Below, one piece after another: positions 1 to 64,000 of a stretch of 64,000 nt of DNA (position 1 is the stretch's first letter; the number at the start of each line of letters is the position of its first letter). The notes beneath the pieces are model-generated. The model was not told the DNA's origin. It saw nothing but the letters and a program-made list of their open reading frames with translations, and searched no databases. Both the position numbers and the translations under genes were made by a program. Source of the DNA: Patescibacteria group bacterium (GTDB lineage Bacteria; Patescibacteriota; Minisyncoccia; UBA6257; 2-01-FULL-56-20); the NCBI GenBank assembly GCA_024654525.1, contig JANLHI010000032.1:64172-128171 (forward strand). Direction: 5' to 3'.

Positions 1-1
1 A

Positions 2-1183
2 AAAAGAGGAATTCGTGTTCAAAAAATACGCCTTCAGGATCTTCTTCATAACACCGATAAGCGCATTGAGACGTTGGAGCAAGAAATTTATCAATATGCA
101 GGAGAACGTTTCAATCTTAATTCTCCAAGAGAAGTGGGAAGAATTTTATTTGAGAAACTTGAGATAGGAGGTAAGGAGTCCCGAACGCCTACGGGACAAC
201 GGACTACACGAGAAGACGTTTTGCATGCGATTGCGGATCGACATCCGATCATAGAGAAGATTCTTTCCTATCGGGAGTTTTTTAAGGTGCAATCCACATA
301 TATTATTCCACTTCTCGAATGCAGTGTTGCTGATGAGAGAGTACATACTGAATTTGTGCAGACGGGAACGGGAACAGGAAGGCTTAGTTCTCGGAATCCC
401 AATATTCAAAATATTCCACAAAATTTTATATGGGCGAATGAGTTGCGATCGGCATTTGTGGCGCAGGAGGGGTGGTCGCTCGTTGCGTGCGATTATACTC
501 AAATTGAACTTCGTATTCTTGCCGCCGTTACGGGAGATGAAGGACTTATAGGGGCGTGTCGAAGAGGAGATGATTTGCATAAGATCACGGCATCGCGTGT
601 GCTGGGAATTGCTCCCGAAAAGGTGAGTGATAAGGATCGGCGGTTGGCAAAAACGCTCAATTTCGGGTTGGTGTATGGTATGGGGTCTCGCGCGTTTGCT
701 GAGGCAGCGGGTATTTCTTCCGAAGAAGCAAAGCGTTTTATTGCACAATATTTTTCCACATTTTCTCGTGTGAAAGAGTGGCAGGAAGGAATAAAGACAT
801 ATGCGCGGACGGAAGGATATGTACAAACGCTTTCGGGGCGGCGGCGGTATCTTCCTGATATTCTTTCTTCTTTTCCTCGAGCCCGAGCAGATGCGGAAAG
901 ACTCGCGATCAATCACCCCATCCAAGGACTTGGTGCTGACATCATGAAATGCGCTATGGTCGGGGTATGGCGTATGATTACCGATAAAAAATGGGAAGAT
1001 AGAGTTCATATGCTTCTTTCTATTCACGATGAATTGTTGTTCGAAGTTCGCGATGATATGATTGAAATTGCGCTTCCTCGCATTTCAGAATGCATGGAGT
1101 CTGCGTATGCGCTCGCAGTTCCTCTTACGGTGAAAATTGCAATAGGAAAAGATTGGGGGAACCTTACCGTGTGGGGAAAATAA
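2..1183 (+). CDS. polA: DNA polymerase I, C-terminal polymerase domain (5' end lies beyond window start)
   Basis: Reading frame is open from position 2. Translation shows family-A polymerase motifs (RILAAVTGDEGL, KTLNFGLVYGM, SIHDELLFE). Confidence 0.85.
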   Translation, partial: KRGIRVQKIRLQDLLHNTDKRIETLEQEIYQYAGERFNLNSPREVGRILFEKLEIGGKESRTPTGQRTTREDVLHAIADRHPIIEKILSYREFFKVQSTYIIPLLECSVADERVHTEFVQTGTGTGRLSSRNPNIQNIPQNFIWANELRSAFVAQEGWSLVACDYTQIELRILAAVTGDEGLIGACRRGDDLHKITASRVLGIAPEKVSDKDRRLAKTLNFGLVYGMGSRAFAEAAGISSEEAKRFIAQYFSTFSRVKEWQEGIKTYARTEGYVQTLSGRRRYLPDILSSFPRARADAERLAINHPIQGLGADIMKCAMVGVWRMITDKKWEDRVHMLLSIHDELLFEVRDDMIEIALPRISECMESAYALAVPLTVKIAIGKDWGNLTVWGK

Positions 1184-1198
1184 TTTTTATTTTTATAT

Positions 1199-2536
1199 AT
1201 GCAACCACAACAAACCAATAACGAGGAACACCCACGGACGAGAGGGTCATTGGTAAGAGTATTATGGATAGCCGGACTTCCACTTCTTGCGGTGCTCGGT
1301 ATAAGCGGGTTTTTCCTTCCTCCTATTTTATTGTTTGCGGAAGGAGTATTACTTGCGGGTGCTATAGCAATTACGATGTTTGCGGTTGCAGGGAATGTTT
1401 CCACCTCTCCTCGAGAGAATGCGTTGGATGCCGGTTTTCAAGCGGTATTAGAGCGTCTTGATGCCGCGGTATTTATCTACAGCAAGGATTTTAAGATTGT
1501 ATTTTGGAATAATGCCGCGGAGAATCTATTCTCTGTTTCCAAAGACGAGGCACTCGGACATGTACTTTCACCTCAAGATGCGGAGAGTTCGAAAACGAAA
1601 CTTCTTGCACAGGTTGCGTTTCCCTCGCTTGCGCCGGGTATGGTGGTACGTTCTCCTGCGGGCATTTTACCGCAAGTTGCCGATCTTTCGTTTAATAATC
1701 CGTTTTTAGAAATTCGTGTTACGTCGTTTCCTTTGGGACAGGGAGCTGACGGTTCTTCTTTTGGTTTTGCAAAGATTATTCACGATAGGACTCGTGAAAT
1801 GAGTTTAATGAAGTCGAAGGGGGAGTTTGTTACCATCGCATCACACCAATTACGCACTCCCACGACGGGTATTCACTGGGCGTTACAATCACTTCATGAC
1901 GATTCAGGAAAATTTGACTCTCAAACAAAAGCACTTATTGATGGCGCGTTTCAAGGGAGCGAGTTGCTTTTAAAAATAATAGACGATCTTCTTGGTATCG
2001 CGAAAATCGAGGAGGGAAGATTCGGGTATTCATTTGCGAATACGGATATTGTGGAATTTTTGGATAAAATTTTAAGTCAGGTGCTTCCAATCGCGGAGCA
2101 CGCGGGAGTTTCTCTTTATTTTGACAAGCCCACAGAAGCGTTTCCTCCGGCGATTGCCGATCCGCAAAAACTTGCGATGGTAGTTTCTAATCTTATCGAG
2201 AATGCAATCCGGTACAACATGAAGAATGGTACGGTAACAGTAGGGTTGAAACGTGTGCCGAACGAGCCTTTTATAGAAATTACAATAAAAGATACTGGCA
2301 TTGGAATTTCTTCCGAAGATGTGAAAAAATTATTCACTAAGTTTTTTCGCGCGGATAACGCGTTAAAATTACAGACGGAAGGATCGGGTTTAGGGCTCTA
2401 TATTGTGAGGAATATTATACAGGCACACGGAGGGAAAATTTGGGTGGAGTCCCAGCTTGAGAGGGGAACGATATTTCACTTTACTCTTGCAACGGATCAA
2501 AAAAGGGTGCCGCATCACGAGGTGCCGCTGGGGTAG
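1199..2536 (+). CDS. Sensor histidine kinase with N-terminal transmembrane segments and a PAS-like domain
   Basis: Two hydrophobic helices at the N-terminus. HisKA H-box SHQLRTP. HATPase_c motifs NLIENAIRYN and GSGLGLYIV. No response regulator is adjacent. Confidence 0.8.
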   Translation: MQPQQTNNEEHPRTRGSLVRVLWIAGLPLLAVLGISGFFLPPILLFAEGVLLAGAIAITMFAVAGNVSTSPRENALDAGFQAVLERLDAAVFIYSKDFKIVFWNNAAENLFSVSKDEALGHVLSPQDAESSKTKLLAQVAFPSLAPGMVVRSPAGILPQVADLSFNNPFLEIRVTSFPLGQGADGSSFGFAKIIHDRTREMSLMKSKGEFVTIASHQLRTPTTGIHWALQSLHDDSGKFDSQTKALIDGAFQGSELLLKIIDDLLGIAKIEEGRFGYSFANTDIVEFLDKILSQVLPIAEHAGVSLYFDKPTEAFPPAIADPQKLAMVVSNLIENAIRYNMKNGTVTVGLKRVPNEPFIEITIKDTGIGISSEDVKKLFTKFFRADNALKLQTEGSGLGLYIVRNIIQAHGGKIWVESQLERGTIFHFTLATDQKRVPHHEVPLG

Positions 2537-2700
2537 GAATTGCTAGTGAACGGGAGAATCTAGAAACATAAAAAACAGAAAAGGACGAAATTTTCTAAGA
2601 AAATAAAAATACGAAGCCGCGAATGTAATATTCGTAGATTTCGATATTCTGTCATTACCAAACTTGCGTTTCGGGGGAAAACAAGGACAATATAGGCATT

Positions 2701-4347
2701 ATGGTGGCGAAGAAAAATGTACTTCCAAAGTTTATTTTTGTAGTCGGGGGAGTAATGTCTTCGGTCGGGAAAGGGGTCACCGCCGCTTCTATTGGCAAAA
2801 TATTACAAGCACGGGGGTATCGCACCGCGAATATCAAAGCGGATATGTATGTAAATATGGATGCAGGGACGATTCGTCCCGCAGAACACGGAGAGGTGTT
2901 TGTGGGAGAGGATGGTATTGAAGCGGATCAGGACTTAGGGAACTACGAGCGATTTACCGATCAGATCTCTACCCGTGAAAATTACATTACAACAGGACAG
3001 GTGTACGCGGAAGTTATTAGAAAGGAGAGAAATTTGGAATATGAGGGCGAGGATGTTGAGGTATACCCCGATATTCCCAAGGAAATAATAAGACGCATCG
3101 TGTCTTGTCAGAAGAAAAATAATGCGGAGATTACCGTTGTTGAATATGGAGGGACGGTTGGGGAATACCAACTCTTTCCGTTTCTTGAGGCTACGCGGAT
3201 GATGAAGTCAAAAAATCCTGAGGATGTGTGTGTAGTTTTAGTCAGTTATTTGCCTACACCCGCACTGCTTGGAGAACAGAAATCGAAACCCACGCAGCGT
3301 GCGGTTAATGATCTTCATTCGGTGGGGCTTAATCCTGATTTTGTAATTTGCCGCGCCGAGCGTCCCGCGACTTCAGATATTAAGCGGACTATCAGTAACG
3401 TGTGTAGTTTGCCGGTTGATCGAATTATCTCCGCACCGGATGTGTACTCGATATATGATGTTCCGGTGAGCTTTGAAAAAGAAAAATTGAGCGACACATT
3501 ACTCTTTACTCTTGGGCTCGCACCTAAGACAAAAAATTTAAAAGAGTGGACTGCTCTTTCGAAAAAAATAAAGAGGGCGAAAAAAGAAGTGGTCATCGGC
3601 GTGGTAGGGAAGTATTTTAATTTCAAGTCAGTAAAGGATACCTATATTTCCGTGATTGAATCCATCAATCATGCCGTGTGGCAGTTAGGGAAAAAGCCCA
3701 AAATGTTATGGCTGGACTCGGAACGATATGAGCGTGATCCCAAACTTCTCAAGGAATTAGATAATGTGCAGGGTATTGTGGTGCCTGGCGGATTTGGTTC
3801 TCGCGGTGTTGAAGGAATAATTGCAGTAATTAAGTATGCACGGGAGAAAAAAATTCCTTATTTCGGACTTTGTTATGGTATGCAGCTTGCAACTGTGGAA
3901 TTTGCACGACATGTGGCACGGCTTGAGGGTGCAAACACGACAGAGATAAATCCCAAAACCCCACATCCGGTGATTGACTTTATGGTGGAACAGAAGGCAA
4001 ATGTAACCGAAAAAAAATACGGAGGCACAATGCGTTTGGGCGCATATCCCGCATCTCTTAAAAAAGGCACAATTGCACGCGAGGCATACGGCGTACCGCG
4101 AATATCCGAAAGGCATCGCCACCGTTACGAAGTAAACCCGAAATATATTGAACGCATGGAAAAGAAGGGACTGGTATTTTCCGGCATTTCTCCCGACCGA
4201 CGGCTTATGGAAATCGTGGAACTTCCTAAAGATAAACACCCGTTCTTTGTAGGAGTACAGTTTCATCCGGAATTCAAAAGTAGACCTTTAAAGCCCCATC
4301 CTTTGTTCCGTGAGTTTATTAAAGCAACGCTCAAACAATCCAAATAA
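2701..4347 (+). CDS. pyrG: CTP synthase
   Basis: N-terminus FIFVVGGVMSSVGKGVTAAS matches the CTP synthase P-loop. C-terminal glutamine amidotransferase motifs GLCYGMQ and HPEF are present. Confidence 0.9.
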   Translation: MVAKKNVLPKFIFVVGGVMSSVGKGVTAASIGKILQARGYRTANIKADMYVNMDAGTIRPAEHGEVFVGEDGIEADQDLGNYERFTDQISTRENYITTGQVYAEVIRKERNLEYEGEDVEVYPDIPKEIIRRIVSCQKKNNAEITVVEYGGTVGEYQLFPFLEATRMMKSKNPEDVCVVLVSYLPTPALLGEQKSKPTQRAVNDLHSVGLNPDFVICRAERPATSDIKRTISNVCSLPVDRIISAPDVYSIYDVPVSFEKEKLSDTLLFTLGLAPKTKNLKEWTALSKKIKRAKKEVVIGVVGKYFNFKSVKDTYISVIESINHAVWQLGKKPKMLWLDSERYERDPKLLKELDNVQGIVVPGGFGSRGVEGIIAVIKYAREKKIPYFGLCYGMQLATVEFARHVARLEGANTTEINPKTPHPVIDFMVEQKANVTEKKYGGTMRLGAYPASLKKGTIAREAYGVPRISERHRHRYEVNPKYIERMEKKGLVFSGISPDRRLMEIVELPKDKHPFFVGVQFHPEFKSRPLKPHPLFREFIKATLKQSK

Positions 4348-4453
4348 TAAAGTTTAAATTAATGTTTAAAGTTCTAAATCTAAAATAAATCATTTTGATA
4401 TTTAGATTTTGGATTTAATCTCTCATTTAGACTTTGAAATTTAAACTTATTAC

Positions 4454-5236
4454 ATGATTATATTTCTCCATGGGCCTGATGATTACCGACGCACAAAAGA
4501 GAAGAGTGCGATAATAGAAAAGTTTTTGCATAAACATTCTGCGGTGGGGTTTCGCGTGTTTGATTGTGCCGAAGAGGATTCATTTGTTTTTCTGAGTGAA
4601 TTTGCGAAGAGCTCCGGGCTTTTTAATACGCAACGGCTTGCGGTGCTCGAGTCCGCGTGGGAGGCGCCCGAGAAAGAATTGAAAGAATGGCTTTCTGCGG
4701 TTCAGAGTGTAAAACACATAACTGCACTTATTTCCGAACATGATACACCAAAAAAAGAATTCGCATTTTTAAAAAAGAAACCGGTTATTATAAAGGAGTT
4801 TAATGTGCTTCAAGGTACTGCATGGGAGAAATTCATCCTTGCAGAAGCGAAAAGCAGAGGCGTGTTACTTGCGGCGGACGCGGTGAAATTTTTTGCACAA
4901 ATATATAGAGGAGACAGTTGGAGACTTGCAACAGAGCTTGATAAGGTGGCGTTGTTTGCCGGCGGGAGTGTGAGTTTGTGTGATCTTGAACGGTTGGGGT
5001 TGGAAATCCCTCTCGACTCCTTCTCTCTTATTCGGAAGTTTGGAGTGCCGGATAAGAAAGTTCGCCTTGCGACACTTGAAGAATTGTTTCTTACTCGCAA
5101 TCCTGCGGCGAAGATTTTCAATATTCTTTCTGCATTCGCTCCCGCCCGCGCCGCGCAATTCGCGGAGTATGACTACGCAATAAAAAACGGAAAGCTTGAT
5201 TATGAGGAGGCGCTTACGGATTTGGCGCTTTCGTAG
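4454..5236 (+). CDS. DNA polymerase III delta subunit (HolA)-like protein, short form
   Basis: 260-aa ORF. N-terminal MIIFLHGPDDY and overall helical composition resemble HolA. Assignment is tentative. Confidence 0.4.
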   Translation: MIIFLHGPDDYRRTKEKSAIIEKFLHKHSAVGFRVFDCAEEDSFVFLSEFAKSSGLFNTQRLAVLESAWEAPEKELKEWLSAVQSVKHITALISEHDTPKKEFAFLKKKPVIIKEFNVLQGTAWEKFILAEAKSRGVLLAADAVKFFAQIYRGDSWRLATELDKVALFAGGSVSLCDLERLGLEIPLDSFSLIRKFGVPDKKVRLATLEELFLTRNPAAKIFNILSAFAPARAAQFAEYDYAIKNGKLDYEEALTDLALS

Positions 5237-5302
5237 TATTTCCACCTCTTATGTTATGTAGATTTGCAGTAATGCTGGAAATTAGGAGGTTGTCCGACTG
5301 CT

Positions 5303-5338
5303 CCCAATGGAACAATTCTATAGAATTGTTCCATTGGG
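5303..5338. repeat. 36-bp perfect palindrome CCCAATGGAACAATTC-TATA-GAATTGTTCCATTGGG between convergent genes
   Basis: 16-bp perfect inverted arms seen directly. Followed by an A-run, not a T-run, on the + strand. Confidence 0.7.
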
Positions 5339-5422
5339 AAAATAAAACAAGCTCGGCGCGTATGCGCGGAGCTTGTTTCTTGTTTGATTCAGCCGTTTCG
5401 TTGCCGGTAATGTGTTCGCGCG

Positions 5423-5887
5423 TCACACGATCGCACTTGAGCGTCGGCGGCTTTTCTCGGCGCAACGATATTCGGTTTGGTGGAGAATATCCCAAGTGAT
5501 GGCAATTATAGTGGTAAATGCAATTTCCACAAAGACTTCTTTCGGTGACATGCCGATTTTGAACGCTAATCCCGCCTGTATAAGAGTCGTTCTCTCAAGG
5601 AATTCATCCGTGCCGAAGTTCCAATATCTACCGTCTATTTCCCCCAAGCCATAGGAGCCGATGTGCCGAATCGTTTCTTCTCTCATTGTGGAAACTCTGC
5701 GTCGCACACGCCGGGATAGTTCTTCGCGGAGAGATTGGAGGCTCTTGGGGGGTTCGCCGTTGATGATAATTTTCGGAATGAAGCGAAGAGTCTCTCTGAG
5801 TATCCATCGAATTTCTTTTGACTGGATGTTGGATATGTCCATATTAGTCTTTATTAAGTTGTGAATGTGCGAATCGTTTTTTTCCAA
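5423..5887 (-). CDS. Hypothetical protein (154 aa)
   Basis: ORF with coding-like composition. No recognisable motifs. Confidence 0.4.
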   Translation of the reverse strand: MEKNDSHIHNLIKTNMDISNIQSKEIRWILRETLRFIPKIIINGEPPKSLQSLREELSRRVRRRVSTMREETIRHIGSYGLGEIDGRYWNFGTDEFLERTTLIQAGLAFKIGMSPKEVFVEIAFTTIIAITWDILHQTEYRCAEKSRRRSSAIV

Positions 5888-5954
5888 GGAACTCGCACGT
5901 TATTCCCTGGCGGAAAGACTTTTATTAGAATGAGAATCCTTTTTCCGTCAGGGA

Positions 5955-5991
5955 ACAGAAACAAAACCGCCCTCGTGTGCACTAAGGGCGG
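5955..5991 (-). terminator. Rho-independent terminator downstream of rpsT
   Basis: Hairpin CCGCCCT-N11-AGGGCGG followed on the minus strand by TTTTGTTT. Confidence 0.6.
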
Positions 5992-6022
5992 TAGGGGTTC
6001 TTAAAAACAAAAGCTTCCGCGG

Positions 6023-6310
6023 TTAGCGCATGGAGGGCGTTCGCGGTGCCGGCGGAGTTACGAGTTTCGTGGCGAGACGCGATTTGAGGCGGCTTGCTTT
6101 GTTGGAGGCAATGGCATGAGTTTTCGCGGCCTTATCGAGGGATTGATAGATTTTTGAAAGCATCGCTTTTGCTTCTTGTTGCTTCTTTGCGGCGAGGAGT
6201 TTTTTATACTCTTTTATTGCGTCTTTATAGGCGTCTTTTCGTATGATATTGCGCGCTTTTCGGCGGACGCTTTGGCGTAATGCTTTTTTTGCTGAAGAGG
6301 TGATTGGCAT
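6023..6310 (-). CDS. rpsT: 30S ribosomal protein S20
   Basis: Basic 95-aa protein. N-terminus SAKKALRQSVRRKARN is typical of S20. Confidence 0.85.
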   Translation of the reverse strand: MPITSSAKKALRQSVRRKARNIIRKDAYKDAIKEYKKLLAAKKQQEAKAMLSKIYQSLDKAAKTHAIASNKASRLKSRLATKLVTPPAPRTPSMR

Positions 6311-6401
6311 GGACGTAAGATTGTTGTGGAAAAATACTAACTCAATATCATATGCACTGTCAATGTTTTTTTATTGTCTGAAAATAAGATACGATTGAAG
6401 C

Positions 6402-6986
6402 ATGATACACACCCTTGAGGGAGTACTGGAACTGAAAAGTAGCCGTTCCGCGGTGATAAATGTAGGGGGGGTGGGTTTTTCGGTATATTTTCACGATCGA
6501 ACATTGCGAGGGTTGCCACGGATTGGGTCAAAAGTGAAGGTGTTTACGCATCTTAATGTGAAGGAAGATGCGCTTGAGTTGTATGGATTTTTGGATGCGG
6601 GGGATTTAGCGATTTTTAATCTTCTTCACTCTGTATCTGGTGTAGGACCAAAGTCGGCATTGTCCGTATTAGATGTAGCAGAGCATAAGGAGATAGAGGC
6701 GGCTATTAAGGAAAATCGTCCAGATTTACTTTCGCGAGCATCGGGTATAGGAAGAAAGACTGCCGAAAGAATCATTCTTGAACTAAAAAATAAGATAGTG
6801 ATGCGCGGTACGGGTGCGATGGTGGAACATATGGAGTCGGATGCTGATCTTGCGGAAGCGCTTGTGGGGATGGGATATAGTCGTGATGAAGCAAGAATTG
6901 CGATTACAAAGACGGAGGCGCATAACGATCTCGGAGTCCGATTTAGAGAAGCGCTTAAAATATTAGGAAGAAAGAAAACTTTATGA
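6402..6986 (+). CDS. ruvA: Holliday junction DNA helicase RuvA
   Basis: Start MIHTLEGVL. HhH motifs LLHSVSGVGPKSALSVL and ASGIGRKTAERIILEL. C-terminal domain resembles the RuvB-binding domain. No ruvB follows. Confidence 0.85.
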   Translation: MIHTLEGVLELKSSRSAVINVGGVGFSVYFHDRTLRGLPRIGSKVKVFTHLNVKEDALELYGFLDAGDLAIFNLLHSVSGVGPKSALSVLDVAEHKEIEAAIKENRPDLLSRASGIGRKTAERIILELKNKIVMRGTGAMVEHMESDADLAEALVGMGYSRDEARIAITKTEAHNDLGVRFREALKILGRKKTL

Positions 6987-8032
6987 GCTCCATTGTTTTT
7001 GAAGAATTACGAGGGTCAGAACGGTTCCATCCAGAATTGATTACTTCGCACCCTCCCTTCACACAAAGTTATTCATACGGAGAGTGGCAACGCGCGATAG
7101 GGAAAAGGGTGCGACGTTTTGTGGGTATGCGCGGAGAAGAATGTGTGGCAACGCTCCAACTTGTGCAGTATCCCCTCGTGGGAGGTAAAAATTATATATA
7201 TGCTCCTTATGGTCCCGTATTGAAAAACGCGAATGATGGAGAGGTGGTGAAGGCGGTGCGCGATGTGGTTACCGAAGTTACTCACGGCTCTCGTGCGGTA
7301 TTTACGCGTCTTGATTTTTTTCCGATGCTCTACGGAGATGCATTAAGGAGTGCGAACAGTGTATTCCATCATGCACTGAAAGGGACATATCGAGGAACGG
7401 CGTTTCAGCCTCGTGCCGAATGGGAACTCGACCTTTCTCATTCGGAGGACGAGCTTATGCGCGACATGCACCACAATACTCGTTACAGTATTCGGGCGGC
7501 GGCGCGGCGTGAAGTACAAGTGGAAATAATTGGAGCGCAGTTTCTTTCACGGCGATTCGAGGACTTTTTCAAAATCATGCAAGAGACTTCGGCGCGGAAT
7601 GAGTTTAAGCTTCATACCAAGTTGTATTACGAATCTGTATTTCGCATTGCTGGCGAGGAAGGGAATGCATTTCTTGTTCTTGCTCGGTATAACGAGGTCA
7701 TACTTGCCGCTCATTTCATTTTTCTTTTTGGAGGCATAGCTCATTTTGTGTTCGGGGGGTCAAGCACGGAGCATAGGGATTTGTTCGGTTCATATTCCGC
7801 GCAGTGGGCCGCAATTCGCGAAGCAAAAGCTCGAGGCGCGCGTTTCTACAGTTTTGGAGGTGTTTCGGGAGGGAGGAATATGCGGGAGGATTGGGGAGGG
7901 CTTTCGAGTTTTAAGCGCAAATTTGGAGGAAATATTTTTTCGCATGGAGAATTTTATGATGTTGTTGCCAGTCCGGTTTGGTATTATGCGTACGTAGCCA
8001 GAAAATACTTACAGTCACTATGCAAAAAATAA
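6983..8032 (+). CDS. FemAB-family peptidoglycan interpeptide-bridge aminoacyltransferase
   Basis: 349-aa ORF with FemAB-like composition (NYIYAPYGPV, FKRKFGG). Its end overlaps the murE start. Confidence 0.6.
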   Translation: MSSIVFEELRGSERFHPELITSHPPFTQSYSYGEWQRAIGKRVRRFVGMRGEECVATLQLVQYPLVGGKNYIYAPYGPVLKNANDGEVVKAVRDVVTEVTHGSRAVFTRLDFFPMLYGDALRSANSVFHHALKGTYRGTAFQPRAEWELDLSHSEDELMRDMHHNTRYSIRAAARREVQVEIIGAQFLSRRFEDFFKIMQETSARNEFKLHTKLYYESVFRIAGEEGNAFLVLARYNEVILAAHFIFLFGGIAHFVFGGSSTEHRDLFGSYSAQWAAIREAKARGARFYSFGGVSGGRNMREDWGGLSSFKRKFGGNIFSHGEFYDVVASPVWYYAYVARKYLQSLCKK

Positions 8033-9360
8033 AAAAGACGCTTCGTCGCATTATTCCCCAATGGGCACTTTCTCTTTATCACTATGGGATGGCGCGTATC
8101 GCCGAGGTGAGATATGGGTTTCCTTCGCGGAAGATTGTAGTGATTGGCGTGACGGGTACGAAAGGAAAAACCACTGCATCGAATTTTATATGGGCGGTGC
8201 TCACCGCGGGAGGAAAGAAGACGGGATTATTGAGTACTGCGGTAATCCGGATTGGCGATCGGCAAATGATCAATGCATATCACATGACTATGCCCGGGCC
8301 TTTTACGCTTCAGCGTTTTCTCAAAGATATGGTTGACGACGGATGCACTCATTGTGTGATCGAAACTACTTCCCAAGGATTGGCGCAGTGGAGACATGTG
8401 GGCATTTGGTATGACGTTGCGGTGTTTACCAATCTTGCGCCACGGGGAACTACCGAACATGTAGAAGCACACGGTTCTCTTGAAGCGTATCGAGCGGCAA
8501 AAGGAAGATTATTTTCCGCGCTCATGCATCATCCGCAAAAAACTATCGAAGGGGAGCTAGTACCGCGCATAGCGCTGGTAAATAACGATTCGGATCATAA
8601 GGATTTTTTTGCGCGATTTCCTGTCGAGCATGTAGCAACATTCGGGACTGAACCGGGCGCAGATTATATTGCCGAGAATATCACTACGGATACGCAAGGG
8701 GTTTTTTTTCACGTACATAATAAGCAGTACGTGCTTGCAATGCTCGGTGAATTCAATGTAATGAATGCGTTGCCTGCAGTTGCGCTTGGAGATATATTGG
8801 GAATTTCTTCGGATCGTATCGCGCAAGGACTTGTCTCATTCTCTTTTATTCCCGGGAGGATGGAGATTATAAATGAAGGTCAAGAGTTCGGAGTGATTGT
8901 GGATTACGCTCACGAGAAGGTGAGTATGGAAACGCTTCTTGTCGCTGCACGGGGATTCGTGAGGAAGGAAAAAAAATTAATTGTAGTGCTTGGAGCGGAA
9001 GGAGGAGGACGTGATAAGGCGAAGCGTCCCGCGATGGGAGAGCTTGCGGGAAAACTTGCGGATTATGTGGTGGTGTCAAACGTTGATCCTTACGATGATG
9101 ATCCGAAAGAAATAGCAGAAGATATTGCGTGCGCAGTGGAAAATGCCGGAAAAATACGTGAGACAACGTTGTTTGTCATTGAAGACCGACGTGAAGGAAT
9201 TCGGAAGGCGCTTGAAATTGCGAACAGAGGAGACCTTGTGCTTGTCACGGGAAAGGGAGCGGAGCAATCCATGATTTTTAAAGAAAAGACCATGTTGTGG
9301 GATGATCGCATGGTAGTGAGAGAAGAACTACATGATATGGAAAACAACAAAAAGATGTAG
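8020..9360 (+). CDS. murE: UDP-N-acetylmuramoyl-tripeptide (Mur) ligase, MurE-like
   Basis: Mur ligase P-loop IGVTGTKGKTTASNFI. Central and C-terminal Mur ligase domains present. Start chosen at the internal Met (MQKIKK) to avoid a 55-nt overlap with the upstream gene. Confidence 0.8.
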   Translation: MQKIKKTLRRIIPQWALSLYHYGMARIAEVRYGFPSRKIVVIGVTGTKGKTTASNFIWAVLTAGGKKTGLLSTAVIRIGDRQMINAYHMTMPGPFTLQRFLKDMVDDGCTHCVIETTSQGLAQWRHVGIWYDVAVFTNLAPRGTTEHVEAHGSLEAYRAAKGRLFSALMHHPQKTIEGELVPRIALVNNDSDHKDFFARFPVEHVATFGTEPGADYIAENITTDTQGVFFHVHNKQYVLAMLGEFNVMNALPAVALGDILGISSDRIAQGLVSFSFIPGRMEIINEGQEFGVIVDYAHEKVSMETLLVAARGFVRKEKKLIVVLGAEGGGRDKAKRPAMGELAGKLADYVVVSNVDPYDDDPKEIAEDIACAVENAGKIRETTLFVIEDRREGIRKALEIANRGDLVLVTGKGAEQSMIFKEKTMLWDDRMVVREELHDMENNKKM

Positions 9361-9394
9361 AATGAAAGAACAGTATTAGGCGGGAATATTTTTT

Positions 9395-10798
9395 ATGAAA
9401 CTTACTTTTCATGGCGGGGCGGGATCGGTCACGGGGGCGAATTACTTGCTTGAAGTGGGGAGTCGGGAGCAAGGAGGAAGGAAAATCCTTGTTGACTGCG
9501 GGTTGCAACAAAGCGGGTATTACGCGGAAGGGGAGAATTTTAACGCGTTTCCGTATAATCCTCGGGATATATCCGATGTGCTTATTACTCATGCACACAT
9601 CGATCACATCGGACGTATCCCGAAACTAGTGAGGGATGGATTTCGAGGGATTATACATTCGACTCCGCCGACAAAAGATTTTGCGGAATTTCTTCTTCTT
9701 GATTCCGAACATATTCTTGCGAAAGAAGCAGAGAGAGAAAGGAAAGCTCCGCTTTACGGTACCTCTGATGTGGAAAGAGCAATGGAACAATGGCAGGGAA
9801 CGCCATATCATAAAGAAATTGAATTTGGTTCTGTAAAGTTTCGCGATGAGCGAAATCACGGAGCGGGGTCTGTGCGGGCGATGTTTTTTGATGCGGGGCA
9901 TGTGCTTGGTTCTTCCATTGTGCGTATTGAGGCTGAAGGAAAGACTGTTTTATTTTCGGGGGATTTGGGAAATTCTCCTCCACCCATCATACGTTCTACG
10001 GAAAAAATGGAGATGGCAGATTACTGCCTAATCGAATCCACGTATGGAGATCGCATTCATGAAAATGTCGGGTCGCGAAGAGAGATGCTTGAAGATGCAG
10101 TAGAAGAAACAGTGAAAGATGGGGGCGTTCTTATGATCCCCGCTTTTGCGCTCGAGCGAACGCAAGAATTGCTTTATCACCTCCACGAACTTTTTGAGCA
10201 AGGGCGTGTGCCAAAGATTCCGGTTTTTTTGGATAGTCCTCTCGCAATCAAACTTACGGAAGTCTACAGGAAATATGATTCATATTTCAACAATGATATG
10301 CAACGATTGGTTCGTTCCGGAGATGATTTTCTGAATTTTTCGGGATTAAGACTCACGCTTACCACCGAACAATCCAAAGATATTAACAAAGTGCCGTCGC
10401 CGAAAATAATTATTGCAGGTTCGGGCATGTCCCATGGAGGGAGGATACTTCATCACGAACGCCGTTATCTTTCCGATCCGAAAAACGCCATTCTTTTTGT
10501 GGGATATCAAGCGAGGGGGTCGCTCGGGCGAGCCATTATGGAAGGTGCGAACACTGTCCGTATTTTTGGAGAAGATGTTTCGGTACGTGCTAAAAAAATT
10601 AACATAGCGGGGTATTCCGCACATGCGGATCAGCCCCAGCTTATGAATTGGTTGCGCCCTATGAGAAAAACGCTCAAAAAGGTGTTCGTAGTACAAGGAG
10701 AAGATAGTGCAAGCGAGACACTTGCGACTAAAATTAGAGATGAGTTTGCAATAATGGCGGTAGTACCTAAGAAAGGAGAGAGTTTTGAGCTAGTGTAG
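9395..10798 (+). CDS. MBL-fold beta-CASP family ribonuclease (COG1236-like)
   Basis: Metallo-beta-lactamase motif ITHAHIDHIGRIP. Downstream beta-CASP motifs GYSAHAD and the D/H residues. Confidence 0.75.
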   Translation: MKLTFHGGAGSVTGANYLLEVGSREQGGRKILVDCGLQQSGYYAEGENFNAFPYNPRDISDVLITHAHIDHIGRIPKLVRDGFRGIIHSTPPTKDFAEFLLLDSEHILAKEAERERKAPLYGTSDVERAMEQWQGTPYHKEIEFGSVKFRDERNHGAGSVRAMFFDAGHVLGSSIVRIEAEGKTVLFSGDLGNSPPPIIRSTEKMEMADYCLIESTYGDRIHENVGSRREMLEDAVEETVKDGGVLMIPAFALERTQELLYHLHELFEQGRVPKIPVFLDSPLAIKLTEVYRKYDSYFNNDMQRLVRSGDDFLNFSGLRLTLTTEQSKDINKVPSPKIIIAGSGMSHGGRILHHERRYLSDPKNAILFVGYQARGSLGRAIMEGANTVRIFGEDVSVRAKKINIAGYSAHADQPQLMNWLRPMRKTLKKVFVVQGEDSASETLATKIRDEFAIMAVVPKKGESFELV

Positions 10799-10821
10799 GC
10801 GTTTGGTGGTATACTCTTTGT

Positions 10822-11415
10822 ATGCCTATACAAAAAAAAGACGCGCATAGCGGGAATGGTTTAAAGTATAAAATTTGTATTTCCGGAGCGGCGGAGACGG
10901 GAATATGCGCACCGGATGCGCTTGAAAAAACTGAGGCGTTAGGCCGACTTATTGCAGAGCGGGGAATGGTTGTGGTTACGGGGGCTACTACCGGAACGCC
11001 GTTTTGGGCGGCAAAAGGCGCAAAGGAAGCGGGGGGTACGGTGATTGGTATATCACCCGCATCTTCAAAGATACATCATGTAAAAACCTATCGTCTTCCT
11101 ACTGATTACCATGATCTTATTATCTATACGGGGTTTGGATATTCAGGAAGGAATCTTCTCCTTACGCGTTCTGCGGATGCGGTGATTACCGTATGCGGTC
11201 GTATCGGGACTATGAATGAATTTACGGATGCGTTTGAAGATGGAAAGCCTCAAGGAGTGCTTGCGGGAAGCGGAGGTACCGCAGATATGCTTCATGATTT
11301 TCTTGACACTGCACATCGCGGATATGGGAAGGTGGTGTTTGAAGCGGATCCCGCAACATTGCTTGATAAAGTAGTAAAATTGATTGATGCGGAAGAACGC
11401 GAAGCCGATAACTAA
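10822..11415 (+). CDS. LOG/TIGR00725-family Rossmann-fold protein
   Basis: Glycine-rich Rossmann motifs ICISGAAETG and VVTGATTGTPF. Size and motif order match the LOG/SLOG family. Confidence 0.55.
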   Translation: MPIQKKDAHSGNGLKYKICISGAAETGICAPDALEKTEALGRLIAERGMVVVTGATTGTPFWAAKGAKEAGGTVIGISPASSKIHHVKTYRLPTDYHDLIIYTGFGYSGRNLLLTRSADAVITVCGRIGTMNEFTDAFEDGKPQGVLAGSGGTADMLHDFLDTAHRGYGKVVFEADPATLLDKVVKLIDAEEREADN

Positions 11416-11428
11416 AGGGCGTACTTAT

Positions 11429-11815
11429 ATGTCTATTATCATGTTAAAAGCGAAGAAAAAAGAGACAAAGAAAACAAAACCCAAACCCAAACTCAAGCCC
11501 AAGGCGAAGTCAGTGGTGAAGAATAAATCTAAAGGTAAAAAAGTTATTGTAAAAAAAATAATCTCTTCAAAACCCGTCGGAGTCGTCACTCATTTTTTTG
11601 GAAATATTTCTGTGGTGATTGTGAAGTTTAAAGTACCGGTAAAAGTGGGTATTGTGCTTTCTTATCGGGGCGCCACTACTGATTTTGCGGAGATGGCAAA
11701 ATCCATGCAATACAATCACCACGAGATAGTGTCGGCAAAAAAAGGACAGGAAGTGGGGATTAAAGTGAAGAAGAAGGTGAGAGAAGGTGATGAGGTGTTT
11801 GTCGTCGAGAAGTAA
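11429..11815 (+). CDS. Small protein with a lysine-rich N-terminal tail and an EF-Tu domain II / IF2-C2-like beta-barrel
   Basis: N-terminal KKKETKKTKPKPKLKPKAK tract. C-terminal hydrophobic/glycine pattern (VGIVLSYRG...GQEVGIKVKK...GDEVFVV) resembles translation-factor beta-barrels. Confidence 0.45.
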   Translation: MSIIMLKAKKKETKKTKPKPKLKPKAKSVVKNKSKGKKVIVKKIISSKPVGVVTHFFGNISVVIVKFKVPVKVGIVLSYRGATTDFAEMAKSMQYNHHEIVSAKKGQEVGIKVKKKVREGDEVFVVEK

Positions 11816-11895
11816 TATTTCTATTCCGGCTTTTATAGGAAGATATTTTCCTGCATCACTATGTGGGAAACGTAGGATTTTTAATTTAATATATT

Positions 11896-13008
11896 ATGGC
11901 TTCACGAGAGTTGCGTACATTTCTTTCTCAAGCGGCGATTGTAACCGCAACGACCGTCGGTGCGGGGATGTTTGCACTGCCGTATTCTTTTGCGTTGGCG
12001 GGATGGGGGCCGGGATTATTTTTTCTTTCTACTCTCGCGGTGATATTAGGGTATGTGCATGCAATATATTTTTCCGTGCTTCAGCGCGTAGGAGAAAGAC
12101 GGCGTCTTACTGGATTAGTACGCGACGTTTTTGGGCGTGTGTATGGTGCGGGTGCGCTTGTAGCGGTAGTGGCGGGACAGATATTTTCACTTCTTCTTTA
12201 CATCATTATCGGAGTGACTTTTCTTCGGTTGTTAGTTCCTGAATTTCCCATTGTGGGAGGAGTGATGTTTTTTTGGATCATCGCAACACTCCCGCTATTT
12301 TTTCCTTTACGGAAATTTGTGCGCATGGAGGTGTTAGGAGTGGCGGCTCTTCTTTTGCTTGTAATGGTGTTTGTCATGGGAAGTGATGTGACATCGGCGG
12401 TTTCCCGAGCTCCCCTTGTGAATTGGGAATATATGCTTTTTCCTTTTGGACTCATTCTTTTTTCTCTTGCGGGATGGACTGCGGTAGAGCCTGTATATGA
12501 GTTAGGCGTAACATCCGGAAGCACATGGAGACGTTCAATTTTTGCACTTGTGTCGGGAACGGGTGTATCCGCTTTTATCTATATTGTTTTTATCCTTGCT
12601 ATCCTTGGGTTTCCTGCAAATATCATGCCGGATACCGTGTCGGCATTTTCCGATTCTTTCTATCGCATCGCATTGGGTGTTTTGGGGCTTTTTGCCATAT
12701 GGACTTCGTATATACCGGTAGGACGCGAGGCATCAAATGCACTTATAGATTACGGATGGCGGAAAAAGAGTGCGTTATGCGTAGTTGCCATTACGCCCCT
12801 TTTGCTTTTCTTTGTCGGACTTTCGGATTTCTCGCGTCTCGTGGGGTTGGTGGGAGGAGTATTTCTTGCGGTTCAGTATTTGTTCATTATTGCGGTTGGG
12901 AAAAAACTTCTTATGCCTCGCGGTACCGCACATGTGCTTTACATGCTTCTTTTTATTATTCTCGGTGCGGGTGTGTTGTACGAGTTGTATTATTTTTTTA
13001 CGCAGTAA
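11896..13008 (+). CDS. Amino-acid permease-like membrane protein (HAAAP/aromatic amino acid permease-like), about 11 transmembrane segments
   Basis: N-terminal motif TTVGAGMFALPYSF. Multiple hydrophobic helices. Confidence 0.65.
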   Translation: MASRELRTFLSQAAIVTATTVGAGMFALPYSFALAGWGPGLFFLSTLAVILGYVHAIYFSVLQRVGERRRLTGLVRDVFGRVYGAGALVAVVAGQIFSLLLYIIIGVTFLRLLVPEFPIVGGVMFFWIIATLPLFFPLRKFVRMEVLGVAALLLLVMVFVMGSDVTSAVSRAPLVNWEYMLFPFGLILFSLAGWTAVEPVYELGVTSGSTWRRSIFALVSGTGVSAFIYIVFILAILGFPANIMPDTVSAFSDSFYRIALGVLGLFAIWTSYIPVGREASNALIDYGWRKKSALCVVAITPLLLFFVGLSDFSRLVGLVGGVFLAVQYLFIIAVGKKLLMPRGTAHVLYMLLFIILGAGVLYELYYFFTQ

Positions 13009-13073
13009 TATGTAAAGAGAAGTGTTGGGCATTGAGAAAACCGTGAAATACGAGTACATTAAGGTTGCTGAAT

Positions 13074-13150
13074 GCGCCCGTAGCCCCGGCGCAAGGTCGG
13101 GGTCCCGACCCGAAGGCGTCGGGATTCAACGAGTTGTTTGGTAGGAAGCT
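13074..13150 (+). pseudogene. tRNA-like fragment (pseudo-tRNA) immediately upstream of tRNA-Arg
   Basis: Shares GCGCCCGTAG (acceptor 5' strand and positions 8-10) and a CCGAAGG anticodon-loop-like segment with the adjacent tRNA-Arg. Lacks a complementary 3' acceptor strand. Confidence 0.45.
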
Positions 13151-13225
13151 GCGCCCGTAGTTCAACGGATAGAATACATCCCTCCGAAGGATGATATCGA
13201 GGTTCAATTCCTCGCGGGCGCACCA
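13151..13225 (+). tRNA. tRNA-Arg (anticodon CCG)
   Basis: Cloverleaf by hand: acceptor GCGCCCG/CGGGCGC, anticodon stem CATCC/GGATG with loop CTCCGAA, T-arm GAGGTTCAATTCCTC, encoded CCA. Confidence 0.85.
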
Positions 13226-13520
13226 GTAAGGAAATTGCAAGTTTTGAAGGTTCGCCTCGCTTCGCTCGGCGACTGATTCGTATTGGATTTTCGGGGCAAA
13301 AACGAATTGGCGATTTTGAAAGAAGAAAAGAAATTTTTTTAATCGTTGGATTCATAAGATTTAAGTCATAAAACAGCAGAGATGTTGGTTTTTTGTTTGG
13401 CTTGACATATAGACCATAATATGCTATCCCTAATAGCATCGGAATCATGGTAGAAACCTTGAAAATCCGGTAACCCAGCCACGAGGGCTTCGTGGTAATC
13501 CAGTTCCTTGAGGAGGAAAA

Positions 13521-13820
13521 ATGAACCAGAAAGAACTGAAACTCTTGCTTCAGGAGGCGGCTAGCCCGGACTGTCCGTGGCAACGCAGGAACGAGATCCA
13601 GTGCAAGCTCGGCGAGGCATCTCCAGCGATGCGAGCCGATGGTGTCTATGAGATTGATGGGCGAGAGGCGGGAATGCATCTCGTTCTCAATCAGCTTTAC
13701 GTGGACACAATCCAGAACCGTCCAGACTTACTGCCCTCTCTGTTTCCGGCCTTCGCAGTCATCTGCGGAGATCGCGAGGAAGGAATCATCTGTGCCGACG
13801 TGGACTGGTTGTTCATCTGA
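13521..13820 (+). CDS. Hypothetical 99-aa protein, GC-rich relative to surroundings, with a strong Shine-Dalgarno sequence
   Basis: GAGGAGGAAAAATG ribosome-binding site. ORF followed by a compound hairpin terminator. Confidence 0.5.
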   Translation: MNQKELKLLLQEAASPDCPWQRRNEIQCKLGEASPAMRADGVYEIDGREAGMHLVLNQLYVDTIQNRPDLLPSLFPAFAVICGDREEGIICADVDWLFI

Positions 13821-13846
13821 ACAGCTCGAGAACTCGCGCACCAATC

Positions 13847-13890
13847 GAGCCCCTTGCGGACAATATCCGCTTGGGGCTCTCACTTTTTCT
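13847..13890 (+). terminator. Rho-independent terminator (nested hairpin) after the 99-aa ORF
   Basis: GAGCCCC...GCGGACAATATCCGC...GGGGCTC followed by TCACTTTTTCT. Confidence 0.55.
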
Positions 13891-14181
13891 AAAATTGAAG
13901 TCATTGTAATTTTCATAAAAATTATTTATTCTTTAGATATTCGCTTTGCGAATTCTTGGATTGAATGTCGCCAAAGAAAAATTGGAAATTGTTATCGGAA
14001 CGGCTCCGCCGCATTTTCGGATTTTCGCGAGGGGGATTTCCTCGCCGCCTGCGGCGGCGAAATGCGTTCGGACTAATTCAAGAATACTGCACCATAGATA
14101 AAAGCTAGAGACTGAAATGTATGAAGCCGCAGGCATGGTGCCAACGGCTTCGGTTAAATTTAAGTTCAATCCCGATAAGGG

Positions 14182-14829
14182 TTAATCGGGATCCATGAGG
14201 AATCGCGCTACCGCGAGCGCATGTGGTTTTTTGAAAACTCGAGGTGAGTGGTCGTCCGCGGTGAGGGTTCCTATGCCGATGAGACACTCAAACCCTTCAA
14301 CGCGTGCGCGGCACATGGTGCCGTGCAGTTTGTGATGGGTGTGGAACACCGGAAGGTCTCCGGTTACGTCTTCCGAGAGGCGATTAGTGCGCGCAAGAAG
14401 ACTGGGGTTAAGCGGAAATGCGAATATCTCGCCTTGTCTTTGCCATCCTGCGCCATACCGTTTTTCAAGGTGGAGAATCAGCGCCGGTTTCAATGCATTA
14501 AAAAACCCTTTCTCTCCGCTCTCACTAAAAGCTTTCCATGCATCCTCTTCTACTCCCGTGAGAAAAGGGCTCTCGTCGAATCCTCCAAACCAGTGTTCGG
14601 GACGGGGAGGGCTTGCGTCCCACCATTCTAAATCGAAATGAGGATTGCTTTCCCATAGGACAAATTGCTTATTGTCATTCACAAGGGAAATGTCTCCCTC
14701 AATGTTTTCGGGAAAGAAAATAATATCCCCATTTCTAAATGGGATTAATACTCCCGAATTAAACCGTAAAGTAACTCCCCCGATCTTTTCGGGAATTCCA
14801 TTTCTTTCCATCATCATTTTTATTTTCAT
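14182..14829 (-). CDS. Hypothetical 215-aa protein with a C-terminal His cluster (FHTHHKLHG)
   Basis: Long ORF with coding-like composition. Weak cupin-like glycine/proline patterns. No confident family. Confidence 0.5.
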   Translation of the reverse strand: MKIKMMMERNGIPEKIGGVTLRFNSGVLIPFRNGDIIFFPENIEGDISLVNDNKQFVLWESNPHFDLEWWDASPPRPEHWFGGFDESPFLTGVEEDAWKAFSESGEKGFFNALKPALILHLEKRYGAGWQRQGEIFAFPLNPSLLARTNRLSEDVTGDLPVFHTHHKLHGTMCRARVEGFECLIGIGTLTADDHSPRVFKKPHALAVARFLMDPD

Positions 14830-15076
14830 AACAACTCCTGTAGTGTGTCGAAATTGTAAGCAAAAGATGCCCGTGGAGTTCTTCGACTCCTAGTTTTCGC
14901 CCATATTTCAACGTTCTGTTTGGATTATGTTCCTGTGTTATGTGGGTGTCAACGGAATATTTTTTTGACTCATATGGCATTTTCACGTATTGTTTGGGGC
15001 AGTGGCGTGCTTGGAAGTACGCCGATTTAAATAAAAATGCGCGGTTTATCTGCGCGAAAAATTGAGGAATTATCTT

Positions 15077-15547
15077 ATGGATAGCGTAGGAAAAAAAGAC
15101 AGAGTTGGAATATGGTCCCTTCTCCATGACTTTGAGCGGGTCCTATGGGGGAAAGGGCAAAAGATTGAAATCCAAGAACCCAAAGTGGATTTAAAACCGA
15201 GTGATGTTGAAGTGGGAGTTATCACGGAAGACGCGGGGGAAGATTTAATTCTTCGTCGTTTTTTATCGTTGGTTGGGGAAAAAATCGGAAGCCATGACTT
15301 TGATGAGGCGTCCTTAATGAGGGAAACTCTCTGGGTTTTTCTCAAATTTCGGTTTCGTGAAGAAATCAAGAAAAAGAGAATTAAGGAATCCGACCTTGTT
15401 GGTGAAGAAAGGCATTTTGCGATCCGCCGAGGTTGGAGGGTGGTTGTTGCGGAGGTAAACCCGAAGATTACAGGTGCTAATAAAGGCGTTTTTTCTTTAC
15501 AACTTGTCGGTCCTAATGGTCAGCCGCTTGTTATTAGATTTAGATGA
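15077..15547 (+). CDS. Hypothetical protein (about 156 aa)
   Basis: ORF with coding-like composition. No recognisable motifs. Confidence 0.4.
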   Translation: MDSVGKKDRVGIWSLLHDFERVLWGKGQKIEIQEPKVDLKPSDVEVGVITEDAGEDLILRRFLSLVGEKIGSHDFDEASLMRETLWVFLKFRFREEIKKKRIKESDLVGEERHFAIRRGWRVVVAEVNPKITGANKGVFSLQLVGPNGQPLVIRFR

Positions 15548-15607
15548 AGGTAAATCGTGGAAAGCCGCAAGATAAACTTGCGGCTTCCTCATTTTTATAA
15601 AGCAGGG

Positions 15608-16243
15608 ATGTATGATGTACAATACTTAATTATGGATAAACGCAACGCACTTGCGGTGCTTGAGGAAGAAATGATAAGGGATGTTTCACTTCCACTTACC
15701 ACTAATCTTGTGTTTGGGGAGGGGGGTTCCGATTGTGATGTTTTGTTTATAGGAGAAGCTCCCGGGCAAAACGAGGATATTCAAAAACGTCCTTTTGTGG
15801 GACGCGGGGGACAACTTCTTCGTACGTGTATCCGTGCTATCGGATGGAAAGAGGAAGATGTATATATCACCAATATCGTAAAGCGTCGTCCGCCTGACAA
15901 CCGCGATCCACTGCCGGATGAGATCGCCGCATATACTCCATATCTCACGCGCCAAATTGAGATTATTAATCCCAAGATAATCATTCCACTTGGACGTTTT
16001 GCAATGAATTATTTTCTTCCCGAGGCGAAAATCACACGCGATCAAGGCAAATCTTTTCATGTGGATGGGAGGTTTATAGTGCCGTTTTTTCACCCGGCGG
16101 CGGCGCTTCGCGCGCCCGAGGTAATGAAAAAATTTCGTGAAGGATTTACTCATTTACCCGGCATTATTGCGAGCGAGGCCGTTTCTCAACAACCGGATAC
16201 TTCGCTATTAGAAACCAAAGGGATGCAAGGCGGTCTTTTCTAA
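15608..16243 (+). CDS. Uracil-DNA glycosylase superfamily protein (family 4/5-like)
   Basis: Motif A GEGGSDCDVLFIGEAPG and C-terminal HPAAALR motif typical of the UDG superfamily. No N-terminal Fe-S cysteine cluster. Confidence 0.75.
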   Translation: MYDVQYLIMDKRNALAVLEEEMIRDVSLPLTTNLVFGEGGSDCDVLFIGEAPGQNEDIQKRPFVGRGGQLLRTCIRAIGWKEEDVYITNIVKRRPPDNRDPLPDEIAAYTPYLTRQIEIINPKIIIPLGRFAMNYFLPEAKITRDQGKSFHVDGRFIVPFFHPAAALRAPEVMKKFREGFTHLPGIIASEAVSQQPDTSLLETKGMQGGLF

Positions 16244-16321
16244 ATGTGCGGTTTTTTTACGTGTTTTCGGGGTGATCTCTCGGAAGGTGCATAGGATAGG
16301 GAATAAGGGTAAAATAAGGGG

Positions 16322-16669
16322 ATGCATTTTGCGCTTGTCTATATCGTGCAACGCGCGTTTTTTCGAATAGCGGACTTTTTTCACCATTGGTATGGTGACG
16401 GGTCCCGTGTTGTCTTTCATAATTTTATTTCCATGCTTGAAAGACTTGATAGGAAGTTTGCCGTAAAAGTGACGTTGCGATATTTTTTCGAGCCACTCTA
16501 TCAGGATTATAGCGCGGTGGGGAGGGTATTGGGGGTGTTATTTCGGACTATTCGGGTGAGTGTGGGTTTGGCGGTATATGCGGCAACGGCGATTTTCTAT
16601 GCGATAATTTTTGCGGCGTGGTGTGCGACACCTGCCGTGCTTCTTTTCTATGTATTCACCGGATTTTAG
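16322..16669 (+). CDS. Small membrane protein (115 aa). Possibly the N-terminal part of the downstream ClpB-like gene through a frameshift.
   Basis: C-terminal hydrophobic helix. Overlaps the downstream ORF by 59 nt in a different frame. Confidence 0.35.
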   Translation: MHFALVYIVQRAFFRIADFFHHWYGDGSRVVFHNFISMLERLDRKFAVKVTLRYFFEPLYQDYSAVGRVLGVLFRTIRVSVGLAVYAATAIFYAIIFAAWCATPAVLLFYVFTGF

Positions 16670-19169
16670 CAACGCCACCATAGTGTTTGATGATCCTCGT
16701 TTGCGCATGACGGGTGCGGGGCGTCTTCTTGTGCGCGTAACGGCATATATCTCATATCTTTTTCTTGTAGTTGCGACGGTAACACTCTTACTTTCCGATA
16801 TTACTTCTCTTCGTGCCACGGGAGCACTATTAGCTCTTTTTCTTATTGATAGGGCACGACGATCGGGATGTGGAGATTGCTCTATCAAAAAACTTTCTTC
16901 AGCCGGCACGATAAATGCGAAGCGGTGTATTTCGCCACGTACATTCGCGATTTTAGAACGTGCATTTGATAAAAGCGGTATCACACGGGTAAATGTTTTG
17001 ATTGAGGTGGCTCGGGATATACTGCGCAATTCCGAAGTGAGTGAAGGACTTTCTCGTTTGGAAGTATCTTTGAGTGATTTTGATGCGAGACTTGATGCGC
17101 TTGCGAAGAGTGATAATGCGGGAGATTCGCGTGAAGAACGAAGACGTAAGCTCGGAGCACTTGCGACCACTGCGTTTGCGCGGGCGATTAATGCGCATCA
17201 TGAATTTATTCAGCCATCCGATTTTTTTGCGGCGCTTGCATCTCAAGACGATCTTTCTCTTCAGCGGCTTTTTGGAGTTTTTTCGTTGAGTGAAGACGAT
17301 ATTGCGGCGGCAATGCTTTTCGGAGAGCTTACTCGGCACGCGGTACGTTTTCGCCCCCCCGTATCTCTTGGGGGATTCGCGAAGGTGGTTCGTCGCGGAG
17401 TGCGTCACCGTGTTATGAATAGGGCATGGACGGCTCGCCCAACTCCCACGCTTGATAGATATGGAACTGATTTTACCGATCTTGCGCGCGCAGGTTCGGT
17501 TGGTTTTCTTGTCGGACATGATGAGGAATTTTCTCGTCTCCTTGATGTGCTTGCGCGTTCCACAAGCTCCAATGCTCTTTTAGTGGGAGATGCCGGTGCA
17601 GGAAAAGAGGCAATGATTGCAAATCTTGCATTTCGACTTATTACCGATGAAGTACCCTCTTCTCTTTTTGATAAGAGATTGGTGGGGATAGATTTAAGCT
17701 TGCTTGTCGCCGGGGCATCCTCCGAAGATCTTCACGCTCGCGTTGCGGCAATTGTGGAGGAGATTACGGATGCGGGGAATATCATTCTTTATCTTCCCGA
17801 TATGCACAATCTCATCAAAACTACTTCGGCCGCCTCTCTTTCAGTTGCTGATGTGTTAATTCCCGTGTTAATGGATAATTCATTTTCTGTGGTGGGTACT
17901 ACGTATCCTCGGGATTATGCAGCGCATATAGAAACAAGGAGTGATTTTTCCGGGCTTCTTGAAGTAATTCGGGTAAATGAAATCAACGAACGCGATGCAG
18001 TTACCGTACTTATTTATGATGCGGTTATCATCGAGAGAAAGTTTCGTATGCGCGTAACGCTTGCCGCAGTAAAGAGTGCGGTTATGCTCTCAAAGAAATA
18101 TTTACGCGAAAAACTTTTACCTTCAAGTGCGAGTGAGCTTTTAAGAAATGCTCTTGCACTTGCAGAGCGTCGTGGGGAAAGCATGTTGCGAAGGGAAGAC
18201 GTGATACGTGCGATGGAGTCTCGGGTAAATGTTCCGGTACACGAGGCGACCGGGGATGAGGCACAGCGCCTCCTGCATCTTGAGGATATTATTCATGAAC
18301 GGATGATCGATCAGGATGAGGCGGTGCGTGCCGTAGCCGATGCATTGCGGGAGTATCGAAGCGGACTTTCTCGGAAAGGAGGACCTATTGCCGCTTTTCT
18401 TTTTGTGGGACCCACCGGTGTCGGGAAAACCGAGCTCGCAAAAAATCTTGCGCGAGTTCACTTCGGATCCGAGCAGATGATGGTGCGGTTCGATATGACT
18501 GAATATCAGGATGCGGAAAGTATCAGGCGTTTCATAGGTGCTCCCGACGGTAGTACGAATGGAGCACTTACGCGCGCAGTCATGGATCGTCCTTACAGCG
18601 TTATTTTGCTTGATGAATTTGAAAAGGCTCATGCGGACATCCTTAATCTTTTTTTGCAGGTATTTGATGATGGGCGTCTTACCGACAGCATAGGAAGAAC
18701 GGTGAGTTTTGAAAATACGATTCTTATTGCCACTTCCAATGCCCATTCGGACATTATTATTGATGCTTTGCGACAAGGGCAGGGAATGACGGACGTGGCG
18801 GAATATTTAAAAAGTCGATTGACCGACGTATTTCGTCCGGAGCTTATCAATAGATTTTCAAAAATCGTGGTGTTTAAAAATCTTAATATTGATGATTTGA
18901 ATAAAATTGCCGCGCTCCAGATCAAAGAAGTCGCTTTTCCGCTTGCAGAGCAGGGTATTAAATTTGAAGTTGATGCTTCGGCGATAGATCTTCTCACCAA
19001 GCAAGGATATGAGCCGGAATTTGGCGCGCGTCCTTTGCGTCGCGTAATAGAAGAGAAAATTCGAGCTCCGCTTGCGCAAGAAATTTTGAAAGGTTCGATT
19101 GTGCGAGGGGTAACGGTGAAGATTATTGCGGAGGGGGAGGAGTTCAAGTTTATTCCACGCGAACAGTAG
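16611..19169 (+). CDS. ClpA/ClpB-family AAA+ ATPase with a transmembrane N-terminus and a degenerate first nucleotide-binding domain
   Basis: NBD2 has canonical Walker A GPTGVGKTELAK and Walker B ILLDEFEKAH. NBD1 reads GDAGAGKEAMI (Thr to Glu) and LYLPDMHNLI (DE to DM). Transmembrane helix around residues 40-65. Confidence 0.8.
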   Translation: MRRGVRHLPCFFSMYSPDFSNATIVFDDPRLRMTGAGRLLVRVTAYISYLFLVVATVTLLLSDITSLRATGALLALFLIDRARRSGCGDCSIKKLSSAGTINAKRCISPRTFAILERAFDKSGITRVNVLIEVARDILRNSEVSEGLSRLEVSLSDFDARLDALAKSDNAGDSREERRRKLGALATTAFARAINAHHEFIQPSDFFAALASQDDLSLQRLFGVFSLSEDDIAAAMLFGELTRHAVRFRPPVSLGGFAKVVRRGVRHRVMNRAWTARPTPTLDRYGTDFTDLARAGSVGFLVGHDEEFSRLLDVLARSTSSNALLVGDAGAGKEAMIANLAFRLITDEVPSSLFDKRLVGIDLSLLVAGASSEDLHARVAAIVEEITDAGNIILYLPDMHNLIKTTSAASLSVADVLIPVLMDNSFSVVGTTYPRDYAAHIETRSDFSGLLEVIRVNEINERDAVTVLIYDAVIIERKFRMRVTLAAVKSAVMLSKKYLREKLLPSSASELLRNALALAERRGESMLRREDVIRAMESRVNVPVHEATGDEAQRLLHLEDIIHERMIDQDEAVRAVADALREYRSGLSRKGGPIAAFLFVGPTGVGKTELAKNLARVHFGSEQMMVRFDMTEYQDAESIRRFIGAPDGSTNGALTRAVMDRPYSVILLDEFEKAHADILNLFLQVFDDGRLTDSIGRTVSFENTILIATSNAHSDIIIDALRQGQGMTDVAEYLKSRLTDVFRPELINRFSKIVVFKNLNIDDLNKIAALQIKEVAFPLAEQGIKFEVDASAIDLLTKQGYEPEFGARPLRRVIEEKIRAPLAQEILKGSIVRGVTVKIIAEGEEFKFIPREQ

Positions 19170-19236
19170 ATAAGGTATTTATTTGTATATTGTGAGAATA
19201 TAGGAATTGGTATGGTTAATAGTGCTTAACTGTTTC

Positions 19237-20979
19237 ATGCATATAGTCTCAAACAAGGATATTGCGCGTGCGCTTGGCGGTATTGCCGAGCATCTTGAAA
19301 TGCAAGAAGTTTCTTTTAAATCTCGCGCATACGAGAAAGCCGCGGAAATAATAGAGGGAATGACGGAATCTGTTGCGAGTTTGTATGCGCAAGGGGGATT
19401 GGGTGCGCTTGAGGCTATTTCCGGTGTAGGAGCATCTCTTGCAGAGAAAATAGAGGAATTTCTCACGAAAGGGAAGATTGAGTATTATGAAGCACTTAAG
19501 AAAAAAATACCGGTGGATTTGGATTCTTTCGCGGGGATTGAAGGGTTGGGGCCAAAGAGTATTTTAAAGTTATACAAAGCGCTTAATATTAAAAATTTTG
19601 AAGATTTAGAAAGGGCTTTGCGTGTCGGGAAAGTGCGCGAAGTTACGGGGTTTGGAGAAAAGACGGAGAAAAATATTCTTGCAGGGATTGCATTTATGAA
19701 GCGATCAGCAGGACGTCTGATCGTGAGCGATGCGGTCCCTTGCGCGCGCGAACTCGAAGAAGCTCTTCGTGCGGTGAAGGGGGTGGAGCAGATTACCATT
19801 GCGGGTTCTCTTCGTCGCAGAAAAGAAACGGTGGGAGATATTGATGTACTTGCGGTGACGCATGATCCTGTTCGCCTTATGACTTTTTTTACTTCGATGC
19901 CCGGAGTGGAGAGAGTACATGCTCGCGGTAAGACAAAATCTTCCGTGCGACTTTCATTGGGAATTGACGCGGATATTCGCATAGTGCCGCCGGAATCTTA
20001 TGGTGCGGCGCTCAACTATTTTACCGGTTCGAAAAATCATAATATTGCATTGCGTCGGATTGCGGTCAAAAAAGGGCTTACGCTGAACGAATATGGATTG
20101 TATAAAGGAAACGCGCGTGTGGCAGGTGAAACGGAGGAAGGGATATACGAGGCGCTTGGGATTGAATATGTGGAGCCGGAGTTGCGTGAAGATAAAGGAG
20201 AGATTGAAGCGGCCACTCGACACGTTCAGGGTAAGATGCCAGGACTTCCGAAGCTTATCGGGTATGACGACTTACAGGGTGATTTACAAATGCATTCTAC
20301 GTGGACTGATGGTAAGTATTCGATTGAAGATATGGCACGTGGTGCTGCAGCGCGAGGAATGAAATACATTGCAATCACCGATCACACCAAGCGTCTTGCA
20401 ATGACACACGGACTTGATGAGAAACGTATTAAAGATCAATGGAAAGAAATTGATTCCATAAACAAGAAAATGAAAGGTGTTATCACGGTGCTCAAGGGCA
20501 CCGAGTGCGATATTTTAAAAGACGGTTCGCTCGATTTTTCTGATGATATATTGTCGAAACTTGATATAGTGGGTGTGTCGGTGCATTCCTATTTTAATCT
20601 TACGCGCAAAGAGCAAACGGAACGTATTGAGAGAGCAATGCGGAATCCTCATGTGGATATTCTTTTCCATCCTACGGGGCGCATAATTGGGAAGCGTGAT
20701 GGGTATGATGTCGACATGGGGAAAATAATAGATATTGCGAAAGAGACGGGGACAGCGCTTGAAGTGGACTCTTTCGATCGTTTGGATTTGAAAGATGAAT
20801 ATGTTCGAGAGTGCGTCAAGAAAGAAGTTCGTTTTTCCATTGATTCCGATGCGCATGCGCCAGTCCATTTCGAGTATCTTGAATATGGAATTGCACAGGC
20901 GCGGCGTGGTTGGGCGACAAAAAAAGATGTTCTCAATGCGTGGCCATTGGAAAAGATGCTCGGATTTTTGAAGAAATAA
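19237..20979 (+). CDS. DNA polymerase X family protein with a C-terminal PHP domain
   Basis: HhH motifs (GIEGLGPKS). Pol-beta-like nucleotidyltransferase GDIDVLAV. PHP histidines (HSTWTDG, ITDHT). Confidence 0.85.
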   Translation: MHIVSNKDIARALGGIAEHLEMQEVSFKSRAYEKAAEIIEGMTESVASLYAQGGLGALEAISGVGASLAEKIEEFLTKGKIEYYEALKKKIPVDLDSFAGIEGLGPKSILKLYKALNIKNFEDLERALRVGKVREVTGFGEKTEKNILAGIAFMKRSAGRLIVSDAVPCARELEEALRAVKGVEQITIAGSLRRRKETVGDIDVLAVTHDPVRLMTFFTSMPGVERVHARGKTKSSVRLSLGIDADIRIVPPESYGAALNYFTGSKNHNIALRRIAVKKGLTLNEYGLYKGNARVAGETEEGIYEALGIEYVEPELREDKGEIEAATRHVQGKMPGLPKLIGYDDLQGDLQMHSTWTDGKYSIEDMARGAAARGMKYIAITDHTKRLAMTHGLDEKRIKDQWKEIDSINKKMKGVITVLKGTECDILKDGSLDFSDDILSKLDIVGVSVHSYFNLTRKEQTERIERAMRNPHVDILFHPTGRIIGKRDGYDVDMGKIIDIAKETGTALEVDSFDRLDLKDEYVRECVKKEVRFSIDSDAHAPVHFEYLEYGIAQARRGWATKKDVLNAWPLEKMLGFLKK

Positions 20980-21176
20980 ACAGTGTATTCGCTATAATAG
21001 CCAAATGAATAGGGATGGGGACGGGTATGAATGGTGTATACTTATTAACAAATGAATCCTTCCTCGTATGCGTATGAGGATAGGAAAGGTGGTGAGTATA
21101 GTATCGGTATATCGCAGGGCGCACATGAGGCGCAACTTTTCGGATTGGAAGGTCTAAATAAATACGCTGTTACCAC

Positions 21177-21716
21177 ATGAAAAAAGAGATTTCCGCGGGT
21201 ATCATCGCATACCGAAAAACCAAAGAAGGTCCTAAATTTCTTATCCTGTATCACGGGCATGATTATTGGAATTTCCCCAAAGGGAAAATCGAATCGGAAG
21301 AGGGAAACATGGCCGCTGCGTTTCGTGAGATGAGAGAAGAAACGGGTATCGCTTCGCGCGATCTTCATCTTGCCAATAATTTTAAGGTGTATGAACGGTT
21401 TTCGTTCAGACGAGAGGGGCAACCGATATTTAAAATAGTCATCTTTTATCTTGCAGAAACTATGGTGGAAACGATAAAAGTTTCATCGGAACATCAGGGG
21501 TACGCTTGGTTTTTGTACAATGAGGCGCGTAAAGTGATGGGAAAACATCGCGATAGTCAGCGAGTGTTGCGACAGGCGTATGAGTTTCTTCGGTATCGGC
21601 GACAACCGGGAGTTCAATCTCCAACAAGTAATATGTCTCCAAAACCTCACTTTACGAAAAGACGGCCTCCTGCCGTTCCGCGATTACCGGTTCATGGCCC
21701 GAAACAATCAGCATGA
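21177..21716 (+). CDS. NUDIX hydrolase
   Basis: Nudix box GKIESEEGNMAAAFREMREETGI. Confidence 0.8.
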   Translation: MKKEISAGIIAYRKTKEGPKFLILYHGHDYWNFPKGKIESEEGNMAAAFREMREETGIASRDLHLANNFKVYERFSFRREGQPIFKIVIFYLAETMVETIKVSSEHQGYAWFLYNEARKVMGKHRDSQRVLRQAYEFLRYRRQPGVQSPTSNMSPKPHFTKRRPPAVPRLPVHGPKQSA

Positions 21717-21729
21717 CCTACAATATAAG

Positions 21730-21753
21730 AACCCCGTTTCTCGGGGTTTTTAT
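21730..21753. terminator. Rho-independent terminator between the convergent NUDIX gene and rplT
   Basis: AACCCCG-TTTCTC-GGGGTT followed by TTTTTAT. Confidence 0.6.
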
Positions 21754-21759
21754 ATTGGG

Positions 21760-22104
21760 TTATTTTACGAACTGCACTACCTTCTTGAACACTTCGGGAT
21801 TTTTCATGGCGAGGTCGGAAAGAATTTTTCTGTCCAGCTTCACCTCTTTTTTCTTGAGTGCCGAGATTAATGCGCTATATGACATTTTTTCCTCGCGTGC
21901 TGCGGCGTTAATGCGTACATTCCATAATGCTCGGAATGTTCGCTTTTTTTCTTTTCTCCCACGGAATGCGTGGGTCCACGCATGAAGCAACGCTTCTTTT
22001 GCGGCTCGTTTTTTTGATTTACGCCCCCAACGAAAGCCTTTAGTGCTCTTTAAAATTTTCTCTCTTCGTTTGTGACCACTTACTCCGCGTTTAACTCGTG
22101 GCAT
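21760..22104 (-). CDS. rplT: 50S ribosomal protein L20
   Basis: MPRVKRGVSGHKRREKILKSTKGFRG. Typical L20 N-terminus and size. Confidence 0.9.
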   Translation of the reverse strand: MPRVKRGVSGHKRREKILKSTKGFRWGRKSKKRAAKEALLHAWTHAFRGRKEKKRTFRALWNVRINAAAREEKMSYSALISALKKKEVKLDRKILSDLAMKNPEVFKKVVQFVK

Positions 22105-22107
22105 GGT

Positions 22108-22287
22108 TTAATACGCTACTATTTTTTTCAATGGATAGTCAAGTGAGCGCGACCTTCGCTTGTTCATGATATTCTTATTAGTTTGGCGTGTGCGAAAATG
22201 ATTTACTCTCATTGAACGACGGACAATCTTGCCGTTTTTAGTGATAGTAATCCTGTTTTGCACGCTTTTAGATGTTTTTGTCTTCAT
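22108..22287 (-). CDS. rpmI: 50S ribosomal protein L35
   Basis: MKTKTSKSVQNRITITKNGKIVRR... Small basic protein in the infC-rpmI-rplT arrangement. Start taken at the internal Met. Confidence 0.75.
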   Translation of the reverse strand: MKTKTSKSVQNRITITKNGKIVRRSMRVNHFRTRQTNKNIMNKRRSRSLDYPLKKIVAY

Positions 22288-22300
22288 AGTACGTAGCTTG

Positions 22301-22822
22301 TTATGAGGCGCTTTCCGGTTTTTTGATAATATGGAGTCCCAATCCACGTCCTCCAAACTGCGGTGTGTCTATTTGCTTGTATTCCACCGTGATCATACTC
22401 AGAAATTGTTGCAGACGTTCCATCGCCCATGGTTTATTATATTTTTCACGGCCTCTCAATCGAAGCTGTATCTCTACTTGGCAATTTTCGGAAAGGAACT
22501 TGTCGGTTTGTTTTGACTTGACTAAGAGGTCATTTTTCTGAGCGCGAGCGCTTACTTGTATTTGTTTGAATTCGTTCTTTACGCGCGCCTGTCGTTCCTT
22601 CTTTTTTTGTTTCTCAAGTTCGTATCGATACTTATCAAAACTCATAAGGCGGGCGACGGGAGGCTGTGCGCTTGGAACTATTTCAATAAGATCAATGCCC
22701 TTTTCGGGTTGCGCAAGTTTCAGTGCCTCGTCCCGCGACATTACGCCGAGGTTTTTTCCTTCGGCATCAATTATGCGGAGCTGTTGCGCGACTATTTTAC
22801 TGTTGATACGAGGAGTAATAAT
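22301..22822 (-). CDS. infC: Translation initiation factor IF-3 with a non-AUG (AUU/AUA) start codon
   Basis: The in-frame translation upstream of the annotated Met reads IITPRINSKIVAQQLRIIDAEGKNLGV, which is the conserved IF-3 N-domain. The first in-frame stop upstream is TAG, followed by TAT TTC ATA TCT ATT ATT. C-domain motifs present. Confidence 0.8.
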   Translation of the reverse strand: MITPRINSKIVAQQLRIIDAEGKNLGVMSRDEALKLAQPEKGIDLIEIVPSAQPPVARLMSFDKYRYELEKQKKKERQARVKNEFKQIQVSARAQKNDLLVKSKQTDKFLSENCQVEIQLRLRGREKYNKPWAMERLQQFLSMITVEYKQIDTPQFGGRGLGLHIIKKPESAS

Positions 22823-22931
22823 AGATATGAAATACTACTGCGCTTTCTGAAGCACGCTCTATCATACCGTATCGGTTTGCATGTGTCAAAATATTGCAGT
22901 ATCGGAAGGGGAGTATGATAATGTGGGAGGA

Positions 22932-23741
22932 ATGGATATAGATATGCTTGCGATGAGGGTGCTTAAAAGCTCTAAATACCGGCATGTAACGCCGGAGCTT
23001 GTTGCACGGCTTTGTCGGGTGGAAGTCGAGAAATATAAGGACGGGAAGGATCATGATAAAGATGTGCTCAAGGCGGTTAAAAACAAACTACATCAGGTTG
23101 TCGGAGCGTTTATCGAAGGACGCCCCGATTATAAGAAAGCCCTTCGCATAATCCGCGCCGAAGCGAAAGACATGGATGACGCGCGTGTGCGTACGGCGCT
23201 TGCCACAGCAATGCGACTGCATGCTTCTACGCGTGAACGTTTTCCATTTCTCGACACGTTTTATAAAGAGGTGTTTCGTGATGTGGTGCAACCCACGCGT
23301 ATTCTTGATCTTGCGTGCGGGTTAAATCCACTTGCGCGTCCATGGATGCATATCTCCGATGAAGCGGAATATCTTGCGTGTGATGCACTTTCTGACATGA
23401 CGGAGTTTAATGGCGCGGTATTTGAGGCGCTCGGATGGAAGGGGCATTCATTTACTCTTGATCTTTTGAGCGACAAGCCTCTTCCCACTGCGGATGTGGT
23501 GCTACTTTTGAAAACCCTTCCGTGTCTTGAGCAGGTGGAGAGCGGTGTAAGTGCACGCATTCTTGCGCGCATCAACGCGCCCCGCGTGGTAGTATCATTT
23601 CCGGGAAAAAGTTTGAGTGGGCGTGAAAAAGGAATGAAAGAAAATTATACTACTCGTTTTCTTGAAGTGCTTAAGGGAACCGGATGGATGCAGGAGAATT
23701 TGGTGATAGGGGAGGAGCTTGTATTCCTGCTTTCGCGTTAA
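22932..23741 (+). CDS. 16S rRNA (guanine1405-N7)-methyltransferase, ArmA/Rmt (FmrO) family
   Basis: Blocks recalled from ArmA/RmtB: SKKYR, KLHQ..G, LHASTRER..LD.FY..VF, ILDLACGLNPLA, VVLLLK.LP.LEQ, VSFP.KSLSGREKGM.ENY, IGEEL. Confidence 0.8.
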   Translation: MDIDMLAMRVLKSSKYRHVTPELVARLCRVEVEKYKDGKDHDKDVLKAVKNKLHQVVGAFIEGRPDYKKALRIIRAEAKDMDDARVRTALATAMRLHASTRERFPFLDTFYKEVFRDVVQPTRILDLACGLNPLARPWMHISDEAEYLACDALSDMTEFNGAVFEALGWKGHSFTLDLLSDKPLPTADVVLLLKTLPCLEQVESGVSARILARINAPRVVVSFPGKSLSGREKGMKENYTTRFLEVLKGTGWMQENLVIGEELVFLLSR

Positions 23742-24307
23742 CGCAATACCGCACTCCCGAATGGTACCGAGAATGCACGGCACCATATCCATACCTCATT
23801 GTAGTCGGTGATATCTATAGTGTCGGGGATTTCATAATTTTGACTTCCGATGTTTCCCTTGAGCGCGGCGAGTTGCGCTTCCGGTGCATAGCTTCCGTTT
23901 TTTCCGAGATATACAAACACGTCTGGGCCGTTTGTTACTTTGAAATCACCTTCAAAACGGATGTAATGCGTTGTGCCTATTTTAAGGAGCGTTGCGGTTC
24001 CTTCCGCATTGTGTCCCGCGAGTCCTATGAATGTCCCTTTTGCAAGTGTCTCAAGTACGCCGTTTTTAGGAGTGGTTTCTTGAATAACTGGTGTGATAGG
24101 TGTTTTTTCTGATATGACCGCTGTGTTTTCTTGTGTGGGCGTGGAAGTAGTCGTTGCGGTTGGTATAGATTTTGTATTTATAGGGGTCATGGCAATATCT
24201 TCCAATGATTCATCCACAATATTGTTGATAAAAAGAGGTGAGATGAGCCAGTATGCAACCACGATGATGATAACTATAGATATTCCGAGTACGATTTTCT
24301 TTGTCAT
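23738..24307 (-). CDS. DM13-domain protein with an N-terminal transmembrane anchor and a Thr/Pro-rich linker
   Basis: Transmembrane helix at residues 5-25. Linker TATTTSTPTQENT. C-terminal DM13-like GTATLLKIGTTHYIRFEGDFKVTNGPDVFVYL. Confidence 0.65.
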   Translation of the reverse strand: MTKKIVLGISIVIIIVVAYWLISPLFINNIVDESLEDIAMTPINTKSIPTATTTSTPTQENTAVISEKTPITPVIQETTPKNGVLETLAKGTFIGLAGHNAEGTATLLKIGTTHYIRFEGDFKVTNGPDVFVYLGKNGSYAPEAQLAALKGNIGSQNYEIPDTIDITDYNEVWIWCRAFSVPFGSAVLR

Positions 24308-24351
24308 AAAAACATTATTAGCTTAAATAAGATGTGATGTAGATAATATTT

Positions 24352-25173
24352 TTATGGTATCGCAATAACAAAACTTGATGAAGCAACATCTACACAATAG
24401 CCGATTGGGTCTGTACTCCTATAACCTCTCACGATTACTCTGTATTCTCCCGTTGGCACCGAATCGGGAACTTCAAACGCCACTTCCGTATCCGACCACG
24501 AATTAATGAGGGGGATAGGGATGCTTAAATCGTTGATAAGAGGGTATCCCCGAATGAATATCGAGGACGATCCCGGATTATTGGTACAGAATCCCGTACC
24601 GGTGATAGTAAATAAACGAGGGTTTGATGTGGATGTCGCTACGACGGGAGTTGAGGTGGATACTTCAAGCGTATCCAAAGTTGATGTTGCCGAAGAAGTT
24701 GCGAGAGTAAGCTCGGTTGAAGTGGCTATAGTATTTTCTGAAATATCTGTAGTAGTAGAGGTGGGCGTAGATGAAGAATTAGACATGGAAAAGGAAGAAG
24801 AAGCGAGTGTGTTTTCAAGAGAAAGAGTTGATGATGTTTCTTCTAAAGCCGTTGAAAGAACTTCTATAACCGCCGATGTTGTTTCTGTGAGTGTTGAGGC
24901 AACGGTAGAAGTTTCTACGAGAGGTTCTAAAATTATGGTTACTTGTTTGAATAAGAAAAACGGGAGTGGATCCGCTTCGATCGCAGAGAGGGGCGAGGAT
25001 GATTGAGAAGATGTTGATGATGGAGAGAGAGGTGTGGAAGTTGTTGTGGTAGAAGGGGTTGCTGTTGATGTGCTTGTGTGTGGAGGCGGGGGAGTGAGCC
25101 ACCCCCCTACAAGTATTATTGGGGCGATCAGCACGGCGATGATTTTTCCGACTATACCACTCAAGAAATTCAT
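24352..25173 (-). CDS. Stalked surface protein paralog 1: transmembrane anchor, Ser/Thr-rich linker, C-terminal two-cysteine Ig-like domain
   Basis: N-terminal transmembrane helix. About 150 aa of S/T low-complexity sequence. C-terminal FTITGTGFC...GYP...SW...PDSVPTGEYRVIVRGY...GYC, shared with ORFs 25799-26599 and 26620-27303. Confidence 0.7.
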   Translation of the reverse strand: MNFLSGIVGKIIAVLIAPIILVGGWLTPPPPHTSTSTATPSTTTTSTPLSPSSTSSQSSSPLSAIEADPLPFFLFKQVTIILEPLVETSTVASTLTETTSAVIEVLSTALEETSSTLSLENTLASSSFSMSNSSSTPTSTTTDISENTIATSTELTLATSSATSTLDTLEVSTSTPVVATSTSNPRLFTITGTGFCTNNPGSSSIFIRGYPLINDLSIPIPLINSWSDTEVAFEVPDSVPTGEYRVIVRGYRSTDPIGYCVDVASSSFVIAIP

Positions 25174-25401
25174 TTTAATTTATTGTACCTTATTTCCGCT
25201 GGTGAATCTGTGCGTGTATCACTGCATCTTCTGCGCGGATACTACCCGTCCCAAGCGGTTTATTTCCCGGGAGATGATACTCTCACTTCTTACGCTCCAT
25301 TCTCGAATCCCACGCCAATTATTGACAATAGAGCAAAATATAGTATTCTATTTTCCACGGGCCTCTGCCTCGCTGAAGCGAGGTTACGGTCTCGCAAAAG
25401 C

Positions 25402-25750
25402 GGGGATGATCGGCTTTGATGGAGCTGGAATGCATACCTGCGAGCCGAGTGTGAATCTCGCAAACTTCACAAACCTATTAACTGACAACTCAAAAGTTGC
25501 AGCTCCGGCATTCGCCTACGCGTAATGCTGCTTGCTCGCCAAAACTTTAGTGGCGGCGGGGAGGATCGTGCCATCGGTGTCTCTTCGGTGAATCACGGTC
25601 TTATATAAGGAGGCTCGTCTCATAGTGGTTACTCTGTGCCCTATGGGATTAAAGTACATGGAGTATTCGTACTACTTTGTAGCACTACGCTCGTAGAGGG
25701 TATGTGTCACCCAGTTTCAGACGAGGGTTCAATTCCCTCCATCTCCACCA
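25402..25750 (+). ncRNA. ssrA: tmRNA (ssrA)
   Basis: 5' GGGGATG pairs with 3' CATCTCCACCA. tRNA-like T-arm GAGGGTTCAATTCCCTC. Internal tag ORF GCA AAC TTC ... GCC TAC GCG TAA. Length about 349 nt. Confidence 0.85.
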
Positions 25751-25755
25751 ACAAG

Positions 25756-25784
25756 AACTCCGCGCATGCGGAGTTTTCTTTTGG
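25756..25784 (+). terminator. Rho-independent terminator after ssrA
   Basis: AACTCCGC-GCAT-GCGGAGTT followed by TTCTTTT. Confidence 0.7.
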
Positions 25785-25798
25785 TACACTATAGAGTA

Positions 25799-26599
25799 AT
25801 GATTCACTGGATTATTACCGGTATTATTTTTGTGGCGACAATGGGGACGTTTGCATGGTGGAGGAGTAATGTGCTTGACGAGCTTCCTCCTGCGTCTTCT
25901 CCAATATCCGCTCCCGCAGTAACCCTTCCTCCCATTGAAGCGGATCGTGATGCGTTGTTGCAATTTGAAGAGGACAGGTTACGGCAAAAAGCGAAGGATG
26001 CCGGCGTGGAGTTTACCACGAGTACTCCGTATACGGTTGCAGTTCCAACTTCTTCCGTGATGCAGGTGGCATCTTCTACCGCAGATGCGACAACTTCTTT
26101 TGTGGAGTCAGTGGCATCTTCGACTGTGAAATCTGTGGAAGAATCCCTTCTCACAGAAGAAGTTTTGGAGGTTGCCACGAGTACGGCGGATACTGCCAGC
26201 TCTACTGTTTCCGAAGAGATGGTAGCAAGTAGTACGGCGATAAACGAAGTGACTAGCACGGCTACTATTGCAATACCAAATCCTCCCATCACCATACCTC
26301 CTTCCGCGGCAACCTCTTCGTCTGTCATAACGCTCAGTGCGCGGCAGTTTCTCATTGATGGAGCGGGTTTTTGTAGCTATGAAAAGGGAATATCTTCGGT
26401 AGTATTGTCCGGGTACCCTCTTTCGGTGGATGTGGCGGTGTCCGGTGATTGGATTAAAGAGTGGACAACCACGCGCGTGATTTTCTTTGCACCCGATTCA
26501 ATACCTGCGGGAACTTATAATGTTACGGTGCGTGGGGTGAATAGTTGGGGGTATTGTACGGCATCCACGTCAACGCCAGCATTCATCGTAGTGCCGTAA
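25799..26599 (+). CDS. Stalked surface protein paralog 2
   Basis: Same architecture as paralog 1. C-terminal QFLIDGAGFC...GYP...EW...PDSIPAGTYNVTVRG...GYC. Start moved to an internal Met to clear the ssrA terminator. Confidence 0.65.
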   Translation: MIHWIITGIIFVATMGTFAWWRSNVLDELPPASSPISAPAVTLPPIEADRDALLQFEEDRLRQKAKDAGVEFTTSTPYTVAVPTSSVMQVASSTADATTSFVESVASSTVKSVEESLLTEEVLEVATSTADTASSTVSEEMVASSTAINEVTSTATIAIPNPPITIPPSAATSSSVITLSARQFLIDGAGFCSYEKGISSVVLSGYPLSVDVAVSGDWIKEWTTTRVIFFAPDSIPAGTYNVTVRGVNSWGYCTASTSTPAFIVVP

Positions 26600-26619
26600 G
26601 ATATTTATTGATTCACCTC

Positions 26620-27303
26620 ATGCCCTTATTTTTTAAAAATATATGGATATTGTCCGGTGTGGTGATTGTGGCAATTACGGTGATTGGTGCGGGGATATGG
26701 CAAAAGATTATTCCCCCCCTTCCTTCTTCGCCGTCTGTAATCTCGTCGTCTTCCACTGAAGAAATTTTTATCATTGATCCAATAAAACTTCAGCAAGAAA
26801 TTGAAGAGCTCAAGGCTGCGCGTGATCATATTATTACGCCGAAACCCGTACCACAGGATTCACTTACTACACAAGGGAATGTGATTCCGTTGCAAATGGG
26901 AAACAGCTCCGGTTCGACGGGAGTGACGCCCGCACCAACACAGTCTCAATATGTGCCACCACAGAGCACCACGATACCGCCTGCTTCTCCCGCGATTACC
27001 GTGCCAAGTACTCCTCCCGCCCCCCCGCAAAAATTCACCATTACTGGAAAACGTTTTTGCAGTTATGTTTCCGGTCTTTCCTCCTTGCTTATCACGGGGT
27101 ATCCCTTTACACAGGACGAAGAAGTGGATGCAGAGAATATTACCAGCTGGACTATGACAAGCATCGCGTTCCAGCTTCCTTCCTCGTTTCCTGCAGGGAC
27201 ATATAGCATTACCGTGCGTGGGTATCAGGAATATACATCACAGGGAACGAAACAGTATGGATATTGTAATGACGAAAAAGCGGGTTTTATTAAAGTAAAC
27301 TGA
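26620..27303 (+). CDS. Stalked surface protein paralog 3
   Basis: Transmembrane anchor. Pro/Ser-rich linker. C-terminal KFTITGKRFC...GYP...SW...PSSFPAGTYSITVRGY...GYC. Confidence 0.65.
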   Translation: MPLFFKNIWILSGVVIVAITVIGAGIWQKIIPPLPSSPSVISSSSTEEIFIIDPIKLQQEIEELKAARDHIITPKPVPQDSLTTQGNVIPLQMGNSSGSTGVTPAPTQSQYVPPQSTTIPPASPAITVPSTPPAPPQKFTITGKRFCSYVSGLSSLLITGYPFTQDEEVDAENITSWTMTSIAFQLPSSFPAGTYSITVRGYQEYTSQGTKQYGYCNDEKAGFIKVN

Positions 27304-27391
27304 CAAATTTAGATTTTCTGTATTTCTATTGACCGCATAGGGCTTCGCGCGTAGGGTAAGCGAAGGGAAAGAGGGGGATTGAGAAATAAAA

Positions 27392-28309
27392 ATGACAGAA
27401 TCGAAAGGAAAAACTATGATCCATTTTTCAAATGGGATGAATGCCCAATATTTCGTGGCGAGCGGGGCGCTCGCGTTTGACGGGAAGGGATGGCCTTGGG
27501 AATGGCCGTTGCGGTGGCTGGGGCTGATTGATACCGATCCTTTTGCGGTTGTGGCAAAAAGTCTTATGCGCGTGCCGTGGAAAGGAAATCTCCGTTGGTG
27601 GAAGCCGTGGGAGTGTGTCCGGCTCATCAGAGACGGTTCGGTGAATAAGGTCGGTCTCACTAATCCGGGAGCTGAGTGGTGGTGCAGGGAAATCGGTCCT
27701 CGGATAAAGATTCGAAACATTCGGCTTATCGTATCCCTTTTTGGGACTACCGAGGAGCTTGTTGAAATGACTCGGATGGTCGATGGATTCGACATCGTGG
27801 GAATCGAGGTGAATTGGTCGTGTCCGAACAAAAAACACGAAGACACAACGGGTGCAATTATCGAAGGTGTCCGTGCAGTGAAGGAAGAAACAAATCAACC
27901 GGTTATTGCGAAGCTTTCCGTGGCGCAGGACTATGTCGCGATTGCGAAGGGTCTTGTGGGAGTTGCGGAAGCGATTTCCATCAATTCCGTACCGTGGGAA
28001 ATGGTCTATCCGGGTAAACTAAGTCCGCTCCGGCGACTCGAAAAACGGGTCGGCGGCGGGGGTGGTGGAGTTTCCGGAAAGGCGGCGCAACCGTTTACAT
28101 GGGAGACGGTGCGTCGTTTGTGCAAGGAGGTTCCTGAGATGCCGGTCATCGCACCGAGTATCTGGGAATATGGTGATATTGCGAAAGTCCGCGCGCTTGG
28201 CGCAAAAGCGGAGAGCTTCGGCGCAATCTTTTTGCGCGCGCCGTGGCGACCCACTGAATTTGTGCGGCGGGAAATCAAAGAACTACAGAGAGAAAGGAAA
28301 AACTCATGA
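27392..28309 (+). CDS. Dihydroorotate dehydrogenase family (PyrD-like) TIM-barrel oxidoreductase
   Basis: Motifs NPGAEWW, GIEVNWSCPN, VIAKLSV and GGVSGKAAQP match class-1 DHODH-like enzymes. GC-rich relative to flanks. Confidence 0.6.
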   Translation: MTESKGKTMIHFSNGMNAQYFVASGALAFDGKGWPWEWPLRWLGLIDTDPFAVVAKSLMRVPWKGNLRWWKPWECVRLIRDGSVNKVGLTNPGAEWWCREIGPRIKIRNIRLIVSLFGTTEELVEMTRMVDGFDIVGIEVNWSCPNKKHEDTTGAIIEGVRAVKEETNQPVIAKLSVAQDYVAIAKGLVGVAEAISINSVPWEMVYPGKLSPLRRLEKRVGGGGGGVSGKAAQPFTWETVRRLCKEVPEMPVIAPSIWEYGDIAKVRALGAKAESFGAIFLRAPWRPTEFVRREIKELQRERKNS

Positions 28310-29433
28310 AAATCAGCGAAGATAAAAACACGATTACATTCAGAATTACGGATGACTGGCACTTTCATTTCCGACAGGGTGCGCTCCTCGAGTTCCTGGT
28401 GCGGTTACTCATTAAACATGGGTGGCGAGGGAGGGTGGTGGGGGAGCCGAATATTACACCGCCAATACTCACCGGCGACAAAGCGGTTGTGTACCACGAC
28501 CGGATAATGGGAAGTGCGGAGAGGCTGTGTTCCACGTTCAAGATGATCCGGGTAATGCAAATCACCGAACAAACCACGCGGATGATGGTGCGTGCCGCGT
28601 ATTTCGCAGGTGTCCGCATTTTCAAAGTTTATCCGCGCTGGGTGACGACGAATTCGGAAAACGGCGTGGTGGATTACACGATGATTTATCCCGCACTCGA
28701 CGAGCTTCAAAAGCTTCGGCAAGAAAACTATAATCCCGGAGAGCCGGACGTAGTGGCGCAGTTTCACGCGGAAAGTCCTCGGGAAGAAATTGAAGGACTG
28801 TTCAAAGAAGAGGCGTTTCTTACGGACGAGTGTGAGATGGGCGGTATCAATTGCAAATTCCCGGAATTGCCGATGACGATAGAACATATCAAGTCGGCGT
28901 TCGGTGTGAAGTGGATACTCCAGCAACCCGGTACGCGGAAAATCGCGGCGGGTATCACTATCCAACATATTACCAATACCGTGGATGATGTTCTGGGCTA
29001 TAGCAGGCGTAGCGGTGGACTTGTGTGTGTACATGATGGGTTTAAACCACATGCGGGACTCCGTGCGGATCGCGCCGCGGTTCAGGAAGTGGTGCTCTCG
29101 GGAAATCCGCTATTCTTTTACGCGGGTGACGGCGCGTGGCACTTCCGAAAAAAGAAGGAATGTTGCGGGGCAAGTTGCGGAGCGGCGAATACACTCGCGG
29201 CATTACCGCTCCTCATCAAGTTTTTCAAAGGAAACAATATGCTACACCGATTGGAACCGTTCACTTCGCAGTTCGGCGCGGAGTTCTACGGGTATCCGCT
29301 GAACGAAGGGACGGTGACATTCGTACGGAAGCCATGGAAAATTCCGGAGACACTTCCGGTGATCGGCGTAGTGGATGATGTGGTTGTCCCGTGGCGATTC
29401 GGCGAAGAAATGGAATGGCAGATTACGGACTAG
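28306..29433 (+). CDS. pyrC: Dihydroorotase, E. coli-type (class II)
   Basis: N-terminal DDWHFHFRQG (cf. DDWHLHLRDG). KVYPRWVTTNSENGV. C-terminal cysteine cluster KKECCGASCGAANTLAALP (cf. RKESSCGCAGCFNAP). Confidence 0.8.
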   Translation: MKISEDKNTITFRITDDWHFHFRQGALLEFLVRLLIKHGWRGRVVGEPNITPPILTGDKAVVYHDRIMGSAERLCSTFKMIRVMQITEQTTRMMVRAAYFAGVRIFKVYPRWVTTNSENGVVDYTMIYPALDELQKLRQENYNPGEPDVVAQFHAESPREEIEGLFKEEAFLTDECEMGGINCKFPELPMTIEHIKSAFGVKWILQQPGTRKIAAGITIQHITNTVDDVLGYSRRSGGLVCVHDGFKPHAGLRADRAAVQEVVLSGNPLFFYAGDGAWHFRKKKECCGASCGAANTLAALPLLIKFFKGNNMLHRLEPFTSQFGAEFYGYPLNEGTVTFVRKPWKIPETLPVIGVVDDVVVPWRFGEEMEWQITD

Positions 29434-29545
29434 CTTCGCAGGTCTGATAACTAACGAAACACATAACAATTGGAAGCCCTTACGTGGATAACGCGCAGGG
29501 GCTTTCTTATTTTTAATTGCCGTGGTTTCGAGGTAAAGTTTTCAT

Positions 29546-31300
29546 ATGGAAAAGAGGTCGTGCCAGCATTGCAAAGAACAATTTATGGTTGATGCCGCGG
29601 ATCGGAATTTTTATGCGCGTCTTGATGTTCCGCCACCGATATTGTGCCCCACGTGCAGGATGATACGGCGGCAACTTTTTCGGAACGAACGCGCACTTTA
29701 TAAGCGTGCGTGTGATTTGTGTAAAAAAAGCGTGGTGAGTATGTATGCGCCCGATTCGCCCTACATTGTCTATTGTGTTGAGTGTTACCAATCGGACAAG
29801 TGGGATTCGATGAGTTACGGGAAAGAATATGATTTTTCGCGCCCGTTTTTTGAGCAGTTCAACGAGCTGATGCATGTGGTGCCGCGACGGGCGCTCTATA
29901 TTGATTTCGCGACAGCGAGTGACTATACGAATTGGGGTGTGAATTTAAAAAATTGCTATCTCGTGTTCGGCGGGCACCATTACGAGGACTGCAACTATTC
30001 GAGTCAAAGTTTCTATCTCACCGATTGTACGGACGTGGATTTTTGCCAGCGGAGCGAATCGTGTTACGGCTCGGTGCATCTCCGGCACTGCAGTCGTGTG
30101 CGATTCAGTTCGTTCTCCGAGGATTGTTCGGATTCGTGGTTCTTGTATGGATGTCGCAATTGCCAGAATTGTATAGGATGTACCAACTTGCGGAATGTGT
30201 CGTGCCATATTTTCAATGTCCGTTACTCAAAAGAAGAGTATGAAGCAAAAGTCAAAGAATTTTGTCTTGATACCGAAGAAGGGCTTATGCGCGTGCGCAA
30301 TAAGTTTTCACAACACACATTACAGTTTCCGCGGAAGTTTGCATGGGTACGGAATGCGACGGGATCGACCGGGGATGACCTTGATAATGTGAAAGATTGT
30401 GTCCGGTGTTTTTCCGCAACGGAGGTGGAGAATTGCCGATACTCGTTCTTTATCCCTACGCAGGCGAAAGACAGTTATGACATTGACCATGTGGGGATGA
30501 GCGCGCAACTCACGCTTGAGCTCGTAAGCGGGTTTGGGACGGAGCGCGTAGCGTTTAGCAACCGCGTGTATTACACGCATGATGCCTATTATTGCGATGA
30601 CTGTTATAACTCTGCAAACCTTTTTGGATGCGTAGGACTCAAGAAAAAAGAGTATTGTATTTTGAATAAGCAGTATTCCAAGGATGAGTATGAAAAGATG
30701 AGAATGAAAATTATTGAACACATGACGCGCACGGGGGAATACGGCTTGTTTTTCCCGCCGGAACTTTCTCCTTTTACCTATAAAGAAACAGTTGCGCAGG
30801 AATACTTTACCCTCACTAAAGAGGAGGCCAGCGCGCAGGGATTTCGCTGGAAAGATTCCGAAAAAAAGCAGTATGAGCCGACCATTCATGTGGGGGATAT
30901 TCCTGCGGGCATCGGGGATGCAAAGGATTCACTCACGGGAGAAATTTTTGAGTGTTTTCATAAAGGGGGATGCAATGAACAATGCACAGAAGCGTTCCGG
31001 ATTATCCCGCAGGAGCTTCAGTTTTTGCGAAAGCTTGGAATTTCATTGCCGCGTCTTTGTCCGAATTGTCGGCACTATGAACGATTACGAATGCGAAACC
31101 CAATGAAATTATGGCGCCGTATGTGCCAGTGTACTCGCACGAATCAAGAATCAGGAAGCGAGAATCAAGCCAGATATCAGAATACCGTCACTCATTTCCA
31201 TGGAGGCGTCCCATGCCCGAATGAATTTGAAACCTCCTACGCGCCGGATAGGAAAGAGATAGTATATTGTGAAAATTGCTATCAATCCGAAGTTGTATGA
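29546..31300 (+). CDS. Cysteine-rich 584-aa protein with paired zinc-ribbon modules at both termini and a Cys-repeat core
   Basis: N-terminal CQHC...CPTC and CDLC...CVECYQSD. C-terminal CFHKGGC...CPNC and YAPDRKEIVYCENCYQSE. The two terminal modules look like duplicates of each other. The middle region has Cys every 10-13 residues. Confidence 0.6.
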   Translation: MEKRSCQHCKEQFMVDAADRNFYARLDVPPPILCPTCRMIRRQLFRNERALYKRACDLCKKSVVSMYAPDSPYIVYCVECYQSDKWDSMSYGKEYDFSRPFFEQFNELMHVVPRRALYIDFATASDYTNWGVNLKNCYLVFGGHHYEDCNYSSQSFYLTDCTDVDFCQRSESCYGSVHLRHCSRVRFSSFSEDCSDSWFLYGCRNCQNCIGCTNLRNVSCHIFNVRYSKEEYEAKVKEFCLDTEEGLMRVRNKFSQHTLQFPRKFAWVRNATGSTGDDLDNVKDCVRCFSATEVENCRYSFFIPTQAKDSYDIDHVGMSAQLTLELVSGFGTERVAFSNRVYYTHDAYYCDDCYNSANLFGCVGLKKKEYCILNKQYSKDEYEKMRMKIIEHMTRTGEYGLFFPPELSPFTYKETVAQEYFTLTKEEASAQGFRWKDSEKKQYEPTIHVGDIPAGIGDAKDSLTGEIFECFHKGGCNEQCTEAFRIIPQELQFLRKLGISLPRLCPNCRHYERLRMRNPMKLWRRMCQCTRTNQESGSENQARYQNTVTHFHGGVPCPNEFETSYAPDRKEIVYCENCYQSEVV

Positions 31301-31337
31301 GAGCAATTTTCATCCTGAGTCTGTCGAAGGGCGAGCA

Positions 31338-31358
31338 GCCTGCCTGCCGGTAGGCAGG
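31338..31358. repeat. GC-rich near-palindromic REP-like element GCCTGCCTGCCGGTAGGCAGG
   Basis: Near-identical to copies at 43337-43576. Confidence 0.6.
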
Positions 31359-31595
31359 TGTTATCAGGCGGAAGTGGCGTAGTACATATTCGCGCCGAGT
31401 TATGAATGGAACATAATGTATCGCTCCTAATTTTTTATTCATCACTATAGACAATTTCTTGACGCAGGTGCCGATTTATAGTATGAGTAAATGGCTAACG
31501 CTACTTGAAAAATCAATGGGAATATATGCAGTCTGGATACTGCACGGGTTTAAGAATGAAATGGAAATCTTGAAAAGTGGCGAAAGAAAGTATGT

Positions 31596-32057
31596 ATGAA
31601 AAAACCAACTGTTAGAATTGTTGTTATGGGCGGATCGATGGAGGGAAATGTGGAAGGGCTCTCTGCGTTGAACGCAGATGAATCACTTGTGGAGCAGTTT
31701 TGTGTCAGAACCAATGTCGCGAAACGTCTCGGACTAGAATTGGAATTTTCCATCATATGCAGGAAAGACAGTGGCGCGATTGAAGACGGCGATCGCGAGA
31801 AGCTGAAGGAGACAATCACTAAAGCAAAAGAATCCAATATTGCCGGAGTACTCGTGGTCCACGGGGAGGACGCGATGGCAAAAACCCTTGCTCATATCCA
31901 AAAAGAGGGGGCTTTACCCCTTCCTGTGGTGTGTGTGAGTTCCAATAGCCCAATCAGTGAGGCGGGTTCGGATGGAGGGTTTGTCCTTGCCCAAGGGTTT
32001 TGCCTCCTCGGGCAGTTTATGGGAAAAGGAGTTCGGGAAGTCGGCTGCGTCGTGTGA
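31596..32057 (+). CDS. Asparaginase/glutaminase N-domain-like protein. Truncated and probably catalytically inactive.
   Basis: Aligns by eye to the asparaginase N-domain (VVHGEDAMAKT cf. ITHGTDTMEET; LPVVCVSSNSPISEAGSDG cf. KPVVMVGAMRP...ADG). The nucleophile motif TGGTIAG reads MGGSMEG here. Only 153 aa. Confidence 0.45.
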   Translation: MKKPTVRIVVMGGSMEGNVEGLSALNADESLVEQFCVRTNVAKRLGLELEFSIICRKDSGAIEDGDREKLKETITKAKESNIAGVLVVHGEDAMAKTLAHIQKEGALPLPVVCVSSNSPISEAGSDGGFVLAQGFCLLGQFMGKGVREVGCVV

Positions 32058-32080
32058 TATAAAGGATAATCCAAAAAAAA

Positions 32081-32118
32081 GAAGCCATGGTGTATGCTGT
32101 GGCTTCTTTGCGTTTTTC
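32081..32118 (+). terminator. Rho-independent terminator
   Basis: GAAGCCA-N12-TGGCTTC followed by TTTGCGTTTTT. Confidence 0.65.
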
Positions 32119-32397
32119 GGGAGGGAGGTATAATAAAAGCACTGAAACTTAACATATGAAAAATTCTCGTAGATCTCATAGGGAAATTAACAAGACGGTA
32201 CGAGTATGTAATAGTGTCGTTTTATATTTCAAAATCACAGGAGATAAAAAGGAATGGCGGACATGTCATCGCGCTGCGATACTTGCGGCATTCCGAACTG
32301 CATTCAATGAAGCGGTTCGGTAGCGACCTTTTTTTCTAATAATAACCAGCCTCGTGCATAGTATGCGCGGGGCGCAACTTTTTTAGAGACACAAAAA

Positions 32398-32489
32398 CTA
32401 CTCCGTGCGCCGCATTTCCCGTTCTACGGTGCGTTTTTTTATTACTTCCCGTTTGTCGTGTTTTTTCTTCCCGCGGGCAAGAGTGAGTT
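32398..32489 (-). repeat. Degenerate duplicate of the smpB 3' end (last ~27 codons plus stop). Direct repeat of 33100-33190.
   Basis: About 75% nucleotide identity by eye to the smpB terminus, including ...GAACGGGA[G/A]ATGC...GAGTAG. Confidence 0.7.
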
Positions 32490-32525
32490 ATTTGACTAAA
32501 GTTTATCTTAAGTTAAACTTAGACC

Positions 32526-32744
32526 ATGAAGAACTCGGTGATAGGACTTAAAGAATTGCGGGAGAACGCGGAACATTATATTTCCCGCGTAGGGAAAGGG
32601 GAATCGTTTATCATTATGCGCCGTTCAAAGCCGGTGTTTAAGATTTCTCCTCCGGAGGATGACGAGCTGTGGGAGCGGGTGGTTGATCTCACGAAGATTA
32701 AAAAAGGAGGAGTCCCAATCGCGGAACTTCTTTCCCGGCTCTAG
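32526..32744 (+). CDS. Type II antitoxin, Phd/YefM family
   Basis: VIGLKELRENAEHYISRVGKGESFIIMRRSKPVFKISP fits the Phd/YefM N-terminal fold pattern. 7-nt gap to the downstream toxin gene. Confidence 0.7.
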   Translation: MKNSVIGLKELRENAEHYISRVGKGESFIIMRRSKPVFKISPPEDDELWERVVDLTKIKKGGVPIAELLSRL

Positions 32745-32750
32745 TGTCTC

Positions 32751-32993
32751 ATGGATAAAATAGAGAAAGCGCTTGCGCGGTTGAGTGCCCGCGAGAGGGA
32801 ATGGGTGAAAGATATGCTTTCACGGCTTCGTTCCGGCGAAGTGAAGGGTGCGGACATCAAAAAACTCAAGGGGCGCGATGATATTTTTCGCGCGAGGAAG
32901 GGAGACGTGCGTATTATCTATCATCTGCGAGACGGAACTACTTTTATTCTTGCGATTGAACGAAAGAGCGAGAAGACATATAAAGGGCTTTAG
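32751..32993 (+). CDS. Type II toxin, RelE/ParE family
   Basis: 80 aa. GDVRIIYHLRDGTTFILAIERKSEKTY matches the RelE/ParE C-terminal pattern. Confidence 0.7.
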   Translation: MDKIEKALARLSAREREWVKDMLSRLRSGEVKGADIKKLKGRDDIFRARKGDVRIIYHLRDGTTFILAIERKSEKTYKGL

Positions 32994-33099
32994 GTTGCGT
33001 GGGAGTAAAAACCCATGACCTGCGGCTTTTTTAAGAAAGAGAGAATCTCCTCCGCATTATTCTCCGGCGAGTTGCCGGATTAATTTGCGTTACTTGCGG

Positions 33100-33567
33100 C
33101 TACTCCCTTTGCATCTCCCGTTCTATAGTCCGTTTCTTTATCGCTTGTCGTTTGTCATGTTTCTTTTTCCCTCGGGCAAGGGCGAGTTCTATTTTTATTA
33201 AATTTCCTTTGAGGTGGACATTCAAGGGGATAAGCGATGTTCCTTCGCGGAGGGCTCCTACGAGGTATTTTATTTCGTCTTGAGTAAGAAGAAGTTTGCG
33301 GGTTGTGTCTGCGGTGTAATCGGGAGAAACGTTCATGGGTTGATATGCGGGGATTTGTGAGCCTACAAGGAATACTTCTCCCGCCGCACTTCGCGTACCG
33401 CTACGGCGAGCCGAAGCACGAATAATGGCGCGGCTTCCCGCGAGTCCCATACGTTTCGATTTCACGCTTTTTACCTCGTGTCCCTTGAGTATGATTCCCA
33501 CCTCGAATGTTTCGAGGATATCGTAATCAAATCGAGCGCGTTTGTTTTCTGCGAGTATTACCATGCC
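33100..33567 (-). CDS. smpB: SsrA-binding protein SmpB
   Basis: ENKRARFDYDILETFEVGIILKGHEVKS, TRKLLLTQDEI, ARGKKKHDKR. Start taken at the internal Met (MVILAENK). Confidence 0.85.
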   Translation of the reverse strand, partial: GMVILAENKRARFDYDILETFEVGIILKGHEVKSVKSKRMGLAGSRAIIRASARRSGTRSAAGEVFLVGSQIPAYQPMNVSPDYTADTTRKLLLTQDEIKYLVGALREGTSLIPLNVHLKGNLIKIELALARGKKKHDKRQAIKKRTIEREMQRE

Positions 33568-34160
33568 TGTATCATATTGTTTTATAAGAAGACATTCAAA
33601 CGCACGAACCATATAAAAAATAATGCGCGCAACTTTGAGAGTTGCGCGCATGCCCCTTGCTTTCCATAATGAAACCCTCCAATATTTTTGAATGTTCGAA
33701 GTCCATATTTGCCGCTATGGGCAAATTTGAGGAAAGCACCCTTGCTTCTTTCACCGTAACACACAAGAGTTCGGGGTCAAGGAAAGTTTTTGGTAAAAAA
33801 ATGAGAGCATCGGCTTTCCAATGCTCCCACTCACTTTCGACCAACAAGGCGTGTTATCGCCAGGGGATGGCATTGAAGAGCCTTGTATGATCCCCTTTAT
33901 CTTAAAAAAGAAGAGTCTCTGAGGCAAGTCTACTTCCGTTTCTGTGTTTTCTGCGTTATTCTTCAAAAAGAAAAAGGGCGGGGGCTGGTACGTGTTAAAC
34001 CAGACACCCCGCCTTGACGAGAAATTGTTTTTACTTCTTATTAGGAAAAAGTCAAGTGACAGTGGTATTTTTTTATATTGAATTCTCAGGCTCTATCACC
34101 CCCTTCCTTATTTAAGGATTGGATTGTACCACTGTCACTCTTGGGTTTTACTCTATCACT

Positions 34161-35759
34161 ATGCAAAAGAAAATTCAATCAATACTCATAGATATATTTG
34201 AGACTTCGGAACTCGTTTCGGTAACTGTGCCGGTGAGCGGCCTTCACGGACATTATGCGACGAATGTGGCGTTTGCGTTCGGGAAAACGCAACAACGGAA
34301 ACCTGCGGAAGTCGCGAAGGAGTTTGTAGAAAAAATTCTTGCCACCGCGCCGGAAGGATTTTTTAAAAAAGTAGAAGCGACATCGCAAGGATTCATAAAT
34401 TTTTGGCTTACTCCTTCGGCGTTTCACGAAGAGCTTGGAATAATTCTTGAGGAGGGCGCGCGATACGGATCGGATGATATCCTTAAAGGGAAGAAAGTTC
34501 AGATTGAATTTATTTCCGCGAATCCTACGGGACCGCTTACACTTGCGAACGGGCGAGGAGGATTTTTCGGTGACGTATTCGCAAATGTTCTCGAATATTT
34601 TGGCGCAGAAGTTGAGCGGGAATACTATGTGAATGATACGGGGAATCAGATTATCACCCTTGGAAAATCCGTGCTTGCGGTTGCGGGAAAGATTCCTGTC
34701 GAAGAGAAATTTTATAAAGGATCATATGTTGCCGAGTGGGCGGCGGAACATGCGGACGTGATTGTTCTTCACGAGAATAATCCATTGCAGTTGGGACAAG
34801 CCGTTGCAAAGGATTTATTTGATAAGATTCGCACGGTCATAGAGAAAAAAGCGAATATTCGATTTGACCGATGGACTTCCGAATACGGGGATATCCATAA
34901 AAAAGGGTTTATCGAAAAAATAATAAAACTTCTCAAAGCAAAAGGGTTACTTTACGATGCCGAAGGCGCCACATGGCTTAAAACTACCCAGTTTGGAGAT
35001 GATAAAGATAGGGTTGTGGTGACGAGTGATAAATTTCCGACATATTTTCTTGCCGATGCGGGGCATTTTTTGGAAACAAAAGAGAGGGGTTTTGACGAAA
35101 AGATTTTTTTGTTTGGTCCGGATCATTACGGATATGTGAAACGTATTAGCGCGGTTGCGGAGCTTGTGGGCATTGCAAAATCCGAAGCGATTGTTACGCA
35201 GGCGGTACGGCTTGTGGAAGAGGGGAAGGAGGTGAAGATGTCGAAGCGAAAAGGTGAATTTATCATGCTTGAAGAGTTGATTGATGAAGTGGGGACGGAT
35301 GCCACGCGTTTCTTCTTTCTTCAAGTTTCTCCAGAGGCACACATGGATTTTGATTTGGGACTTGCGAAAGAGAGATCGTCAAAAAATCCTGTATACTATG
35401 CACAATACGCATATGTGAGAGCGAGGAAGATTTTGGAACATTCAGAGAATAAGGATCAGGGATTAGAAAGTAAGCACGCGCTTTCTCGGCTTACAGGGGA
35501 GAATGAATTGAGGCTTATCCGGACGCTTGTGCGGATGCCGGAGGTGATGCACGGATCTCTTGAAGCGAGGCGTGTGCATCGTATTACTCAATATGTTGTA
35601 GAGGTGGCAAGCGCATTCCATAGATTCTATGAAGCGGAGAGAGTGGTCGGTGAACCGAAGGAGATCGAAGATGCGCGTATTCTTCTTGTGCGCGGGGCAG
35701 CTGTCATTCTTGAAAATACGCTCACTATACTTGGTGTGAGCAGGCCGGAGGAGATGTAG
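34161..35759 (+). CDS. argS: Arginyl-tRNA synthetase
   Basis: ISANPTGPLTLANGRGG (HIGH-equivalent region). C-terminal DALR anticodon-binding region. Start placed at MQKKIQ because an inverted repeat overlaps the upstream ATG. Confidence 0.85.
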   Translation: MQKKIQSILIDIFETSELVSVTVPVSGLHGHYATNVAFAFGKTQQRKPAEVAKEFVEKILATAPEGFFKKVEATSQGFINFWLTPSAFHEELGIILEEGARYGSDDILKGKKVQIEFISANPTGPLTLANGRGGFFGDVFANVLEYFGAEVEREYYVNDTGNQIITLGKSVLAVAGKIPVEEKFYKGSYVAEWAAEHADVIVLHENNPLQLGQAVAKDLFDKIRTVIEKKANIRFDRWTSEYGDIHKKGFIEKIIKLLKAKGLLYDAEGATWLKTTQFGDDKDRVVVTSDKFPTYFLADAGHFLETKERGFDEKIFLFGPDHYGYVKRISAVAELVGIAKSEAIVTQAVRLVEEGKEVKMSKRKGEFIMLEELIDEVGTDATRFFFLQVSPEAHMDFDLGLAKERSSKNPVYYAQYAYVRARKILEHSENKDQGLESKHALSRLTGENELRLIRTLVRMPEVMHGSLEARRVHRITQYVVEVASAFHRFYEAERVVGEPKEIEDARILLVRGAAVILENTLTILGVSRPEEM

Positions 35760-35812
35760 AGTAATGATTCATAACCAACAACTTATAACTTAATAGCATA
35801 TAACAAGAAGCG

Positions 35813-38800
35813 ATGACTGAAGATTTTTCAAAAGGAGAATTTAAATTATCGGAAGGGGATTTCGTCCTCCCGAAGGCGGAAGAGAGTATCCTTGCGTTTT
35901 GGGAGAGTAAGGAAATTTTTGCGAAATCTCTCGAAAAAACAAAAAATGGGAAGCCCTTCACATTCTATGATGGACCTCCGTTTGCAACGGGAACTCCCCA
36001 TTATGGGAGTCTGTTGAGTTCCATTATTAAAGATGTAGTGGGGAGGTATCAGACCATGAAGGGGCGATATGTACGTCGCCGATGGGGTTGGGATTGTCAT
36101 GGATTACCGATTGAAGAAATCGTTGAACGGGAGCTTGGTATTTCGGGGAAGAAGCAAATAGAAGAGCTTGGTATCGAAAAGTTCAATCAGACGTGTCGTA
36201 CTATGGTATTGCAGTATGTTGTTGAATGGAAAAAGATGATTCGTCGTATTGCGCGATGGGTGGATTTTGATAATTCATACAAGACGATGGATCGGGATTT
36301 TATGGAATCCGTATGGTGGGCGTTTAAACAGATGTACGACAAGAATCTTATCTACGAAGGGAGAAAAGTCCTTCTCTATTGTCCGCGGTGCGAGACACCG
36401 GTATCAAACTTTGAAGTGGCGATGGACAACTCGTATAAGGAAGTCACTGAAGAGGCCGTGACGGTGAAATTCAAAGTGAAGCCTGGGCAGAAAATAGGGA
36501 AGTGGGAAGTGCAGGAGCATACCTACTTTATTGCATGGACTACAACTCCATGGACGCTCCCTGGTCATGCGGCTCTCTATGTTTCAGAAACTATGGAATA
36601 CGTACGAGTAAAGCAGGGAAACGAATTTTATATTGTGGCAAAGGCTTTGCTGGAGAATATCTTTAAGGGAATATATGAAGTTTCGGAGGATATCAAGGCA
36701 AAAGATTTAGTTGGCCTTTCTTATACGCCACCGTTTGAGGTTCCCGTAATGGCTTCGCCACAGTCATTTAAGGTGTGGGTTGGAGATTTTGTTACTGCTG
36801 ATGCGGGCACCGGTGTGGTACATAGTGCGGTTGTGCATGGAGAAGAGGATTACCAGCATGGCATAAAATCGGGATTACCCACCGTTTTACTTCTTGATGA
36901 AAAGGGTCACTTCAACGAGAAGGCGCCGGAGCTTGTGCGCGGGCAGTACTTCAAAAAGGCGGACAAGATTATCATTCAAGACCTTGAAACGCGAGGACTG
37001 CTTTTTGCAAAAGCGCCGCATGCGCATTCATACCCTCACTGCTGGCGTTGCGCTACCGCGCTCTTTTATAACGCCATCCCCGCGTGGTTTGTGAATATAC
37101 AAAAAATCAAACCGGAGCTTTTGAAATCAAACGAGAAGGAAATAAATTGGTTTCCCGCGCATCTGAAATTCGGAAGGTATGCGAACAGTGTGTCGCAAGC
37201 TCCCGATTGGAATATTTCTCGGAACCGCTACTGGGGAAATCCCATTCCCGTATGGAAGTGTGAATCGTGCGGGGAAAATACGGTAGTAGGAAGCATTCAC
37301 GAGTTGGGATTAGGAACAAATACGCTTTATGGTGCACGGCATGGACTTGCGGAGAGTAATATCCGCACAATTCACAGCGGATACATGGAGAACGACCCGA
37401 TTGATCTTGTGGAAAAAGGCGTGCAGCAGGCAGAGGAGATGGCGAAACATTTGAAGAAGGGTGGGGGAGTCGATTTGATTGTGTCGTCTGACGTACGACG
37501 TACGAAGCATACTGCAGAAATTGTCGCGAAGATTCTGGGATGTCCCGTAGAATATGATGCGCGTTTACGTGAATGGAATTTGGGTATATGGAATGGCAAG
37601 CCGTGTGAAGGACTGCATCACAAACTTCCTTTTGAGAAGCGATGGACAGAGGCGCCCGAAGGAGGAGAGACGTGGACAGACCTTCAAGCGCGGATGGTGG
37701 AGGCGGTAAAAGATATTAATCAAAAACATAAAAATACGCGAATACTTATTATTAGTCATGGGGATCCGCTGTGGCTTGTGCGGAAATACTTTGGTGCGGA
37801 GACTGGATATCCGGGAGTTGGCGAGGTATTCTCGCTTAACGTCGATATTGACGACCTTCATCGTCCGGGAATTGATGCGGTAACGCTTCCATGTAAATGC
37901 GGTGGCACTGCGCGACGCATTAAAGAGATTTTTGATTCATGGATGGAGGCGGGTTCAATGCCTTTTGCTGAATATCATTATCCTTTTGAGCAAAAGGATT
38001 TATTCGAATCGCGCCTTCCGGCGCAGTTTGTTGCGGAGTATATTCCACAGACGCGTGCATGGTTTTATGTGATGCATGTCACGTCGCTCATTCTTTTTGG
38101 GAAGGCGCCCTTCGAGAATGTGGTAACTACCGGTACCGTGCTTGCCGAGGATGGTGCAAAAATGAGCAAATCAAAACGAAATTATCCTGATCCGTGGGAA
38201 GTGATTGAGCGTTACGGTTCCGATTCTCTTCGATTTTATCTTATGCATTCGCCGGTGATGCAAGCGGAGGATTTAAATTTTAGCGCGCGCGAACTCGAGG
38301 GGCTTCACCGGAAAATTGTGCTCATTTTGTCGAATGTGGAAAAATATTTTGTAACGTACGCAAGGGAGTCAGATTTCAGATATCAGATTTCAGATCTCGG
38401 ACAAGAATCCGAAAATATACTGGATCAATGGATTGTTGCGCGAACAAAAGAATTGGTAAGCGGCGTGACGGAATATATGGATGTCTACGACACCGTGCGT
38501 GCGACACGGATTATTGAAGAATATATCTCTGATCTTTCTACGTGGTATGTACGTCGGAGTAGGGGGAGGAGGGATGAGGTATTTTTTAGAACATTATGCG
38601 ATACGCTTCTTACGACAAGTAAAGTGATTGCGCCTTTCATGCCCTATCTTGCGGAGCATATCTATCACTCGACTCGTGAATTTAGCGGGGTTTTGGAAGA
38701 GTCAGTGCATCTTGTCGATTGGCCGAAAGGGAAAAAACTTACAAAAGACGAGGAGGCGTTGCTTCGTGATATGGTGCTGGTGCGCGATCTTGCGAGTAAA

Positions 38801-39250
38801 GCGCTTGCAGTGAGGAAAACGGCGGGGATTCCCATTCGACAGCCGCTCGCGACGCTGCGAATTAGAAATGGGAACATCGGGAATGATAAAAACAGAATAG
38901 ATTTTATGTGGATATTAGTGGAGGAGTTGAATGTGAAGGAGATTAAAATCGACTCATCTATTTCCGAGGATGTGATGTTTGATACGGTAATCACTCCGGA
39001 ATTAAAAATCGCAGGTTTCGTGCGCGGACTTGAGCGTAGTATTCAAGGGTTGAGAAAAACACAAGGATTTAACGTGGGAGAGGAGGCCGTGCTTTTTTAT
39101 GAAACCGCTGATGTGGATTTGGAGTCTGCGATAAAGCAGGTTGATATAAAGAAAACTTATATTAAGAGTATTAAACGTGCTCAAAAAGAAAATGCTTTAA
39201 AGCACACGTTTGAGGGTAAAGAAATAGGAATTATCCTCGAAAAAGTGTAA
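35813..39250 (+). CDS. ileS: Isoleucyl-tRNA synthetase (type 2) with an in-frame histidine-phosphatase domain insertion
   Basis: PPFATGTPHYGS (HIGH), KMSKS, CP1 editing-domain motifs. At 1145 aa it is about 180 aa longer than expected. Confidence 0.85.
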   Translation: MTEDFSKGEFKLSEGDFVLPKAEESILAFWESKEIFAKSLEKTKNGKPFTFYDGPPFATGTPHYGSLLSSIIKDVVGRYQTMKGRYVRRRWGWDCHGLPIEEIVERELGISGKKQIEELGIEKFNQTCRTMVLQYVVEWKKMIRRIARWVDFDNSYKTMDRDFMESVWWAFKQMYDKNLIYEGRKVLLYCPRCETPVSNFEVAMDNSYKEVTEEAVTVKFKVKPGQKIGKWEVQEHTYFIAWTTTPWTLPGHAALYVSETMEYVRVKQGNEFYIVAKALLENIFKGIYEVSEDIKAKDLVGLSYTPPFEVPVMASPQSFKVWVGDFVTADAGTGVVHSAVVHGEEDYQHGIKSGLPTVLLLDEKGHFNEKAPELVRGQYFKKADKIIIQDLETRGLLFAKAPHAHSYPHCWRCATALFYNAIPAWFVNIQKIKPELLKSNEKEINWFPAHLKFGRYANSVSQAPDWNISRNRYWGNPIPVWKCESCGENTVVGSIHELGLGTNTLYGARHGLAESNIRTIHSGYMENDPIDLVEKGVQQAEEMAKHLKKGGGVDLIVSSDVRRTKHTAEIVAKILGCPVEYDARLREWNLGIWNGKPCEGLHHKLPFEKRWTEAPEGGETWTDLQARMVEAVKDINQKHKNTRILIISHGDPLWLVRKYFGAETGYPGVGEVFSLNVDIDDLHRPGIDAVTLPCKCGGTARRIKEIFDSWMEAGSMPFAEYHYPFEQKDLFESRLPAQFVAEYIPQTRAWFYVMHVTSLILFGKAPFENVVTTGTVLAEDGAKMSKSKRNYPDPWEVIERYGSDSLRFYLMHSPVMQAEDLNFSARELEGLHRKIVLILSNVEKYFVTYARESDFRYQISDLGQESENILDQWIVARTKELVSGVTEYMDVYDTVRATRIIEEYISDLSTWYVRRSRGRRDEVFFRTLCDTLLTTSKVIAPFMPYLAEHIYHSTREFSGVLEESVHLVDWPKGKKLTKDEEALLRDMVLVRDLASKALAVRKTAGIPIRQPLATLRIRNGNIGNDKNRIDFMWILVEELNVKEIKIDSSISEDVMFDTVITPELKIAGFVRGLERSIQGLRKTQGFNVGEEAVLFYETADVDLESAIKQVDIKKTYIKSIKRAQKENALKHTFEGKEIGIILEKV
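37314..37851 (+). other. Histidine phosphatase (PGAM/SixA-like) domain embedded in IleRS between WKCESCGE...SIHELGLG and DLHRPGID...CKCGG
   Basis: LYGARHGLAESN (RHG motif), VSSDVRRTKHTAEIV (second Arg), ILIISHGDPL (catalytic His). The flanking IleRS zinc-knuckle halves are otherwise contiguous in type-2 IleRS. Confidence 0.75.
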
Positions 39251-39270
39251 TTAAGAGAATGGGTTTCTTA

Positions 39271-40251
39271 CTACGATTGAGGAACATCTTTTATCCTGCT
39301 CTTTTTAACGAATAAGTTATGATAGGGCGCCCGCTCTCCTTCTTTGAGAGGGCGAAGATCTCCTTTATCAAAGGTATAGGGTTGATAGCCGAAGTTTTTC
39401 AGAAATGAAAATATTTCTCGGGAGTCGGTGGAGTTCACCTCCGACCACAGGAGGGGGGCATCTTCTCTTTTGAGTAATTGTGTTGCCCCGCGCAGGACTT
39501 CTATGGTTTTGCCTTCAACATCGCATTTTATGAAATCCACCTTCGAAATCGCGTTTTTTTGAACATAGGAATCAAGAGTAATTACCTCTACATCCCGAAC
39601 TTCTCCTTGGCTGGTGTGTTCCCGCTCGGACGCGGTAATCAGCCGGGCAAATGCGGGACCGAGGGATTTTTGCACAAGGAATGGCTCGGACCCGAGTTTG
39701 TCGCTTAGGGCAATTTGTTCCAAGTTAAAGCGCGTCCGATCGTGGAAATTCAACCCCATGTTCTTTTGGAGTTCGGAGTAGCTTTGAGGTTCGGGTTCGA
39801 AGCAATACAGTTTTCCGGCTGAACCGACGAGGCGCGCAAAGACCACTGACCACCAACCAAAACTTGCTCCAATGTCCATTACAGTTTGTCCAGGGCGAAC
39901 GAGAAGTTTAAATACAGCTGCTTCTGTTTGGTCATAAAGTCCTCTGTCGCGACATATGATAATACTCAAAAGACTATTTGGGTCTGTGGGGTCCCACACA
40001 AAAAAACGTCCGTCTTTAAGTTCTATGACACAATCCTCGGGCGTTACTCGGTATGAAGAGAGGGCACCGGTGGAAAGGAGAAAATGGCGCAGTTTAGTGA
40101 CGGCGCGCATTTGATTTTTCCCGGTAGTTCGCCAGAAAAATCTGAATATCGCGCGACCTGTTTGGAAAAAGAAAGACCCTCTCTTTAAGAAGGGTATTTT
40201 ATTGAGAATCTCTACAAGCTTCTCTTTTGTATTTTGGAGAAAAACAAGCAT
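39271..40251 (-). CDS. FkbM-family SAM-dependent methyltransferase
   Basis: MDIGASFGWWSV (SAM motif I). CDVEGKTIEVLRGA is typical of FkbM-family methyltransferases. Confidence 0.7.
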   Translation of the reverse strand: MLVFLQNTKEKLVEILNKIPFLKRGSFFFQTGRAIFRFFWRTTGKNQMRAVTKLRHFLLSTGALSSYRVTPEDCVIELKDGRFFVWDPTDPNSLLSIIICRDRGLYDQTEAAVFKLLVRPGQTVMDIGASFGWWSVVFARLVGSAGKLYCFEPEPQSYSELQKNMGLNFHDRTRFNLEQIALSDKLGSEPFLVQKSLGPAFARLITASEREHTSQGEVRDVEVITLDSYVQKNAISKVDFIKCDVEGKTIEVLRGATQLLKREDAPLLWSEVNSTDSREIFSFLKNFGYQPYTFDKGDLRPLKEGERAPYHNLFVKKSRIKDVPQS

Positions 40252-40266
40252 TTGGAAGTGCTGGCT

Positions 40267-41484
40267 CTATGTGATTGAAATCCCAATTTTTTTCTTCACT
40301 TCGGCAATTTTTTTCCCCGCAACTTTTGCGGCTTTTTTCGATCCCGCCGTAAGGAATTTTTTAAGCTGATTTGGCTTGGTAATCAACTTCTTTTTCTTTG
40401 CACGGAAAGAAGAGAAGTGATTTGTGGTAAGCGTAATGAGTTTTGATTTGAACTCGGAATATGTTTTTCCGGAAAATTGTTTTTCGACTCTCGAGATAGT
40501 TTCGTCAGAAAGCGAAGAGTAGATGCGGAGAAGGTTTGCCAACGCAGGCTTATTTTCTTCATCAAATTTTACTTCCGATCCTGAATCGGTTACCGCGCGT
40601 TTTATTTTTGTTTCAATATCTGAGGGGGAGTCATCAAGGAAAAGGCATCCGTTGGGTTCCGACTTAGACATTTTGCGCGCAGGATTGCCCAAGCTCATCA
40701 CACGCGGTACTTCGGTGAGAAGGGGTTTTGGTTCAATGAATGTTTCACCCCCGCCTTCGCCGAGGCTTCGGCGGGCAGGAAATCTCGCATTAAATTTCCG
40801 CACGAGCGTGCGCGTGAGCTCAAGGTGCTGGAGCTGGTCGTCGCCCACGGGTACGAAGGCAGTGTTATAGAGGATGATGTCCGCGGCCATCAAGACGGGG
40901 TAAGTGAAAAGACCCACATTCGTATCTTCGAGCGCCTTATTTGCGGTTTTTAAGTGTCTTCCTCTAACATCTTTGATTATCGCCCCAATTTTTTGTTTCA
41001 AAAGATAGCTAGGACGTATGGGCACCTCCATTTTTTTTGCTTCTTCTTCAATCTTAGACATGAACATTTTGTCATTTACTGTTTTTTCAAGAGCGTCTAG
41101 CTCATCTTGTATTCTTTTGTCATCCTCTAATAAACCGATTTTTTCTTTGAATTGAGTCATGCGATTTAATTCGCCGAATGGAGTGGCGGTTCCCAAAATC
41201 CACGCAAGCTCGCTATGCGCGGGAATCGCTGATTGGAGCGCAACCACAGATTTCTTAGGGTCAATGCCCGCCGCGAGATAATCAGCGGCAAGGTTCAGAA
41301 TGTTCTCGTGCAATTCCTCCGGCTCTGGACTTTCCGTAAGTGCGTGAAGATCTACTATCAAAAAATAACATTGATATCTTCCGGTTTTTTGAAGTAACAC
41401 CCAGTTTTTCAAAGCACCCAAGTAGTTTCCTATATGGAGTCTTCCGGTTGGCTGAATTCCCGAGAGAAGTATTGGTTTAGACAT
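40267..41484 (-). CDS. trpS: Tryptophanyl-tRNA synthetase (long form, about 70-aa internal insertion)
   Basis: SGIQPTGRLHIGNYLGA and FLIVDLHALT at the N-terminus. KMSKS. Confidence 0.85.
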   Translation of the reverse strand: MSKPILLSGIQPTGRLHIGNYLGALKNWVLLQKTGRYQCYFLIVDLHALTESPEPEELHENILNLAADYLAAGIDPKKSVVALQSAIPAHSELAWILGTATPFGELNRMTQFKEKIGLLEDDKRIQDELDALEKTVNDKMFMSKIEEEAKKMEVPIRPSYLLKQKIGAIIKDVRGRHLKTANKALEDTNVGLFTYPVLMAADIILYNTAFVPVGDDQLQHLELTRTLVRKFNARFPARRSLGEGGGETFIEPKPLLTEVPRVMSLGNPARKMSKSEPNGCLFLDDSPSDIETKIKRAVTDSGSEVKFDEENKPALANLLRIYSSLSDETISRVEKQFSGKTYSEFKSKLITLTTNHFSSFRAKKKKLITKPNQLKKFLTAGSKKAAKVAGKKIAEVKKKIGISIT

Positions 41485-41563
41485 GCGAATAGTTGTGTAA
41501 ATAATAGGTAATATGGAACAGGGTTCAATTTTCTGCTGTTTATTACATACTACCTACTTCGCA

Positions 41564-43222
41564 TTAAATCTCAATCACCACCGGCAGTATCATCGGCCTT
41601 CTCCTCGTCTTGTTGTAGAGGAATTGCCCCAGCTGGTCGCGAATAAGAGTCTTGAGATAGTCCGGTTCGAGCGGTTGGCTCGCGGGAAGGCGAGCGGTGA
41701 GTGCCCGGATGCGCTTGCGCATTTCTTCGAGTAGCTCCTGGTGTTCTTTGAGGAAAATGAAGCCGCGCGAAATAATGTCCGGACTTTTCAAAAGATGTCC
41801 GCCTTTGTCGCGGTCAATAGTAACGATAACCACTACCATGCCTTCTTGCGCCAATGCCCTGCGGTCGCGCAATACCACTTCTTCAACATCTCCTACTCCA
41901 AGTCCGTCCACCATTACATAGGATGCAGGCACGGTTTCTTTCGTGATGCGGAAAGTCTCTTCATTCATGGCGGCAACCTGACCGTTTTCCATAAGAAAAA
42001 CGTTTTGGCGCGGGATGCCGATTTCAACCGCGTTCTGCGCGTTCACGAAGCGCTTGTAGTAATAGCCGTGTACGGGAATGAGGAATTTCGGGTTAAGGAG
42101 TTTCATTGCGAGCTGGAGGTCTCCCTTCGTCGCATGACCCGACGAGTGAATGTCCACTATGTCGGAATGGTAAATGATAGCACCCTGCCGCGCGAGATCG
42201 TCTTTGATGGTTTGTACGCTCCGCTCGTTTCCGGGAATAACCGATGAGGAAAGCATGACGGTGTCCCCGGGTCTGATTGAAACCTGCCGGTGTTCGCCGT
42301 TGATGATTTTCATGAGCGAGGCGTTCGACTCGCCCTGTGCGCCGGTCGAGAGAATGAGAAGTTTGTTATCGCGATATTTGTGAATTTCTTCGAGGGGAAT
42401 AATCGCGCCATCTTTTGTCTTGATAAGTCCGAGGTTTTGCGCAATCTGCACGTTTGACTTCATGGAATATCCCGAGAGCGCCACATGCCGCCCGAGCTTG
42501 CCCGCAATTTTTATCACCTCGCCGATACGCGTAAGGACGGACGCGAACATCGCGACAATGATGCGCCCCTCGGCTTTTTCGAACAGTTCTTCGAGATTTT
42601 TTTCGACAATCCGCTCGGAGGGGGCTCGTTCAATGACATCGGCGCCCGTGCTGTCCGTCATAAACGCGGTAATGCCCATTTTACCCACGCGCTCCAGCTC
42701 GTCGAGGTTATACGCAACACCCTTCGCATCGTACTCGATTTTAAAATCGCCGAGACTCACCACTTTCCCTGCGGGCGTCGAGAGCACCACACCGACGGAT
42801 TCGGGAATGGTGTGTTCAACCGTGAAAAACTCCGCCTTGAAGTGATTCGAGAGCTGGATAACATCGCGCGGTTTTACGTTAACGAAAACGAGCTTCTGAC
42901 GGTTCGGGAAATCATCCTGCCGCTTTTCGATAATGGCGCGGCTCAAAGACGAAGTATAGATTGGAGGATTGCCGAGCTTATCCATCACGTAGGGCAGGGC
43001 ACCTATGTGGTCGTAATGCGCATGCGTGATAATAATCGCGCGGACATTCTCTTTGTGCGCTTCGAGGTATTCCGTATTGGGAATGATGTAATCCACCCCG
43101 GGAGTATTCTCTTCGGGGAACTGAAGTCCGGCATCAATAACGACTATTTCGTTTTTATATTCGAAAAACATCATATTGCGGCCGATGGTGTCCAATCCTC
43201 CGAGAGCCACAAAACGGAGCAT
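41564..43222 (-). CDS. rnj: Ribonuclease J
   Basis: MLRFVALGGLDTIGRNMMFFEY N-terminus, ITHAHYDHIGALPYV, beta-CASP and C-terminal domains. The ORF continues upstream to 43633 through GC-rich repeats (a possible 137-aa extension). Confidence 0.85.
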   Translation of the reverse strand: MLRFVALGGLDTIGRNMMFFEYKNEIVVIDAGLQFPEENTPGVDYIIPNTEYLEAHKENVRAIIITHAHYDHIGALPYVMDKLGNPPIYTSSLSRAIIEKRQDDFPNRQKLVFVNVKPRDVIQLSNHFKAEFFTVEHTIPESVGVVLSTPAGKVVSLGDFKIEYDAKGVAYNLDELERVGKMGITAFMTDSTGADVIERAPSERIVEKNLEELFEKAEGRIIVAMFASVLTRIGEVIKIAGKLGRHVALSGYSMKSNVQIAQNLGLIKTKDGAIIPLEEIHKYRDNKLLILSTGAQGESNASLMKIINGEHRQVSIRPGDTVMLSSSVIPGNERSVQTIKDDLARQGAIIYHSDIVDIHSSGHATKGDLQLAMKLLNPKFLIPVHGYYYKRFVNAQNAVEIGIPRQNVFLMENGQVAAMNEETFRITKETVPASYVMVDGLGVGDVEEVVLRDRRALAQEGMVVVIVTIDRDKGGHLLKSPDIISRGFIFLKEHQELLEEMRKRIRALTARLPASQPLEPDYLKTLIRDQLGQFLYNKTRRRPMILPVVIEI

Positions 43223-43336
43223 GTCGGTGGTGTCCTCGTGAGGAGTATGCGGAGCGTGGTATGAAGCCTCGTGCGAAACGATGGACTGGCGCACCTGTCC
43301 GCCGCTTTGACGAGCGCCTCTACCTGGGCGGTAAGC

Positions 43337-43576
43337 GCCTGCCTGCCGATAGGCATGGCCTGCCTGCCGATAGGCGGGATTTGGTGTTGGGTCGGCGGGT
43401 AAACTTCTTTTTCCGGGTCGGTGTGAGGGACGGGGAGGTGCAATGCGCTGGTGCCCTCCTTCGCTGGTGTGACTTGCGGGAGCGGCCTGCCGACGGGGCT
43501 CTGCCCGGCGCGCACCTGCCTGCCGGTAGGCAGGCCCCGCGTGCCGACCAGATATGCCTTGCCTATCAGCAGGCAG
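43337..43576. repeat. Cluster of four GC-rich near-palindromic REP-like repeats (GCCTGCCTGCCG[A/G]TAGGC...) in the rnj 5' extension
   Basis: Tandem copies at 43337-43354 and 43358-43375, a copy at 43515-43534, and a degenerate copy at 43557-43576. Same element as 31338-31358. Confidence 0.65.
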
Positions 43577-43684
43577 ACCCGTGGCAGGACGATCAAACGA
43601 TTTTTTTTCTGCTGGTTTTTGGTTGTTGAACATAACTGAAATGATTAATAATTTTTTACTTCTTACTACTTTTCTATCCTCTTC

Positions 43685-44020
43685 CTAATACAGTTTTCCT
43701 CCGATAACGGCATCGATTTTATCGGGAACAAGGAGTACACAACTTCCGCTGGCGTCCGGAACGCCGAGCGTCAGTACTTCGGAAGAGAAGGGGCCGATTT
43801 TTCGGGGAGGGAAGTTTACCACTCCGAGTACTCGTTTTCCTTGCAATTCCTCTTTACTATAGTGGGCGACAAGCTGCGCGCTTGATGTTTTGACGCCCAC
43901 TTCGGAACCGAAGTCCACAGTGAGTTTGTATGCGGGTTTCTTCGCTTCGGGAAAATCTTCGACCTTAATGATCGTTCCCACCCGGATGTCGAGTTTTTGG
44001 AAGTCGTCGTATGTGACCAT
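43685..44020 (-). CDS. tRNA-binding domain protein (CsaA/Trbp111-like, EMAP fold)
   Basis: DIRVGTIIKVEDFPEAKKPAYKLTVDFG...GKRVLGVVNFPPRKIGPFSSEVLTL is typical of the tRNA-binding OB fold. Confidence 0.7.
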   Translation of the reverse strand: MVTYDDFQKLDIRVGTIIKVEDFPEAKKPAYKLTVDFGSEVGVKTSSAQLVAHYSKEELQGKRVLGVVNFPPRKIGPFSSEVLTLGVPDASGSCVLLVPDKIDAVIGGKLY

Positions 44021-44030
44021 TGTTCTTTAG

Positions 44031-44114
44031 TGCTGGAGGGGAGAGTTGAACTCCCATGATCTTGCGATCGCTGGCTCCTGAAGCCAGTGCGTCTGCCAGT
44101 TCCGCCACCCCAGC
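44031..44114 (-). tRNA. tRNA-Leu (anticodon CAG)
   Basis: Cloverleaf by hand on the minus strand: acceptor GCTGGGG/CTCCAGC, anticodon stem CTGGC/GCCAG with loop TTCAGGA, long variable arm, T-arm GGGAGTTCAACTCTCCC. No encoded CCA. Confidence 0.8.
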
Positions 44115-44482
44115 TTTTAAAGCTTTTTATCTTCTGACTTTTATTATGTGTGAGAGATTGTTTTTCGTTCCTCGGGTCTTTATTTCTTACCACGTCATTT
44201 CTACGGCTTGAATGTGTTGATGGGATAAAAAATAGGGGTGAAAATTATTGGCATACTATAATCTGGATATATTTTTCTCCCGCAAAAAAATAGCGGTAGC
44301 CAGAAATTTTTTATTGATTGGTAATTATAACGGCGTATTACTCACTCGCAACACACACTACTATGCCGGCGAGGCAAGGAATCTTTAGAGGAGTGCGTGC
44401 TAATCTGAAAAAAGGAGTAATTACGTAAGTTAAGGTCAGTATACCCCGCTTCGAGTTTTATGTCAATCTTTTGGTGTTTGGG

Positions 44483-46204
44483 CTATTTAAGCACACGCGC
44501 AGTCTTTACGTACCAGTCGGAGACATTTTCAAAGCGCTCTGGAGGGTTTGCTATCGTATTAGTCGTTTCTATCCCTCCTACATTTTTTGCCGTAACCGTA
44601 AGATATTTCGGCGAGTAGAGGAATATTGCAGGGGTATCGTTTGCAATGATGGCGGCTATGGAATCAATGTCTTTGGTGCGATTATCTTCATTAATATTTT
44701 CCCTTACCGATTCAATAAGGTTGTCCACCTTCTTATTGTTATAAAGGCTAATATTTAATCCTGGGTGAAAACGTTGAGATGAATGCCAAAATGGGAAAAG
44801 GTCGTCCGAGGGATTGAGTGTGTTGCCAAAGAGAAGCATGTCATAATTCCGGTCTTTAATTGCCGAAGAGACGATGTCTTCCGGATGTGCAATATCGAGT
44901 GTTACTATAACCCCTATTTTTTTCCATGCATCTCTGATTAGTTCTGCGGTAGTGATAAGAAACGGTATTTGAGGAACGACGAGTGTGGCTTGTAATGTAC
45001 TACTTGAACGGCCTTCTATTTTTACGCGGGCATCGCTGGAACTTGCTATGTGCCAGCCTGCGGCATCAAGGAGATCCCCTAGGTTTTCATTGATTGGCGT
45101 TGTTGAAGATGACGAAATTTCGTTGTTTGTGTCGGGAGAGAAAGTGGTGGTGATGGAAACTTTTTCTTGAGGAGATGCGAACCCGCTCATCGCACGTGTG
45201 ATAATGTCGTCGCGCGAGACGGCATCTGCTAAAATTTTCCTCACTTTGGGATCTTTGAGTGCTCCGTTGCGCGCCTGGTTTATAAAAATGGCGTAATAAC
45301 TTGGCATGGTAAACGCGTGAAGCGCATAGGGGCGTTTAATATCGTTGATTGTGGATGTTTCAATTCCTGCGATCCCATCTATTTTTCCGGAGTTAAATGC
45401 TTTAACAGCATCCGGCATTTGGCGGAAAAATTCCATGACAAACGTTGTAATATTCGGCGTTGATCCATCCGGTTTTTTCCATGCATACAGTCGATACGTT
45501 TCTATAAACCCATCGGATTGTTGTGTGAACGAGTCAAATTTATAAGGCCCCGATCCTATCGGTTTGAGATTATATTCCGCGAGCCTCCAATTTGATACGG
45601 GTGTGTCCGCAAAAAGATGCTTCGGAATTACATAAAGATTTTTCAGGTTTTCCGAAAAAAATGCGTAAGGGTTGGGGAGATAAATAGTAAACTCAAGCTC
45701 ACTGACGCGTCGAACGCTAATTCCCTGCCATGAAAGCGCGAGAGGGGATCGGCTTTCCGGATCTTGTATTTTTTGAATAGTAAAAATAATATCATCACTT
45801 GTGAGTTTTATGCCATTGTGCCACGTGAGATTTTCCTTGAGTCTTACGCTCCATGTTCTGTTCTCATCAGATGCTTCTATTTTCTCGGCAAGTGCGGGAA
45901 TATTCGAAAATATGAGATGTACCAAACTTCGGTCGGTGTCGGTCGCAGCAAGTACGGGATTGATATATGCAGGTTGTTCTATTACTCCTTCTATATAATC
46001 ACCTCCGTGTGCGGGAACCGAAGTGGTTGCGCGATCAAGGGTAATTGCTCCAAGCGTCACGGTGCTTGATACGCAGATGATCGCGGCAAATAGAAGCGCC
46101 GCCCGTTCTTTTCGGGAAAAGGAGCTGAATAAACGCTTAATGAGTATTATCATGGGGGCAGTACAAAATATGCGTAATGAGTACTCATCACCTACATACT
46201 GCAA
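44483..46204 (-). CDS. ABC transporter substrate-binding protein, family 5 (peptide/nickel, OppA/DppA-like)
   Basis: 573 aa with an N-terminal signal/anchor helix. Family-5 SBP patterns (YNLKPIGSGPYKF, PKYLTVTA). Confidence 0.7.
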   Translation of the reverse strand: MQYVGDEYSLRIFCTAPMIILIKRLFSSFSRKERAALLFAAIICVSSTVTLGAITLDRATTSVPAHGGDYIEGVIEQPAYINPVLAATDTDRSLVHLIFSNIPALAEKIEASDENRTWSVRLKENLTWHNGIKLTSDDIIFTIQKIQDPESRSPLALSWQGISVRRVSELEFTIYLPNPYAFFSENLKNLYVIPKHLFADTPVSNWRLAEYNLKPIGSGPYKFDSFTQQSDGFIETYRLYAWKKPDGSTPNITTFVMEFFRQMPDAVKAFNSGKIDGIAGIETSTINDIKRPYALHAFTMPSYYAIFINQARNGALKDPKVRKILADAVSRDDIITRAMSGFASPQEKVSITTTFSPDTNNEISSSSTTPINENLGDLLDAAGWHIASSSDARVKIEGRSSSTLQATLVVPQIPFLITTAELIRDAWKKIGVIVTLDIAHPEDIVSSAIKDRNYDMLLFGNTLNPSDDLFPFWHSSQRFHPGLNISLYNNKKVDNLIESVRENINEDNRTKDIDSIAAIIANDTPAIFLYSPKYLTVTAKNVGGIETTNTIANPPERFENVSDWYVKTARVLK

Positions 46205-46239
46205 GTACTATGTAGGTGATGCACATGCATTCCCGATAA

Positions 46240-46443
46240 TTAATGGAAAAGCTGATATATTGCGAGTCCTACAAATACAATAGAGAAAACAATCGTGGCA
46301 TAGAATGCACTTTTCTGAATACCTCGCCGTGTTTGATATACGGAACCATCTCCTCCCAAAAGAGCGGAGAAGCCGCTTGAGCGCTCTTGTATAAGAATAA
46401 GCCCTATGATTGCGAGAGAAACCAATAATTGAAGAATATTCAT
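46240..46443 (-). CDS. secG: Preprotein translocase subunit SecG
   Basis: 67 aa with two transmembrane helices. Central LIQERSSGFSALLGG resembles the SecG glycine-rich loop. Confidence 0.6.
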   Translation of the reverse strand: MNILQLLVSLAIIGLILIQERSSGFSALLGGDGSVYQTRRGIQKSAFYATIVFSIVFVGLAIYQLFH

Positions 46444-46790
46444 TTTAATCCTATGCTTGTGACCGTATTAATAACGCCTATGAGTAATGTAGCATACACG
46501 AGGGAAGGAACGGATTCAATCGTAAGGTTTTTGGAAAGCATGTCAAGGAGCGTGAGGATAATTGTGTTTACCACTATGAAGCCAATGCCAAGTGTAATAA
46601 CAATTATGGGTCCAAATAAGAGGTTTAATATCGGGCGTATCAGTATGTTGAGGAGCGTCAATATTGCTGCAATTTCAACAAGAGAAGTGAAATCTCCCGT
46701 AAGGAAAAATCCGTGAATATATGTTGATGCGGCGAGTATTGCCACAATATTCACGATGATATGGGCTACACCGCGTGATATCCAGCGCAT
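46440..46790 (-). CDS. Phage holin family 4 / DUF360 (YvlD-like) membrane protein
   Basis: 116 aa with four transmembrane helices. LIRPILNLLFGPIIVITLGIGFIVVNTIILTL matches the DUF360 pattern. Confidence 0.6.
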   Translation of the reverse strand: MRWISRGVAHIIVNIVAILAASTYIHGFFLTGDFTSLVEIAAILTLLNILIRPILNLLFGPIIVITLGIGFIVVNTIILTLLDMLSKNLTIESVPSLVYATLLIGVINTVTSIGLK

Positions 46791-46880
46791 TGAAGAAATT
46801 AACTAATAATGCATAACCGATAATCTATTACTTACTATTATGGCACGATTTTTTTTATATTGTTTAACACGAATTTTGGA

Positions 46881-48446
46881 TTAGATAATTCCTTCTAGCA
46901 GACTTCTTCCTGTCATTTCCTCGGGTTGGGGAAGGCCGAAAAGCTCGAGTATGGTTGGTGCAACATCGGCAAGAGAACCCATGGTTTCCGTTCCCAGTTT
47001 TTGCCAGTTGGCGAATTTTTTTCCTCTAAACCGAGATGCGACAAGGTGAAAAGGGACTGGGTTTGGGTCGTGTTGAGATTCCATGAGTCCCGTGGTGGGG
47101 TTAAGTACTTGCTCTATGTTACCGTGATCTCCGGTGATGATGAGAATATGATTTTCTTTGAGTGAGTGTATGATGCGGGCTATTTCCGCGTCTACTACGT
47201 GTACTGCGGCGATCGACGCATCGTAGTTTGCGGTGTGTGCCATAGTGTCGGGGTTTGCATAGTTTGCAAGGATAAAATCGAATGAATCATCACTTAATGC
47301 CTCAATAATTCTGTCGGTGATTGCTGTCGCTTGCATTTCCGGGTGTTCTTCCGGTTTTGATGTCGAGAGGGAGGGCACGACTACGCGATATTCTCCTTTA
47401 AATGGAGATTCTTCGTATCCGTTGAAAAAATAGGTGACATGAGCGTATTTATAGGTTTCGGCGATGCGAAGTTGATTTTTTCCGTGAGCGGATAGTATTT
47501 CTCCCAAGGACTTTTTTACTGTATCGGGCATAAATGCGACAGGCGCGGGTATACCTTTTTCGTAGTGGGTCATGGTAACGCCGAAAAGATTTTTAATTTG
47601 TTTTCTTGGGAATGCGGAAAAGTCGGGTTTGAGAAAGGCCTCGGCGATTTGTCGCACCGAATCTTCGCGGAAATTCCAAAATATGATTGCGTCATTGTCA
47701 CAGATAGCGCTGTCTTCTTTGAGTCGGATAGGGACAAGATATTCTTCTGTGAGACCTTTGTCATAGAGAGAATGAATTATGGGAAGAGGGTCTTGTACGA
47801 GGGGGTTGGCGGTGTTGGTCATAAGGTCATATGCCGCTTTGGTGAGTTGCCAGTTTTTATTGCGGTCCATAGCATAATAACGACCTGTAAGAGTTGCAAT
47901 GGCAGATCGTGGCAGTTCGGCAAACATTTTTTCGAGTGTTTTTGGAGGACTGTCCTTTCCGTCTGCCCAAAGATGAAGTTTTACATTGGATATCCCTTCC
48001 TTTTCTGCGAGTGCGAGAAGTGCGCGTATATGATCAAAAGAAGCGTGCACGCTCGCTTTTGTGAGAAGTCCGGCAAGATGAAGAGCGGAGTTGTGCGTGC
48101 GGGCATGCGCACAGGCTTGTTTCAGTGCGGTATTATCGAAGAAGCTTTTATCTTGGATAGCCATAGTAATTTTAGGGAGATATTGATACAGGATTTTTCC
48201 CGCGCCAAGAGTGAGGTGTCCCACTTCGCTGTTTCCTACTTCTCCCCACGGGAGACCCACTCCAATGCCTGATGCTTGAAGGCTGGTTATGGGAAATTCT
48301 CGGGAAATAGCCTCTATCGTTTTTGGTTGGGCGATGTAAATAGGGTTTGATTCGTCATTTCTTCCAATACCCCATCCGTCAAGAATTACGAAGATAATTG
48401 TAGTCTTCATTTTGCTAATCATCCCATAAGAATCTGTCTCTTCCAA
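46881..48446 (-). CDS. gpmI: 2,3-bisphosphoglycerate-independent phosphoglycerate mutase
   Basis: ILDGWGIG, GNSEVGHLTLGAGKI, ITGDHGN motifs. The start may be the internal Met at 48422. Confidence 0.85.
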   Translation of the reverse strand: MEETDSYGMISKMKTTIIFVILDGWGIGRNDESNPIYIAQPKTIEAISREFPITSLQASGIGVGLPWGEVGNSEVGHLTLGAGKILYQYLPKITMAIQDKSFFDNTALKQACAHARTHNSALHLAGLLTKASVHASFDHIRALLALAEKEGISNVKLHLWADGKDSPPKTLEKMFAELPRSAIATLTGRYYAMDRNKNWQLTKAAYDLMTNTANPLVQDPLPIIHSLYDKGLTEEYLVPIRLKEDSAICDNDAIIFWNFREDSVRQIAEAFLKPDFSAFPRKQIKNLFGVTMTHYEKGIPAPVAFMPDTVKKSLGEILSAHGKNQLRIAETYKYAHVTYFFNGYEESPFKGEYRVVVPSLSTSKPEEHPEMQATAITDRIIEALSDDSFDFILANYANPDTMAHTANYDASIAAVHVVDAEIARIIHSLKENHILIITGDHGNIEQVLNPTTGLMESQHDPNPVPFHLVASRFRGKKFANWQKLGTETMGSLADVAPTILELFGLPQPEEMTGRSLLEGII

Positions 48447-48606
48447 GGGATTATTCTGATGGGATCGGAATACTCTGAAAAGTGACGGAAAACCTTGACG
48501 TAAAAGGGCATTCAGGGGATACTGTATTTGTTCAGGGTGTTTAAAGAGTCATAGAGTATTATTTTTTCTTACTACGCATAATGCGTATACAAGGAAGTCA
48601 ATTTTT

Positions 48607-50136
48607 ATGGATACCTATAGCGTGTGGGGCGCGGCACTTGTCGCGCTTGTTGTCGGTTTTGGCGTCGGATACGTGGTGCGGCGTGTATGGGCTACGCGAC
48701 AAGCGGGTATAGTCGAGGAACGGACAAAAGAAGTTCTTCAGGAAGCGGAAAGAAAGGCAAAAGAGTTGGTAATGGAGGCCGAGAAAAAATCGGTGGATTT
48801 GTTTGCGGAGTCGAAAAAAGAGGAGCGGGAAAGGAAAGTAGAACTAGGAAATCTTGAGCAGAGGTTGGTGAGGAGAGAAGAAATTCTCGATAAGAAATTG
48901 ACCGCAATCACCAATGATGAGTCTGTATTGCGCACGAAGAGTGACGTACTTAAGAAGCAGGAAAGTGAATTGCAGGCCATTGCTGAAGATGCACAGGGGA
49001 AATTGGAAAAAATAAGCGGTTTGAGTGCGCAAGAGGCGCGTGATGAGTTGTTTAGGAAAGTAAAAGAGGATCGTAGGGCTGATTTGGCGCAATTGATACA
49101 AAAAGTGGAAAAGGAAAATCATGACGAGGTAGAGCGACGTTCGATGAGTATCATCACTACCGCGCTTCAACGTTTTAGTCGCTCTCATATTTCTGAATTG
49201 ACCACCACTTCTTTTCCTTTGGGGGACGAGGATATTAAGGGAAAGATTATTGGGCGTGAGGGGCGCAATATTCGGGCGTTGGAGCGTGCTACGGGAGTTG
49301 AATTTGTAATCGATGAAACGCCTGACAGTATCATAATATCTTCATTTGATCCGTATCGGCGCGAAGTTGCACGGCTTGCGCTTGCAAAGCTCATTAAAGA
49401 CGGACGTATCCAGCCCGCGAAGATTGAGGAGAAAGTGGAAGAATCCAAGCAGGAACTTGCGAAGCGAATGATGGAGATAGGAGAAGCTGCTGCCGAGGAG
49501 GTGGGAGTTTTTGATCTTCCGAAAGAAATTATCCAACTTCTTGGGAGGCTTCATTTTCGTACGAGTTATGGGCAGAATGTACTTACTCATTCGATTGAAA
49601 TGACACATCTTGCCACGATGATGGCGGGTGAGTTGGGTCTAAATGTCGAGGTGGCGAAGAAGGGCGCGCTTGTGCACGACATAGGAAAGGCATTGGACCA
49701 TGATATCGAAGGGACGCATGTTGATTTGGGTATGAAAGTACTCAGAAAATACAATATTGACGAGCGTGTAATTCAAGCGATGCAGTCCCATCACGAGGAT
49801 TATCCCTATGCGATTCCCGAGGCGTATGTGGTTACTGCGGTTGATGTGCTTTCTGCCGCCCGCCCCGGTGCGCGACGGGGGACTATTGAAGCGTATATCA
49901 AGAGATTGGGAGATCTTGAGCGTATTGCGATGGAGTTTCCCGGTGTGAAAAGTGCATATGCAATATCTGCGGGGCGTGAGTTGCGCGTATTTGCAATACC
50001 CGAAAAAATCGACGATTTTCGTGCGCTCGAGCTTGCACGGGAAATTGCGAATAAAATACAATCCGAGTTAAAATATCCTGGAGAGATTAAGGTGAATGTG
50101 ATTCGTGAGATGCGCGCAGTGGAATACGCAAGATAG
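48607..50136 (+). CDS. rny: Ribonuclease Y
   Basis: N-terminal transmembrane helix, coiled-coil, KH domain (IIGREGRNIRALE), HD domain (HSIEMTHLATMMAGELGL...HDIGK). Confidence 0.9.
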   Translation: MDTYSVWGAALVALVVGFGVGYVVRRVWATRQAGIVEERTKEVLQEAERKAKELVMEAEKKSVDLFAESKKEERERKVELGNLEQRLVRREEILDKKLTAITNDESVLRTKSDVLKKQESELQAIAEDAQGKLEKISGLSAQEARDELFRKVKEDRRADLAQLIQKVEKENHDEVERRSMSIITTALQRFSRSHISELTTTSFPLGDEDIKGKIIGREGRNIRALERATGVEFVIDETPDSIIISSFDPYRREVARLALAKLIKDGRIQPAKIEEKVEESKQELAKRMMEIGEAAAEEVGVFDLPKEIIQLLGRLHFRTSYGQNVLTHSIEMTHLATMMAGELGLNVEVAKKGALVHDIGKALDHDIEGTHVDLGMKVLRKYNIDERVIQAMQSHHEDYPYAIPEAYVVTAVDVLSAARPGARRGTIEAYIKRLGDLERIAMEFPGVKSAYAISAGRELRVFAIPEKIDDFRALELAREIANKIQSELKYPGEIKVNVIREMRAVEYAR

Positions 50137-50228
50137 TTTTCGAATGTACGAAGGGTTTACGAGAATACAAATGCGCACCACAGGAATTACTTCGCATCGG
50201 TTCGTAATTCTGTAAGTCTCTATAAGCT

Positions 50229-51743
50229 ATGCTTCTAAAACTCTCAAAATTCTTTACTTATATATCGCTGTTTTCAGTACTCGTGGTGGTAAAGTCCACC
50301 TTTTTCCCTTTTATTGGAGGGAAAGCTTATTTTTTTAGAGTTGCGATTGAATTAGCGGTGGCATTCGCTTTTTTGTGGTGGGCGTTTGAAGCGTCGCATG
50401 GTGAGGCGATGCGGCGTGTGCGCACTACGTTTCGCAAACCGCTGGTAATCGCGGTGTCTTTTTTTGCGCTTGCGTTTCTTCTTGCCAGTGTGTTCGCATA
50501 CGATCCTCACGCTGCATTTTGGTCCAATTACGAGCGAGGAGAAGGAGGATTTCAAATGCTTCATTACTACGCATTCTTTTTACTACTTGCAATGTTCTTT
50601 GATACGAGGAAAGATTGGAATCGTTTTTTTGTGACTGCGGTTATTGTGACGATATGTATGGTGGGATATGGTATTGGGGCTGCGGCGCTTACCCCACATT
50701 GTCCCATTGGTACTCATCTTACGGATGCGGGACCGTCCTCGAGTATACCGCAAATATGCACGGGAAGTTCTTTGACTGCTTCAAGTGGTGCCCAATACGC
50801 ACCCGTGAATCGAAGCGTATTCGGATTTGTCGGTCCATACTTACGCATTGACGGTCAGCCTGTTGCGCCGACGTTTCTCGGAAGGATTTTCTCGGATAGG
50901 AGATTTCAAGGGTCTTTGGGAAATCCCGCATATGTAGCACCGTATCTTATGTTCGGGATATTCTATTGTCTCTATCTTGGATTCAAGGAGGGTATTCGAA
51001 AACAAAAGCGGGTATTATGGGTGGTGATAGCTGCGGTATTCTTTATATTTCTTATTCTTACTCAAACGCGAGGAACATTCTTGGGGTTGATTGCGGCAGC
51101 ATTAGTTTTTCTGTTATATCTCGCTATTCGTGGAAGCGGACGTATACGTCGCTTCTCAATCATCACACTTCTCGCTTTTTTTCTGGTTAATGCGACGTTG
51201 TTTATTGCTCATGACAATACGTTGGTGCGAAAAATTCCGTTTGTAGAGCGTTTTTATAATCTTGGTTCTGCAGAAAGTTTTGCGCCACGTCTTTGGACAT
51301 GGGGATCCGCATGGGAAGGATTCAAGGAACGTCCTGTGTTTGGGTGGGGTCCGGAAAATTTCCCTGCGGTGTTTGATGCGCATTTTGATTCGCGTCATTT
51401 TATTCCCGGGCAAGATACTGAAACATGGTTTGATCGCGCACATAGCGTAGTATTCGATTACCTTTCGGAGACGGGGGTTGTCGGATTCTTCGCATATCTT
51501 TCCATCTTTGCGTTTTTCTTCGCGGGATTTTTCGTGCGCGATCGTGTGCGCATGCTTCCGGATGTCCTTATGCGACGTGCATTGATACTTGCACTCCCCG
51601 TGGGATATCTCGTGCAGGCATTAGTCCTCTTTGATGTTCTCCCTATTTATCTCAATCTTTTTATTTTTCTTGCATTCGCCGCATGGTGGTTTGATGCGTC
51701 TCATGACAAAGTGTCGGGGGAGGGAGGGGAGAGTACTCGCTAG
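50229..51743 (+). CDS. O-antigen ligase / Wzy_C-domain polytopic membrane protein
   Basis: More than 10 transmembrane helices. Wzy_C signature region LTQTRGTFLGLIAAALVFLL. Confidence 0.65.
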   Translation: MLLKLSKFFTYISLFSVLVVVKSTFFPFIGGKAYFFRVAIELAVAFAFLWWAFEASHGEAMRRVRTTFRKPLVIAVSFFALAFLLASVFAYDPHAAFWSNYERGEGGFQMLHYYAFFLLLAMFFDTRKDWNRFFVTAVIVTICMVGYGIGAAALTPHCPIGTHLTDAGPSSSIPQICTGSSLTASSGAQYAPVNRSVFGFVGPYLRIDGQPVAPTFLGRIFSDRRFQGSLGNPAYVAPYLMFGIFYCLYLGFKEGIRKQKRVLWVVIAAVFFIFLILTQTRGTFLGLIAAALVFLLYLAIRGSGRIRRFSIITLLAFFLVNATLFIAHDNTLVRKIPFVERFYNLGSAESFAPRLWTWGSAWEGFKERPVFGWGPENFPAVFDAHFDSRHFIPGQDTETWFDRAHSVVFDYLSETGVVGFFAYLSIFAFFFAGFFVRDRVRMLPDVLMRRALILALPVGYLVQALVLFDVLPIYLNLFIFLAFAAWWFDASHDKVSGEGGESTR

Positions 51744-51757
51744 GCTTACATATTTAA

Positions 51758-52396
51758 ATGTCCCCTATACTAAAAAAAATAATTGCGATAGTTGCAACGT
51801 TGGGTCTTGTATACATCGCATATTACGGATCCTATCTTCCTTTGCATAAAGCGCAGGAATATATTAGGACTATGCAGGGGCTTGATACCGTAAGGACTAT
51901 TGATGAGCTTGAGAGGGCCTTTTCTGTGCCGCTTGATTTGCCGTCTCCCATAGGGCAAGAAGAGTTGGTAAGGAATACCGCAACAAATGTCGCTTCTTCC
52001 CTTGCGCGTGGCGTTTCCGATCCGGAAATAGCACAGGAACTTATACGATTTGTAGAGAGTTATTTTGAACCTATCGTGTTACGGGGAAGAGGAATGAGTT
52101 TTGGGCAAGATCTTTATATTTTGGGTTCGCTTCATCGCATTGCGTATGATCAAGGCAATGACCCTGTACATCTTGATGCCGCGATACGTTTCTTTTCCCA
52201 AGGACTTGATCTTAGTCCACAGCGTCCGCAGTTCCTTTATGCATTGCTTGACGTGGTGCGTCTTAAGGGGGATGGGGAAAGCGCGCTTGCGATTGCTCAG
52301 CAGATTAATGCACAGTGGCCGAATGACGGGCGTATTGCCGCGTTTCTCCGTGATCTCAACGAAGCCATTGCGTCATCCACTCCTAATAAAAAATGA
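51758..52396 (+). CDS. Membrane-anchored hypothetical protein, helical repeat (TPR-like)
   Basis: N-terminal transmembrane helix. Alpha-helical repeat composition. Confidence 0.4.
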
Positions 52397-53412
52397 AAAA
52401 AATAAAAAACAAAGTTGCACTTATTTTTGGTGTCACCGGACAGGATGGAAGTTTTTTGGCGGAGCTGTTGCTTGATAAGGGATACGAAGTGCATGGAGTA
52501 ATCCGGCGAGCTTCTACATTTAATACCTCGCGTATCAACCATATCTATGAAGATCCGCATACTACCGATAAGCGTTTTTTCTTGCACTATGGCGATCTTG
52601 CCGATGCGAACACTATCAGAAAATTGTTGTATATGATCATGCCTGATGAAATATATAATCTTGGTGCGCAATCGCATGTGCGTGTGTCATTTGATATTCC
52701 TGAATATACGGCAAATGTAACCGGAGTGGGGGCATTGCGCGTGCTTGAAGCGGCGAAGGATTATGAAGAACATATGAAAAGGAAAGTAAAGTTTTATCAG
52801 GCAAGTTCCTCGGAGATGTTTGGTGCGACACCTCCTCCTCAAAACGAGACAAGCTCATTTTATCCGCGTAGTCCGTACGCGGCGGCAAAATTATTTGCGT
52901 ATAATATGACTCGGAATTATCGCGAAGCGTATGGAATGTTTGCGGTAAACGGGATTCTTTTCAATCATGAATCCGAGCGAAGAGGCGAAACCTTTGTAAC
53001 GCGAAAGATCACGCGCGCAGTGGCGCGAATTAAAGTGGGGAAGGAGAAGAAGCTATTTCTTGGGAATCTTGATGCAAAGCGCGATTGGGGATATGCGCCG
53101 GAGTATATGGAAGCCGCGTGGAGGATGTTGCAGACCGATCGTCCCGATGATTATGTAATCGGTACCGGTGAATCCCACTCCGTGCGAGAATTTGTGGCGG
53201 AGGCGTTTCGTGTTGCGGGGTTGGGGAATTGGAAGAAGTATGTAGGGTTTGATTCTCGTTATCTTCGTCCTACCGAAGTTGAGAGTCTTATCGCCGATAC
53301 GCGAAAAGCAAAAAAGAAACTCGGCTGGAAGGCGAAAGTAACGTTTCCTGAGCTTGTGCGTATCATGGTGGAGGCGGATTGTCGCGAAGAGGGGATTCTT
53401 AATTTGGAATAA
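52393..53412 (+). CDS. gmd: GDP-mannose 4,6-dehydratase
   Basis: [27 protein letters not shown] and [33 protein letters not shown] are typical of Gmd. Confidence 0.9.
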
Positions 53413-53432
53413 TCTTTACGAAGAGGAGTGAG

Positions 53433-54389
53433 ATGTCTATGTTGGAACTTAAAGGAAAAAAAATATTAGTGACGGGAGGGCATGGATTTCTTGGGTCGCG
53501 AATGCTTGCACTTCTCAAGGATGAATATGGAATTCATCCAAGTGATATTTTTACTCCTGGTCGCGAAGAGTTGGATTTACGGTTTCGGGAAAATTGCGTG
53601 CGCGCGGTGGAGCATCAAGATGTGGTGTTCCATCTTGCGGGGACTGTCGGAGGAATAGGTTTTAATCAGGAATATCCGGCCCAGCTTTTCTACGACAATA
53701 TCATGATGGGGGTACAGCTTATGGATGCTGCATATCGCGGAGGAGTAAAAAAATTTATTACACTCGGAACGATTTGTAGTTATCCAAAATTCACTTCAGC
53801 GCCTTTTAAAGAAGAGGATCTTTGGAATGGCTATCCGGAGGAAACCAATGCGCCGTACGGTCTTGCAAAGAAAATGCTTCTTGTGCAGGCGCAGGTATAC
53901 CGTGCGCAGTACGGTTTCAACGGTATTATTCTTTTCCCCACCAACTTATACGGCCCCGGTGATAATTTTGATCTTAAAAATTCACACGTACTCCCCGCAC
54001 TTATCCGAAAAGTTATAGAGGCAAAAAAGGAGGGAAGGAATTATATCGAGGTATGGGGAACCGGAAATGTGACGCGTGAATTTCTTTATGTGGATGATGC
54101 GGCACGCGGCATCATAGAAGCCGCCATGCAATATGATAAATCCGATCCGGTAAATCTCGGATCCGGAAGGGAAATTTCCATCAAAGATCTCGTATCTCTT
54201 ATTTGCAAACTTACAGACTTTGACGGGGAAATTCGTTGGGATGCGACTCGTCCCGATGGTCAGCCTCGTCGTTTTGTTGATACATGCAGAGCTCAAAAAG
54301 AATTCGGTTTTAATTCCGCGATGGAATTTGAAGAGGGAGTGAAGCGCACTATTGAGTGGTACGAAAAAGAGGTTTCTGGAAAAGAGTAA
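53433..54389 (+). CDS. fcl: GDP-L-fucose synthase (GDP-4-keto-6-deoxymannose 3,5-epimerase/4-reductase)
   Basis: ILVTGGHGFLGS. PYGLAKKMLLVQAQVY (catalytic YxxxK). Adjacent to gmd. Confidence 0.85.
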   Translation: MSMLELKGKKILVTGGHGFLGSRMLALLKDEYGIHPSDIFTPGREELDLRFRENCVRAVEHQDVVFHLAGTVGGIGFNQEYPAQLFYDNIMMGVQLMDAAYRGGVKKFITLGTICSYPKFTSAPFKEEDLWNGYPEETNAPYGLAKKMLLVQAQVYRAQYGFNGIILFPTNLYGPGDNFDLKNSHVLPALIRKVIEAKKEGRNYIEVWGTGNVTREFLYVDDAARGIIEAAMQYDKSDPVNLGSGREISIKDLVSLICKLTDFDGEIRWDATRPDGQPRRFVDTCRAQKEFGFNSAMEFEEGVKRTIEWYEKEVSGKE

Positions 54390-54419
54390 AGTTGTTTCTA
54401 AAGTGCAATGTAGTTTGAG

Positions 54420-55913
54420 CTATATAGTATTTTCGGGAGTGGGTGTTGAAATTTTGGTATTTTTCTCGCGCAACGAAGTAAAAAGAGCCAGCATCTCCTG
54501 CGCAAACGGTTCTTTGAGGATGTAGAGCATATTCAGATACACCACTATCGATAAAATTATATTTGCGATAACCGGAAGGAACCCAATGCTTGCGTAGGTA
54601 CACAGTGACATTGTTGCGGTCGCGATGATTAATTTCCCAATGTGCGGACGAGGGTAGTTCATATGCGTTTTTACGCGAGTTAATATGAGCCCCATTACAA
54701 TCACTTGGTTTATTAATGTAGCCCATGCGGAACCGGGTCCTCCGAATGAAGGGATAAGTGCAATATCAAATATTGCATTGCTTATAAATCCTGCGAGTGC
54801 GTACCATCCAAGGATTTTTTGGTCGTTGTGCGCAAGAAGGAGATAGGTAAAGAGTAATATAAAGAAATTTGTTGAGAGTGTAAGAATCAATATTCGAAAG
54901 TTGAGTGATCCCGCTACGAACGAGCTTCCGTATAGTATGGTCATGAGCGGACCGGCAATAATGAGTCCTCCCGCAATAGCAGGAAAAATGAGCGACAGTG
55001 AAAATTGTTGTATTGCCTGACACAGGCGCAAGAGTTTTTCCTTATTTTCTCGGACGAGTCGGGCGAATATGGGGAATGCGACAAGAGGAGAGATACCAAG
55101 AAACGCGTACAGAAGAGTTATCGGTCGTTGTGCGGCGCTGTAGAGCCCTATTTCTTGAGGGGTGCGCAGGAGTCCTAGAATGAATGTATCGGTCGAGAGC
55201 ATGAGTGTTCCTAGGATGCCGGCGAGCGCGAGTGGTATACCGATATGGAGTATCTCGCGCATGGTCGCCCAGCGGATATTGCGAAAAAAGTCGCGGAAGA
55301 GCGGACGAAGAAGATAGGCGGCGGCGATTGCTCCGATTGCGGTTCCCGCCATATACCCTCCAATAAGCGCGAACGCCGTCGGTGCATATGCTATAGAAAG
55401 AAGTCCAAATGCCAATATGCCAAAGTTAGTGAGGAGATTCAGGAGTGCCTCGTATTCCATCTTTTGCCGTGCACGGAGTATGTGAATGCTGGATTCCCGC
55501 AGTGAGTCGAAAACAAGCATGAGCATTGCGAGTGGCAAAAGATGTGAGGCGCCCGGAACAGCGGATATCTGCGCGCCAAAGGCGAATGCGGCGGCAATGC
55601 TTATCGTTACAAGCACCGCTTTCATGGCGATGCCGTTCGCGACATACGAGGCGATTTTCTCCGGCGTTGCAGATATTTGTTTAAAAAGGGCGGTATCAAT
55701 ACCGAGGTCGGAAAATATACCGAGAATTGCGGCAAGACTTATTGCATAGGAAAATACCCCATATTCTCCGGCGCCGATAATGCGCGCGCCGTAAATGACG
55801 ATCCCTGCACGGATAAATCGTCCTCCGATTTGGCTCAAGAATACCCAGAAGGAGTTTTTTGCGAGAGTCTGCTTTATTCCCACATTTTCGAACAAAAAGT
55901 GTTTTATGTGCAT
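54420..55913 (-). CDS. Oligosaccharide flippase (Wzx/MOP superfamily)
   Basis: 497 aa, about 12-14 transmembrane helices. N-terminal region resembles the polysaccharide biosynthesis protein family. Confidence 0.7.
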   Translation of the reverse strand: MHIKHFLFENVGIKQTLAKNSFWVFLSQIGGRFIRAGIVIYGARIIGAGEYGVFSYAISLAAILGIFSDLGIDTALFKQISATPEKIASYVANGIAMKAVLVTISIAAAFAFGAQISAVPGASHLLPLAMLMLVFDSLRESSIHILRARQKMEYEALLNLLTNFGILAFGLLSIAYAPTAFALIGGYMAGTAIGAIAAAYLLRPLFRDFFRNIRWATMREILHIGIPLALAGILGTLMLSTDTFILGLLRTPQEIGLYSAAQRPITLLYAFLGISPLVAFPIFARLVRENKEKLLRLCQAIQQFSLSLIFPAIAGGLIIAGPLMTILYGSSFVAGSLNFRILILTLSTNFFILLFTYLLLAHNDQKILGWYALAGFISNAIFDIALIPSFGGPGSAWATLINQVIVMGLILTRVKTHMNYPRPHIGKLIIATATMSLCTYASIGFLPVIANIILSIVVYLNMLYILKEPFAQEMLALFTSLREKNTKISTPTPENTI

Positions 55914-56024
55914 ATGCGTTTACAATAGTACCCTCCTCCGAGAGTGAAAGCGAGTTCTTTATTGGAGAAGGATGCTTCTTTAGAATTCCTTTGCATCATG
56001 GTAAAATCCAGCCATTGCGATTCT

Positions 56025-56954
56025 ATGTCTAAGATTAAAATATGCGTTCTTGGAAACAAAGGATTTCTTGGGAGTAAAATTGTAGCGCGACTTTGTCGTA
56101 ATCCAAAATTTAAAATTCTCCCCATGATTCACAAGGGAGATTTTACCAAGCTTTCACATTGTAGACGTGCAGTACGCGGTGCCGATATAGTGATACATGC
56201 TGCGGGATTAGTGACAAGTCGCATGCATCAATCGGAGCATCCTGCAGAAATTTTCTATACCAATTCGCTCCTGACCTTTCAAGTGTTTGAAGCATGCCGA
56301 AGAGAGAAAGTCCCCAATGTGATTACGTTCAGTTCGAGTACCGCGTTTTCCGTTTCGGGGAAATCTCGAGTGGGAATTTCCGATTTATTTGAAAGTATTC
56401 CACATATCAACGGCTCTTTTGGTTTTTACGGTATGAGTCGTTGGCTCGTTCCTTTTGTAGCCCATGCATATGCCGCAGAATATGGTATGCGTTCTCGTGT
56501 GATTGTGTTCCCGAATCTTTACGGACCGGGAGATAAATTTGACCATGCTGTTCCGCCTCTTGTTGCGAATCTTATTCGGGAAGTTGATGGGGTTTCTCGC
56601 CGAGGGGAGAAAATATTTTTTGGAGGAAATAACAAAGAACAGCGCATTGATTTGCTTTATATTGATGATGCGGTAGATTTGGTGGAGCGTATCGCGATGC
56701 ATCCCGGAGGTGAGAGCGTTCTTTGTGTTACTGCGGGATCGGGGACTTCGATTTCCATAGGACGTGTCGTGGAAACGATTGCACGCGAAGCGCATTTCAA
56801 AGGAAAAATTTCATGGATAGAGGGACCTGTATCGTCGGGGATAGTGTTGCATAATCGGGAGGTGAGTTTGCGTTGGAGGTGGAAGCCGAAAACTTCTTTT
56901 ACTGCGGGCGTACGTCAAACGTTACACTGGTTTTTTGAACATCATGGCCATTAA
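56025..56954 (+). CDS. NAD-dependent sugar epimerase/dehydratase (extended SDR)
   Basis: ICVLGNKGFLGSKI Rossmann motif. YGMSRWL (YxxxK). Start taken at the internal Met. Confidence 0.7.
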   Translation: MSKIKICVLGNKGFLGSKIVARLCRNPKFKILPMIHKGDFTKLSHCRRAVRGADIVIHAAGLVTSRMHQSEHPAEIFYTNSLLTFQVFEACRREKVPNVITFSSSTAFSVSGKSRVGISDLFESIPHINGSFGFYGMSRWLVPFVAHAYAAEYGMRSRVIVFPNLYGPGDKFDHAVPPLVANLIREVDGVSRRGEKIFFGGNNKEQRIDLLYIDDAVDLVERIAMHPGGESVLCVTAGSGTSISIGRVVETIAREAHFKGKISWIEGPVSSGIVLHNREVSLRWRWKPKTSFTAGVRQTLHWFFEHHGH

Positions 56955-58161
56955 AAATAAATTAAAAATTGCGGTAGGATCGCTGAAAATCGGCTCATTT
57001 GCAAAAAAGCTGATTCAAAAGACGCTTCATAATAATCGCTTGACGTATGGCGATATCACTATTGAATTTGAAAATAAATTTGCACGCGAACATGGGTGTC
57101 GTTACGGACTTTTTACGGTAAGCGGAACTTCAGCGCTTCAAATAGCGCTTCATGCAATGAAAGGCTTGCATGCATGGAAGAATGGAGATGAAGTGCTGGT
57201 ACCCTCCGTAACATTTATTGCCACATCTAATGTGGTGATTCAAAACGGATTAAAGCCGGTGTTTGTCGATGTGGATCCGCGGACATATTTAATGTCTCCT
57301 GAAAATATTAAATCCCATATCACTTCCCGTACGCGAGCAATCATGCCTGTGCATCTTTTCGGTCGTCCCGCGGAGATGAAAAAAATTACCGCGTTGGCGC
57401 GGCGGTATAAGTTGAAAGTTATTGTTGATTCTTGTGAGACGATGGGGGTGGAGTATCTTGATAAGCCTTTGGGGCAATGGGGGGATATTGTGTGTTTTTC
57501 GACATATGCCGCTCACCTTCTTATCACCGGCGTGGGAGGATTGGCGATTACGAATAATTCCGTATATGCGACAAAGATGCGGAGCTTGATGAATCATGGG
57601 CGGGATACAATCTACTATAATATCGATCAAGATGATCATGTGTTTTCCCGCAAGAAGATGTATAAATTGGTAGATAGACGTTTTTCTTTTATTGATGTGG
57701 GGTATAGCTACCGACTTACCGAACTTGAGGCTGCTCTTGGACTTGAAGGATTGCGTGATTTGAGTGCTAATGTGGCGGCGCGCCAGAAAAATTACCGCTT
57801 GTTTCTTGAGGCGCTCGCGCCTTATGCACGCGACCTCCAGTTGCCGATCTTACAAAAGGGGGAGGTATGCGCGTGTATGATGTTTCCCATCGTTATTCGT
57901 CCGGAGAGTAATATCCAACGGGCGGAACTTATCGCATTTCTTGAAACACACGGCATCGAGACCCGCTACGCAATGCCGCTTCTTTCCCAGCCGATCTATC
58001 AGAAGCTTTTCCCCGGATACGAGAAGCGGTATCCAGTGGCGCGCTGGATGGATAAGAACGGATTTTATATAGGATGTCATCAATATCTTTCCGAAAAAGA
58101 TGTGCGGTATGTGGTTACGGTGTTTAAAAAATTTTTCGGGCATAAGACATTGTTTTCATGA
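56935..58161 (+). CDS. DegT/DnrJ/EryC1/StrS-family PLP sugar aminotransferase
   Basis: FTVSGTSALQIALHAM. Family-typical length and motifs. Confidence 0.75.
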   Translation: MNIMAIKNKLKIAVGSLKIGSFAKKLIQKTLHNNRLTYGDITIEFENKFAREHGCRYGLFTVSGTSALQIALHAMKGLHAWKNGDEVLVPSVTFIATSNVVIQNGLKPVFVDVDPRTYLMSPENIKSHITSRTRAIMPVHLFGRPAEMKKITALARRYKLKVIVDSCETMGVEYLDKPLGQWGDIVCFSTYAAHLLITGVGGLAITNNSVYATKMRSLMNHGRDTIYYNIDQDDHVFSRKKMYKLVDRRFSFIDVGYSYRLTELEAALGLEGLRDLSANVAARQKNYRLFLEALAPYARDLQLPILQKGEVCACMMFPIVIRPESNIQRAELIAFLETHGIETRYAMPLLSQPIYQKLFPGYEKRYPVARWMDKNGFYIGCHQYLSEKDVRYVVTVFKKFFGHKTLFS

Positions 58162-59324
58162 AGATAGCGTTAATTGCTTTGCATCTTAATACAAAAGGAG
58201 GTACGCAACGACAAGCACTTGCGCTTGCTCGAGCATTTTCCAAGCTGGGACATGCAGTAACCGTTTTCGCGTTTCAAGCGGACTATGAGCGATGCTATGG
58301 AGAGGAAATGAAAGAGTTAAATATAAAAACCCTACAAGTGCCACTGGTGAGATTTTTAGGGAGTAATCCGCTTGTGCGAAAAATTCGCTCAAAACTGAAA
58401 TTTGAGAAAGATGCGAAGACACTCGCACAATGTATCCCTTTTGATATCGAATACCTTAATTGTCAGGATGAGGAATCTTATAAGGTTGGATATTATTTTC
58501 GCCGTGCGTACCCGCGTACTACTGCACGTATTACGTGGACTATGAACGATCCGCCTATTTCATATCGTCCAAAATCGACATTATTTTTTGAGTGGGGAAG
58601 GAGGATGTGGAATATATTTGAAGGTGTTTATGAGCGGCGTTTTATGCGAGTAATCGATACCATATTTGTACTTGATAAAAGAAATAAAGAACTTGTAAAA
58701 CGTTTTTATAAACATCCTTCAATTATTCTCGGATCGGGAGTTGATTTCAATTATTTCCACCATTCCGTGAAGCGTTATAGTTCCGAACGACCCCTACATA
58801 TCTTAGGCGTGGGAATTTTTTTCCCGCATCGCCGTTTTGAGGATATTATCCGCGCCGCGGGGATTCTCCGTGATAAAGGTGTTGCGTTTGAAGTGCATAT
58901 TATCGGTGATCCTGCGGATGAGCCCTATGCCTCACTTTTGTATGGTTTGGTAAAGGAATTGCGACTGGAGTCATGTGTGAAGTTTCTCGGAAAAGTGATG
59001 GAGAAAGATCTGCTCCTCAACTATCGAGAGAGCGATGTTTTTGTATTTCCAAATCACATCCAGACATTTGGACTTGCTCCCGCGGAGGCAATGGCGGCGG
59101 GATTGCCGGTAATTGTGTCGCGGACTGCGGGATTTGCGGATTTGCTCACCGACGGAGAGAATGCGCTTCTCGTGGATCCTCTTCGTCCCGATAAAATTGC
59201 GGAATGCATTATGCGTTACAAAGAAGATCCCGATGAGATGTTTTGCGTTGCGGAGCGAGGACAAAAATTTGTAAAAAGTACTATTGCGTGGGAACGTCGT
59301 GCGGAAGCGATGTTGGATCATTAA
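58158..59324 (+). CDS. Glycosyltransferase family 4 (GT-B, group 1)
   Basis: C-terminal EX7E-like region FPNHIQTFGLAPAEAMAAGLPVIVS. Confidence 0.75.
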   Translation: MKIALIALHLNTKGGTQRQALALARAFSKLGHAVTVFAFQADYERCYGEEMKELNIKTLQVPLVRFLGSNPLVRKIRSKLKFEKDAKTLAQCIPFDIEYLNCQDEESYKVGYYFRRAYPRTTARITWTMNDPPISYRPKSTLFFEWGRRMWNIFEGVYERRFMRVIDTIFVLDKRNKELVKRFYKHPSIILGSGVDFNYFHHSVKRYSSERPLHILGVGIFFPHRRFEDIIRAAGILRDKGVAFEVHIIGDPADEPYASLLYGLVKELRLESCVKFLGKVMEKDLLLNYRESDVFVFPNHIQTFGLAPAEAMAAGLPVIVSRTAGFADLLTDGENALLVDPLRPDKIAECIMRYKEDPDEMFCVAERGQKFVKSTIAWERRAEAMLDH

Positions 59325-59328
59325 GGCT

Positions 59329-60402
59329 ATGCGTGCATATCTCATCCCATTTTCAGAAGTGAGTTTGGAAAATCGTTTTTTTAATCCGCAGGCGGGAGAG
59401 GAGGTGAGTACACCGATTATGGCATATGCACGGGAGTATCTTCATACACAAGGGATAGAGTTAAATACCGCGGATTATGCAGATATTCATGATATGCGCT
59501 CCGATGATGTGCTCATCGTGTTTGATCATCCTCCTCTAGGATTCTGGAATTACTTCTATAAGATTTGGAATATGGTGAAGCGGAGGCCGAAGCCGAAGCT
59601 TCGTTTTGAGGCGTTACTTGACGCGTTTCCCCATAAAATTCTTTTTGCGTGGGAATCACCAGTAAATAAGCCGTGGATGTTTCAGTATGGAAAATATCTT
59701 AAAAAAAGATATGATGCGGTGTATTCCATTCCCAACTTTGAAGGATATAGAACTTTTTTCTCTCCCCAAAGAAATAAAGAGGTGGCAGAAAATGAGTTTT
59801 CGCATGAAAATGACAAATTTCTTGTGATGATGAATAGTTTTCGGCGTGCGAAAGGGTTTTTGAATAAAGAATTGTATCGCGAGAGAAGCCGTATCGTGAA
59901 ATACTTTGCGCAGTACGGGGAAATAGACCTATACGGCGAGTTTTGGAAGGGCTACCCTGACGCGGACATACAAAGTGTCTATCGGGGTTATGTTGCTGAT
60001 AAGTTTGAAACTCTTGGTTCATATCGTTTTGCAATCTGCTTCGAGAATGCCGTTTGGCCCGGGTATCTTACCGAGAAACTCTTCGAGTGCATGTTCACGG
60101 GCACGATTCCCATATATCTTGGCGATCCGGAAATTGTGGCGAAGATACCGGAAAATTGCTTTATTGATATGAGAAAATTCCGAAATTATGGGGAGTTGCG
60201 GGAATTTTTACACGCCCTCACTCGCGAGGATTGTGTGCGGTACCGCGATGCAATGCGCGTATTTTTGGAGTCGCCCAGATTTCGCCCGTTTACAAAGGAA
60301 TATTTTGCGGAAACGCTTTTCCGGGCGATTACAGACCCCACTTCAAAACCCATTCCCACCGCGATATGCGCAAATTTCTACAAGACCAAGAAGCGACGAT
60401 GA
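59329..60402 (+). CDS. GT10-family alpha-1,3-fucosyltransferase-like glycosyltransferase
   Basis: YRFAICFENAVWPGYLTEKLFECMFTGTIPIYLG matches the alpha-1,3-FucT motif (FxL/VxFENS...YxTEK). Genomic context supplies GDP-fucose. Confidence 0.6.
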   Translation: MRAYLIPFSEVSLENRFFNPQAGEEVSTPIMAYAREYLHTQGIELNTADYADIHDMRSDDVLIVFDHPPLGFWNYFYKIWNMVKRRPKPKLRFEALLDAFPHKILFAWESPVNKPWMFQYGKYLKKRYDAVYSIPNFEGYRTFFSPQRNKEVAENEFSHENDKFLVMMNSFRRAKGFLNKELYRERSRIVKYFAQYGEIDLYGEFWKGYPDADIQSVYRGYVADKFETLGSYRFAICFENAVWPGYLTEKLFECMFTGTIPIYLGDPEIVAKIPENCFIDMRKFRNYGELREFLHALTREDCVRYRDAMRVFLESPRFRPFTKEYFAETLFRAITDPTSKPIPTAICANFYKTKKRR

Positions 60403-60601
60403 AGGTGTATTCCTATACTCCGAGGAGGAGCGACGCAGGTATTGCAGAAATTAGCTATATCCTTTCGGGTTCCGCGAGGGCACCCGCCCGGCGGCGTTAC
60501 TCGTCGGAGCTGTGCCACGAGGCACTAATCTCCTTCTCGCGTCTTGCCGGGTCGGATTGCCCTCGCAGGAACGCGGTTGAGGAGGGGTTTTGAAGTGGGG
60601 T

Positions 60602-61714
60602 CTAATAAAACTCTTTAATGGCGGCAATCACCACGTCCATCTGTTCTTCTGTGAGATGGGATGCGGAGGGGAGATAGAATCCTTTCTCGCCATAATGCGT
60701 TGACCACCTAAACTCGCCTTCTTTCTGCGAGAGGGATTGATATACCGGCTGTACATGCATCGGTATGAAGAATGTCCTTGTTTCGATGCCGTGCTTGTCC
60801 AAAAAATCCATAAGTTCGTCGGCGCGAGGCGCGAGTATCCCGAACATCCAGAACACGCAGAATGTATCCGGAGGTTCCGGGAAGAAGCGAATACCGGAGA
60901 CATCTTTAAGTCCCGCCATGTAATATGCGGCATTTTTCCTTCGTTTCTCGATAAGCTCATCGAGACGTGCGAGCTGTGCGCGTCCGAGCGCCGCGCCAAG
61001 GGCGGACATCCGTAGATTCCATGCAACCGTCTGGTGCCAGAAATGTTTTTCATCGTCGAAGTTATAGCCGCGAATGTGCCGTAGAGTGTTTGCGTATTCG
61101 TCGTCATCGGTGAGTATCATACCACCTTCGCCGGTCGTCATGATTTTGTTTGCATAGAAGGAAAAACAGCTTGCCTTACCAAATGTGCCCACCAGCTTAC
61201 CTTTCCATTTCGCGCCATGCGCTTCCGCCGCGTCCTCAACGACGAGGAGGTTATGCTTTTTTGCAATCCGCATGATTGCATCCATGTCACACGGCTCGCC
61301 GTAAAGATGTACCGGCATAATCATCTTTGTGCGGGGAGTGATTTTCTCCTCGATTTTTTCGGGGTCTATATTAAAACTTTTCTCGCTTGCATCCACAAAG
61401 ACGGGCGTTGCCTCGCAATGAGTGACTGCCGCAGCGGTTGCTATCATGGTGAAATCGGGGACAATCACTTCATCGCCCGGTCCGATATCCAATGCTTTTA
61501 AAGCGAGGAATAATGCCGATCCGCCGGAGTTTACGGCGATGGCTTGTCGCATACCGAATTTCTCCGCGAACTCGTTCTCGAGCATGTGCACGGGGGAAGC
61601 GATGGAAGAAATCTCGGCGTTTTTAATGGCATCAGTTACATATTTCACCTCGAGCTCGGTGATATCCGGTTCGCAGACGCGGATTTTGACGGGATATTTG
61701 TTTTGGGAAGGCAT
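60602..61714 (-). CDS. DegT-family aminotransferase, perosamine-synthetase-like
   Basis: AIAVNSGGSALFLALKAL. DegT family. Sits next to the second gmd. Confidence 0.7.
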   Translation of the reverse strand: MPSQNKYPVKIRVCEPDITELEVKYVTDAIKNAEISSIASPVHMLENEFAEKFGMRQAIAVNSGGSALFLALKALDIGPGDEVIVPDFTMIATAAAVTHCEATPVFVDASEKSFNIDPEKIEEKITPRTKMIMPVHLYGEPCDMDAIMRIAKKHNLLVVEDAAEAHGAKWKGKLVGTFGKASCFSFYANKIMTTGEGGMILTDDDEYANTLRHIRGYNFDDEKHFWHQTVAWNLRMSALGAALGRAQLARLDELIEKRRKNAAYYMAGLKDVSGIRFFPEPPDTFCVFWMFGILAPRADELMDFLDKHGIETRTFFIPMHVQPVYQSLSQKEGEFRWSTHYGEKGFYLPSASHLTEEQMDVVIAAIKEFY

Positions 61715-61721
61715 GATAAAT

Positions 61722-61763
61722 GTAATACTAATATACTAAATAAGCGTAATACTAATATACTAA
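61722..61763. repeat. Two 18-nt direct repeats GTAATACTAATATACTAA (6-nt spacer) just upstream of the aminotransferase start
   Basis: Perfect copies at 61722-61739 and 61746-61763. Followed by interleaved short inverted repeats up to about 61850. Confidence 0.6.
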
Positions 61764-61855
61764 TTCGTGCGAATGAAACGAATAATGCTAATAGGATCGA
61801 TTCGCATAATTTGTAGCATTCGCATGTATTCGTTGATTAGCATTTCATAACGACA

Positions 61856-62818
61856 TTACTTTTTCTTGATGTCGTTAATGTCCGCTTCGACCATCAATTT
61901 CACGAGTTCTTTAAACTTCACTTTCGGCTCGAACCCGAACGTTTTTTTCGCTTTTGAAATGTCGCCGATGAGCGTAGTGTTTTTCGCGTTACGAAGGAAT
62001 TTTGGATTTATTTTCACATATTGTTTCGGGTCGAGGTTTGCAAGTCGGAACGCCTCGTCCACAAATTCCTGCACGGAATGTGCCTCGCCTGTCGCAATGA
62101 TATAGTCATCCGCCTGCGGTTGTTGCATGATATTCCACGCCGCTTCCATATACTCGCGCGCGTAGCCCCAGTCTATTTTTGCGGAGAGGTCGCCGAGTTC
62201 CAAAGAATCTTGCAGACCTGCTTTGATGCGCGCCACTGCCTTCGTTACTTTCCGTGTAAGGTAGTCGTCCGGACGGCGAGGGGACTCATGGTTATAGAAA
62301 ATGGCGGTTGCAACGAACATGCCGTACGTCTCGCGGTAAAAGCGACAGAGGACGTAGGCGAGTACCTTCGCGCACGCGTAGGGACTTTGCGGACGGAAAG
62401 GAGTTTCCTCGTTTTGTATTTCTTCTGTGGGGCGTCCGAAAATATTTGAGGATACCGGCTGGAATACTTTTATTTTCGGGTTCAATTGCTTCACGATTTC
62501 AAGGATGCGTCCCACTGCCGCGCCCGTGACGTTGTACTGGAAGTCCACCATGTCGTTTGACCACCCCACGTGGTCTTGGTCGGCTTCGTTGTAAAGCTCA
62601 TCGGGGTTCACCTCGCGGATAATGCGGTAGAGGGATGTCGCGTCCAAAAGGTCTCCACGATGGAGCGTGATGCGCTCCTTGAGGTGCTCAATGTTGCGGG
62701 TGTTTCCCGTCGCGGATTTCCGGTACATGCCGTGCACCTCATACCCCTTCTCAAGGAGTACTTCGGCGAGATAGCTCCCGTCCTGTCCGGTGATGCCCAA
62801 GATAAGCGCTTTTTTCAT
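61856..62818 (-). CDS. GDP-mannose 4,6-dehydratase, second paralog
   Basis: ALILGITGQDGSYLAEVLLEKGYEVHG and YACAKVLAYVLCRFYRETYGMFVATAIFYNHESPRR. Confidence 0.85.
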   Translation of the reverse strand: MKKALILGITGQDGSYLAEVLLEKGYEVHGMYRKSATGNTRNIEHLKERITLHRGDLLDATSLYRIIREVNPDELYNEADQDHVGWSNDMVDFQYNVTGAAVGRILEIVKQLNPKIKVFQPVSSNIFGRPTEEIQNEETPFRPQSPYACAKVLAYVLCRFYRETYGMFVATAIFYNHESPRRPDDYLTRKVTKAVARIKAGLQDSLELGDLSAKIDWGYAREYMEAAWNIMQQPQADDYIIATGEAHSVQEFVDEAFRLANLDPKQYVKINPKFLRNAKNTTLIGDISKAKKTFGFEPKVKFKELVKLMVEADINDIKKK

Positions 62819-62951
62819 AGGAAATATAGCTTATATAATAATGAAATTATCGGGAAATGAAAAGGCGGCGCTTGTGGGCGTCGCCTTTTATGTTGGATCA
62901 GTTGATTATTTCTGCGTGAGCGCCTGATCTTGCGCTACGCAGGAACATCGC

Positions 62952-63659
62952 CTACTTCTGCTGGTAGGCGGCGTCGCAGTCCTGTGGGAAGGGATAGGGG
63001 AGGAGCCCCGTTTCCTCGAGCTGGTCCGCGAAGGCCTTGACGAAGACTTCGTAAAGCCGGAACCAGCGGTCCGCGAGTTTCTTCGCTTTCGGCATTCGGA
63101 GCCAGCTTTCCCATTCGAGGGAGCAACGGACATCGTGGAGGACGGTCTTCGGGTCGCGGTAGGTCGCCGTAGGGTCGGACGTGGTCACATATCGCGGGTC
63201 AAAGGGGAGCAAATTACTGTAATGCTGCCCTGACCGGACGATATTATTCACGCCGATGTTCGCGAGACGGTCGGCATCCTTCAAGACAACGGTGACGGGA
63301 TTGTCCGCGTCACTGTTCTTCTTGTGATGCTCGAGGACTGCCTCAATTACAAGTTCCTGCTCTTCACTTGCAATCCCTTTCACTAGATCGAGATATGAGA
63401 CCACCTTGCTTCGGATGAAAATAACCTTAACTGAAGGCAGTTTCTCATCTCGGATTTCAGGAAAGATGCGATCCGTGTTGTGACACATCCCGGCAATCCA
63501 CGCGAGTTCACCCGTGCGTTCATCCTCGGTGATGAGGGTGGCGTATTGCGCCACCATTAGGGCATGCGTGATGTCGTGCCCGCCGAACGCCTTTTGCTCA
63601 AGATGGTCCTCGCGGACCTTTGCCGTGAGCGCGGCATGTTTTTCCCAGAGTTTGTTCAT
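62952..63659 (-). CDS. HD-domain metal-dependent phosphohydrolase-like protein
   Basis: GGHDITHAL...CHNTDR...EHHKK...LKDADRL pattern (H..HD..H..H..D). GC-rich. Confidence 0.5.
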   Translation of the reverse strand: MNKLWEKHAALTAKVREDHLEQKAFGGHDITHALMVAQYATLITEDERTGELAWIAGMCHNTDRIFPEIRDEKLPSVKVIFIRSKVVSYLDLVKGIASEEQELVIEAVLEHHKKNSDADNPVTVVLKDADRLANIGVNNIVRSGQHYSNLLPFDPRYVTTSDPTATYRDPKTVLHDVRCSLEWESWLRMPKAKKLADRWFRLYEVFVKAFADQLEETGLLPYPFPQDCDAAYQQK

Positions 63660-63803
63660 AGTTTTAAGGAGGATAAACCTCCGTTTTTAAGTTACAGTTG
63701 ACTTGCGATTTCCGCTTCTTTCCACAAGTCCTCCTTGGGAATACGCGAAAACCAACCATTAAAGGTCGGCTGTATTGTAGCATGAAAAATGTGTTTTGTC
63801 AAA

Positions 63804-64000
63804 CTATCGCGCTGTTCGAAACCCCGCCTTCTTGAGGAATTCCTTGAGATACGGGTGCCACTTCGGGTCGATCGCGCTGAACCAGCGGGAGTCTACGCTC
63901 TGGTGGTCGATGATGATGGTATCGCGGATATTCACTTCGGCGCGGTAAACCACCGCAAGCATGTGTGAATTCATTCCTTCGAAATACCCGACGGGGGAGA
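63804..64000 (-). CDS. 3' end of an unidentified ORF that continues beyond the window end
   Basis: Open frame with no stop from the window end to TAG at 63804-63806. GC-rich, coding-like composition. Confidence 0.35.
   Translation of the reverse strand, partial: SPVGYFEGMNSHMLAVVYRAEVNIRDTIIIDHQSVDSRWFSAIDPKWHPYLKEFLKKAGFRTAR

Follow-up and report, generated by a model that had tools for sequence, protein, structure and literature searches.

The window analysed here is a 64-kb stretch of DNA from an uncultured, Liptonbacteria-like member of the Patescibacteria. It carries smpB on the minus strand, followed by a small toxin-antitoxin (TA) cassette in convergent orientation and then by a second copy of the end of smpB (Table 1). 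We call the copy in use tail P (proximal) and the other one tail D (distal).

Table 1. Features at the smpB 3' end, in window coordinates.
Feature	Position	Strand	Description
Small convergent ORF, 55 aa	32156..32323	+	C-terminus resembling an 82-aa ORF after smpB of the closest relative (L175)
Flank between tail D and next gene	32324..32397		Hairpin and T-run at 32349-32373 (+)
Distal copy (tail D)	32398..32489	-	SmpB tail intact yet untranslatable, LTLARGKKKHDKREVIKKRTVEREMRRTE + TAG
Cassette promoter/operator	32492..32525	+	TTGACT, 16 nt, TAAACT; promoter scan
Phd/YefM-type antitoxin, 72 aa	32526..32744	+	PF02604 29.8 bits; TIGR01552 22.1 bits (> 20.8)
RelE-type toxin, 80 aa	32751..32993	+	Family profile and predicted RelE fold
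Putative TA-operon terminator	32986..33033	+	Hairpin then T6, just past the toxin stop
smpB post-stop spacer	33028..33099	-	Two short-motif copies and a small hairpin, 33063-33079
Proximal copy (tail P)	33100..33190	-	C-terminal tail that SmpB uses now, LALARGKKKHDKRQAIKKRTIEREMQRE + TAG
smpB (SsrA-binding protein)	33100..33564	-	154 aa from ATG at 33564

The identity of SmpB is given by whole-protein models from Pfam (PF01668, 134 bits, 3.6e-39) and by two NCBIfam equivalogs, both above their cut-offs (NF003843, 138.9 bits against 130; TIGR00086, 125.4 bits against 119.1). SmpB starts of relatives fall at the MxxLAENK position. The source record places the start differently, with a protein of 183 aa beginning at 33651.

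The repeat search of the window returned an ungapped direct repeat of 78 nt with 81% identity (32412-32489 and 33111-33188), the longest local direct repeat anywhere in the 64 kb. Both copies share the same orientation and the same frame, at an offset of 699 nt or 233 codons, and the repeat reaches both TAG stops (32398-32400 and 33100-33102) once a single 3-nt indel is allowed. The repeated unit is the final 28-29 codons plus stop of smpB, with 33100-33190 of the minus strand found again at 32398-32489. With blastn, the segment 33095-33200 retrieves the distal copy from the window at an E-value of 4.6e-16, while the runner-up match has an E-value of 2.5. The longest identical run between the two copies is 10 nt. 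The sequence-only reading had described a diverged duplication of the smpB terminus in the same orientation, with nothing but a Phd/YefM antitoxin and a RelE/ParE toxin in between, and both statements hold: the intervening 610 bp contain just these two ORFs.

Both copies carry the GKKKxDKR motif of the basic C-terminal tail that in SmpB comes after the beta-barrel. An HMM built from about 150 SmpB tails scores tail D at 55.0 bits (E 1.3e-14) and tail P at 51.9 bits. Applied to about 160 smpB loci translated in six frames, the same HMM gave a second strong match at no other locus. A candidate second tail downstream of smpB in Berkelbacteria was set aside as too weak (E of 1.4e-4 locally, 0.03 across all loci). 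Two further matches in the window, of 15 nt (32275-32289 and 33086-33100) and 32 nt (32391-32422 and 33365-33396), were judged to be chance. Upstream of tail D there is an in-frame TAA, and the -35 box of the cassette lies 2 nt away.

As for the cassette, its order is antitoxin then toxin, with a gap of 6 nt. The antitoxin score for PF02604 equals the Pfam cut-off exactly, a borderline assignment that is consistent in both libraries. The toxin has 189 homologues, mostly in Patescibacteria. For ParE_toxin (PF05016), 25 of the 29 family members match at E <= 0.01, the best at 2.4e-7, and the family profile matches RelE3, aRelE and E. coli RelE in the PDB. The AlphaFold model of the toxin (pLDDT 82.5, elements H-H-E-E-E-E) has the RelE fold, in which a pair of helices at the N-terminus packs against an antiparallel sheet. 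In the fold search the top PDB match to this model was M. jannaschii RelE (TM 0.74, rmsd 1.6 A), followed by RelE of T. thermophilus and M. tuberculosis, with ParE ranked far lower. Residues R71 and Y77, 6 residues apart, are invariant in the 29 members, and we take them to be equivalent to the catalytic Arg and Tyr of E. coli RelE, R81 and Y87.

Upstream of the antitoxin, the palindrome GTTTATCTTAAGTTAAAC overlaps the -10 box. The antitoxin ATG comes only 6 nt after this box, so the cassette mRNA is probably leaderless. In 8 cassettes, each from a different context, the -35 box and the palindrome over the -10 box are kept in this position, and homology to the closest cassette (L002) begins exactly at this element. 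The terminator remains putative, being assigned from its position and U-run, with a hairpin stability that is not significant (z -1.05). The cassette is like type II RelBE and Phd/YefM modules in its antitoxin-toxin order, palindromic operator, RelE fold and C-terminal Arg and Tyr. It differs in its short toxin, which by the predicted structure is nearest to archaeal-type RelE and whose own PF05016 score of 18.2 bits lies below the cut-off of 23. It is expected to work as an ordinary type II module, where the antitoxin would repress its own promoter at the palindromic operator and neutralise the toxin, a predicted ribosome-dependent mRNA endonuclease.

Over 75 nt, tail D and tail P show 15 differences, 11 of them at third codon positions, and 4 amino-acid changes. 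This corresponds to a pS of 0.64, a pN of 0.07 and a dN/dS of about 0.05. Random mutation gave so few amino-acid changes and no stop in 1.5e-4 of trials. Neither a stop nor a frameshift is present within the tail D copy. Because the differences fall mostly at third positions, the tails must have diverged as working SmpB tails in separate lineages, under purifying selection, and at least one of them was imported. The second terminus is thus of a functional type, as had been proposed, and not the product of duplication in place followed by decay.

Such an in-place event, for example a tandem duplication around the cassette with later decay of the unused copy, would be the simplest source of a direct repeat, and both copies do have equal extent. 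A neutrally evolving tail D should, by our estimate, show about 9 of 12 changes as non-synonymous (p about 0.003-0.03), and this does not fit with the third-position bias, with the 4 amino-acid changes or with the intact frame of tail D. Moreover, the changes are polarised onto the copy in use and not onto the unused one. We consider this origin highly improbable. A chimeric assembly of two co-occurring strains must also be weighed, given that the source is a MAG and that several related assemblies break in or beside smpB or the cassette. However, the junctions have no long identical k-mer able to mis-join the graph, the 81% repeat is far from near-identical, and the contig extends over 193 kb with normal synteny on both sides. 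An artefact of this type is extremely improbable.

Comparison with relatives revealed three empty sites, L175, L001 and L086, which lack the TA pair and also lack the second tail. Together with L002, these are the four nearest relatives, none of which has a cassette directly at smpB. The insertion is specific to the lineage of the window. The same reading had named, as evidence against itself, TA genes at this position without a duplicated smpB end, and this was found in part. In L002 the closest cassette lies downstream of smpB in the same convergent orientation, 1.8 kb away, and in L171 a family cassette follows smpB after 387 bp; the first has no second tail and the second no duplication. 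With the window included, smpB is thus linked to a cassette of this TA family in three Parcubacteria lineages, the other two being those of L002 and L171.

The evidence on the native tail points both ways, with synonymous sites favouring tail D and a conserved post-stop spacer favouring tail P. The tail of L175 agrees with tail D at 9 of 11 informative differing sites and with tail P at 2. The pS to L175 is 0.57 for tail D, 0.96 for tail P and 0.60 for the smpB body. All close relatives have DKRE, as does tail D, while tail P has DKRQ. These polarity statistics are modest (9 versus 2 sites, about 2.7 sigma on pS). Along smpB, pS to L175 is 0.32-0.57 in codons 1-76, 0.63-0.79 later and about 1.0 in the tail, a profile that hints at a crossover inside the gene. 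A four-taxon mosaic test, comparing the relative matched at the 5' and 3' parts, was not significant and its outcome varied with the outgroup.

The opposite signal comes from the spacer. The 72 nt after tail P share homology with the 60 nt that follow smpB in L175, with a local alignment score of 20 (shuffles 8.3 +/- 1.3, 0 of 2000 reaching 20). No similarity to this L175 spacer was seen in the flank after tail D. Displacement of the native end to the distal position, as the sequence-only reading had it, is therefore favoured by the synonymous sites and opposed by the spacer, which at face value makes the proximal side native. We partly discount the latter. The spacer is made up largely of a short motif (AATAAYGCGAAT), with one copy, AAGTAACGCAAAT, at 33083-33095 and another, AATAATGCGGAG, at 33050-33061, and in L001, L171 and L175 this motif also comes after the stops of further genes. 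Because of this recurrence the spacer is constrained, and it could exist in a related donor too.

These data bear on a reading of reverse polarity, in which tail P and the spacer are native, the insert entered about 70 nt past the smpB stop, and tail D is either a passenger piece of a foreign smpB at the far end of the insert or all that is left of a second smpB in which the cassette took the place of the body. In its favour, the match to L175 ends near 33028, at the start of the TA terminator, and cassettes of this family usually sit right behind the 3' end of a convergent gene, as the insert would here. Yet the similarity of the spacer is mostly the recurrent constrained motif, and the synonymous states of L175 are shared by tail D and not by tail P. 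A donor with the cassette promoter already at codon -30 of smpB, meaning a disrupted gene or the same structure, would also be needed, and a tandem or second smpB is found at none of the approximately 160 loci. We consider this reading rather unlikely.

On the other side, the hairpin and T-run at 32349-32373 are placed to terminate the small convergent ORF. This ORF has a weak match to the 82-aa ORF of L175 (tblastn E 0.002, 30% identity over 46 aa), and may weakly mark the native left flank. When the flanks were aligned with those of L001-L004, no non-coding homology of use emerged. No closer relatives were found, the best SmpB among 5.8 billion proteins being only 76% identical, so that the search provided neither a true empty site nor a donor.

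We looked for signs of a mobile element. The ORFs scanned between 22.9 and 48.4 kb yielded no integrase, transposase or recombinase domain, which agrees with the earlier remark that no integrase remains. The repeat search detected no inverted repeats with arms at the two insert ends. A transposon target-site duplication (2-15 bp, identical at first) was rejected, with a repeat of about 90 nt at 81% identity, coding-type divergence and no transposase. Members of the cassette family were found in eight or more further contexts, all without a piece of smpB, and their conserved unit starts at the -35 box and goes no further than the toxin stop. Since the other cassettes share nothing more, the tail that accompanies the cassette would be donor flank and not part of a mobile unit. 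Around eight other cassettes, no duplicated termini of neighbour genes were detected by DNA or protein comparison, except at L192. There, a 5' duplication of a deaminase gene lies near a family cassette. Viral contigs scanned with the toxin family and SmpB had distant RelE-like genes and full-length smpB at prophage flanks only, with no tail-only smpB beside such a cassette.

Elements that integrate into the 3' end of protein genes are known, such as the prophage-like e14 (and phage 21) in E. coli icd, or ICESt1 and ICESt3 in fda. In these, as in the window, the insert supplies a diverged functional 3' end and the original end is displaced as a pseudo-fragment. Of the features that define this type, a terminus repeat bracketing the insert and empty sites are present here, while the integrase and the identical crossover core are missing from an insert with 610 bp of cargo. 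Furthermore, in the e14 type the same element carries the target fragment, whereas the cassette family of the window elsewhere does not. Integrase-less elements flanked by att sites (CIMEs) and integron cassettes carrying TA modules are also known. The window resembles them in its tiny repeat-bounded cargo, with TA genes and no recombinase gene. In contrast to them, the cassettes have no att or attC-like site in common, and no partner element or integron integrase was seen.

A site-specific element or island of this kind would have the smpB tail as its attachment site and carry a replacement tail, with its integrase lost or acting in trans, as for a CIME or an integron cassette, and the TA pair would be what is left of it. 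The order of replacement end, element and displaced end is exactly the expected architecture, and the boundary of the cassette is flush with the repeat, as for a minimal circle of about 700 bp. The linkage of the TA family to smpB in the three lineages, together with the weak second tail of Berkelbacteria, points in the same direction. Against it stand the lack of an integrase within about 10 kb, of an identical core (no run above 10 nt), of a smpB fragment or any conserved sequence beyond promoter to toxin stop at other cassettes, of a strong second tail in the other 160 or so smpB loci, and of a tail-only smpB beside a cassette in the viral contigs. We regard this as unlikely. What stood of the proposal that an element integrated at the smpB 3' end with a replacement terminus is its architecture, and not the dedicated element; the idea of a decayed island finds no support, with integrase and core missing and cassettes found elsewhere without a smpB fragment.

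In a more specific variant, the unit of about 700 bp (SmpB tail, spacer and RelE cassette) would be an integrase-less mini-element homing to SmpB-tail coding sequence, mobilised in trans or by host recombination. Its linkage to smpB would be selected since tmRNA-SmpB rescues RelE-cleaved mRNAs, and the cassette would be tied to the gene of the rescue factor, its loss occurring only via precise recombination restoring smpB. This variant is quite doubtful.

Because the cassette family exists elsewhere without any part of smpB and a span of about 10 kb gave no integrase, we favour a one-off recombination with donor DNA, consisting of a smpB 3' end and the cassette next to it, with a homologous exchange on one side and an illegitimate join on the other. 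We hold it to be quite possible, if short of probable, with a dedicated smpB-targeting element being less likely. The architecture does support foreign DNA entering at the smpB 3' end with a second, functional terminus. The repeat, the coding-type divergence between the tails, the empty sites and the identity and limits of the cassette are demonstrated. We infer the polarity, the arrangement of the donor and the route of recombination as follows. After the lineage split from its nearest sequenced relative, DNA may have come from another Parcubacteria lineage, in which smpB was already followed, after about 70-100 nt, by a self-contained Phd/YefM-RelE cassette in convergent orientation. L002 and L171 are plausible examples of such an arrangement. 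One incoming end would have paired with the resident smpB by homology, leaving the gene with the donor tail P. At the opposite end, which borders the -35 box, an illegitimate join would have linked the incoming DNA to the resident gene about 30 codons short of the stop, and the resident tail D would persist 699 bp downstream as an untranslated relic. Survivors would be only those that kept an intact SmpB tail, needed for trans-translation.

We know of no demonstration of homology-facilitated illegitimate recombination in Patescibacteria. This process, or an equivalent one-ended repair, would be a sufficient route, with an element-encoded integrase unneeded. It explains both why the flank of a donor gene came along and why a recombinase gene is absent. 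It is described for naturally competent bacteria at DNA uptake and for E. coli conjugation (PMC3240628). Unlike in the described events, the anchor, the microhomology and the donor of the window are deduced rather than observed. At the join (32489/32492) there are about 4 nt of possible microhomology (AAAT).

Some observations fit poorly with the one-off event. The join falls within 2 nt of the -35 box, which is a coincidence for a random illegitimate join. An identity of 81% with runs of at most 10 nt is a poor RecA substrate if pairing was confined to the tail. A donor with the exact arrangement was not found.

The type of scar, with foreign DNA bringing a spare gene end, is already known, and the window adds another case. 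Small TA cassettes move between genomes and rarely leave a trace of their route, while here the trace is legible. The second end of this essential gene, shaped by selection, suggests that adjoining DNA of the donor came in together with the cassette and that survival was limited to arrangements preserving the tail. It is not possible to grow Patescibacteria such as these, and how they exchange genes is known mostly by inference. The case would provide direct evidence of recombination-based gene flow between their lineages. A RelE toxin, which makes broken mRNAs, beside a ribosome-rescue gene and recurring in related lineages also hints at a functional link that is speculative but testable.

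In our literature search, integration at smpB was not reported; should the site-specific reading be true, smpB would join ssrA as an integration target. The ssrA gene of the window lies at 25402-25750, 7.35 kb from smpB, close to the 7 kb given earlier. Nothing points to a tRNA or tmRNA island, with no duplicated tmRNA or tRNA 3' end anywhere in the window, and the checked genes between ssrA and smpB are syntenic with relatives. For these reasons, the proximity of ssrA and the mild rise in GC add nothing to the interpretation. The “GC-rich block” reported between the two genes amounts to that rise only, with a GC of 0.50-0.53 against a mean of 0.46, and several other blocks of the window are alike.

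In the window, the last 28 codons of smpB, together with the stop, occur a second time 699 bp downstream and point the same way. The core of this repeat is 78 nt, ungapped, at 81% identity (32412-32489 against 33111-33188), and with one 3-nt indel allowed it extends to the TAG stops of both tails. It is the sole sizeable local direct repeat in the 64 kb (E 4.6e-16 in a search within the window). The offset equals 233 codons, which places the distal tail in the smpB frame; translated, it gives a canonical SmpB tail in full, with a stop ahead of it in the same frame. The tail HMM gives it 55.0 bits, slightly above the 51.9 bits of the proximal tail in use. The diverged second terminus proposed by the sequence-only reading is real. 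When about 160 smpB loci of genomes and metagenomes were translated in six frames and scored, two strong tails were found only here, with a weak, possible case at a Berkelbacteria locus alone.

In that locus, 458 bp separate the smpB stop from a degenerate tail-like stretch, GRLYFHKRSAIKKRDVDRE, and this interval contains no gene, only two MITE-like repeats. The match is weak (local E 1.4e-4; 0.03 over the full set of loci), and whether it represents another duplicated smpB tail is doubtful either way.

The contig is Patescibacteria, Candidatus Liptonbacteria-like, with Liptonbacteria MAGs as the top SmpB matches in GTDB genomes; the record of the source proteins reads "Patescibacteria group bacterium", on a 193-kb contig. 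The closest SmpB in a 5.8-billion-protein collection (76% identity) is P0122, encoded at L175, the smpB locus of the nearest relative. Both proteins have an unusual 11-residue loop insertion, ASARRSGTRSA after IIR (residues about 50-60) in the window and AAPRRSGTRSA in P0122. Most relatives have no counterpart, and two other SmpB proteins (P0127 and P0128) have comparable Arg/Ser-rich inserts. The order at L175 is argS, smpB, 204 nt, a small convergent ORF and a Cys-rich gene, with neither cassette nor second smpB tail; the related loci L001 and L086 also lack both.

Features of the smpB locus and of the comparison loci
Feature	Location	Strand	Remark
smpB	33100-33564	-	
Proximal tail	33100-33190	-	in use
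Distal tail	32398-32489	-	second copy
SmpB loop insertion	33385-33420		
Cassette promoter	32492-32519	+	TTGACT-16-TAAACT, predicted
Antitoxin	32526-32744	+	Phd/YefM
Toxin	32751-32993	+	RelE-type
Proximal post-stop spacer	33028-33099		
AATAAYGCGAAT inverted pair	61781-61811		
AATAAYGCGAAT sites	L175 8464-8520; L001 8892-9014; L171 146-182		
Tail-like stretch	L042 3621-3695		Berkelbacteria; also L139, L140
Cassette context	L081		after APH-like kinase gene
Cassette context	L084		after GAPDH
Cassette context	L166-168		after fructose-bisphosphate aldolase
Cassette context	L085		beside methyltransferase
Cassette context	L173/L192		beside deaminase
Cassette context	L171/L172 (L171 1949-3237)		387 bp downstream of smpB, co-directional
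Cassette context	L002 6001-8668		1.8 kb downstream of smpB, convergent, adjoins IS30-like transposase gene
Deaminase duplication	L192 9211-9565 / 13101-13455		contig of L173
Cys-rich protein gene	29546-31300		
Asparaginase/GatD-like ORF	31596-32057		
Candidate peptide ORF	32255-32311		
Terminator-like hairpin	32349-32373		
Isoleucyl-tRNA synthetase	35813-39250		
Restriction-modification pair	L175 3212-5478		between ileS and argS
Cys-rich tandem paralogues	L001 7071-10866; L002 8747-12322		

The 610 bp between the tails contain just two plus-strand ORFs, antitoxin then toxin, which bears out the earlier assignment. The first is a 72-aa Phd/YefM antitoxin scoring at or above both curated cut-offs. 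The 80-aa toxin has a sub-threshold Pfam ParE_toxin score of its own; PF05016 is matched by 25 of 29 sampled members of its family (189 homologues, mostly Patescibacteria), and the family profile leads to RelE structures in the PDB. The best structural match to its confident AlphaFold model (pLDDT 82.5) is M. jannaschii RelE (TM 0.74, rmsd 1.6 Å), with ParE structures ranking far below. As a Phd/YefM-RelE module the pair is ordinary, and its family is common among Patescibacteria. A palindrome overlaps the predicted -10 box, which lies 6 nt before the ATG, and eight cassettes of different genomes keep this layout. The toxin stop is followed by a predicted hairpin and U-run, the stability of which is not significant.

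The two tails differ in the manner of coding sequence. The 25 codons that can be aligned differ at 15 nucleotides, 11 of them third positions, with only four amino-acid changes (pS 0.64, pN 0.07, ratio about 0.05) and no identical run longer than 10 nt. When one copy is mutated at random, this small a number of amino-acid changes without a stop arises in 1.5e-4 of trials; under a fairer null, with the unused copy decaying freely and the used copy taking silent changes only, the pattern is still unlikely (p about 0.003-0.03, our estimate). The differences polarise onto the copy in use, not onto the unused one. Third-position bias, few amino-acid changes and this polarisation argue strongly against duplication in place followed by decay, which we give a very slight chance; an assembly chimera is similarly improbable. 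Since the tails diverged in this way, the coding comparison indicates that at least one was imported from another lineage, where it was a real SmpB end.

As for which tail is native, the coding comparison favours the distal one. At synonymous sites the distal tail diverges from L175 by 0.57, much as the smpB body does (0.60), and the proximal tail by 0.96; L175 matches the distal state at 9 of 11 informative differing sites, and the distal tail has DKRE in common with all close relatives, against DKRQ in the proximal. The spacer comparison points the other way and favours the proximal side: the 72 nt after the proximal stop clearly resemble the L175 post-stop spacer (0/2000 shuffles reach the score), while the flank after the distal tail shows no such similarity. 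The proximal spacer is largely two copies of a short motif, AATAAYGCGAAT, also found 3' of other genes' stops in L001 and L171. As it recurs after the stops of different genes it is a constrained, recurrent element, and a related donor carrying the same spacer could equally be its source. We weight the coding evidence somewhat higher and regard the distal tail as the likelier native end, by a modest margin. The reverse, with the distal tail a foreign passenger or the remnant of a second smpB, agrees with the spacer and conflicts with the synonymous and informative sites; we consider it unlikely.

Across several related genomes, AATAAYGCGAAT stands directly after the stops of smpB, argS and a Cys-rich gene, often as tandem or inverted pairs, and a preceding GAGTAA sometimes supplies or abuts the stop. 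The window has 13 one-mismatch matches where 4.4 would be expected. The motif is possibly an intergenic element of REP-like or regulatory type.

The reading with fewest assumptions is a single recombination with DNA of a related lineage. The donor would have carried the cassette just past smpB, an arrangement of the general kind seen in L002 and L171, and a homologous crossover would have followed pairing within smpB. Synonymous similarity to L175 falls along the gene, which hints at a crossover inside it; a site-pattern test for a mosaic smpB did not separate the alternatives. At the far end, the edge of the cassette promoter would have joined illegitimately to the resident smpB about 30 codons before its stop, leaving the resident tail as a relic. 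Such coupling of a homologous crossover with an illegitimate join would be homology-facilitated illegitimate recombination, a known process (PMC3240628). SmpB function needs its tail (PMC4131195), so selection would keep only products with a complete one, which would explain the tidy structure. The weak points are the join flush with the -35 box, the low identity for pairing and the similarity of the proximal spacer to L175.

The sequence-only reading had an element integrating at the smpB 3' end. Its second functional terminus bracketing the insert stands, and related loci are empty; the evidence speaks against a dedicated smpB-targeting element or decayed island. Like e14 in icd and ICEs in fda, where inserted DNA restores the 3' end of the target gene and displaces the original end, the insert would restore the end of smpB with the original displaced. 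Unlike them, it has no integrase and no identical core, and in other contexts the cassette comes without the target fragment. No integrase or transposase occurs among the ORFs scanned at 22.9-48.4 kb of the window (tRNA synthetases, RNase J, methyltransferases and other non-mobile genes), no identical core exceeds 10 nt, and no cassette in other contexts carries an smpB fragment or, the L192 deaminase apart, the duplicated end of a neighbouring gene. The proximity of ssrA, remarked on in that reading, adds no support: the genes checked in the ssrA-smpB interval are syntenic with those of relatives, and no tmRNA or tRNA end is duplicated in the window. On these grounds a site-specific mini-element or CIME-like remnant is unlikely. 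An integrase-less cassette homing to the SmpB tail, with selected RelE-SmpB linkage, is more doubtful still. The literature search turned up no case in which smpB was the target of an insertion. The duplicated tail is real and tidy, and its structure is of a known kind, not a new system; tail-cassette-tail is a trace, of a sort seldom met, of the mechanism by which genes move in an uncultured group.

Similarity between cassettes runs from the -35 box to the toxin stop and no further. Of the eight contexts found via the toxin, one is at smpB, more than for a random position (roughly p 0.03, our estimate); in two other lineages, L171 and L002, the family comes after the conserved argS-smpB pair. 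In seven of eight distinct contexts (including window 32986-33100, L081, L084, L166-168, L171 and L002), the toxin end looks towards a convergent gene whose 3' end is 21-270 bp away, a position that disturbs no promoter. In L192, from a non-Patescibacteria genome, two copies of the first ~115 codons of a tadA-like deaminase gene, about 95% identical, enclose a same-family cassette and an 843-aa repeat protein; upstream the gene is full length, downstream it is truncated. Here, too, pieces of one gene bracket a cassette of the family, with a geometry different from the window.

Lastly, the isoleucyl-tRNA synthetase has a His_Phos_1 (histidine-phosphatase) domain inserted mid-protein, as in L175; the comparably long L002 protein (1193 aa) may have it too. 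In the window ileS and argS are adjacent, without the CfrBI-like endonuclease and N4/N6 methyltransferase of L175. The Cys-rich protein (about 590 aa, CxxC pairs throughout) gives only a faint treble-clef zinc-finger match; its gene is conserved beside smpB in the clade, with tandem paralogues in relatives. In the variable stretch between smpB and the Cys-rich gene, a 153-aa ORF has a match to asparaginase/GatD that is confined to the N-terminal domain. A C-terminal half is missing from its surroundings and related loci have no equivalent ORF, so it is a truncated gene or else a domain that stands alone. Within the small convergent ORF region, a candidate 18-aa Cys-rich peptide, MADMSSRCDTCGIPNCIQ, has an upstream GGAG and a terminator-like hairpin on its 3' side.

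Follow-up and report, generated by a model that had tools for sequence, protein, structure and literature searches.

Few enzymes have been studied as thoroughly as the aminoacyl-tRNA synthetases, and it is rare for a new catalytic domain to turn up in their cores. The isoleucyl-tRNA synthetase (IleRS) considered here is encoded in a window of 64,000 nucleotides, which is the whole stretch of patescibacterial DNA that was analysed. Its closest described counterparts are type-2 (eukaryote/archaeal-like) enzymes, namely IleRS2 of Priestia megaterium (8c8v) and the IleRS of yeast (8wnd) and T. thermophilus (1ile), with which it shares 29-34% identity. The full-length fold, the CP1 editing motifs, the KMSKS loop, the anticodon-binding domain and the C-terminal DUF5915 are common to all of them, and the CP3 Cys4 zinc knuckle is present as in T. 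thermophilus IleRS. Unlike the solved enzymes, however, the window IleRS carries an enzyme domain of 178 aa in place of a CP3 loop of about 6 residues, and its HIGH signature reads HYGS.

The inserted domain has described relatives of its own. PhoE/YhfR of Geobacillus stearothermophilus (1ebb/1h2e), which has broad specificity, the metal-independent phosphoserine phosphatase PspA (4ij5) and the alpha-ribazole phosphatase CobC (6e4b, 6nru) share with it the short-cap branch-1 fold and the R-H-R-E-H set of residues, and their structures match the insert with TMq values of 0.74-0.84 at 22-32% identity. Whereas these enzymes are free-standing, the window domain is nested in another protein and belongs to a CPR subfamily specifically linked to ileS. 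The bifunctional RNase H/acid phosphatase (NF005567, PRK07238; Mycobacterium Rv2228c type) already combines a CobC-like histidine phosphatase with a nucleic-acid enzyme, but that fusion is end-to-end and involves another partner. A curated precedent for an IleRS with a foreign enzyme domain is ileS_w_GNAT (NF040702), which differs in the domain inserted and for which the window protein scores 280 bits, the cut-off being 1999; among the matches listed, none of the NCBIfam models describes an IleRS with a His_Phos insert. Within the machinery of tRNA production, the yeast TFIIIC subunit tau55 (Tfc7) bears an N-terminal histidine-phosphatase domain, although this is a eukaryotic transcription factor and the context is not homologous. 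We found no description of the pairing in the literature on IleRS or aminoacyl-tRNA synthetases with histidine phosphatase, PGAM or CPR, and the partnership appears to be undescribed so far.

The IleRS and the Insertion in its CP3 Zinc Knuckle

The open reading frame at 35813-39250 (+) encodes 1145 aa and was identified as ileS, a type-2 IleRS with a nested phosphatase domain, from the reading frame itself, the TIGR00392 model and an AF2 model. The whole protein scores 799.7 bits against TIGR00392 and thus passes the equivalog threshold of 621.4. Its AF2 model has a pLDDT of 90.1, and Foldseek aligns the full-length model to 8c8v, 8wnd and 1ile with TMt values of 0.81-0.92. Pfam places tRNA-synt_1, Anticodon_1 and DUF5915 on either side of His_Phos_1. 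The editing and KMSKS motifs are intact: CP1 contains WTTTPWT and GTG.VH...D, with W242-T248, G332, G334, H337 and D346 invariant in alignment A3, and the KMSKS loop (aa 783-787; 38159-38173, +) was located, as was the HIGH signature, by motif position and family comparison. The latter reads HYGS (aa 63-66; 35999-36010, +); of 52 family members, 48 have His in the fourth position, where the window IleRS and loci L002-L004 have Ser, an unusual variant that is probably functional. Judged from these motifs and domains, the protein is predicted to keep its synthetic site, its CP1 editing site and its anticodon-binding domains.

The zinc knuckle is the CP3 subdomain of IleRS, which is peripheral and variable in structure (PMC7191050). 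In the window protein its first half, C483-x-x-C486 (37259-37270, +), sits on a beta-hairpin with strands 480-483 and 489-491, as placed by motif position and the model, and about 70% of the family share both cysteines. CP3 resumes at 37853-37906 (+) with DLHRPGID and the second half, C694-x-C696, on strands 691-693 and 699-702 (motif position, yeast IleRS alignment and model); H683 and D688 of this resumed part are invariant across the family alignment of 104 sequences. The motifs on the two flanks are WKCESCGE (aa 481-488) and SIHELGLG (aa 494-501) before the insert, and DLHRPGIDAV (aa 681-690) and LPCKCGG (aa 692-698) after it. The initial annotation had located the insertion inside the zinc knuckle, and the position between the two cysteine pairs bears this out.

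The inserted histidine phosphatase itself spans aa 502-680 (37316-37852, +) according to Pfam PF00300, a profile search and the AF2 model. It had been annotated at 37314-37851; the insert is real, but those ends are 1-2 nt out of frame with the codons, a trivial offset, although a translation taken literally from them runs into stop codons. A phmmer comparison with the PDB aligns aa 13-499 with yeast IleRS 4-489 and aa 678-1049 with yeast IleRS 496-886, so that about 178 aa stand in for about 6, in agreement with the earlier estimate of a reading frame some 180 aa too long. In P0014, a closely related IleRS fragment from CPR that lacks the insert, both flanks run on as one sequence, and hence the two are normally contiguous, as had been proposed. 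The junctions read ...ELGLG|TNTLY... and ...NVDID|DLHRP..., and the GC content of the insert (0.47-0.50) is the same as that of the rest of the gene. Sequence and Pfam agree with the annotation that internal stops and intein junction residues are absent; an intein was rejected given the lack of both a Hint/intein Pfam match and splice-junction residues at either junction.

A Complete Branch-1 Histidine Phosphatase

His_Phos_1 (PF00300) matches aa 508-659 with E = 5.3e-34 and 118 bits against a cut-off of 21.7, and a profile search with the insert retrieved PhoE 1ebb (5e-32), PspA 4ij5 (9e-31) and CobC (4e-24). Modelled alone, the insert reaches a pLDDT of 94.8 and adopts the alpha/beta/alpha fold of the PhoE/dPGM type; it resembles PhoE, PspA and CobC and aligns best with PhoE 1h2e (TMq 0.84, probability 1.00). 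Thus both the domain match and the predicted fold agree with the assignment to the histidine phosphatases.

The catalytic set that had been read from the sequence, comprising the RHG motif, a second Arg and a C-terminal His, is present and invariant. The RHG motif (aa 509-511; 37337-37345, +), identified by conservation, contains R509, the predicted phospho-accepting nucleophile H510 and G511. The segment SSDVRRTKHTAEIV (aa 558-571) holds the motif SSDVRRT with R563 (37499-37501, +), the predicted second phosphate-binding Arg, which is invariant (1.00 in 104 sequences). E587 of the RLRE motif (37571-37573, +) is 91% conserved and is predicted to be the general acid/base, a role that we take from what is established for the family. 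The predicted second catalytic His, H649 (37757-37759, +), lies in SHGDP within ILIISHGDPL (aa 644-653). Across 104 same-site fusions, whose overall identity falls to 35-50%, R509, H510, R563, E619 and H649 are invariant, and S559 (0.99), R627 (0.98), E587 (0.91) and N516 (0.88) are conserved; R509 and H510 are also invariant in alignment A3. Sequence, profile, conservation and predicted fold therefore support the view that the insert is a complete branch-1 histidine phosphatase, predicted to be catalytically intact.

The family affiliation is narrower than the PGAM/SixA-like label originally given: branch 1 holds, but the domain is PhoE/PspA/CobC-like, and SixA and dPGM models score below their cut-offs. 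A dPGM mutase was rejected on the scores of dPGM_arch (82.9 bits vs 225), GpmB (66.8 vs 261) and pgm_1 (25.8 vs 81.7), and SixA on a partial match of 26.6 bits vs 74.5 (TIGR00249). The equivalog cut-offs for PspA (69.7 bits vs 350) and CobC (TIGR03162, 81.2 vs 162.9) were not reached either, and the best NCBIfam match of the insert is NF005567 with 89 bits vs 326. By these cut-offs the insert would fall in no characterised subfamily. An iPGM gene lies elsewhere in the window, at 46881-48446.

With a pI of 6.1 and a net charge of -4 in the window (family median pI 6.8), the insert is near-neutral to acidic. These values neither indicate RNA binding nor point to a substrate, and we regard them as weakly negative evidence that is not decisive.

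Distribution and Evolution of the Insert

An exhaustive search of representative proteins yielded 119 cluster representatives that match at E <= 1e-30, most of them 1100-1250 aa long with flank, insert and flank matched in one stretch; in more than 100 diverged IleRS clusters the domain occupies the same position. When species-representative genomes were scanned with a 7-sequence alignment, one motif variant was found in 422 species genomes; this variant occurs in 14% of the same-site inserts, and the 422 genomes are not a census. Among the best 80 loci of that scan the labels are almost entirely Patescibacteria, and the insert lies within IleRS in 68 (about 70 by inspection of open reading frames, truncated loci counted). 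The same insertion is hence widespread in related genomes, and the earlier description of the architecture as non-standard applies to textbooks and the searchable literature but not to the lineage itself, where it is common. An apparent rarity of the fusion, suggested by a word-index search that gave one other fusion fragment (P0011), was rejected as an artefact of the method in the light of the exhaustive search; a further word-index search, this time with a profile, likewise gave free-standing proteins almost exclusively.

Both IleRS subtypes host the insert (25 A-type, 38 B-type). Compared with loci L002-L011, insert identity ranges from 79 to 48%, against 72 to 52% for the C-terminal half of IleRS. 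Whereas dN is 0.14, dS is saturated even against the closest relative, so that only dN and amino-acid identity are informative, and on these measures the insert changes about as slowly as the IleRS body. In an average-linkage clustering of p-distances, inserts of A-type and B-type hosts intermix with free-standing CPR copies, at a resolution too low for the number or direction of insertion events.

The domain also occurs in other IleRS at further positions, namely after SGSMPYA (site 2) and before the anticodon-binding domain (site 3). Some IleRS have tandem copies of it in CP3, and one ValRS fragment contains several copies. The insertions at other IleRS sites and in the ValRS fragment are most readily read as independent events. 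Among the relatives, NUDIX and GNAT domains are found inside CPR IleRS as well, and given these examples IleRS loops may simply tolerate insertions.

Linkage of the Phosphatase to ileS

In the window, argS (arginyl-tRNA synthetase; 34119-35759, +; Pfam and synteny) ends 53 nt upstream of ileS, and the divergent smpB (33100-33651, -; Pfam SmpB) marks a block of smpB, argS, (phosphatase) and ileS. In relatives a free-standing phosphatase gene is situated between argS and ileS, and the order smpB-argS-(phosphatase)-ileS is the same in L082, L083, L087 and L088. In L088 a NUDIX gene follows ileS. In eight of the nine free-standing loci from the genome scan, and for all five of the closest free-standing proteins that were looked up, the phosphatase gene precedes an ileS without the insert within the smpB-argS-ileS block; more distant, non-CPR homologues show no linkage to ileS. 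The 82 informative loci comprise 68 with the insert only, 14 with the upstream gene only and none with both. The nested and upstream forms are thus two interchangeable arrangements of one conserved partnership, none of the examined loci having both. A domain that is nested at several independent sites or else encoded by the adjacent upstream gene, mutually exclusively in the examined loci of a large bacterial radiation, constitutes 'Rosetta stone' fusion/fission evidence that the two proteins are functional partners. In small CPR genomes, gene order may be conserved partly through inertia rather than function. The initial annotation had suggested that the domain might act in editing or regulation, for example on 3'-phosphorylated tRNA ends, or might moonlight; the ileS linkage favours an IleRS-related role of the phosphatase. 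The nested domain is apparently an active phosphatase that is evolutionarily tied to IleRS.

Possible Functions of the Nested Phosphatase

We propose, with a probability of roughly 0.6, that this patescibacterium (Parcubacteria, Liptonbacteria-like) possesses a bifunctional IleRS in which the phosphatase nested in CP3 cooperates with the synthetase on an IleRS-linked substrate. A complete phosphatase of PhoE/PspA/CobC type, predicted to be catalytically competent, occupies the loop of the CP3 zinc knuckle, and the type-2 IleRS around it is otherwise intact. From the known chemistry of the family, it would dephosphorylate a phosphomonoester via a phospho-His510 intermediate, with R509, R563 and H649 holding the phosphate and E587 serving as general acid. 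Being co-expressed with IleRS and held beside it, the phosphatase would act on a substrate tied to IleRS function, and the small-cap active site would make a phosphoester of low molecular weight, perhaps nucleotide-like, a likelier target than a macromolecule.

The strongest competitor, which we nonetheless consider rather unlikely, is a housekeeping phosphatase that is unrelated to aminoacylation and acts on a substrate such as a sugar phosphate, phosphoserine or a nucleotide. Here ileS would merely provide strong constitutive co-expression in a streamlined genome, and nesting in a tolerant surface loop would be selectively near-neutral. This would fit the closest characterised relatives, which are the small-molecule phosphatases PhoE, PspA, CobC, GpgP and TIGAR, and the domain is not basic. 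The nesting of the unrelated NUDIX and GNAT domains in CPR IleRS, together with the NUDIX gene after ileS in L088, points the same way, as does the peripheral and structurally variable nature of CP3 (PMC7191050). Repeated independent insertion at no fewer than three IleRS sites and in ValRS is, however, hard to explain neutrally, and neither hosts of both subtypes nor the strict either/or with an adjacent free-standing copy would be expected. Moreover, the adjacency persists at 35-50% identity and is lost in non-CPR homologues, and the transfer of an upstream gene to an internal loop takes more than a simple fusion event.

A bolder version of the cooperative reading holds that in Patescibacteria IleRS, and in some cases ValRS, depends on the phosphatase as an obligate catalytic partner in a so far unrecognised phosphate-removal step of aminoacylation or quality control. 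We deem this improbable; candidate steps would be the removal of phosphate or pyrophosphate from the 3' end of tRNA(Ile), or the reversal of synthetase phosphorylation.

It also seems quite improbable that the domain serves macromolecular repair or regulation. It would then take phosphate off tRNA(Ile), for example a 3'-phosphate, the opened product of a 2',3'-cyclic phosphate or a pyrophosphorylated CCA end, or off phospho-IleRS, reversing the action of a toxin kinase or another regulatory phosphorylation and so restoring chargeable tRNA or active enzyme. What speaks for this possibility is that the domain is tightly and exclusively linked to IleRS and recurs in ValRS, both enzymes handling the tRNA 3' end in two sites, and the best NCBIfam match, the phosphatase half of the bifunctional RNase H/acid phosphatase, sets a precedent for association with a nucleic-acid enzyme. 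Members of the superfamily such as SixA, PGAM5 and Sts do act on proteins, but we know of none that acts on RNA ends. Further counter-evidence comes from the lack of net positive charge, from the small PhoE/CobC-like cap, which is typical of small substrates, and from the absence of any evident need for such repair specifically at Ile. In the solved complex of yeast IleRS with tRNA, CP3 is likewise not reported among the tRNA-contacting elements (PMC11685878).

A non-catalytic module, in which the fold acts only as structural spacer, interaction platform or ligand sensor, is very improbable. Although other aminoacyl-tRNA synthetases contain pseudo-enzyme domains, the catalytic residues are all invariant or nearly so in more than 100 sequences that are otherwise 35-50% identical; as a pure scaffold would not keep R-H...R...E...H, a pseudo-enzyme was rejected. 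Finally, the idea that the insert is an artefact of chimeric assembly or a selfish element, be it an intein or a mobile insertion of recent date, has nothing but the unusual length of the reading frame in its favour and is refuted by recurrence and divergence: the same in-frame architecture in dozens of independent assemblies excludes chance and chimeric assembly, the insert has diverged as far as its host gene and equals it in GC, and the hallmarks of an intein are missing.

If the phosphatase were an obligate partner of IleRS, the charging of tRNA in these bacteria would require the synthetase to have a third active site. Should it be a metabolic enzyme, it is an example of ultra-small genomes packing enzymes into the loops of essential proteins. 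A substrate connected with tRNA(Ile) or with the reaction of IleRS would instead mean a new accessory translation step in CPR bacteria.

The phosphatase insertion in IleRS

The ileS gene forms a single long ORF of 1145 aa at 35813-39250 on the forward strand, in which Pfam recognizes tRNA-synt_1 (aa 26-507 and onward), His_Phos_1, Anticodon_1 and DUF5915. The initial annotation had placed a histidine phosphatase in-frame inside the zinc knuckle of this synthetase, and each peptide it quoted is found at the expected position of the translation. The extra segment is real: the PF00300 profile (His_Phos_1) matches aa 508-659 (E = 5.3e-34; 118 bits vs a gathering score of 21.7), and both flanks are contiguous in P0014, a close CPR IleRS fragment that lacks the insert. 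In alignments to solved structures, residues 4-489 and 496-886 of yeast IleRS correspond to aa 13-499 and 678-1049 of the window protein, and therefore about 178 residues stand in place of about six. A chance match was rejected as an account of the segment. Only its coordinates required correction, as 37314-37851 lies 1-2 nt out of frame, which explains the stop codons met on literal translation; the segment in codon phase is 37316-37852 (aa 502-680). Insert and whole gene agree in GC content (0.47-0.50 for the insert).

The host protein is a bona fide type-2 IleRS. It scores 799.7 bits against TIGR00392 (cut-off 621.4), its CP1 editing motifs and KMSKS are intact, and its full-length AlphaFold2 (AF2) model, based on a 52-sequence family alignment (mean pLDDT 90.1, pTM 0.81), matches P. 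megaterium IleRS2 as well as the yeast and T. thermophilus enzymes (TMt 0.81-0.92). The insertion point is the CP3 subdomain: in the model, a Cys-x-x-Cys beta-hairpin (strands 480-483 and 489-491) and a short helix (495-498) precede it, and a second hairpin with Cys-x-Cys (strands 691-693 and 699-702) follows. In the T. thermophilus enzyme CP3 bears a zinc-binding motif, and its structure varies from one IleRS to another (PMC7191050). The class I HIGH signature of the window protein reads HYGS (35999-36010; aa 63-66); 48 members of the 52-sequence family have His as the fourth residue, but the window protein and its three nearest relatives (L002-L004) have Ser.

The insert itself comprises an entire branch-1 histidine-phosphatase domain. 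A search with its family profile retrieved PhoE (1ebb, 5e-32), the phosphoserine phosphatase PspA (4ij5, 9e-31) and also CobC, while the AF2 model of the insert alone (pLDDT 94.8, pTM 0.91) superposes with PhoE (TMq 0.84) and likewise with CobC, GpgP, PspA and TIGAR. The curated cut-off is reached for none of the NCBIfam equivalogs dPGM, GpmB, CobC, PspA and SixA, and the top NCBIfam match is the phosphatase half of the "bifunctional RNase H/acid phosphatase" (89 bits vs a cut-off of 326). Together, profile, fold and NCBIfam results identify a phosphatase-type member with a short, PhoE-like cap. A mutase (dPGM, GpmB) and SixA are ruled out by the missed cut-offs. Cofactor-independent PGM is encoded separately (46881-48446), and the 64 kb window contains no His_Phos domain other than the insert.

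Distribution and conservation

The insert is a family feature and not a singleton. Rarity was first suggested by a word-index protein search, in which a fragment, P0011, was the sole other fusion; this search missed nearly all full-length fusions recovered when 1.84 billion cluster representatives were searched exhaustively, and alone would have given the wrong picture of a near-unique architecture. The exhaustive search yielded 119 representatives at E <= 1e-30, most of them 1100-1250 aa long, with a single continuous match through flank, insert and flank (about aa 440-740). In 104 sequences with the insert at this site, about 218-253 residues separate RYWGxPxPxW from xHRPxxD, compared with about 37-44 in ordinary IleRS. 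R509, H510, R563, E619 and H649 are invariant in this set, and S559 (0.99), R627 (0.98), E587 (0.91) and N516 (0.88) are conserved, as confirmed in the family alignment A3; the zinc-knuckle cysteines are conserved to only about 70%. The contig bearing P0011 (L001; ENA ERZ1286166 contig_5361) encodes ArgRS and, after it, an IleRS of only about 34% identity with His_Phos at the same site. Frameshifts in this assembly break up SHMT, ArgRS and IleRS into several called genes each, which explains why no more than a 268-aa piece of the fusion was seen.

When one genome of each GTDB species was scanned, 422 genomes matched I[LI]x[VI]SHGDPL, a single motif variant shared by only 14% of the known same-site inserts; carrier species are therefore more numerous than this count. 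Labels among the best 80 of these genomes are almost all Patescibacteria, including Liptonbacteria, Doudnabacteria, Colwellbacteria, Nealsonbacteria, Terrybacteria, Azambacteria, Uhrbacteria, Harrisonbacteria, Spechtbacteria, Yanofskybacteria and others; some binned MAGs have generic or perhaps incorrect labels, such as "uncultured Candidatus Saccharibacteria" and the isolated cases of Gammaproteobacteria, Binatia, WOR-3 and Acutalibacteraceae. The closest relative in the scan is a Candidatus Liptonbacteria MAG (L002, 79% identity). At 68 of the 80 best loci, a long IleRS ORF contains the domain at this site; inspection of ORFs with truncated loci included gives about 70. Both IleRS sequence subtypes serve as hosts, namely GPPFATGxPHYGH (32 representatives, 25 GTDB loci) and GPPTANGxPGxHH (about 30 representatives, 38 GTDB loci). 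Identity to the six closest relatives is 79-48% for the insert and 72-52% for the IleRS C-terminal half, which therefore indicates purifying selection on the insert comparable to that on its essential host; dN is 0.14, with dS saturated.

Insertion also occurs elsewhere. In other IleRS, His_Phos is found at a second site after SGSMPYA and ahead of DQTRGWFY, at a third between the catalytic and anticodon-binding domains, and as tandem copies within CP3. Six IleRS of 1200-1470 aa (P0102, P0151, P0163, P0170, P0199 and P0218) carry His_Phos_1 at other sites or doubled within CP3, some holding two copies. P0154 (1161 aa, 3.9-kb contig; best NCBIfam match valS) is a ValRS fragment in which His_Phos_1 occurs three to four times, in tandem or interspersed; one of these copies occupies the site corresponding to IleRS CP3. 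Besides His_Phos, NUDIX or GNAT domains are nested in some CPR IleRS (P0202, aa 226-343; P0218, aa 606-690; P0224, aa 308-394 and about 965-1000), and at one relative's locus (L088) a NUDIX gene (8948-9487) overlaps the ileS stop codon.

Linkage of the free-standing phosphatase to ileS

At 9 of the 80 best GTDB loci, a free-standing phosphatase gene (about 195-260 aa) takes the place of the insert; eight lie directly upstream of an ileS with insert-less CP3, and the ninth runs off its contig. The two states are mutually exclusive at the 82 informative loci: the insert alone is present at 68 and the upstream gene alone at 14, and no locus combines them. At 42 of the 68 loci with the insert, argS lies upstream. 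The five closest free-standing proteins looked up from the insert-profile search (P0235, P0261, P0283, P0236 and P0250) all have the gene order smpB(-), argS(+), (small ORF), phosphatase(+), ileS(+), (NUDIX, in one case), recO. Exactly this neighborhood is seen in the window, with smpB at 33100-33651 (-) and argS at 34119-35759 (+), 53 nt upstream of ileS. Two more distant non-CPR homologues that we examined showed no linkage to ileS. Clustering of inserts vs free-standing copies is of low resolution. At locus L075, two tandem His_Phos genes (3947-4540 and 4544-5125) directly precede an insert-less ileS. The small ORF (50-57 aa, no Pfam match) recurs between argS and the free-standing phosphatase in several relatives (L083, 4783-4935; L084, 2528-2680; L085, 4821-4994; L088, 4836-4988) and has no counterpart in the window, since the argS-ileS gap is 53 nt.

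Downstream of ileS, the opposite strand encodes an FkbM-type methyltransferase (39271-40251), a class Ib synthetase of 404 aa (40267-41484; tRNA-synt_1b, Trp/Tyr type, two-stretch match) and RNase J (41564-43633). Archaeal-type TyrRS/TrpRS have been reported for CPR bacteria (PMC5370408). The window further contains tmRNA (25402-25750, +; tag peptide DNSKVAAPAFAYA) about 7 kb from smpB, tRNA-Arg(CCG) (13151-13225), tRNA-Leu(CAG) (44030-44114) and two long forward-strand ORFs without a Pfam match (28306-29433, 375 aa; 29546-31300, 584 aa).

Functional considerations

Judged from sequence, IleRS and the conserved histidine-phosphatase active site are both intact and evolutionarily coupled. Following the established chemistry of the family, H510 would attack a phosphomonoester to form a phospho-enzyme, with R509, R563 and H649 binding the phosphate and E587 protonating the leaving group; the comparative data suggest that the phosphatase acts alongside IleRS. 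The short PhoE/CobC-like cap and near-neutral charge (pI 6.1 in the window, family median 6.8) favor a small, possibly nucleotide-like phosphoester over RNA as substrate. We consider it probable (about 0.6) that the phosphatase is active, has a small-molecule substrate and is functionally coupled to IleRS.

It is distinctly less probable that the phosphatase has a housekeeping role and is simply expressed together with ileS or packed into it, an account to which the NUDIX and GNAT domains likewise nested in CPR IleRS and the curated NCBI model ileS_w_GNAT lend weight; the fusion and fission pattern speaks for partnership. Action on tRNA(Ile) ends or phosphorylated IleRS seems unlikely. CP3 is not reported as tRNA-contacting in the solved yeast IleRS-tRNA complex (PMC11685878). 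A non-catalytic module or an artefact is very unlikely.

The two families that make up the protein are well known, and public assemblies already contain many sequences of this kind. Precedents exist in the RNase H/acid phosphatase family, where a histidine phosphatase is fused to a nucleic-acid enzyme, and in ileS_w_GNAT, an IleRS carrying a foreign domain. Among the NCBIfam models hit, none represents an IleRS with an inserted histidine phosphatase, and full-text searches, with most subscription-journal papers outside their scope, found no paper on such an IleRS or on an ileS-linked phosphatase gene. The fusion is common in nature and apparently undescribed. IleRS may be a general hotspot for internalizing neighboring enzymes in the CPR radiation. 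The insertions at independent sites, the occurrence in two host subtypes and in a paralogous host, and the either/or relation with the adjacent gene make a strong fusion/fission argument that phosphatase and IleRS are functional partners in this radiation.

Follow-up and report, generated by a model that had tools for sequence, protein, structure and literature searches.

The window analysed here is the whole 64,000-nucleotide (64-kb) stretch of the contig, and the locus of interest lies on its minus strand, where a tRNA-Leu(CAG) gene (44114-44030), a gene for a 111-aa tRNA_bind protein (44020-43685), an ORF encoding an RNase J (41564..43633) and the TrpRS gene (41484-40267) are neighbours. 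Read from the ATG at 43633, the RNase J ORF encodes 689 aa and shows 100% identity and coverage to P0001, a protein from a Patescibacteria MAG annotated at NCBI as RNase J family beta-CASP ribonuclease; in the protein search, the exact 689-aa protein was known from one contig with a single member. The canonical core of 552 aa (41564..43222, minus strand), delimited by alignment with solved structures and by AlphaFold2, starts with MLRFVALGG at the ATG of MLRFVALGGLDTIG (43222-43220), and the frame remains open for 411 nt, or 137 codons, 5' of this position up to 43633, so that the coordinates and the reading given for the open frame in the earlier, sequence-only reading were correct. Residues 138-689 contain the complete domain order of an RNase J according to Pfam (Lactamase_B, then RNase_J_b_CASP with E = 4e-42, then RNase_J_C with E = 1e-29), and residues 137-689 align with chain residues 7-555 of B. 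subtilis RNase J1 (3zq4_A, E = 1.7e-133). The metal-binding HxHxDH motif is present as THAHYDHIG, with H204, H206, D208 and H209 invariant in an alignment of 49 sequences. Rfam searches, performed on the whole window at gathering threshold and on 43000-44300 at E up to 10, identified only tRNA-Leu, tmRNA, tRNA-Arg and chance sub-threshold matches, none of them relevant to this region.

The N-terminal extension encoded by the 137 additional codons (43223..43633, minus strand) is basic, with a net charge of +12, rich in Ala, Arg, Pro and Gly, and predicted to be disordered. In the AlphaFold2 model, built from the same 49-sequence alignment, residues 1-132 had pLDDT values of 28-39 and were without secondary structure, while the core was confidently predicted from about residue 133. 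The extension had no match in Pfam or PDB, the alignment with solved RNase J structures beginning at about residue 137. Comparison with relatives delimited several parts of this region, all on the minus strand: a conserved start region consisting of the ATG followed by MFNNQKPAEKKS (43598..43633), an AT-rich box, TTATTAATCA, located 8 nt 5' of the ATG (43642..43651), a conserved C-terminal part reading SIVSHEASYH (43256..43285), and an in-frame GTG (43292..43294) that might serve as an alternative start and would leave an extension of only about 24 aa. Tryptic peptides specific to the tail would include QAGHAYR, SLPADPTPNPAYR and IAPPRPSHRPGK. The GC content of the extension is 0.60-0.70 compared to 0.46 for the whole window, and two further frames are open across it (43171..43596 on the minus strand and 43261..43629 on the plus strand). 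Thus, the open frame alone is weak evidence of translation.

We therefore turn to the homologues for evidence on this point. Among the 120 best matches, all from Parcubacteria/Patescibacteria-type genomes, 111 carried a recognisable xLRFVPLGG motif, and 107 of these 111 had an extension of at least 15 aa in front of it (median 52, maximum 162). Like the tail studied here, the extensions of the 111 homologues are rich in Arg (14%) and Pro (13.7%), and the median of their net charge is +7. Only seven homologues, all in the close clade, have Met at the canonical position, which is occupied by P, A, S, V or K elsewhere; since the other 104 homologues have no Met there, their upstream part must be translated. 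Moreover, 41 of the 111 extensions contain the motif RP[RHY]I[KR]PP near the N-terminus, and its codons vary synonymously across loci (AGG/CGG/AGA, CCA/CCG/CCT and ATA/ATC/ATT), indicating protein-level selection on the peptide.

The closest relatives provide a more direct view of the start site. The genes for the tRNA_bind protein and RNase J are adjacent in the orthologous loci L001/L005 and L002-4, with TrpRS included in L001/L005, and both sets have complete 5' ends in which the ATG corresponding to 43633 and the following QKPAEKK are identical, all differences within QKPAEKKS being synonymous (CAA/CAG, AAA/AAG, TCG/TCC). The TTATTAATCA box is identical and at the same spacing to the ATG in L001/L005, and L002 has a related AT-rich ATCATTA. 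At the other end of the extension, SHEASYH is found as ITSHEASYH in L001/L005 and in a diverged form, SITDHEATHH, in L145. The extensions measure 411, 285 and 276 nt in the window, L001 and L002 lineages, respectively, all multiples of three despite large indels, and in L145 the frame is open to the contig end; hence, the frame is preserved in all four close lineages. In L001 and L145, the position of the in-frame GTG at 43292-43294 is taken by GTG and ATG, respectively. Two short gene calls among the relatives are explained by the choice of start codon (P0003) and by the contig end (P0004).

No SD sequence was found 5' of the ATG at 43633, and an SD-like GAGGA lies 10 nt 5' of the internal ATG at 43222. 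Only seven of the 47 long ORFs in the window are preceded by SD-like motifs, and as the genome is thus essentially SD-less, the missing SD at 43633 is normal and GAGGA carries little weight. A promoter scan called none 5' of 43633, with counts no higher than in shuffled sequences, and a terminator scan returned one terminator-like hairpin on the antisense strand within the repeats (at copy C, see below), again with counts not above shuffles. Downstream of the ATG at 43633, the first ~50 nt are rich in A and were predicted to be unpaired in the window and in L002, and only weakly paired in L001. Judged from these sequence comparisons, the extension is most likely translated and not a 5'UTR, and the tail is most likely an ancestral, fast-evolving feature of RNase J in the Parcubacteria/Patescibacteria clade.

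The extension of the window differs from those of its relatives in containing palindromic repeats. Scanning the 64-kb window for GCCTGCCTGCCGRTAGGC with up to three mismatches gave seven matches as compared to 0.07 expected from shuffles. Two of these within the extension are exact (43337-43354 and 43358-43375), two overlapping ones (43514-43531 and 43518-43535) represent a single palindromic copy matched on both strands, and one (43561-43578) is in inverted orientation. Comparison with copies in other genomes showed that the conserved unit is 21 nt long, GCCTGCCTGCCGGTAGGCAGG, and forms a hairpin with the stem CCTGCC/GGCAGG and the loop GGTA, which fits the description of a GC-rich imperfect palindrome of 20-40 bp. 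Four such 21-mers are found in the extension, all given here with respect to the minus strand. Copy A (43558..43578) is forward on the coding strand, encodes GLPADRQ and has four differences from the consensus, three of them synonymous. Copy B (43514..43534) is a near-palindromic hairpin encoding PAYRQAG, with one difference, which is synonymous. PAYRQAG is also encoded by copy C (43358..43378), which is in reverse orientation and has two differences, both synonymous, and copy D (43337..43357) encodes HAYRQAG, with one synonymous and one non-synonymous difference. Adjacent to copy D lies a decayed third tandem copy encoding AYRPG (43322..43336). In their context on the coding strand, the copies read GLPADRQG, GPAYRQAG, NPAYRQAG, HAYRQAG and AYRPG, so that the peptides PAYRQAG, HAYRQAG and AYRPG named in the earlier reading were all recovered, together with GLPADRQ from copy A.

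Copies C and D and the decayed copy are arranged in tandem with a period of 21 nt, or seven codons, and the description of the repeats as tandem is appropriate for these; the remaining copies are 140-200 nt away, one of them inverted, and Tandem Repeats Finder reported no array. In addition, a 47-nt internal duplication is present, the segments 43324-43370 and 43501-43547, the former from the C/D block with the decayed copy and the latter containing copy B, being 77% identical. The claim that the stretch is built from copies of the repeat is overstated, since the four 21-mers account for only 84 of the 411 nt (20%) of the extension, or 24% if the decayed copy is included. When the four copies were compared to the cross-genome consensus, seven of nine differences were synonymous in the RNase J frame, as compared to an expected fraction of 0.29 (binomial 0.0035), or six of eight if a shared change is counted once (0.009), in what is a small test comprising 8-9 changes and a consensus taken from other genomes. 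This bias towards synonymous changes among the copies points the same way as the conservation in relatives and would agree with coding use.

The 21-mer was absent from all orthologous extensions compared (L001/L005, L002-4 and L145), and the extension of the window exceeds those of L001 and L002 by 42-45 codons, the surplus coinciding with the two repeat-bearing blocks. Since the orthologues have the tail without the 21-mer and the surplus corresponds to the repeat blocks, the repeats are lineage-specific additions to a pre-existing tail. The order of events inferred from these alignments would be that the tail came first, and that the palindromes were inserted in frame and later partly duplicated. 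Of the two options raised in the sequence-only reading, the proposal that the repeats now belong to a low-complexity Arg/Pro/Ala-rich tail is favoured as far as the tail is concerned, by its family-wide occurrence, its protein-level conservation and its conserved start, but an origin of the tail itself from repeats is not supported, the N-termini of the relatives being extended without any, which is the outcome that the sequence-only reading had named as speaking against such an origin. The opposite option, a 5'UTR with a fortuitously open frame, is weakened by the conserved start and frame, although open frames come cheap in this GC-rich stretch and GAGGA does precede the internal ATG.

The 21-mer is not confined to the RNase J gene. 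The same scan of the window identified an intergenic copy with the exact consensus sequence on the plus strand (31338..31358; match span 31338-31359), which is located 38 nt past the stop of the ORF 29546..31300 and adjoins a GC-rich module, ATCCTGAGTCTGTCGAAGGGC. In total, the window thus contains one copy between genes and a cluster of four within the RNase J gene. A scan for the 18-mer across one genome per species gave at least 120 stretches from more than 100 species, and the matches listed came from Patescibacteria, Bacteroidota, Chloroflexota, Desulfobacterota-type MAGs, Omnitrophota, WOR-3, Acidobacteriota and others, including the cultured Bacteroidota Olivibacter, Thermobacterium and Salinimicrobium. 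The 21-mer was also found in long-read assemblies elsewhere, and in IMG/VR, where 12 stretches of viral contigs contained 14 exact 21-mers. Outside the window, the matches listed mostly comprised one or two copies per 8-kb stretch. We rejected the raw number of genome matches as evidence, as ~35 chance matches were estimated for an 18-mer with one R in 596 Gb. Informative, instead, were the three bases that follow the 18-mer. Although not part of the search, they were A, G and G in 112, 104 and 113 of 118 copies, respectively (88-96%), and the flanks beyond were unconserved, indicating that the genome matches are copies of one 21-nt element. The 14 exact 21-mers of the viral contigs are further evidence for a real family. 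The idea that the 21-mer is typically the apex of a longer hairpin was also rejected, a flanking stem of at least 8 bp being present in 14 of 118 copies (0.9 expected).

Insertion into coding sequence is a recurring property of this element. Among the occurrences listed, 25 of 124 are within frames that are free of stops for at least 200 codons, and eight in-frame inserts were confirmed by Pfam, namely in a class I aaRS, TilS, the ATPase domain of a histidine kinase, trigger factor, a GSDH-type dehydrogenase, TrpRS, RsmH and an epimerase. In the TrpRS of L032, the 21-mer corresponds to an exact seven-residue gap (GLPAGRQ) in the alignment with PDB 1yi8. Given that the 21-mer equals seven codons and has a stop (TAG) in only one of its six frames, it is to be expected that in-frame survivors exist. 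Full-text literature searches for the 21-mer, its peptides and the peptides of the sibling modules described below gave only chance matches.

Taken together, we consider it probable, at roughly three chances in four, that the RNase J gene starts at 43633, that it encodes an ancestral disordered, basic tail, and that a dispersed hairpin module was later inserted in frame into the DNA encoding this tail. Translation from the ATG at 43633 would yield a basic, disordered tail of 137 residues followed by a normal RNase J core. The dispersed REP-like module of 21 nt (GCCTGCCTGCCGGTAGGCAGG) would have been inserted into the tail-coding DNA in this lineage and then partly duplicated and inverted, resulting in four copies and a decayed one. 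The inserts may have survived because the module is seven codons long and stop-free in five of six frames, and because its peptides, composed of Pro, Ala, Tyr, Arg, Gln and Gly, resemble the composition of the disordered Arg/Pro-rich tail. The copies would today be ordinary coding sequence under protein-level constraint.

The best of the alternatives is that the repeat stretch is an untranslated leader and that translation starts at 43222 or at the GTG at 43294, in which case the RNA hairpins could, for example, protect the rnj mRNA from 5'-to-3' decay or allow autocontrol by RNase J. The predicted folding of the mRNA is in line with such a role, as the RNA of the extension was more stable than shuffled sequences (z = -3.25 and -3.46), copies A and C forming a long-range helix of 19 bp and copy B a hairpin, and this unusual folding of the copies could point to a function at the RNA level. 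The GAGGA in front of the internal ATG fits the same explanation, and a precedent is offered by L127, a more distant relative, where a related perfect palindrome, CTGCCTGCCGGCAGGCAG, lies between tRNA-Leu and the true start, in sequence that is indeed untranslated, and is wrongly annotated as coding in the over-long P0052/P0058. Likewise, many REPs at annotated N-termini are really extragenic (Di Nocera et al., PMC3733652). On the other hand, a leader is difficult to reconcile with an ATG and QKPAEKK that are conserved and a frame that is kept in the four close lineages, with the 104 homologues without Met at the canonical position, and with the synonymous bias of the differences between copies, and SD sequences such as GAGGA are rare in this genome. 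The orthologues have no repeats, so an RNA role would be new to this lineage, and the extension RNAs of other relatives showed no consistent excess of structure (z = +1.1 to -2.3). We therefore regard an untranslated leader as unlikely.

A compromise would be that the gene gives rise to two products, a long form with its start at 43633 and a short one with its start at 43294 or 43222, with the repeats being coding and at the same time forming a structured element by which the ratio of these products is tuned. The strong structure is predicted to lie between the candidate starts at 43633 and at 43294/43222, the mutually aligned GTG, GTG and ATG of the window, L001 and L145 would provide a start for a short form, and the restriction of the canonical Met to the close clade (7/111) could be taken in the same direction. 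Yet, the Met may equally be a neutral substitution at a variable position, and the proposal is purely inferential in a genome where an SD-type signal is not expected anyway, which makes dual use quite unlikely in our view. Finally, although palindromic repeats are hard to assemble and the exact protein is found on one contig only, a collapse or chimera at the repeats during MAG assembly is highly improbable, since the copies have diverged from each other in a codon-aware way, both flanks align to orthologues with the frame intact, and the same 21-mer is found in cultured isolates and long-read assemblies elsewhere.

Returning to the inserted hairpin module of the preferred reading, similar inserts of other sequence were found nearby and in relatives. 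The TrpRS of the window carries a GC-rich palindromic insert of 30 nt encoding PARRSLGEGG (40750..40779, minus strand), which is absent from its orthologues and occupies the same loop as the 21-mer insert in the TrpRS of L032. In the RNase J tail of P0112, a 10-residue insert, PSFAKASGDR, is located just N-terminal to RPRIKPP as compared to P0107 and P0115. The palindrome of L127 mentioned above can be grouped with these sibling modules. We speculated if the 21-mer and these siblings could be members of a hitherto undescribed class of tiny, GC-rich hairpin elements found across phyla, whose insertion would be precise, in multiples of three bases and free of target duplication, both between genes and in essential genes, and for which disordered tails would act as landing pads where they accumulate, decay and give rise to longer Arg/Pro/Gly/Ala-rich disorder. 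As to whether RNase J tails in general are made of accreted hairpins, the DNAs of nine extensions had folding z values of +1.1 to -3.5 (mean ~-1.1) as compared to ~-0.2 for core segments, which lends little support to such accretion. At present we find the proposed class of elements possible but doubtful; if real, it would be a way by which selfish or structural DNA becomes new protein sequence.

With regard to annotation, the long form is probably the real RNase J protein of this genome and its Patescibacteria relatives, and the shorter calls for close relatives, such as P0003 and P0004, are probably truncated. With a disordered RNase J tail beyond Helicobacter, the part played by such tails in RNA decay could be tested in another lineage, one that is very different and has tiny genomes. 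The locus may also offer a clean and datable case of a palindromic DNA repeat turned into protein sequence. More surprising is the occurrence of the 21-mer itself across phyla. As it lies in frame in housekeeping genes from phyla that are unrelated, one may ask how an identical sequence spreads or recurs.

The tail can be compared to that of H. pylori RNase J, as both are non-catalytic N-terminal extensions of ~130 residues that are predicted to be disordered and vary in sequence among relatives. The two show no sequence similarity, the alignment with the H. pylori structure 8cgl_A (705 aa) beginning only at residue 141 of the latter, opposite query residue 135, and the H. pylori extension is rich in Lys, Asn, Glu and His, whereas the tail described here is rich in Arg, Pro, Ala and Gly. 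In H. pylori, the extension comprises 132 aa, is disordered and is important for full activity in vitro (PMC3592473, PMC10700544). It has been called distinctive of Helicobacter (PMC3592473, PMC10700544), in contrast to the extension described here, which is clade-wide in Parcubacteria-type RNase J, often with RPRIKPP, and has acquired repeat insertions in this genome. A further parallel is RNase E, which like the present enzyme is a major mRNA-decay nuclease with a non-catalytic, basic and disordered tail, although it is a different enzyme with the tail at the opposite end. The Arg-rich disordered C-terminal half of RNase E binds RNA. The tail of H. pylori RNase J has itself been likened to the RNase E tail (PMC3592473). 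By analogy with these two enzymes, the tail probably gives non-specific binding to RNA or ribosomes, a role that has been proposed for tails of other RNases, or serves as a scaffold.

As for the repeats, GTAG- and CGTC-tagged REPs are GC-rich imperfect palindromes of 20-40 bp that are mostly extragenic, but are sometimes located inside ORFs and translated, with targets that include tRNA synthetases and N-termini (Di Nocera et al., 2013, PMC3733652), and the question of coding sequence versus 5'UTR was raised earlier for N-terminal REPs (PMC3733652). The 21-mer is likewise a short GC-rich imperfect palindrome occurring between genes and inside ORFs, but its GTAG is found at positions 13-16, inside the hairpin and not at one end, and the identical sequence is present at low density in many phyla rather than at high copy number in one species. 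RPEs are ~100-150 bp long and known only from Rickettsia, whereas the module described here is 21 nt long, has unconserved flanks and spans phyla. The two are alike in their insertion into genes: the Rickettsia RPEs are palindromic repeats found in frame in genes of functional proteins, where the added peptide is tolerated (PMC3733652), and the 21-mer is in frame in RNase J here and in TrpRS, trigger factor, TilS, RsmH and others elsewhere. In conclusion, translated palindromic repeats within genes are already known in the form of intragenic REPs and RPEs, and the 21-mer is a similar case that falls outside both definitions.

The exact 21-mer GCCTGCCTGCCGGTAGGCAGG, of which the RNase J tail carries diverged copies, is present in many phyla as well as in viral contigs (loci L006-L125 among the genome matches listed, and L133-L144 from viruses), and the sequences flanking these genomic and viral copies are not conserved. 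Among the matches listed, the carriers include Patescibacteria, Bacteroidota, Chloroflexota, Omnitrophota, Acidobacteriota and others, with cultured isolates being found among the Bacteroidota. In the window itself, an intergenic copy of exact consensus at 31338-31358 (+) is part of a composite spanning 31313-31360 (+), in which a ATCCTGAGTCTGTCGAAGGGC module precedes the 21-mer. This module is frequent in spurious ORFs of uncultured bacteria, where its translation is LSLSKG or PESVEG. Elsewhere, other GC-rich modules likewise have the 21-mer nested within them; an example is ccctctcctttggagagg[21-mer]g..ggggtgagg, found three times in one viral contig (stretches L137/L138).

The 21-mer also occurs in frame within housekeeping genes confirmed by Pfam at eight genomic loci (L011, L032, L033, L034, L046, L055, L059, and L084), the genes concerned being a class I aaRS, TrpRS, RsmH, a histidine kinase, trigger factor, an epimerase, TilS, and GSDH. 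In the TrpRS of L032, comparison with PDB 1yi8 showed that the 21-mer constitutes an exact insertion of seven residues, with no target duplication visible. The insertion lies in a surface loop, RF|GETF, and the same loop is occupied in the TrpRS of the window (405 aa; 40267-41484, -) by a GC-rich palindromic insert of 30 nt, CCTGCCCGCCGAAGCCTCGGCGAAGGCGGG, at 40750-40779 (-), which encodes PARRSLGEGG and is missing in the TrpRS orthologues of L001/L005, two loci carrying close RNase J orthologues. Compared to these 362-aa orthologues, the window TrpRS additionally contains two insertions of ~22 and ~15 residues that are not GC-rich.

Regarding translation of the RNase J tail, an SD-like tetramer was identified 4-13 nt upstream of the start in only 7 of the 47 long ORFs of the window, the start regions of these ORFs being AT-rich instead, and the source genome appears to be largely SD-independent. 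An in-frame GTG at 43292-43294 (-) is located ~24 codons upstream of the canonical Met, and the same aligned codon is GTG in L001 and ATG in L145, another close orthologue locus; this codon is a possible alternative start.

Of the 111 RNase J proteins of Parcubacteria type analysed among the best 120 homologues (P0012-P0120; loci L126 and L128-L132), 41 share a conserved short linear motif, (E)RP[RHY]I[KR]PP[AE][IV], which is positioned 5-37 residues from the N-terminus and shows synonymous codon variation. In the clade of the window this motif is lost or has QKPAEKK in its place. In one such protein, P0112, the tail carries a 30-nt insert (L126, 440-470) encoding PSFAKASGDR directly before RPRIKPP, which is missing in the homologues P0107 and P0115; this insert is an independent landing of a GC-rich module in the same disordered tail of RNase J. 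The opposite outcome to that in the window is represented by the more distant relative L127, where a perfect palindrome, CTGCCTGCCGGCAGGCAG, at 1550-1600 falls in the gap separating tRNA-Leu from the actual start of RNase J (MIRRNP...) and is a repeat in the 5' untranslated region, albeit annotated as coding in P0052/P0058 ('QLPAGRQAT').
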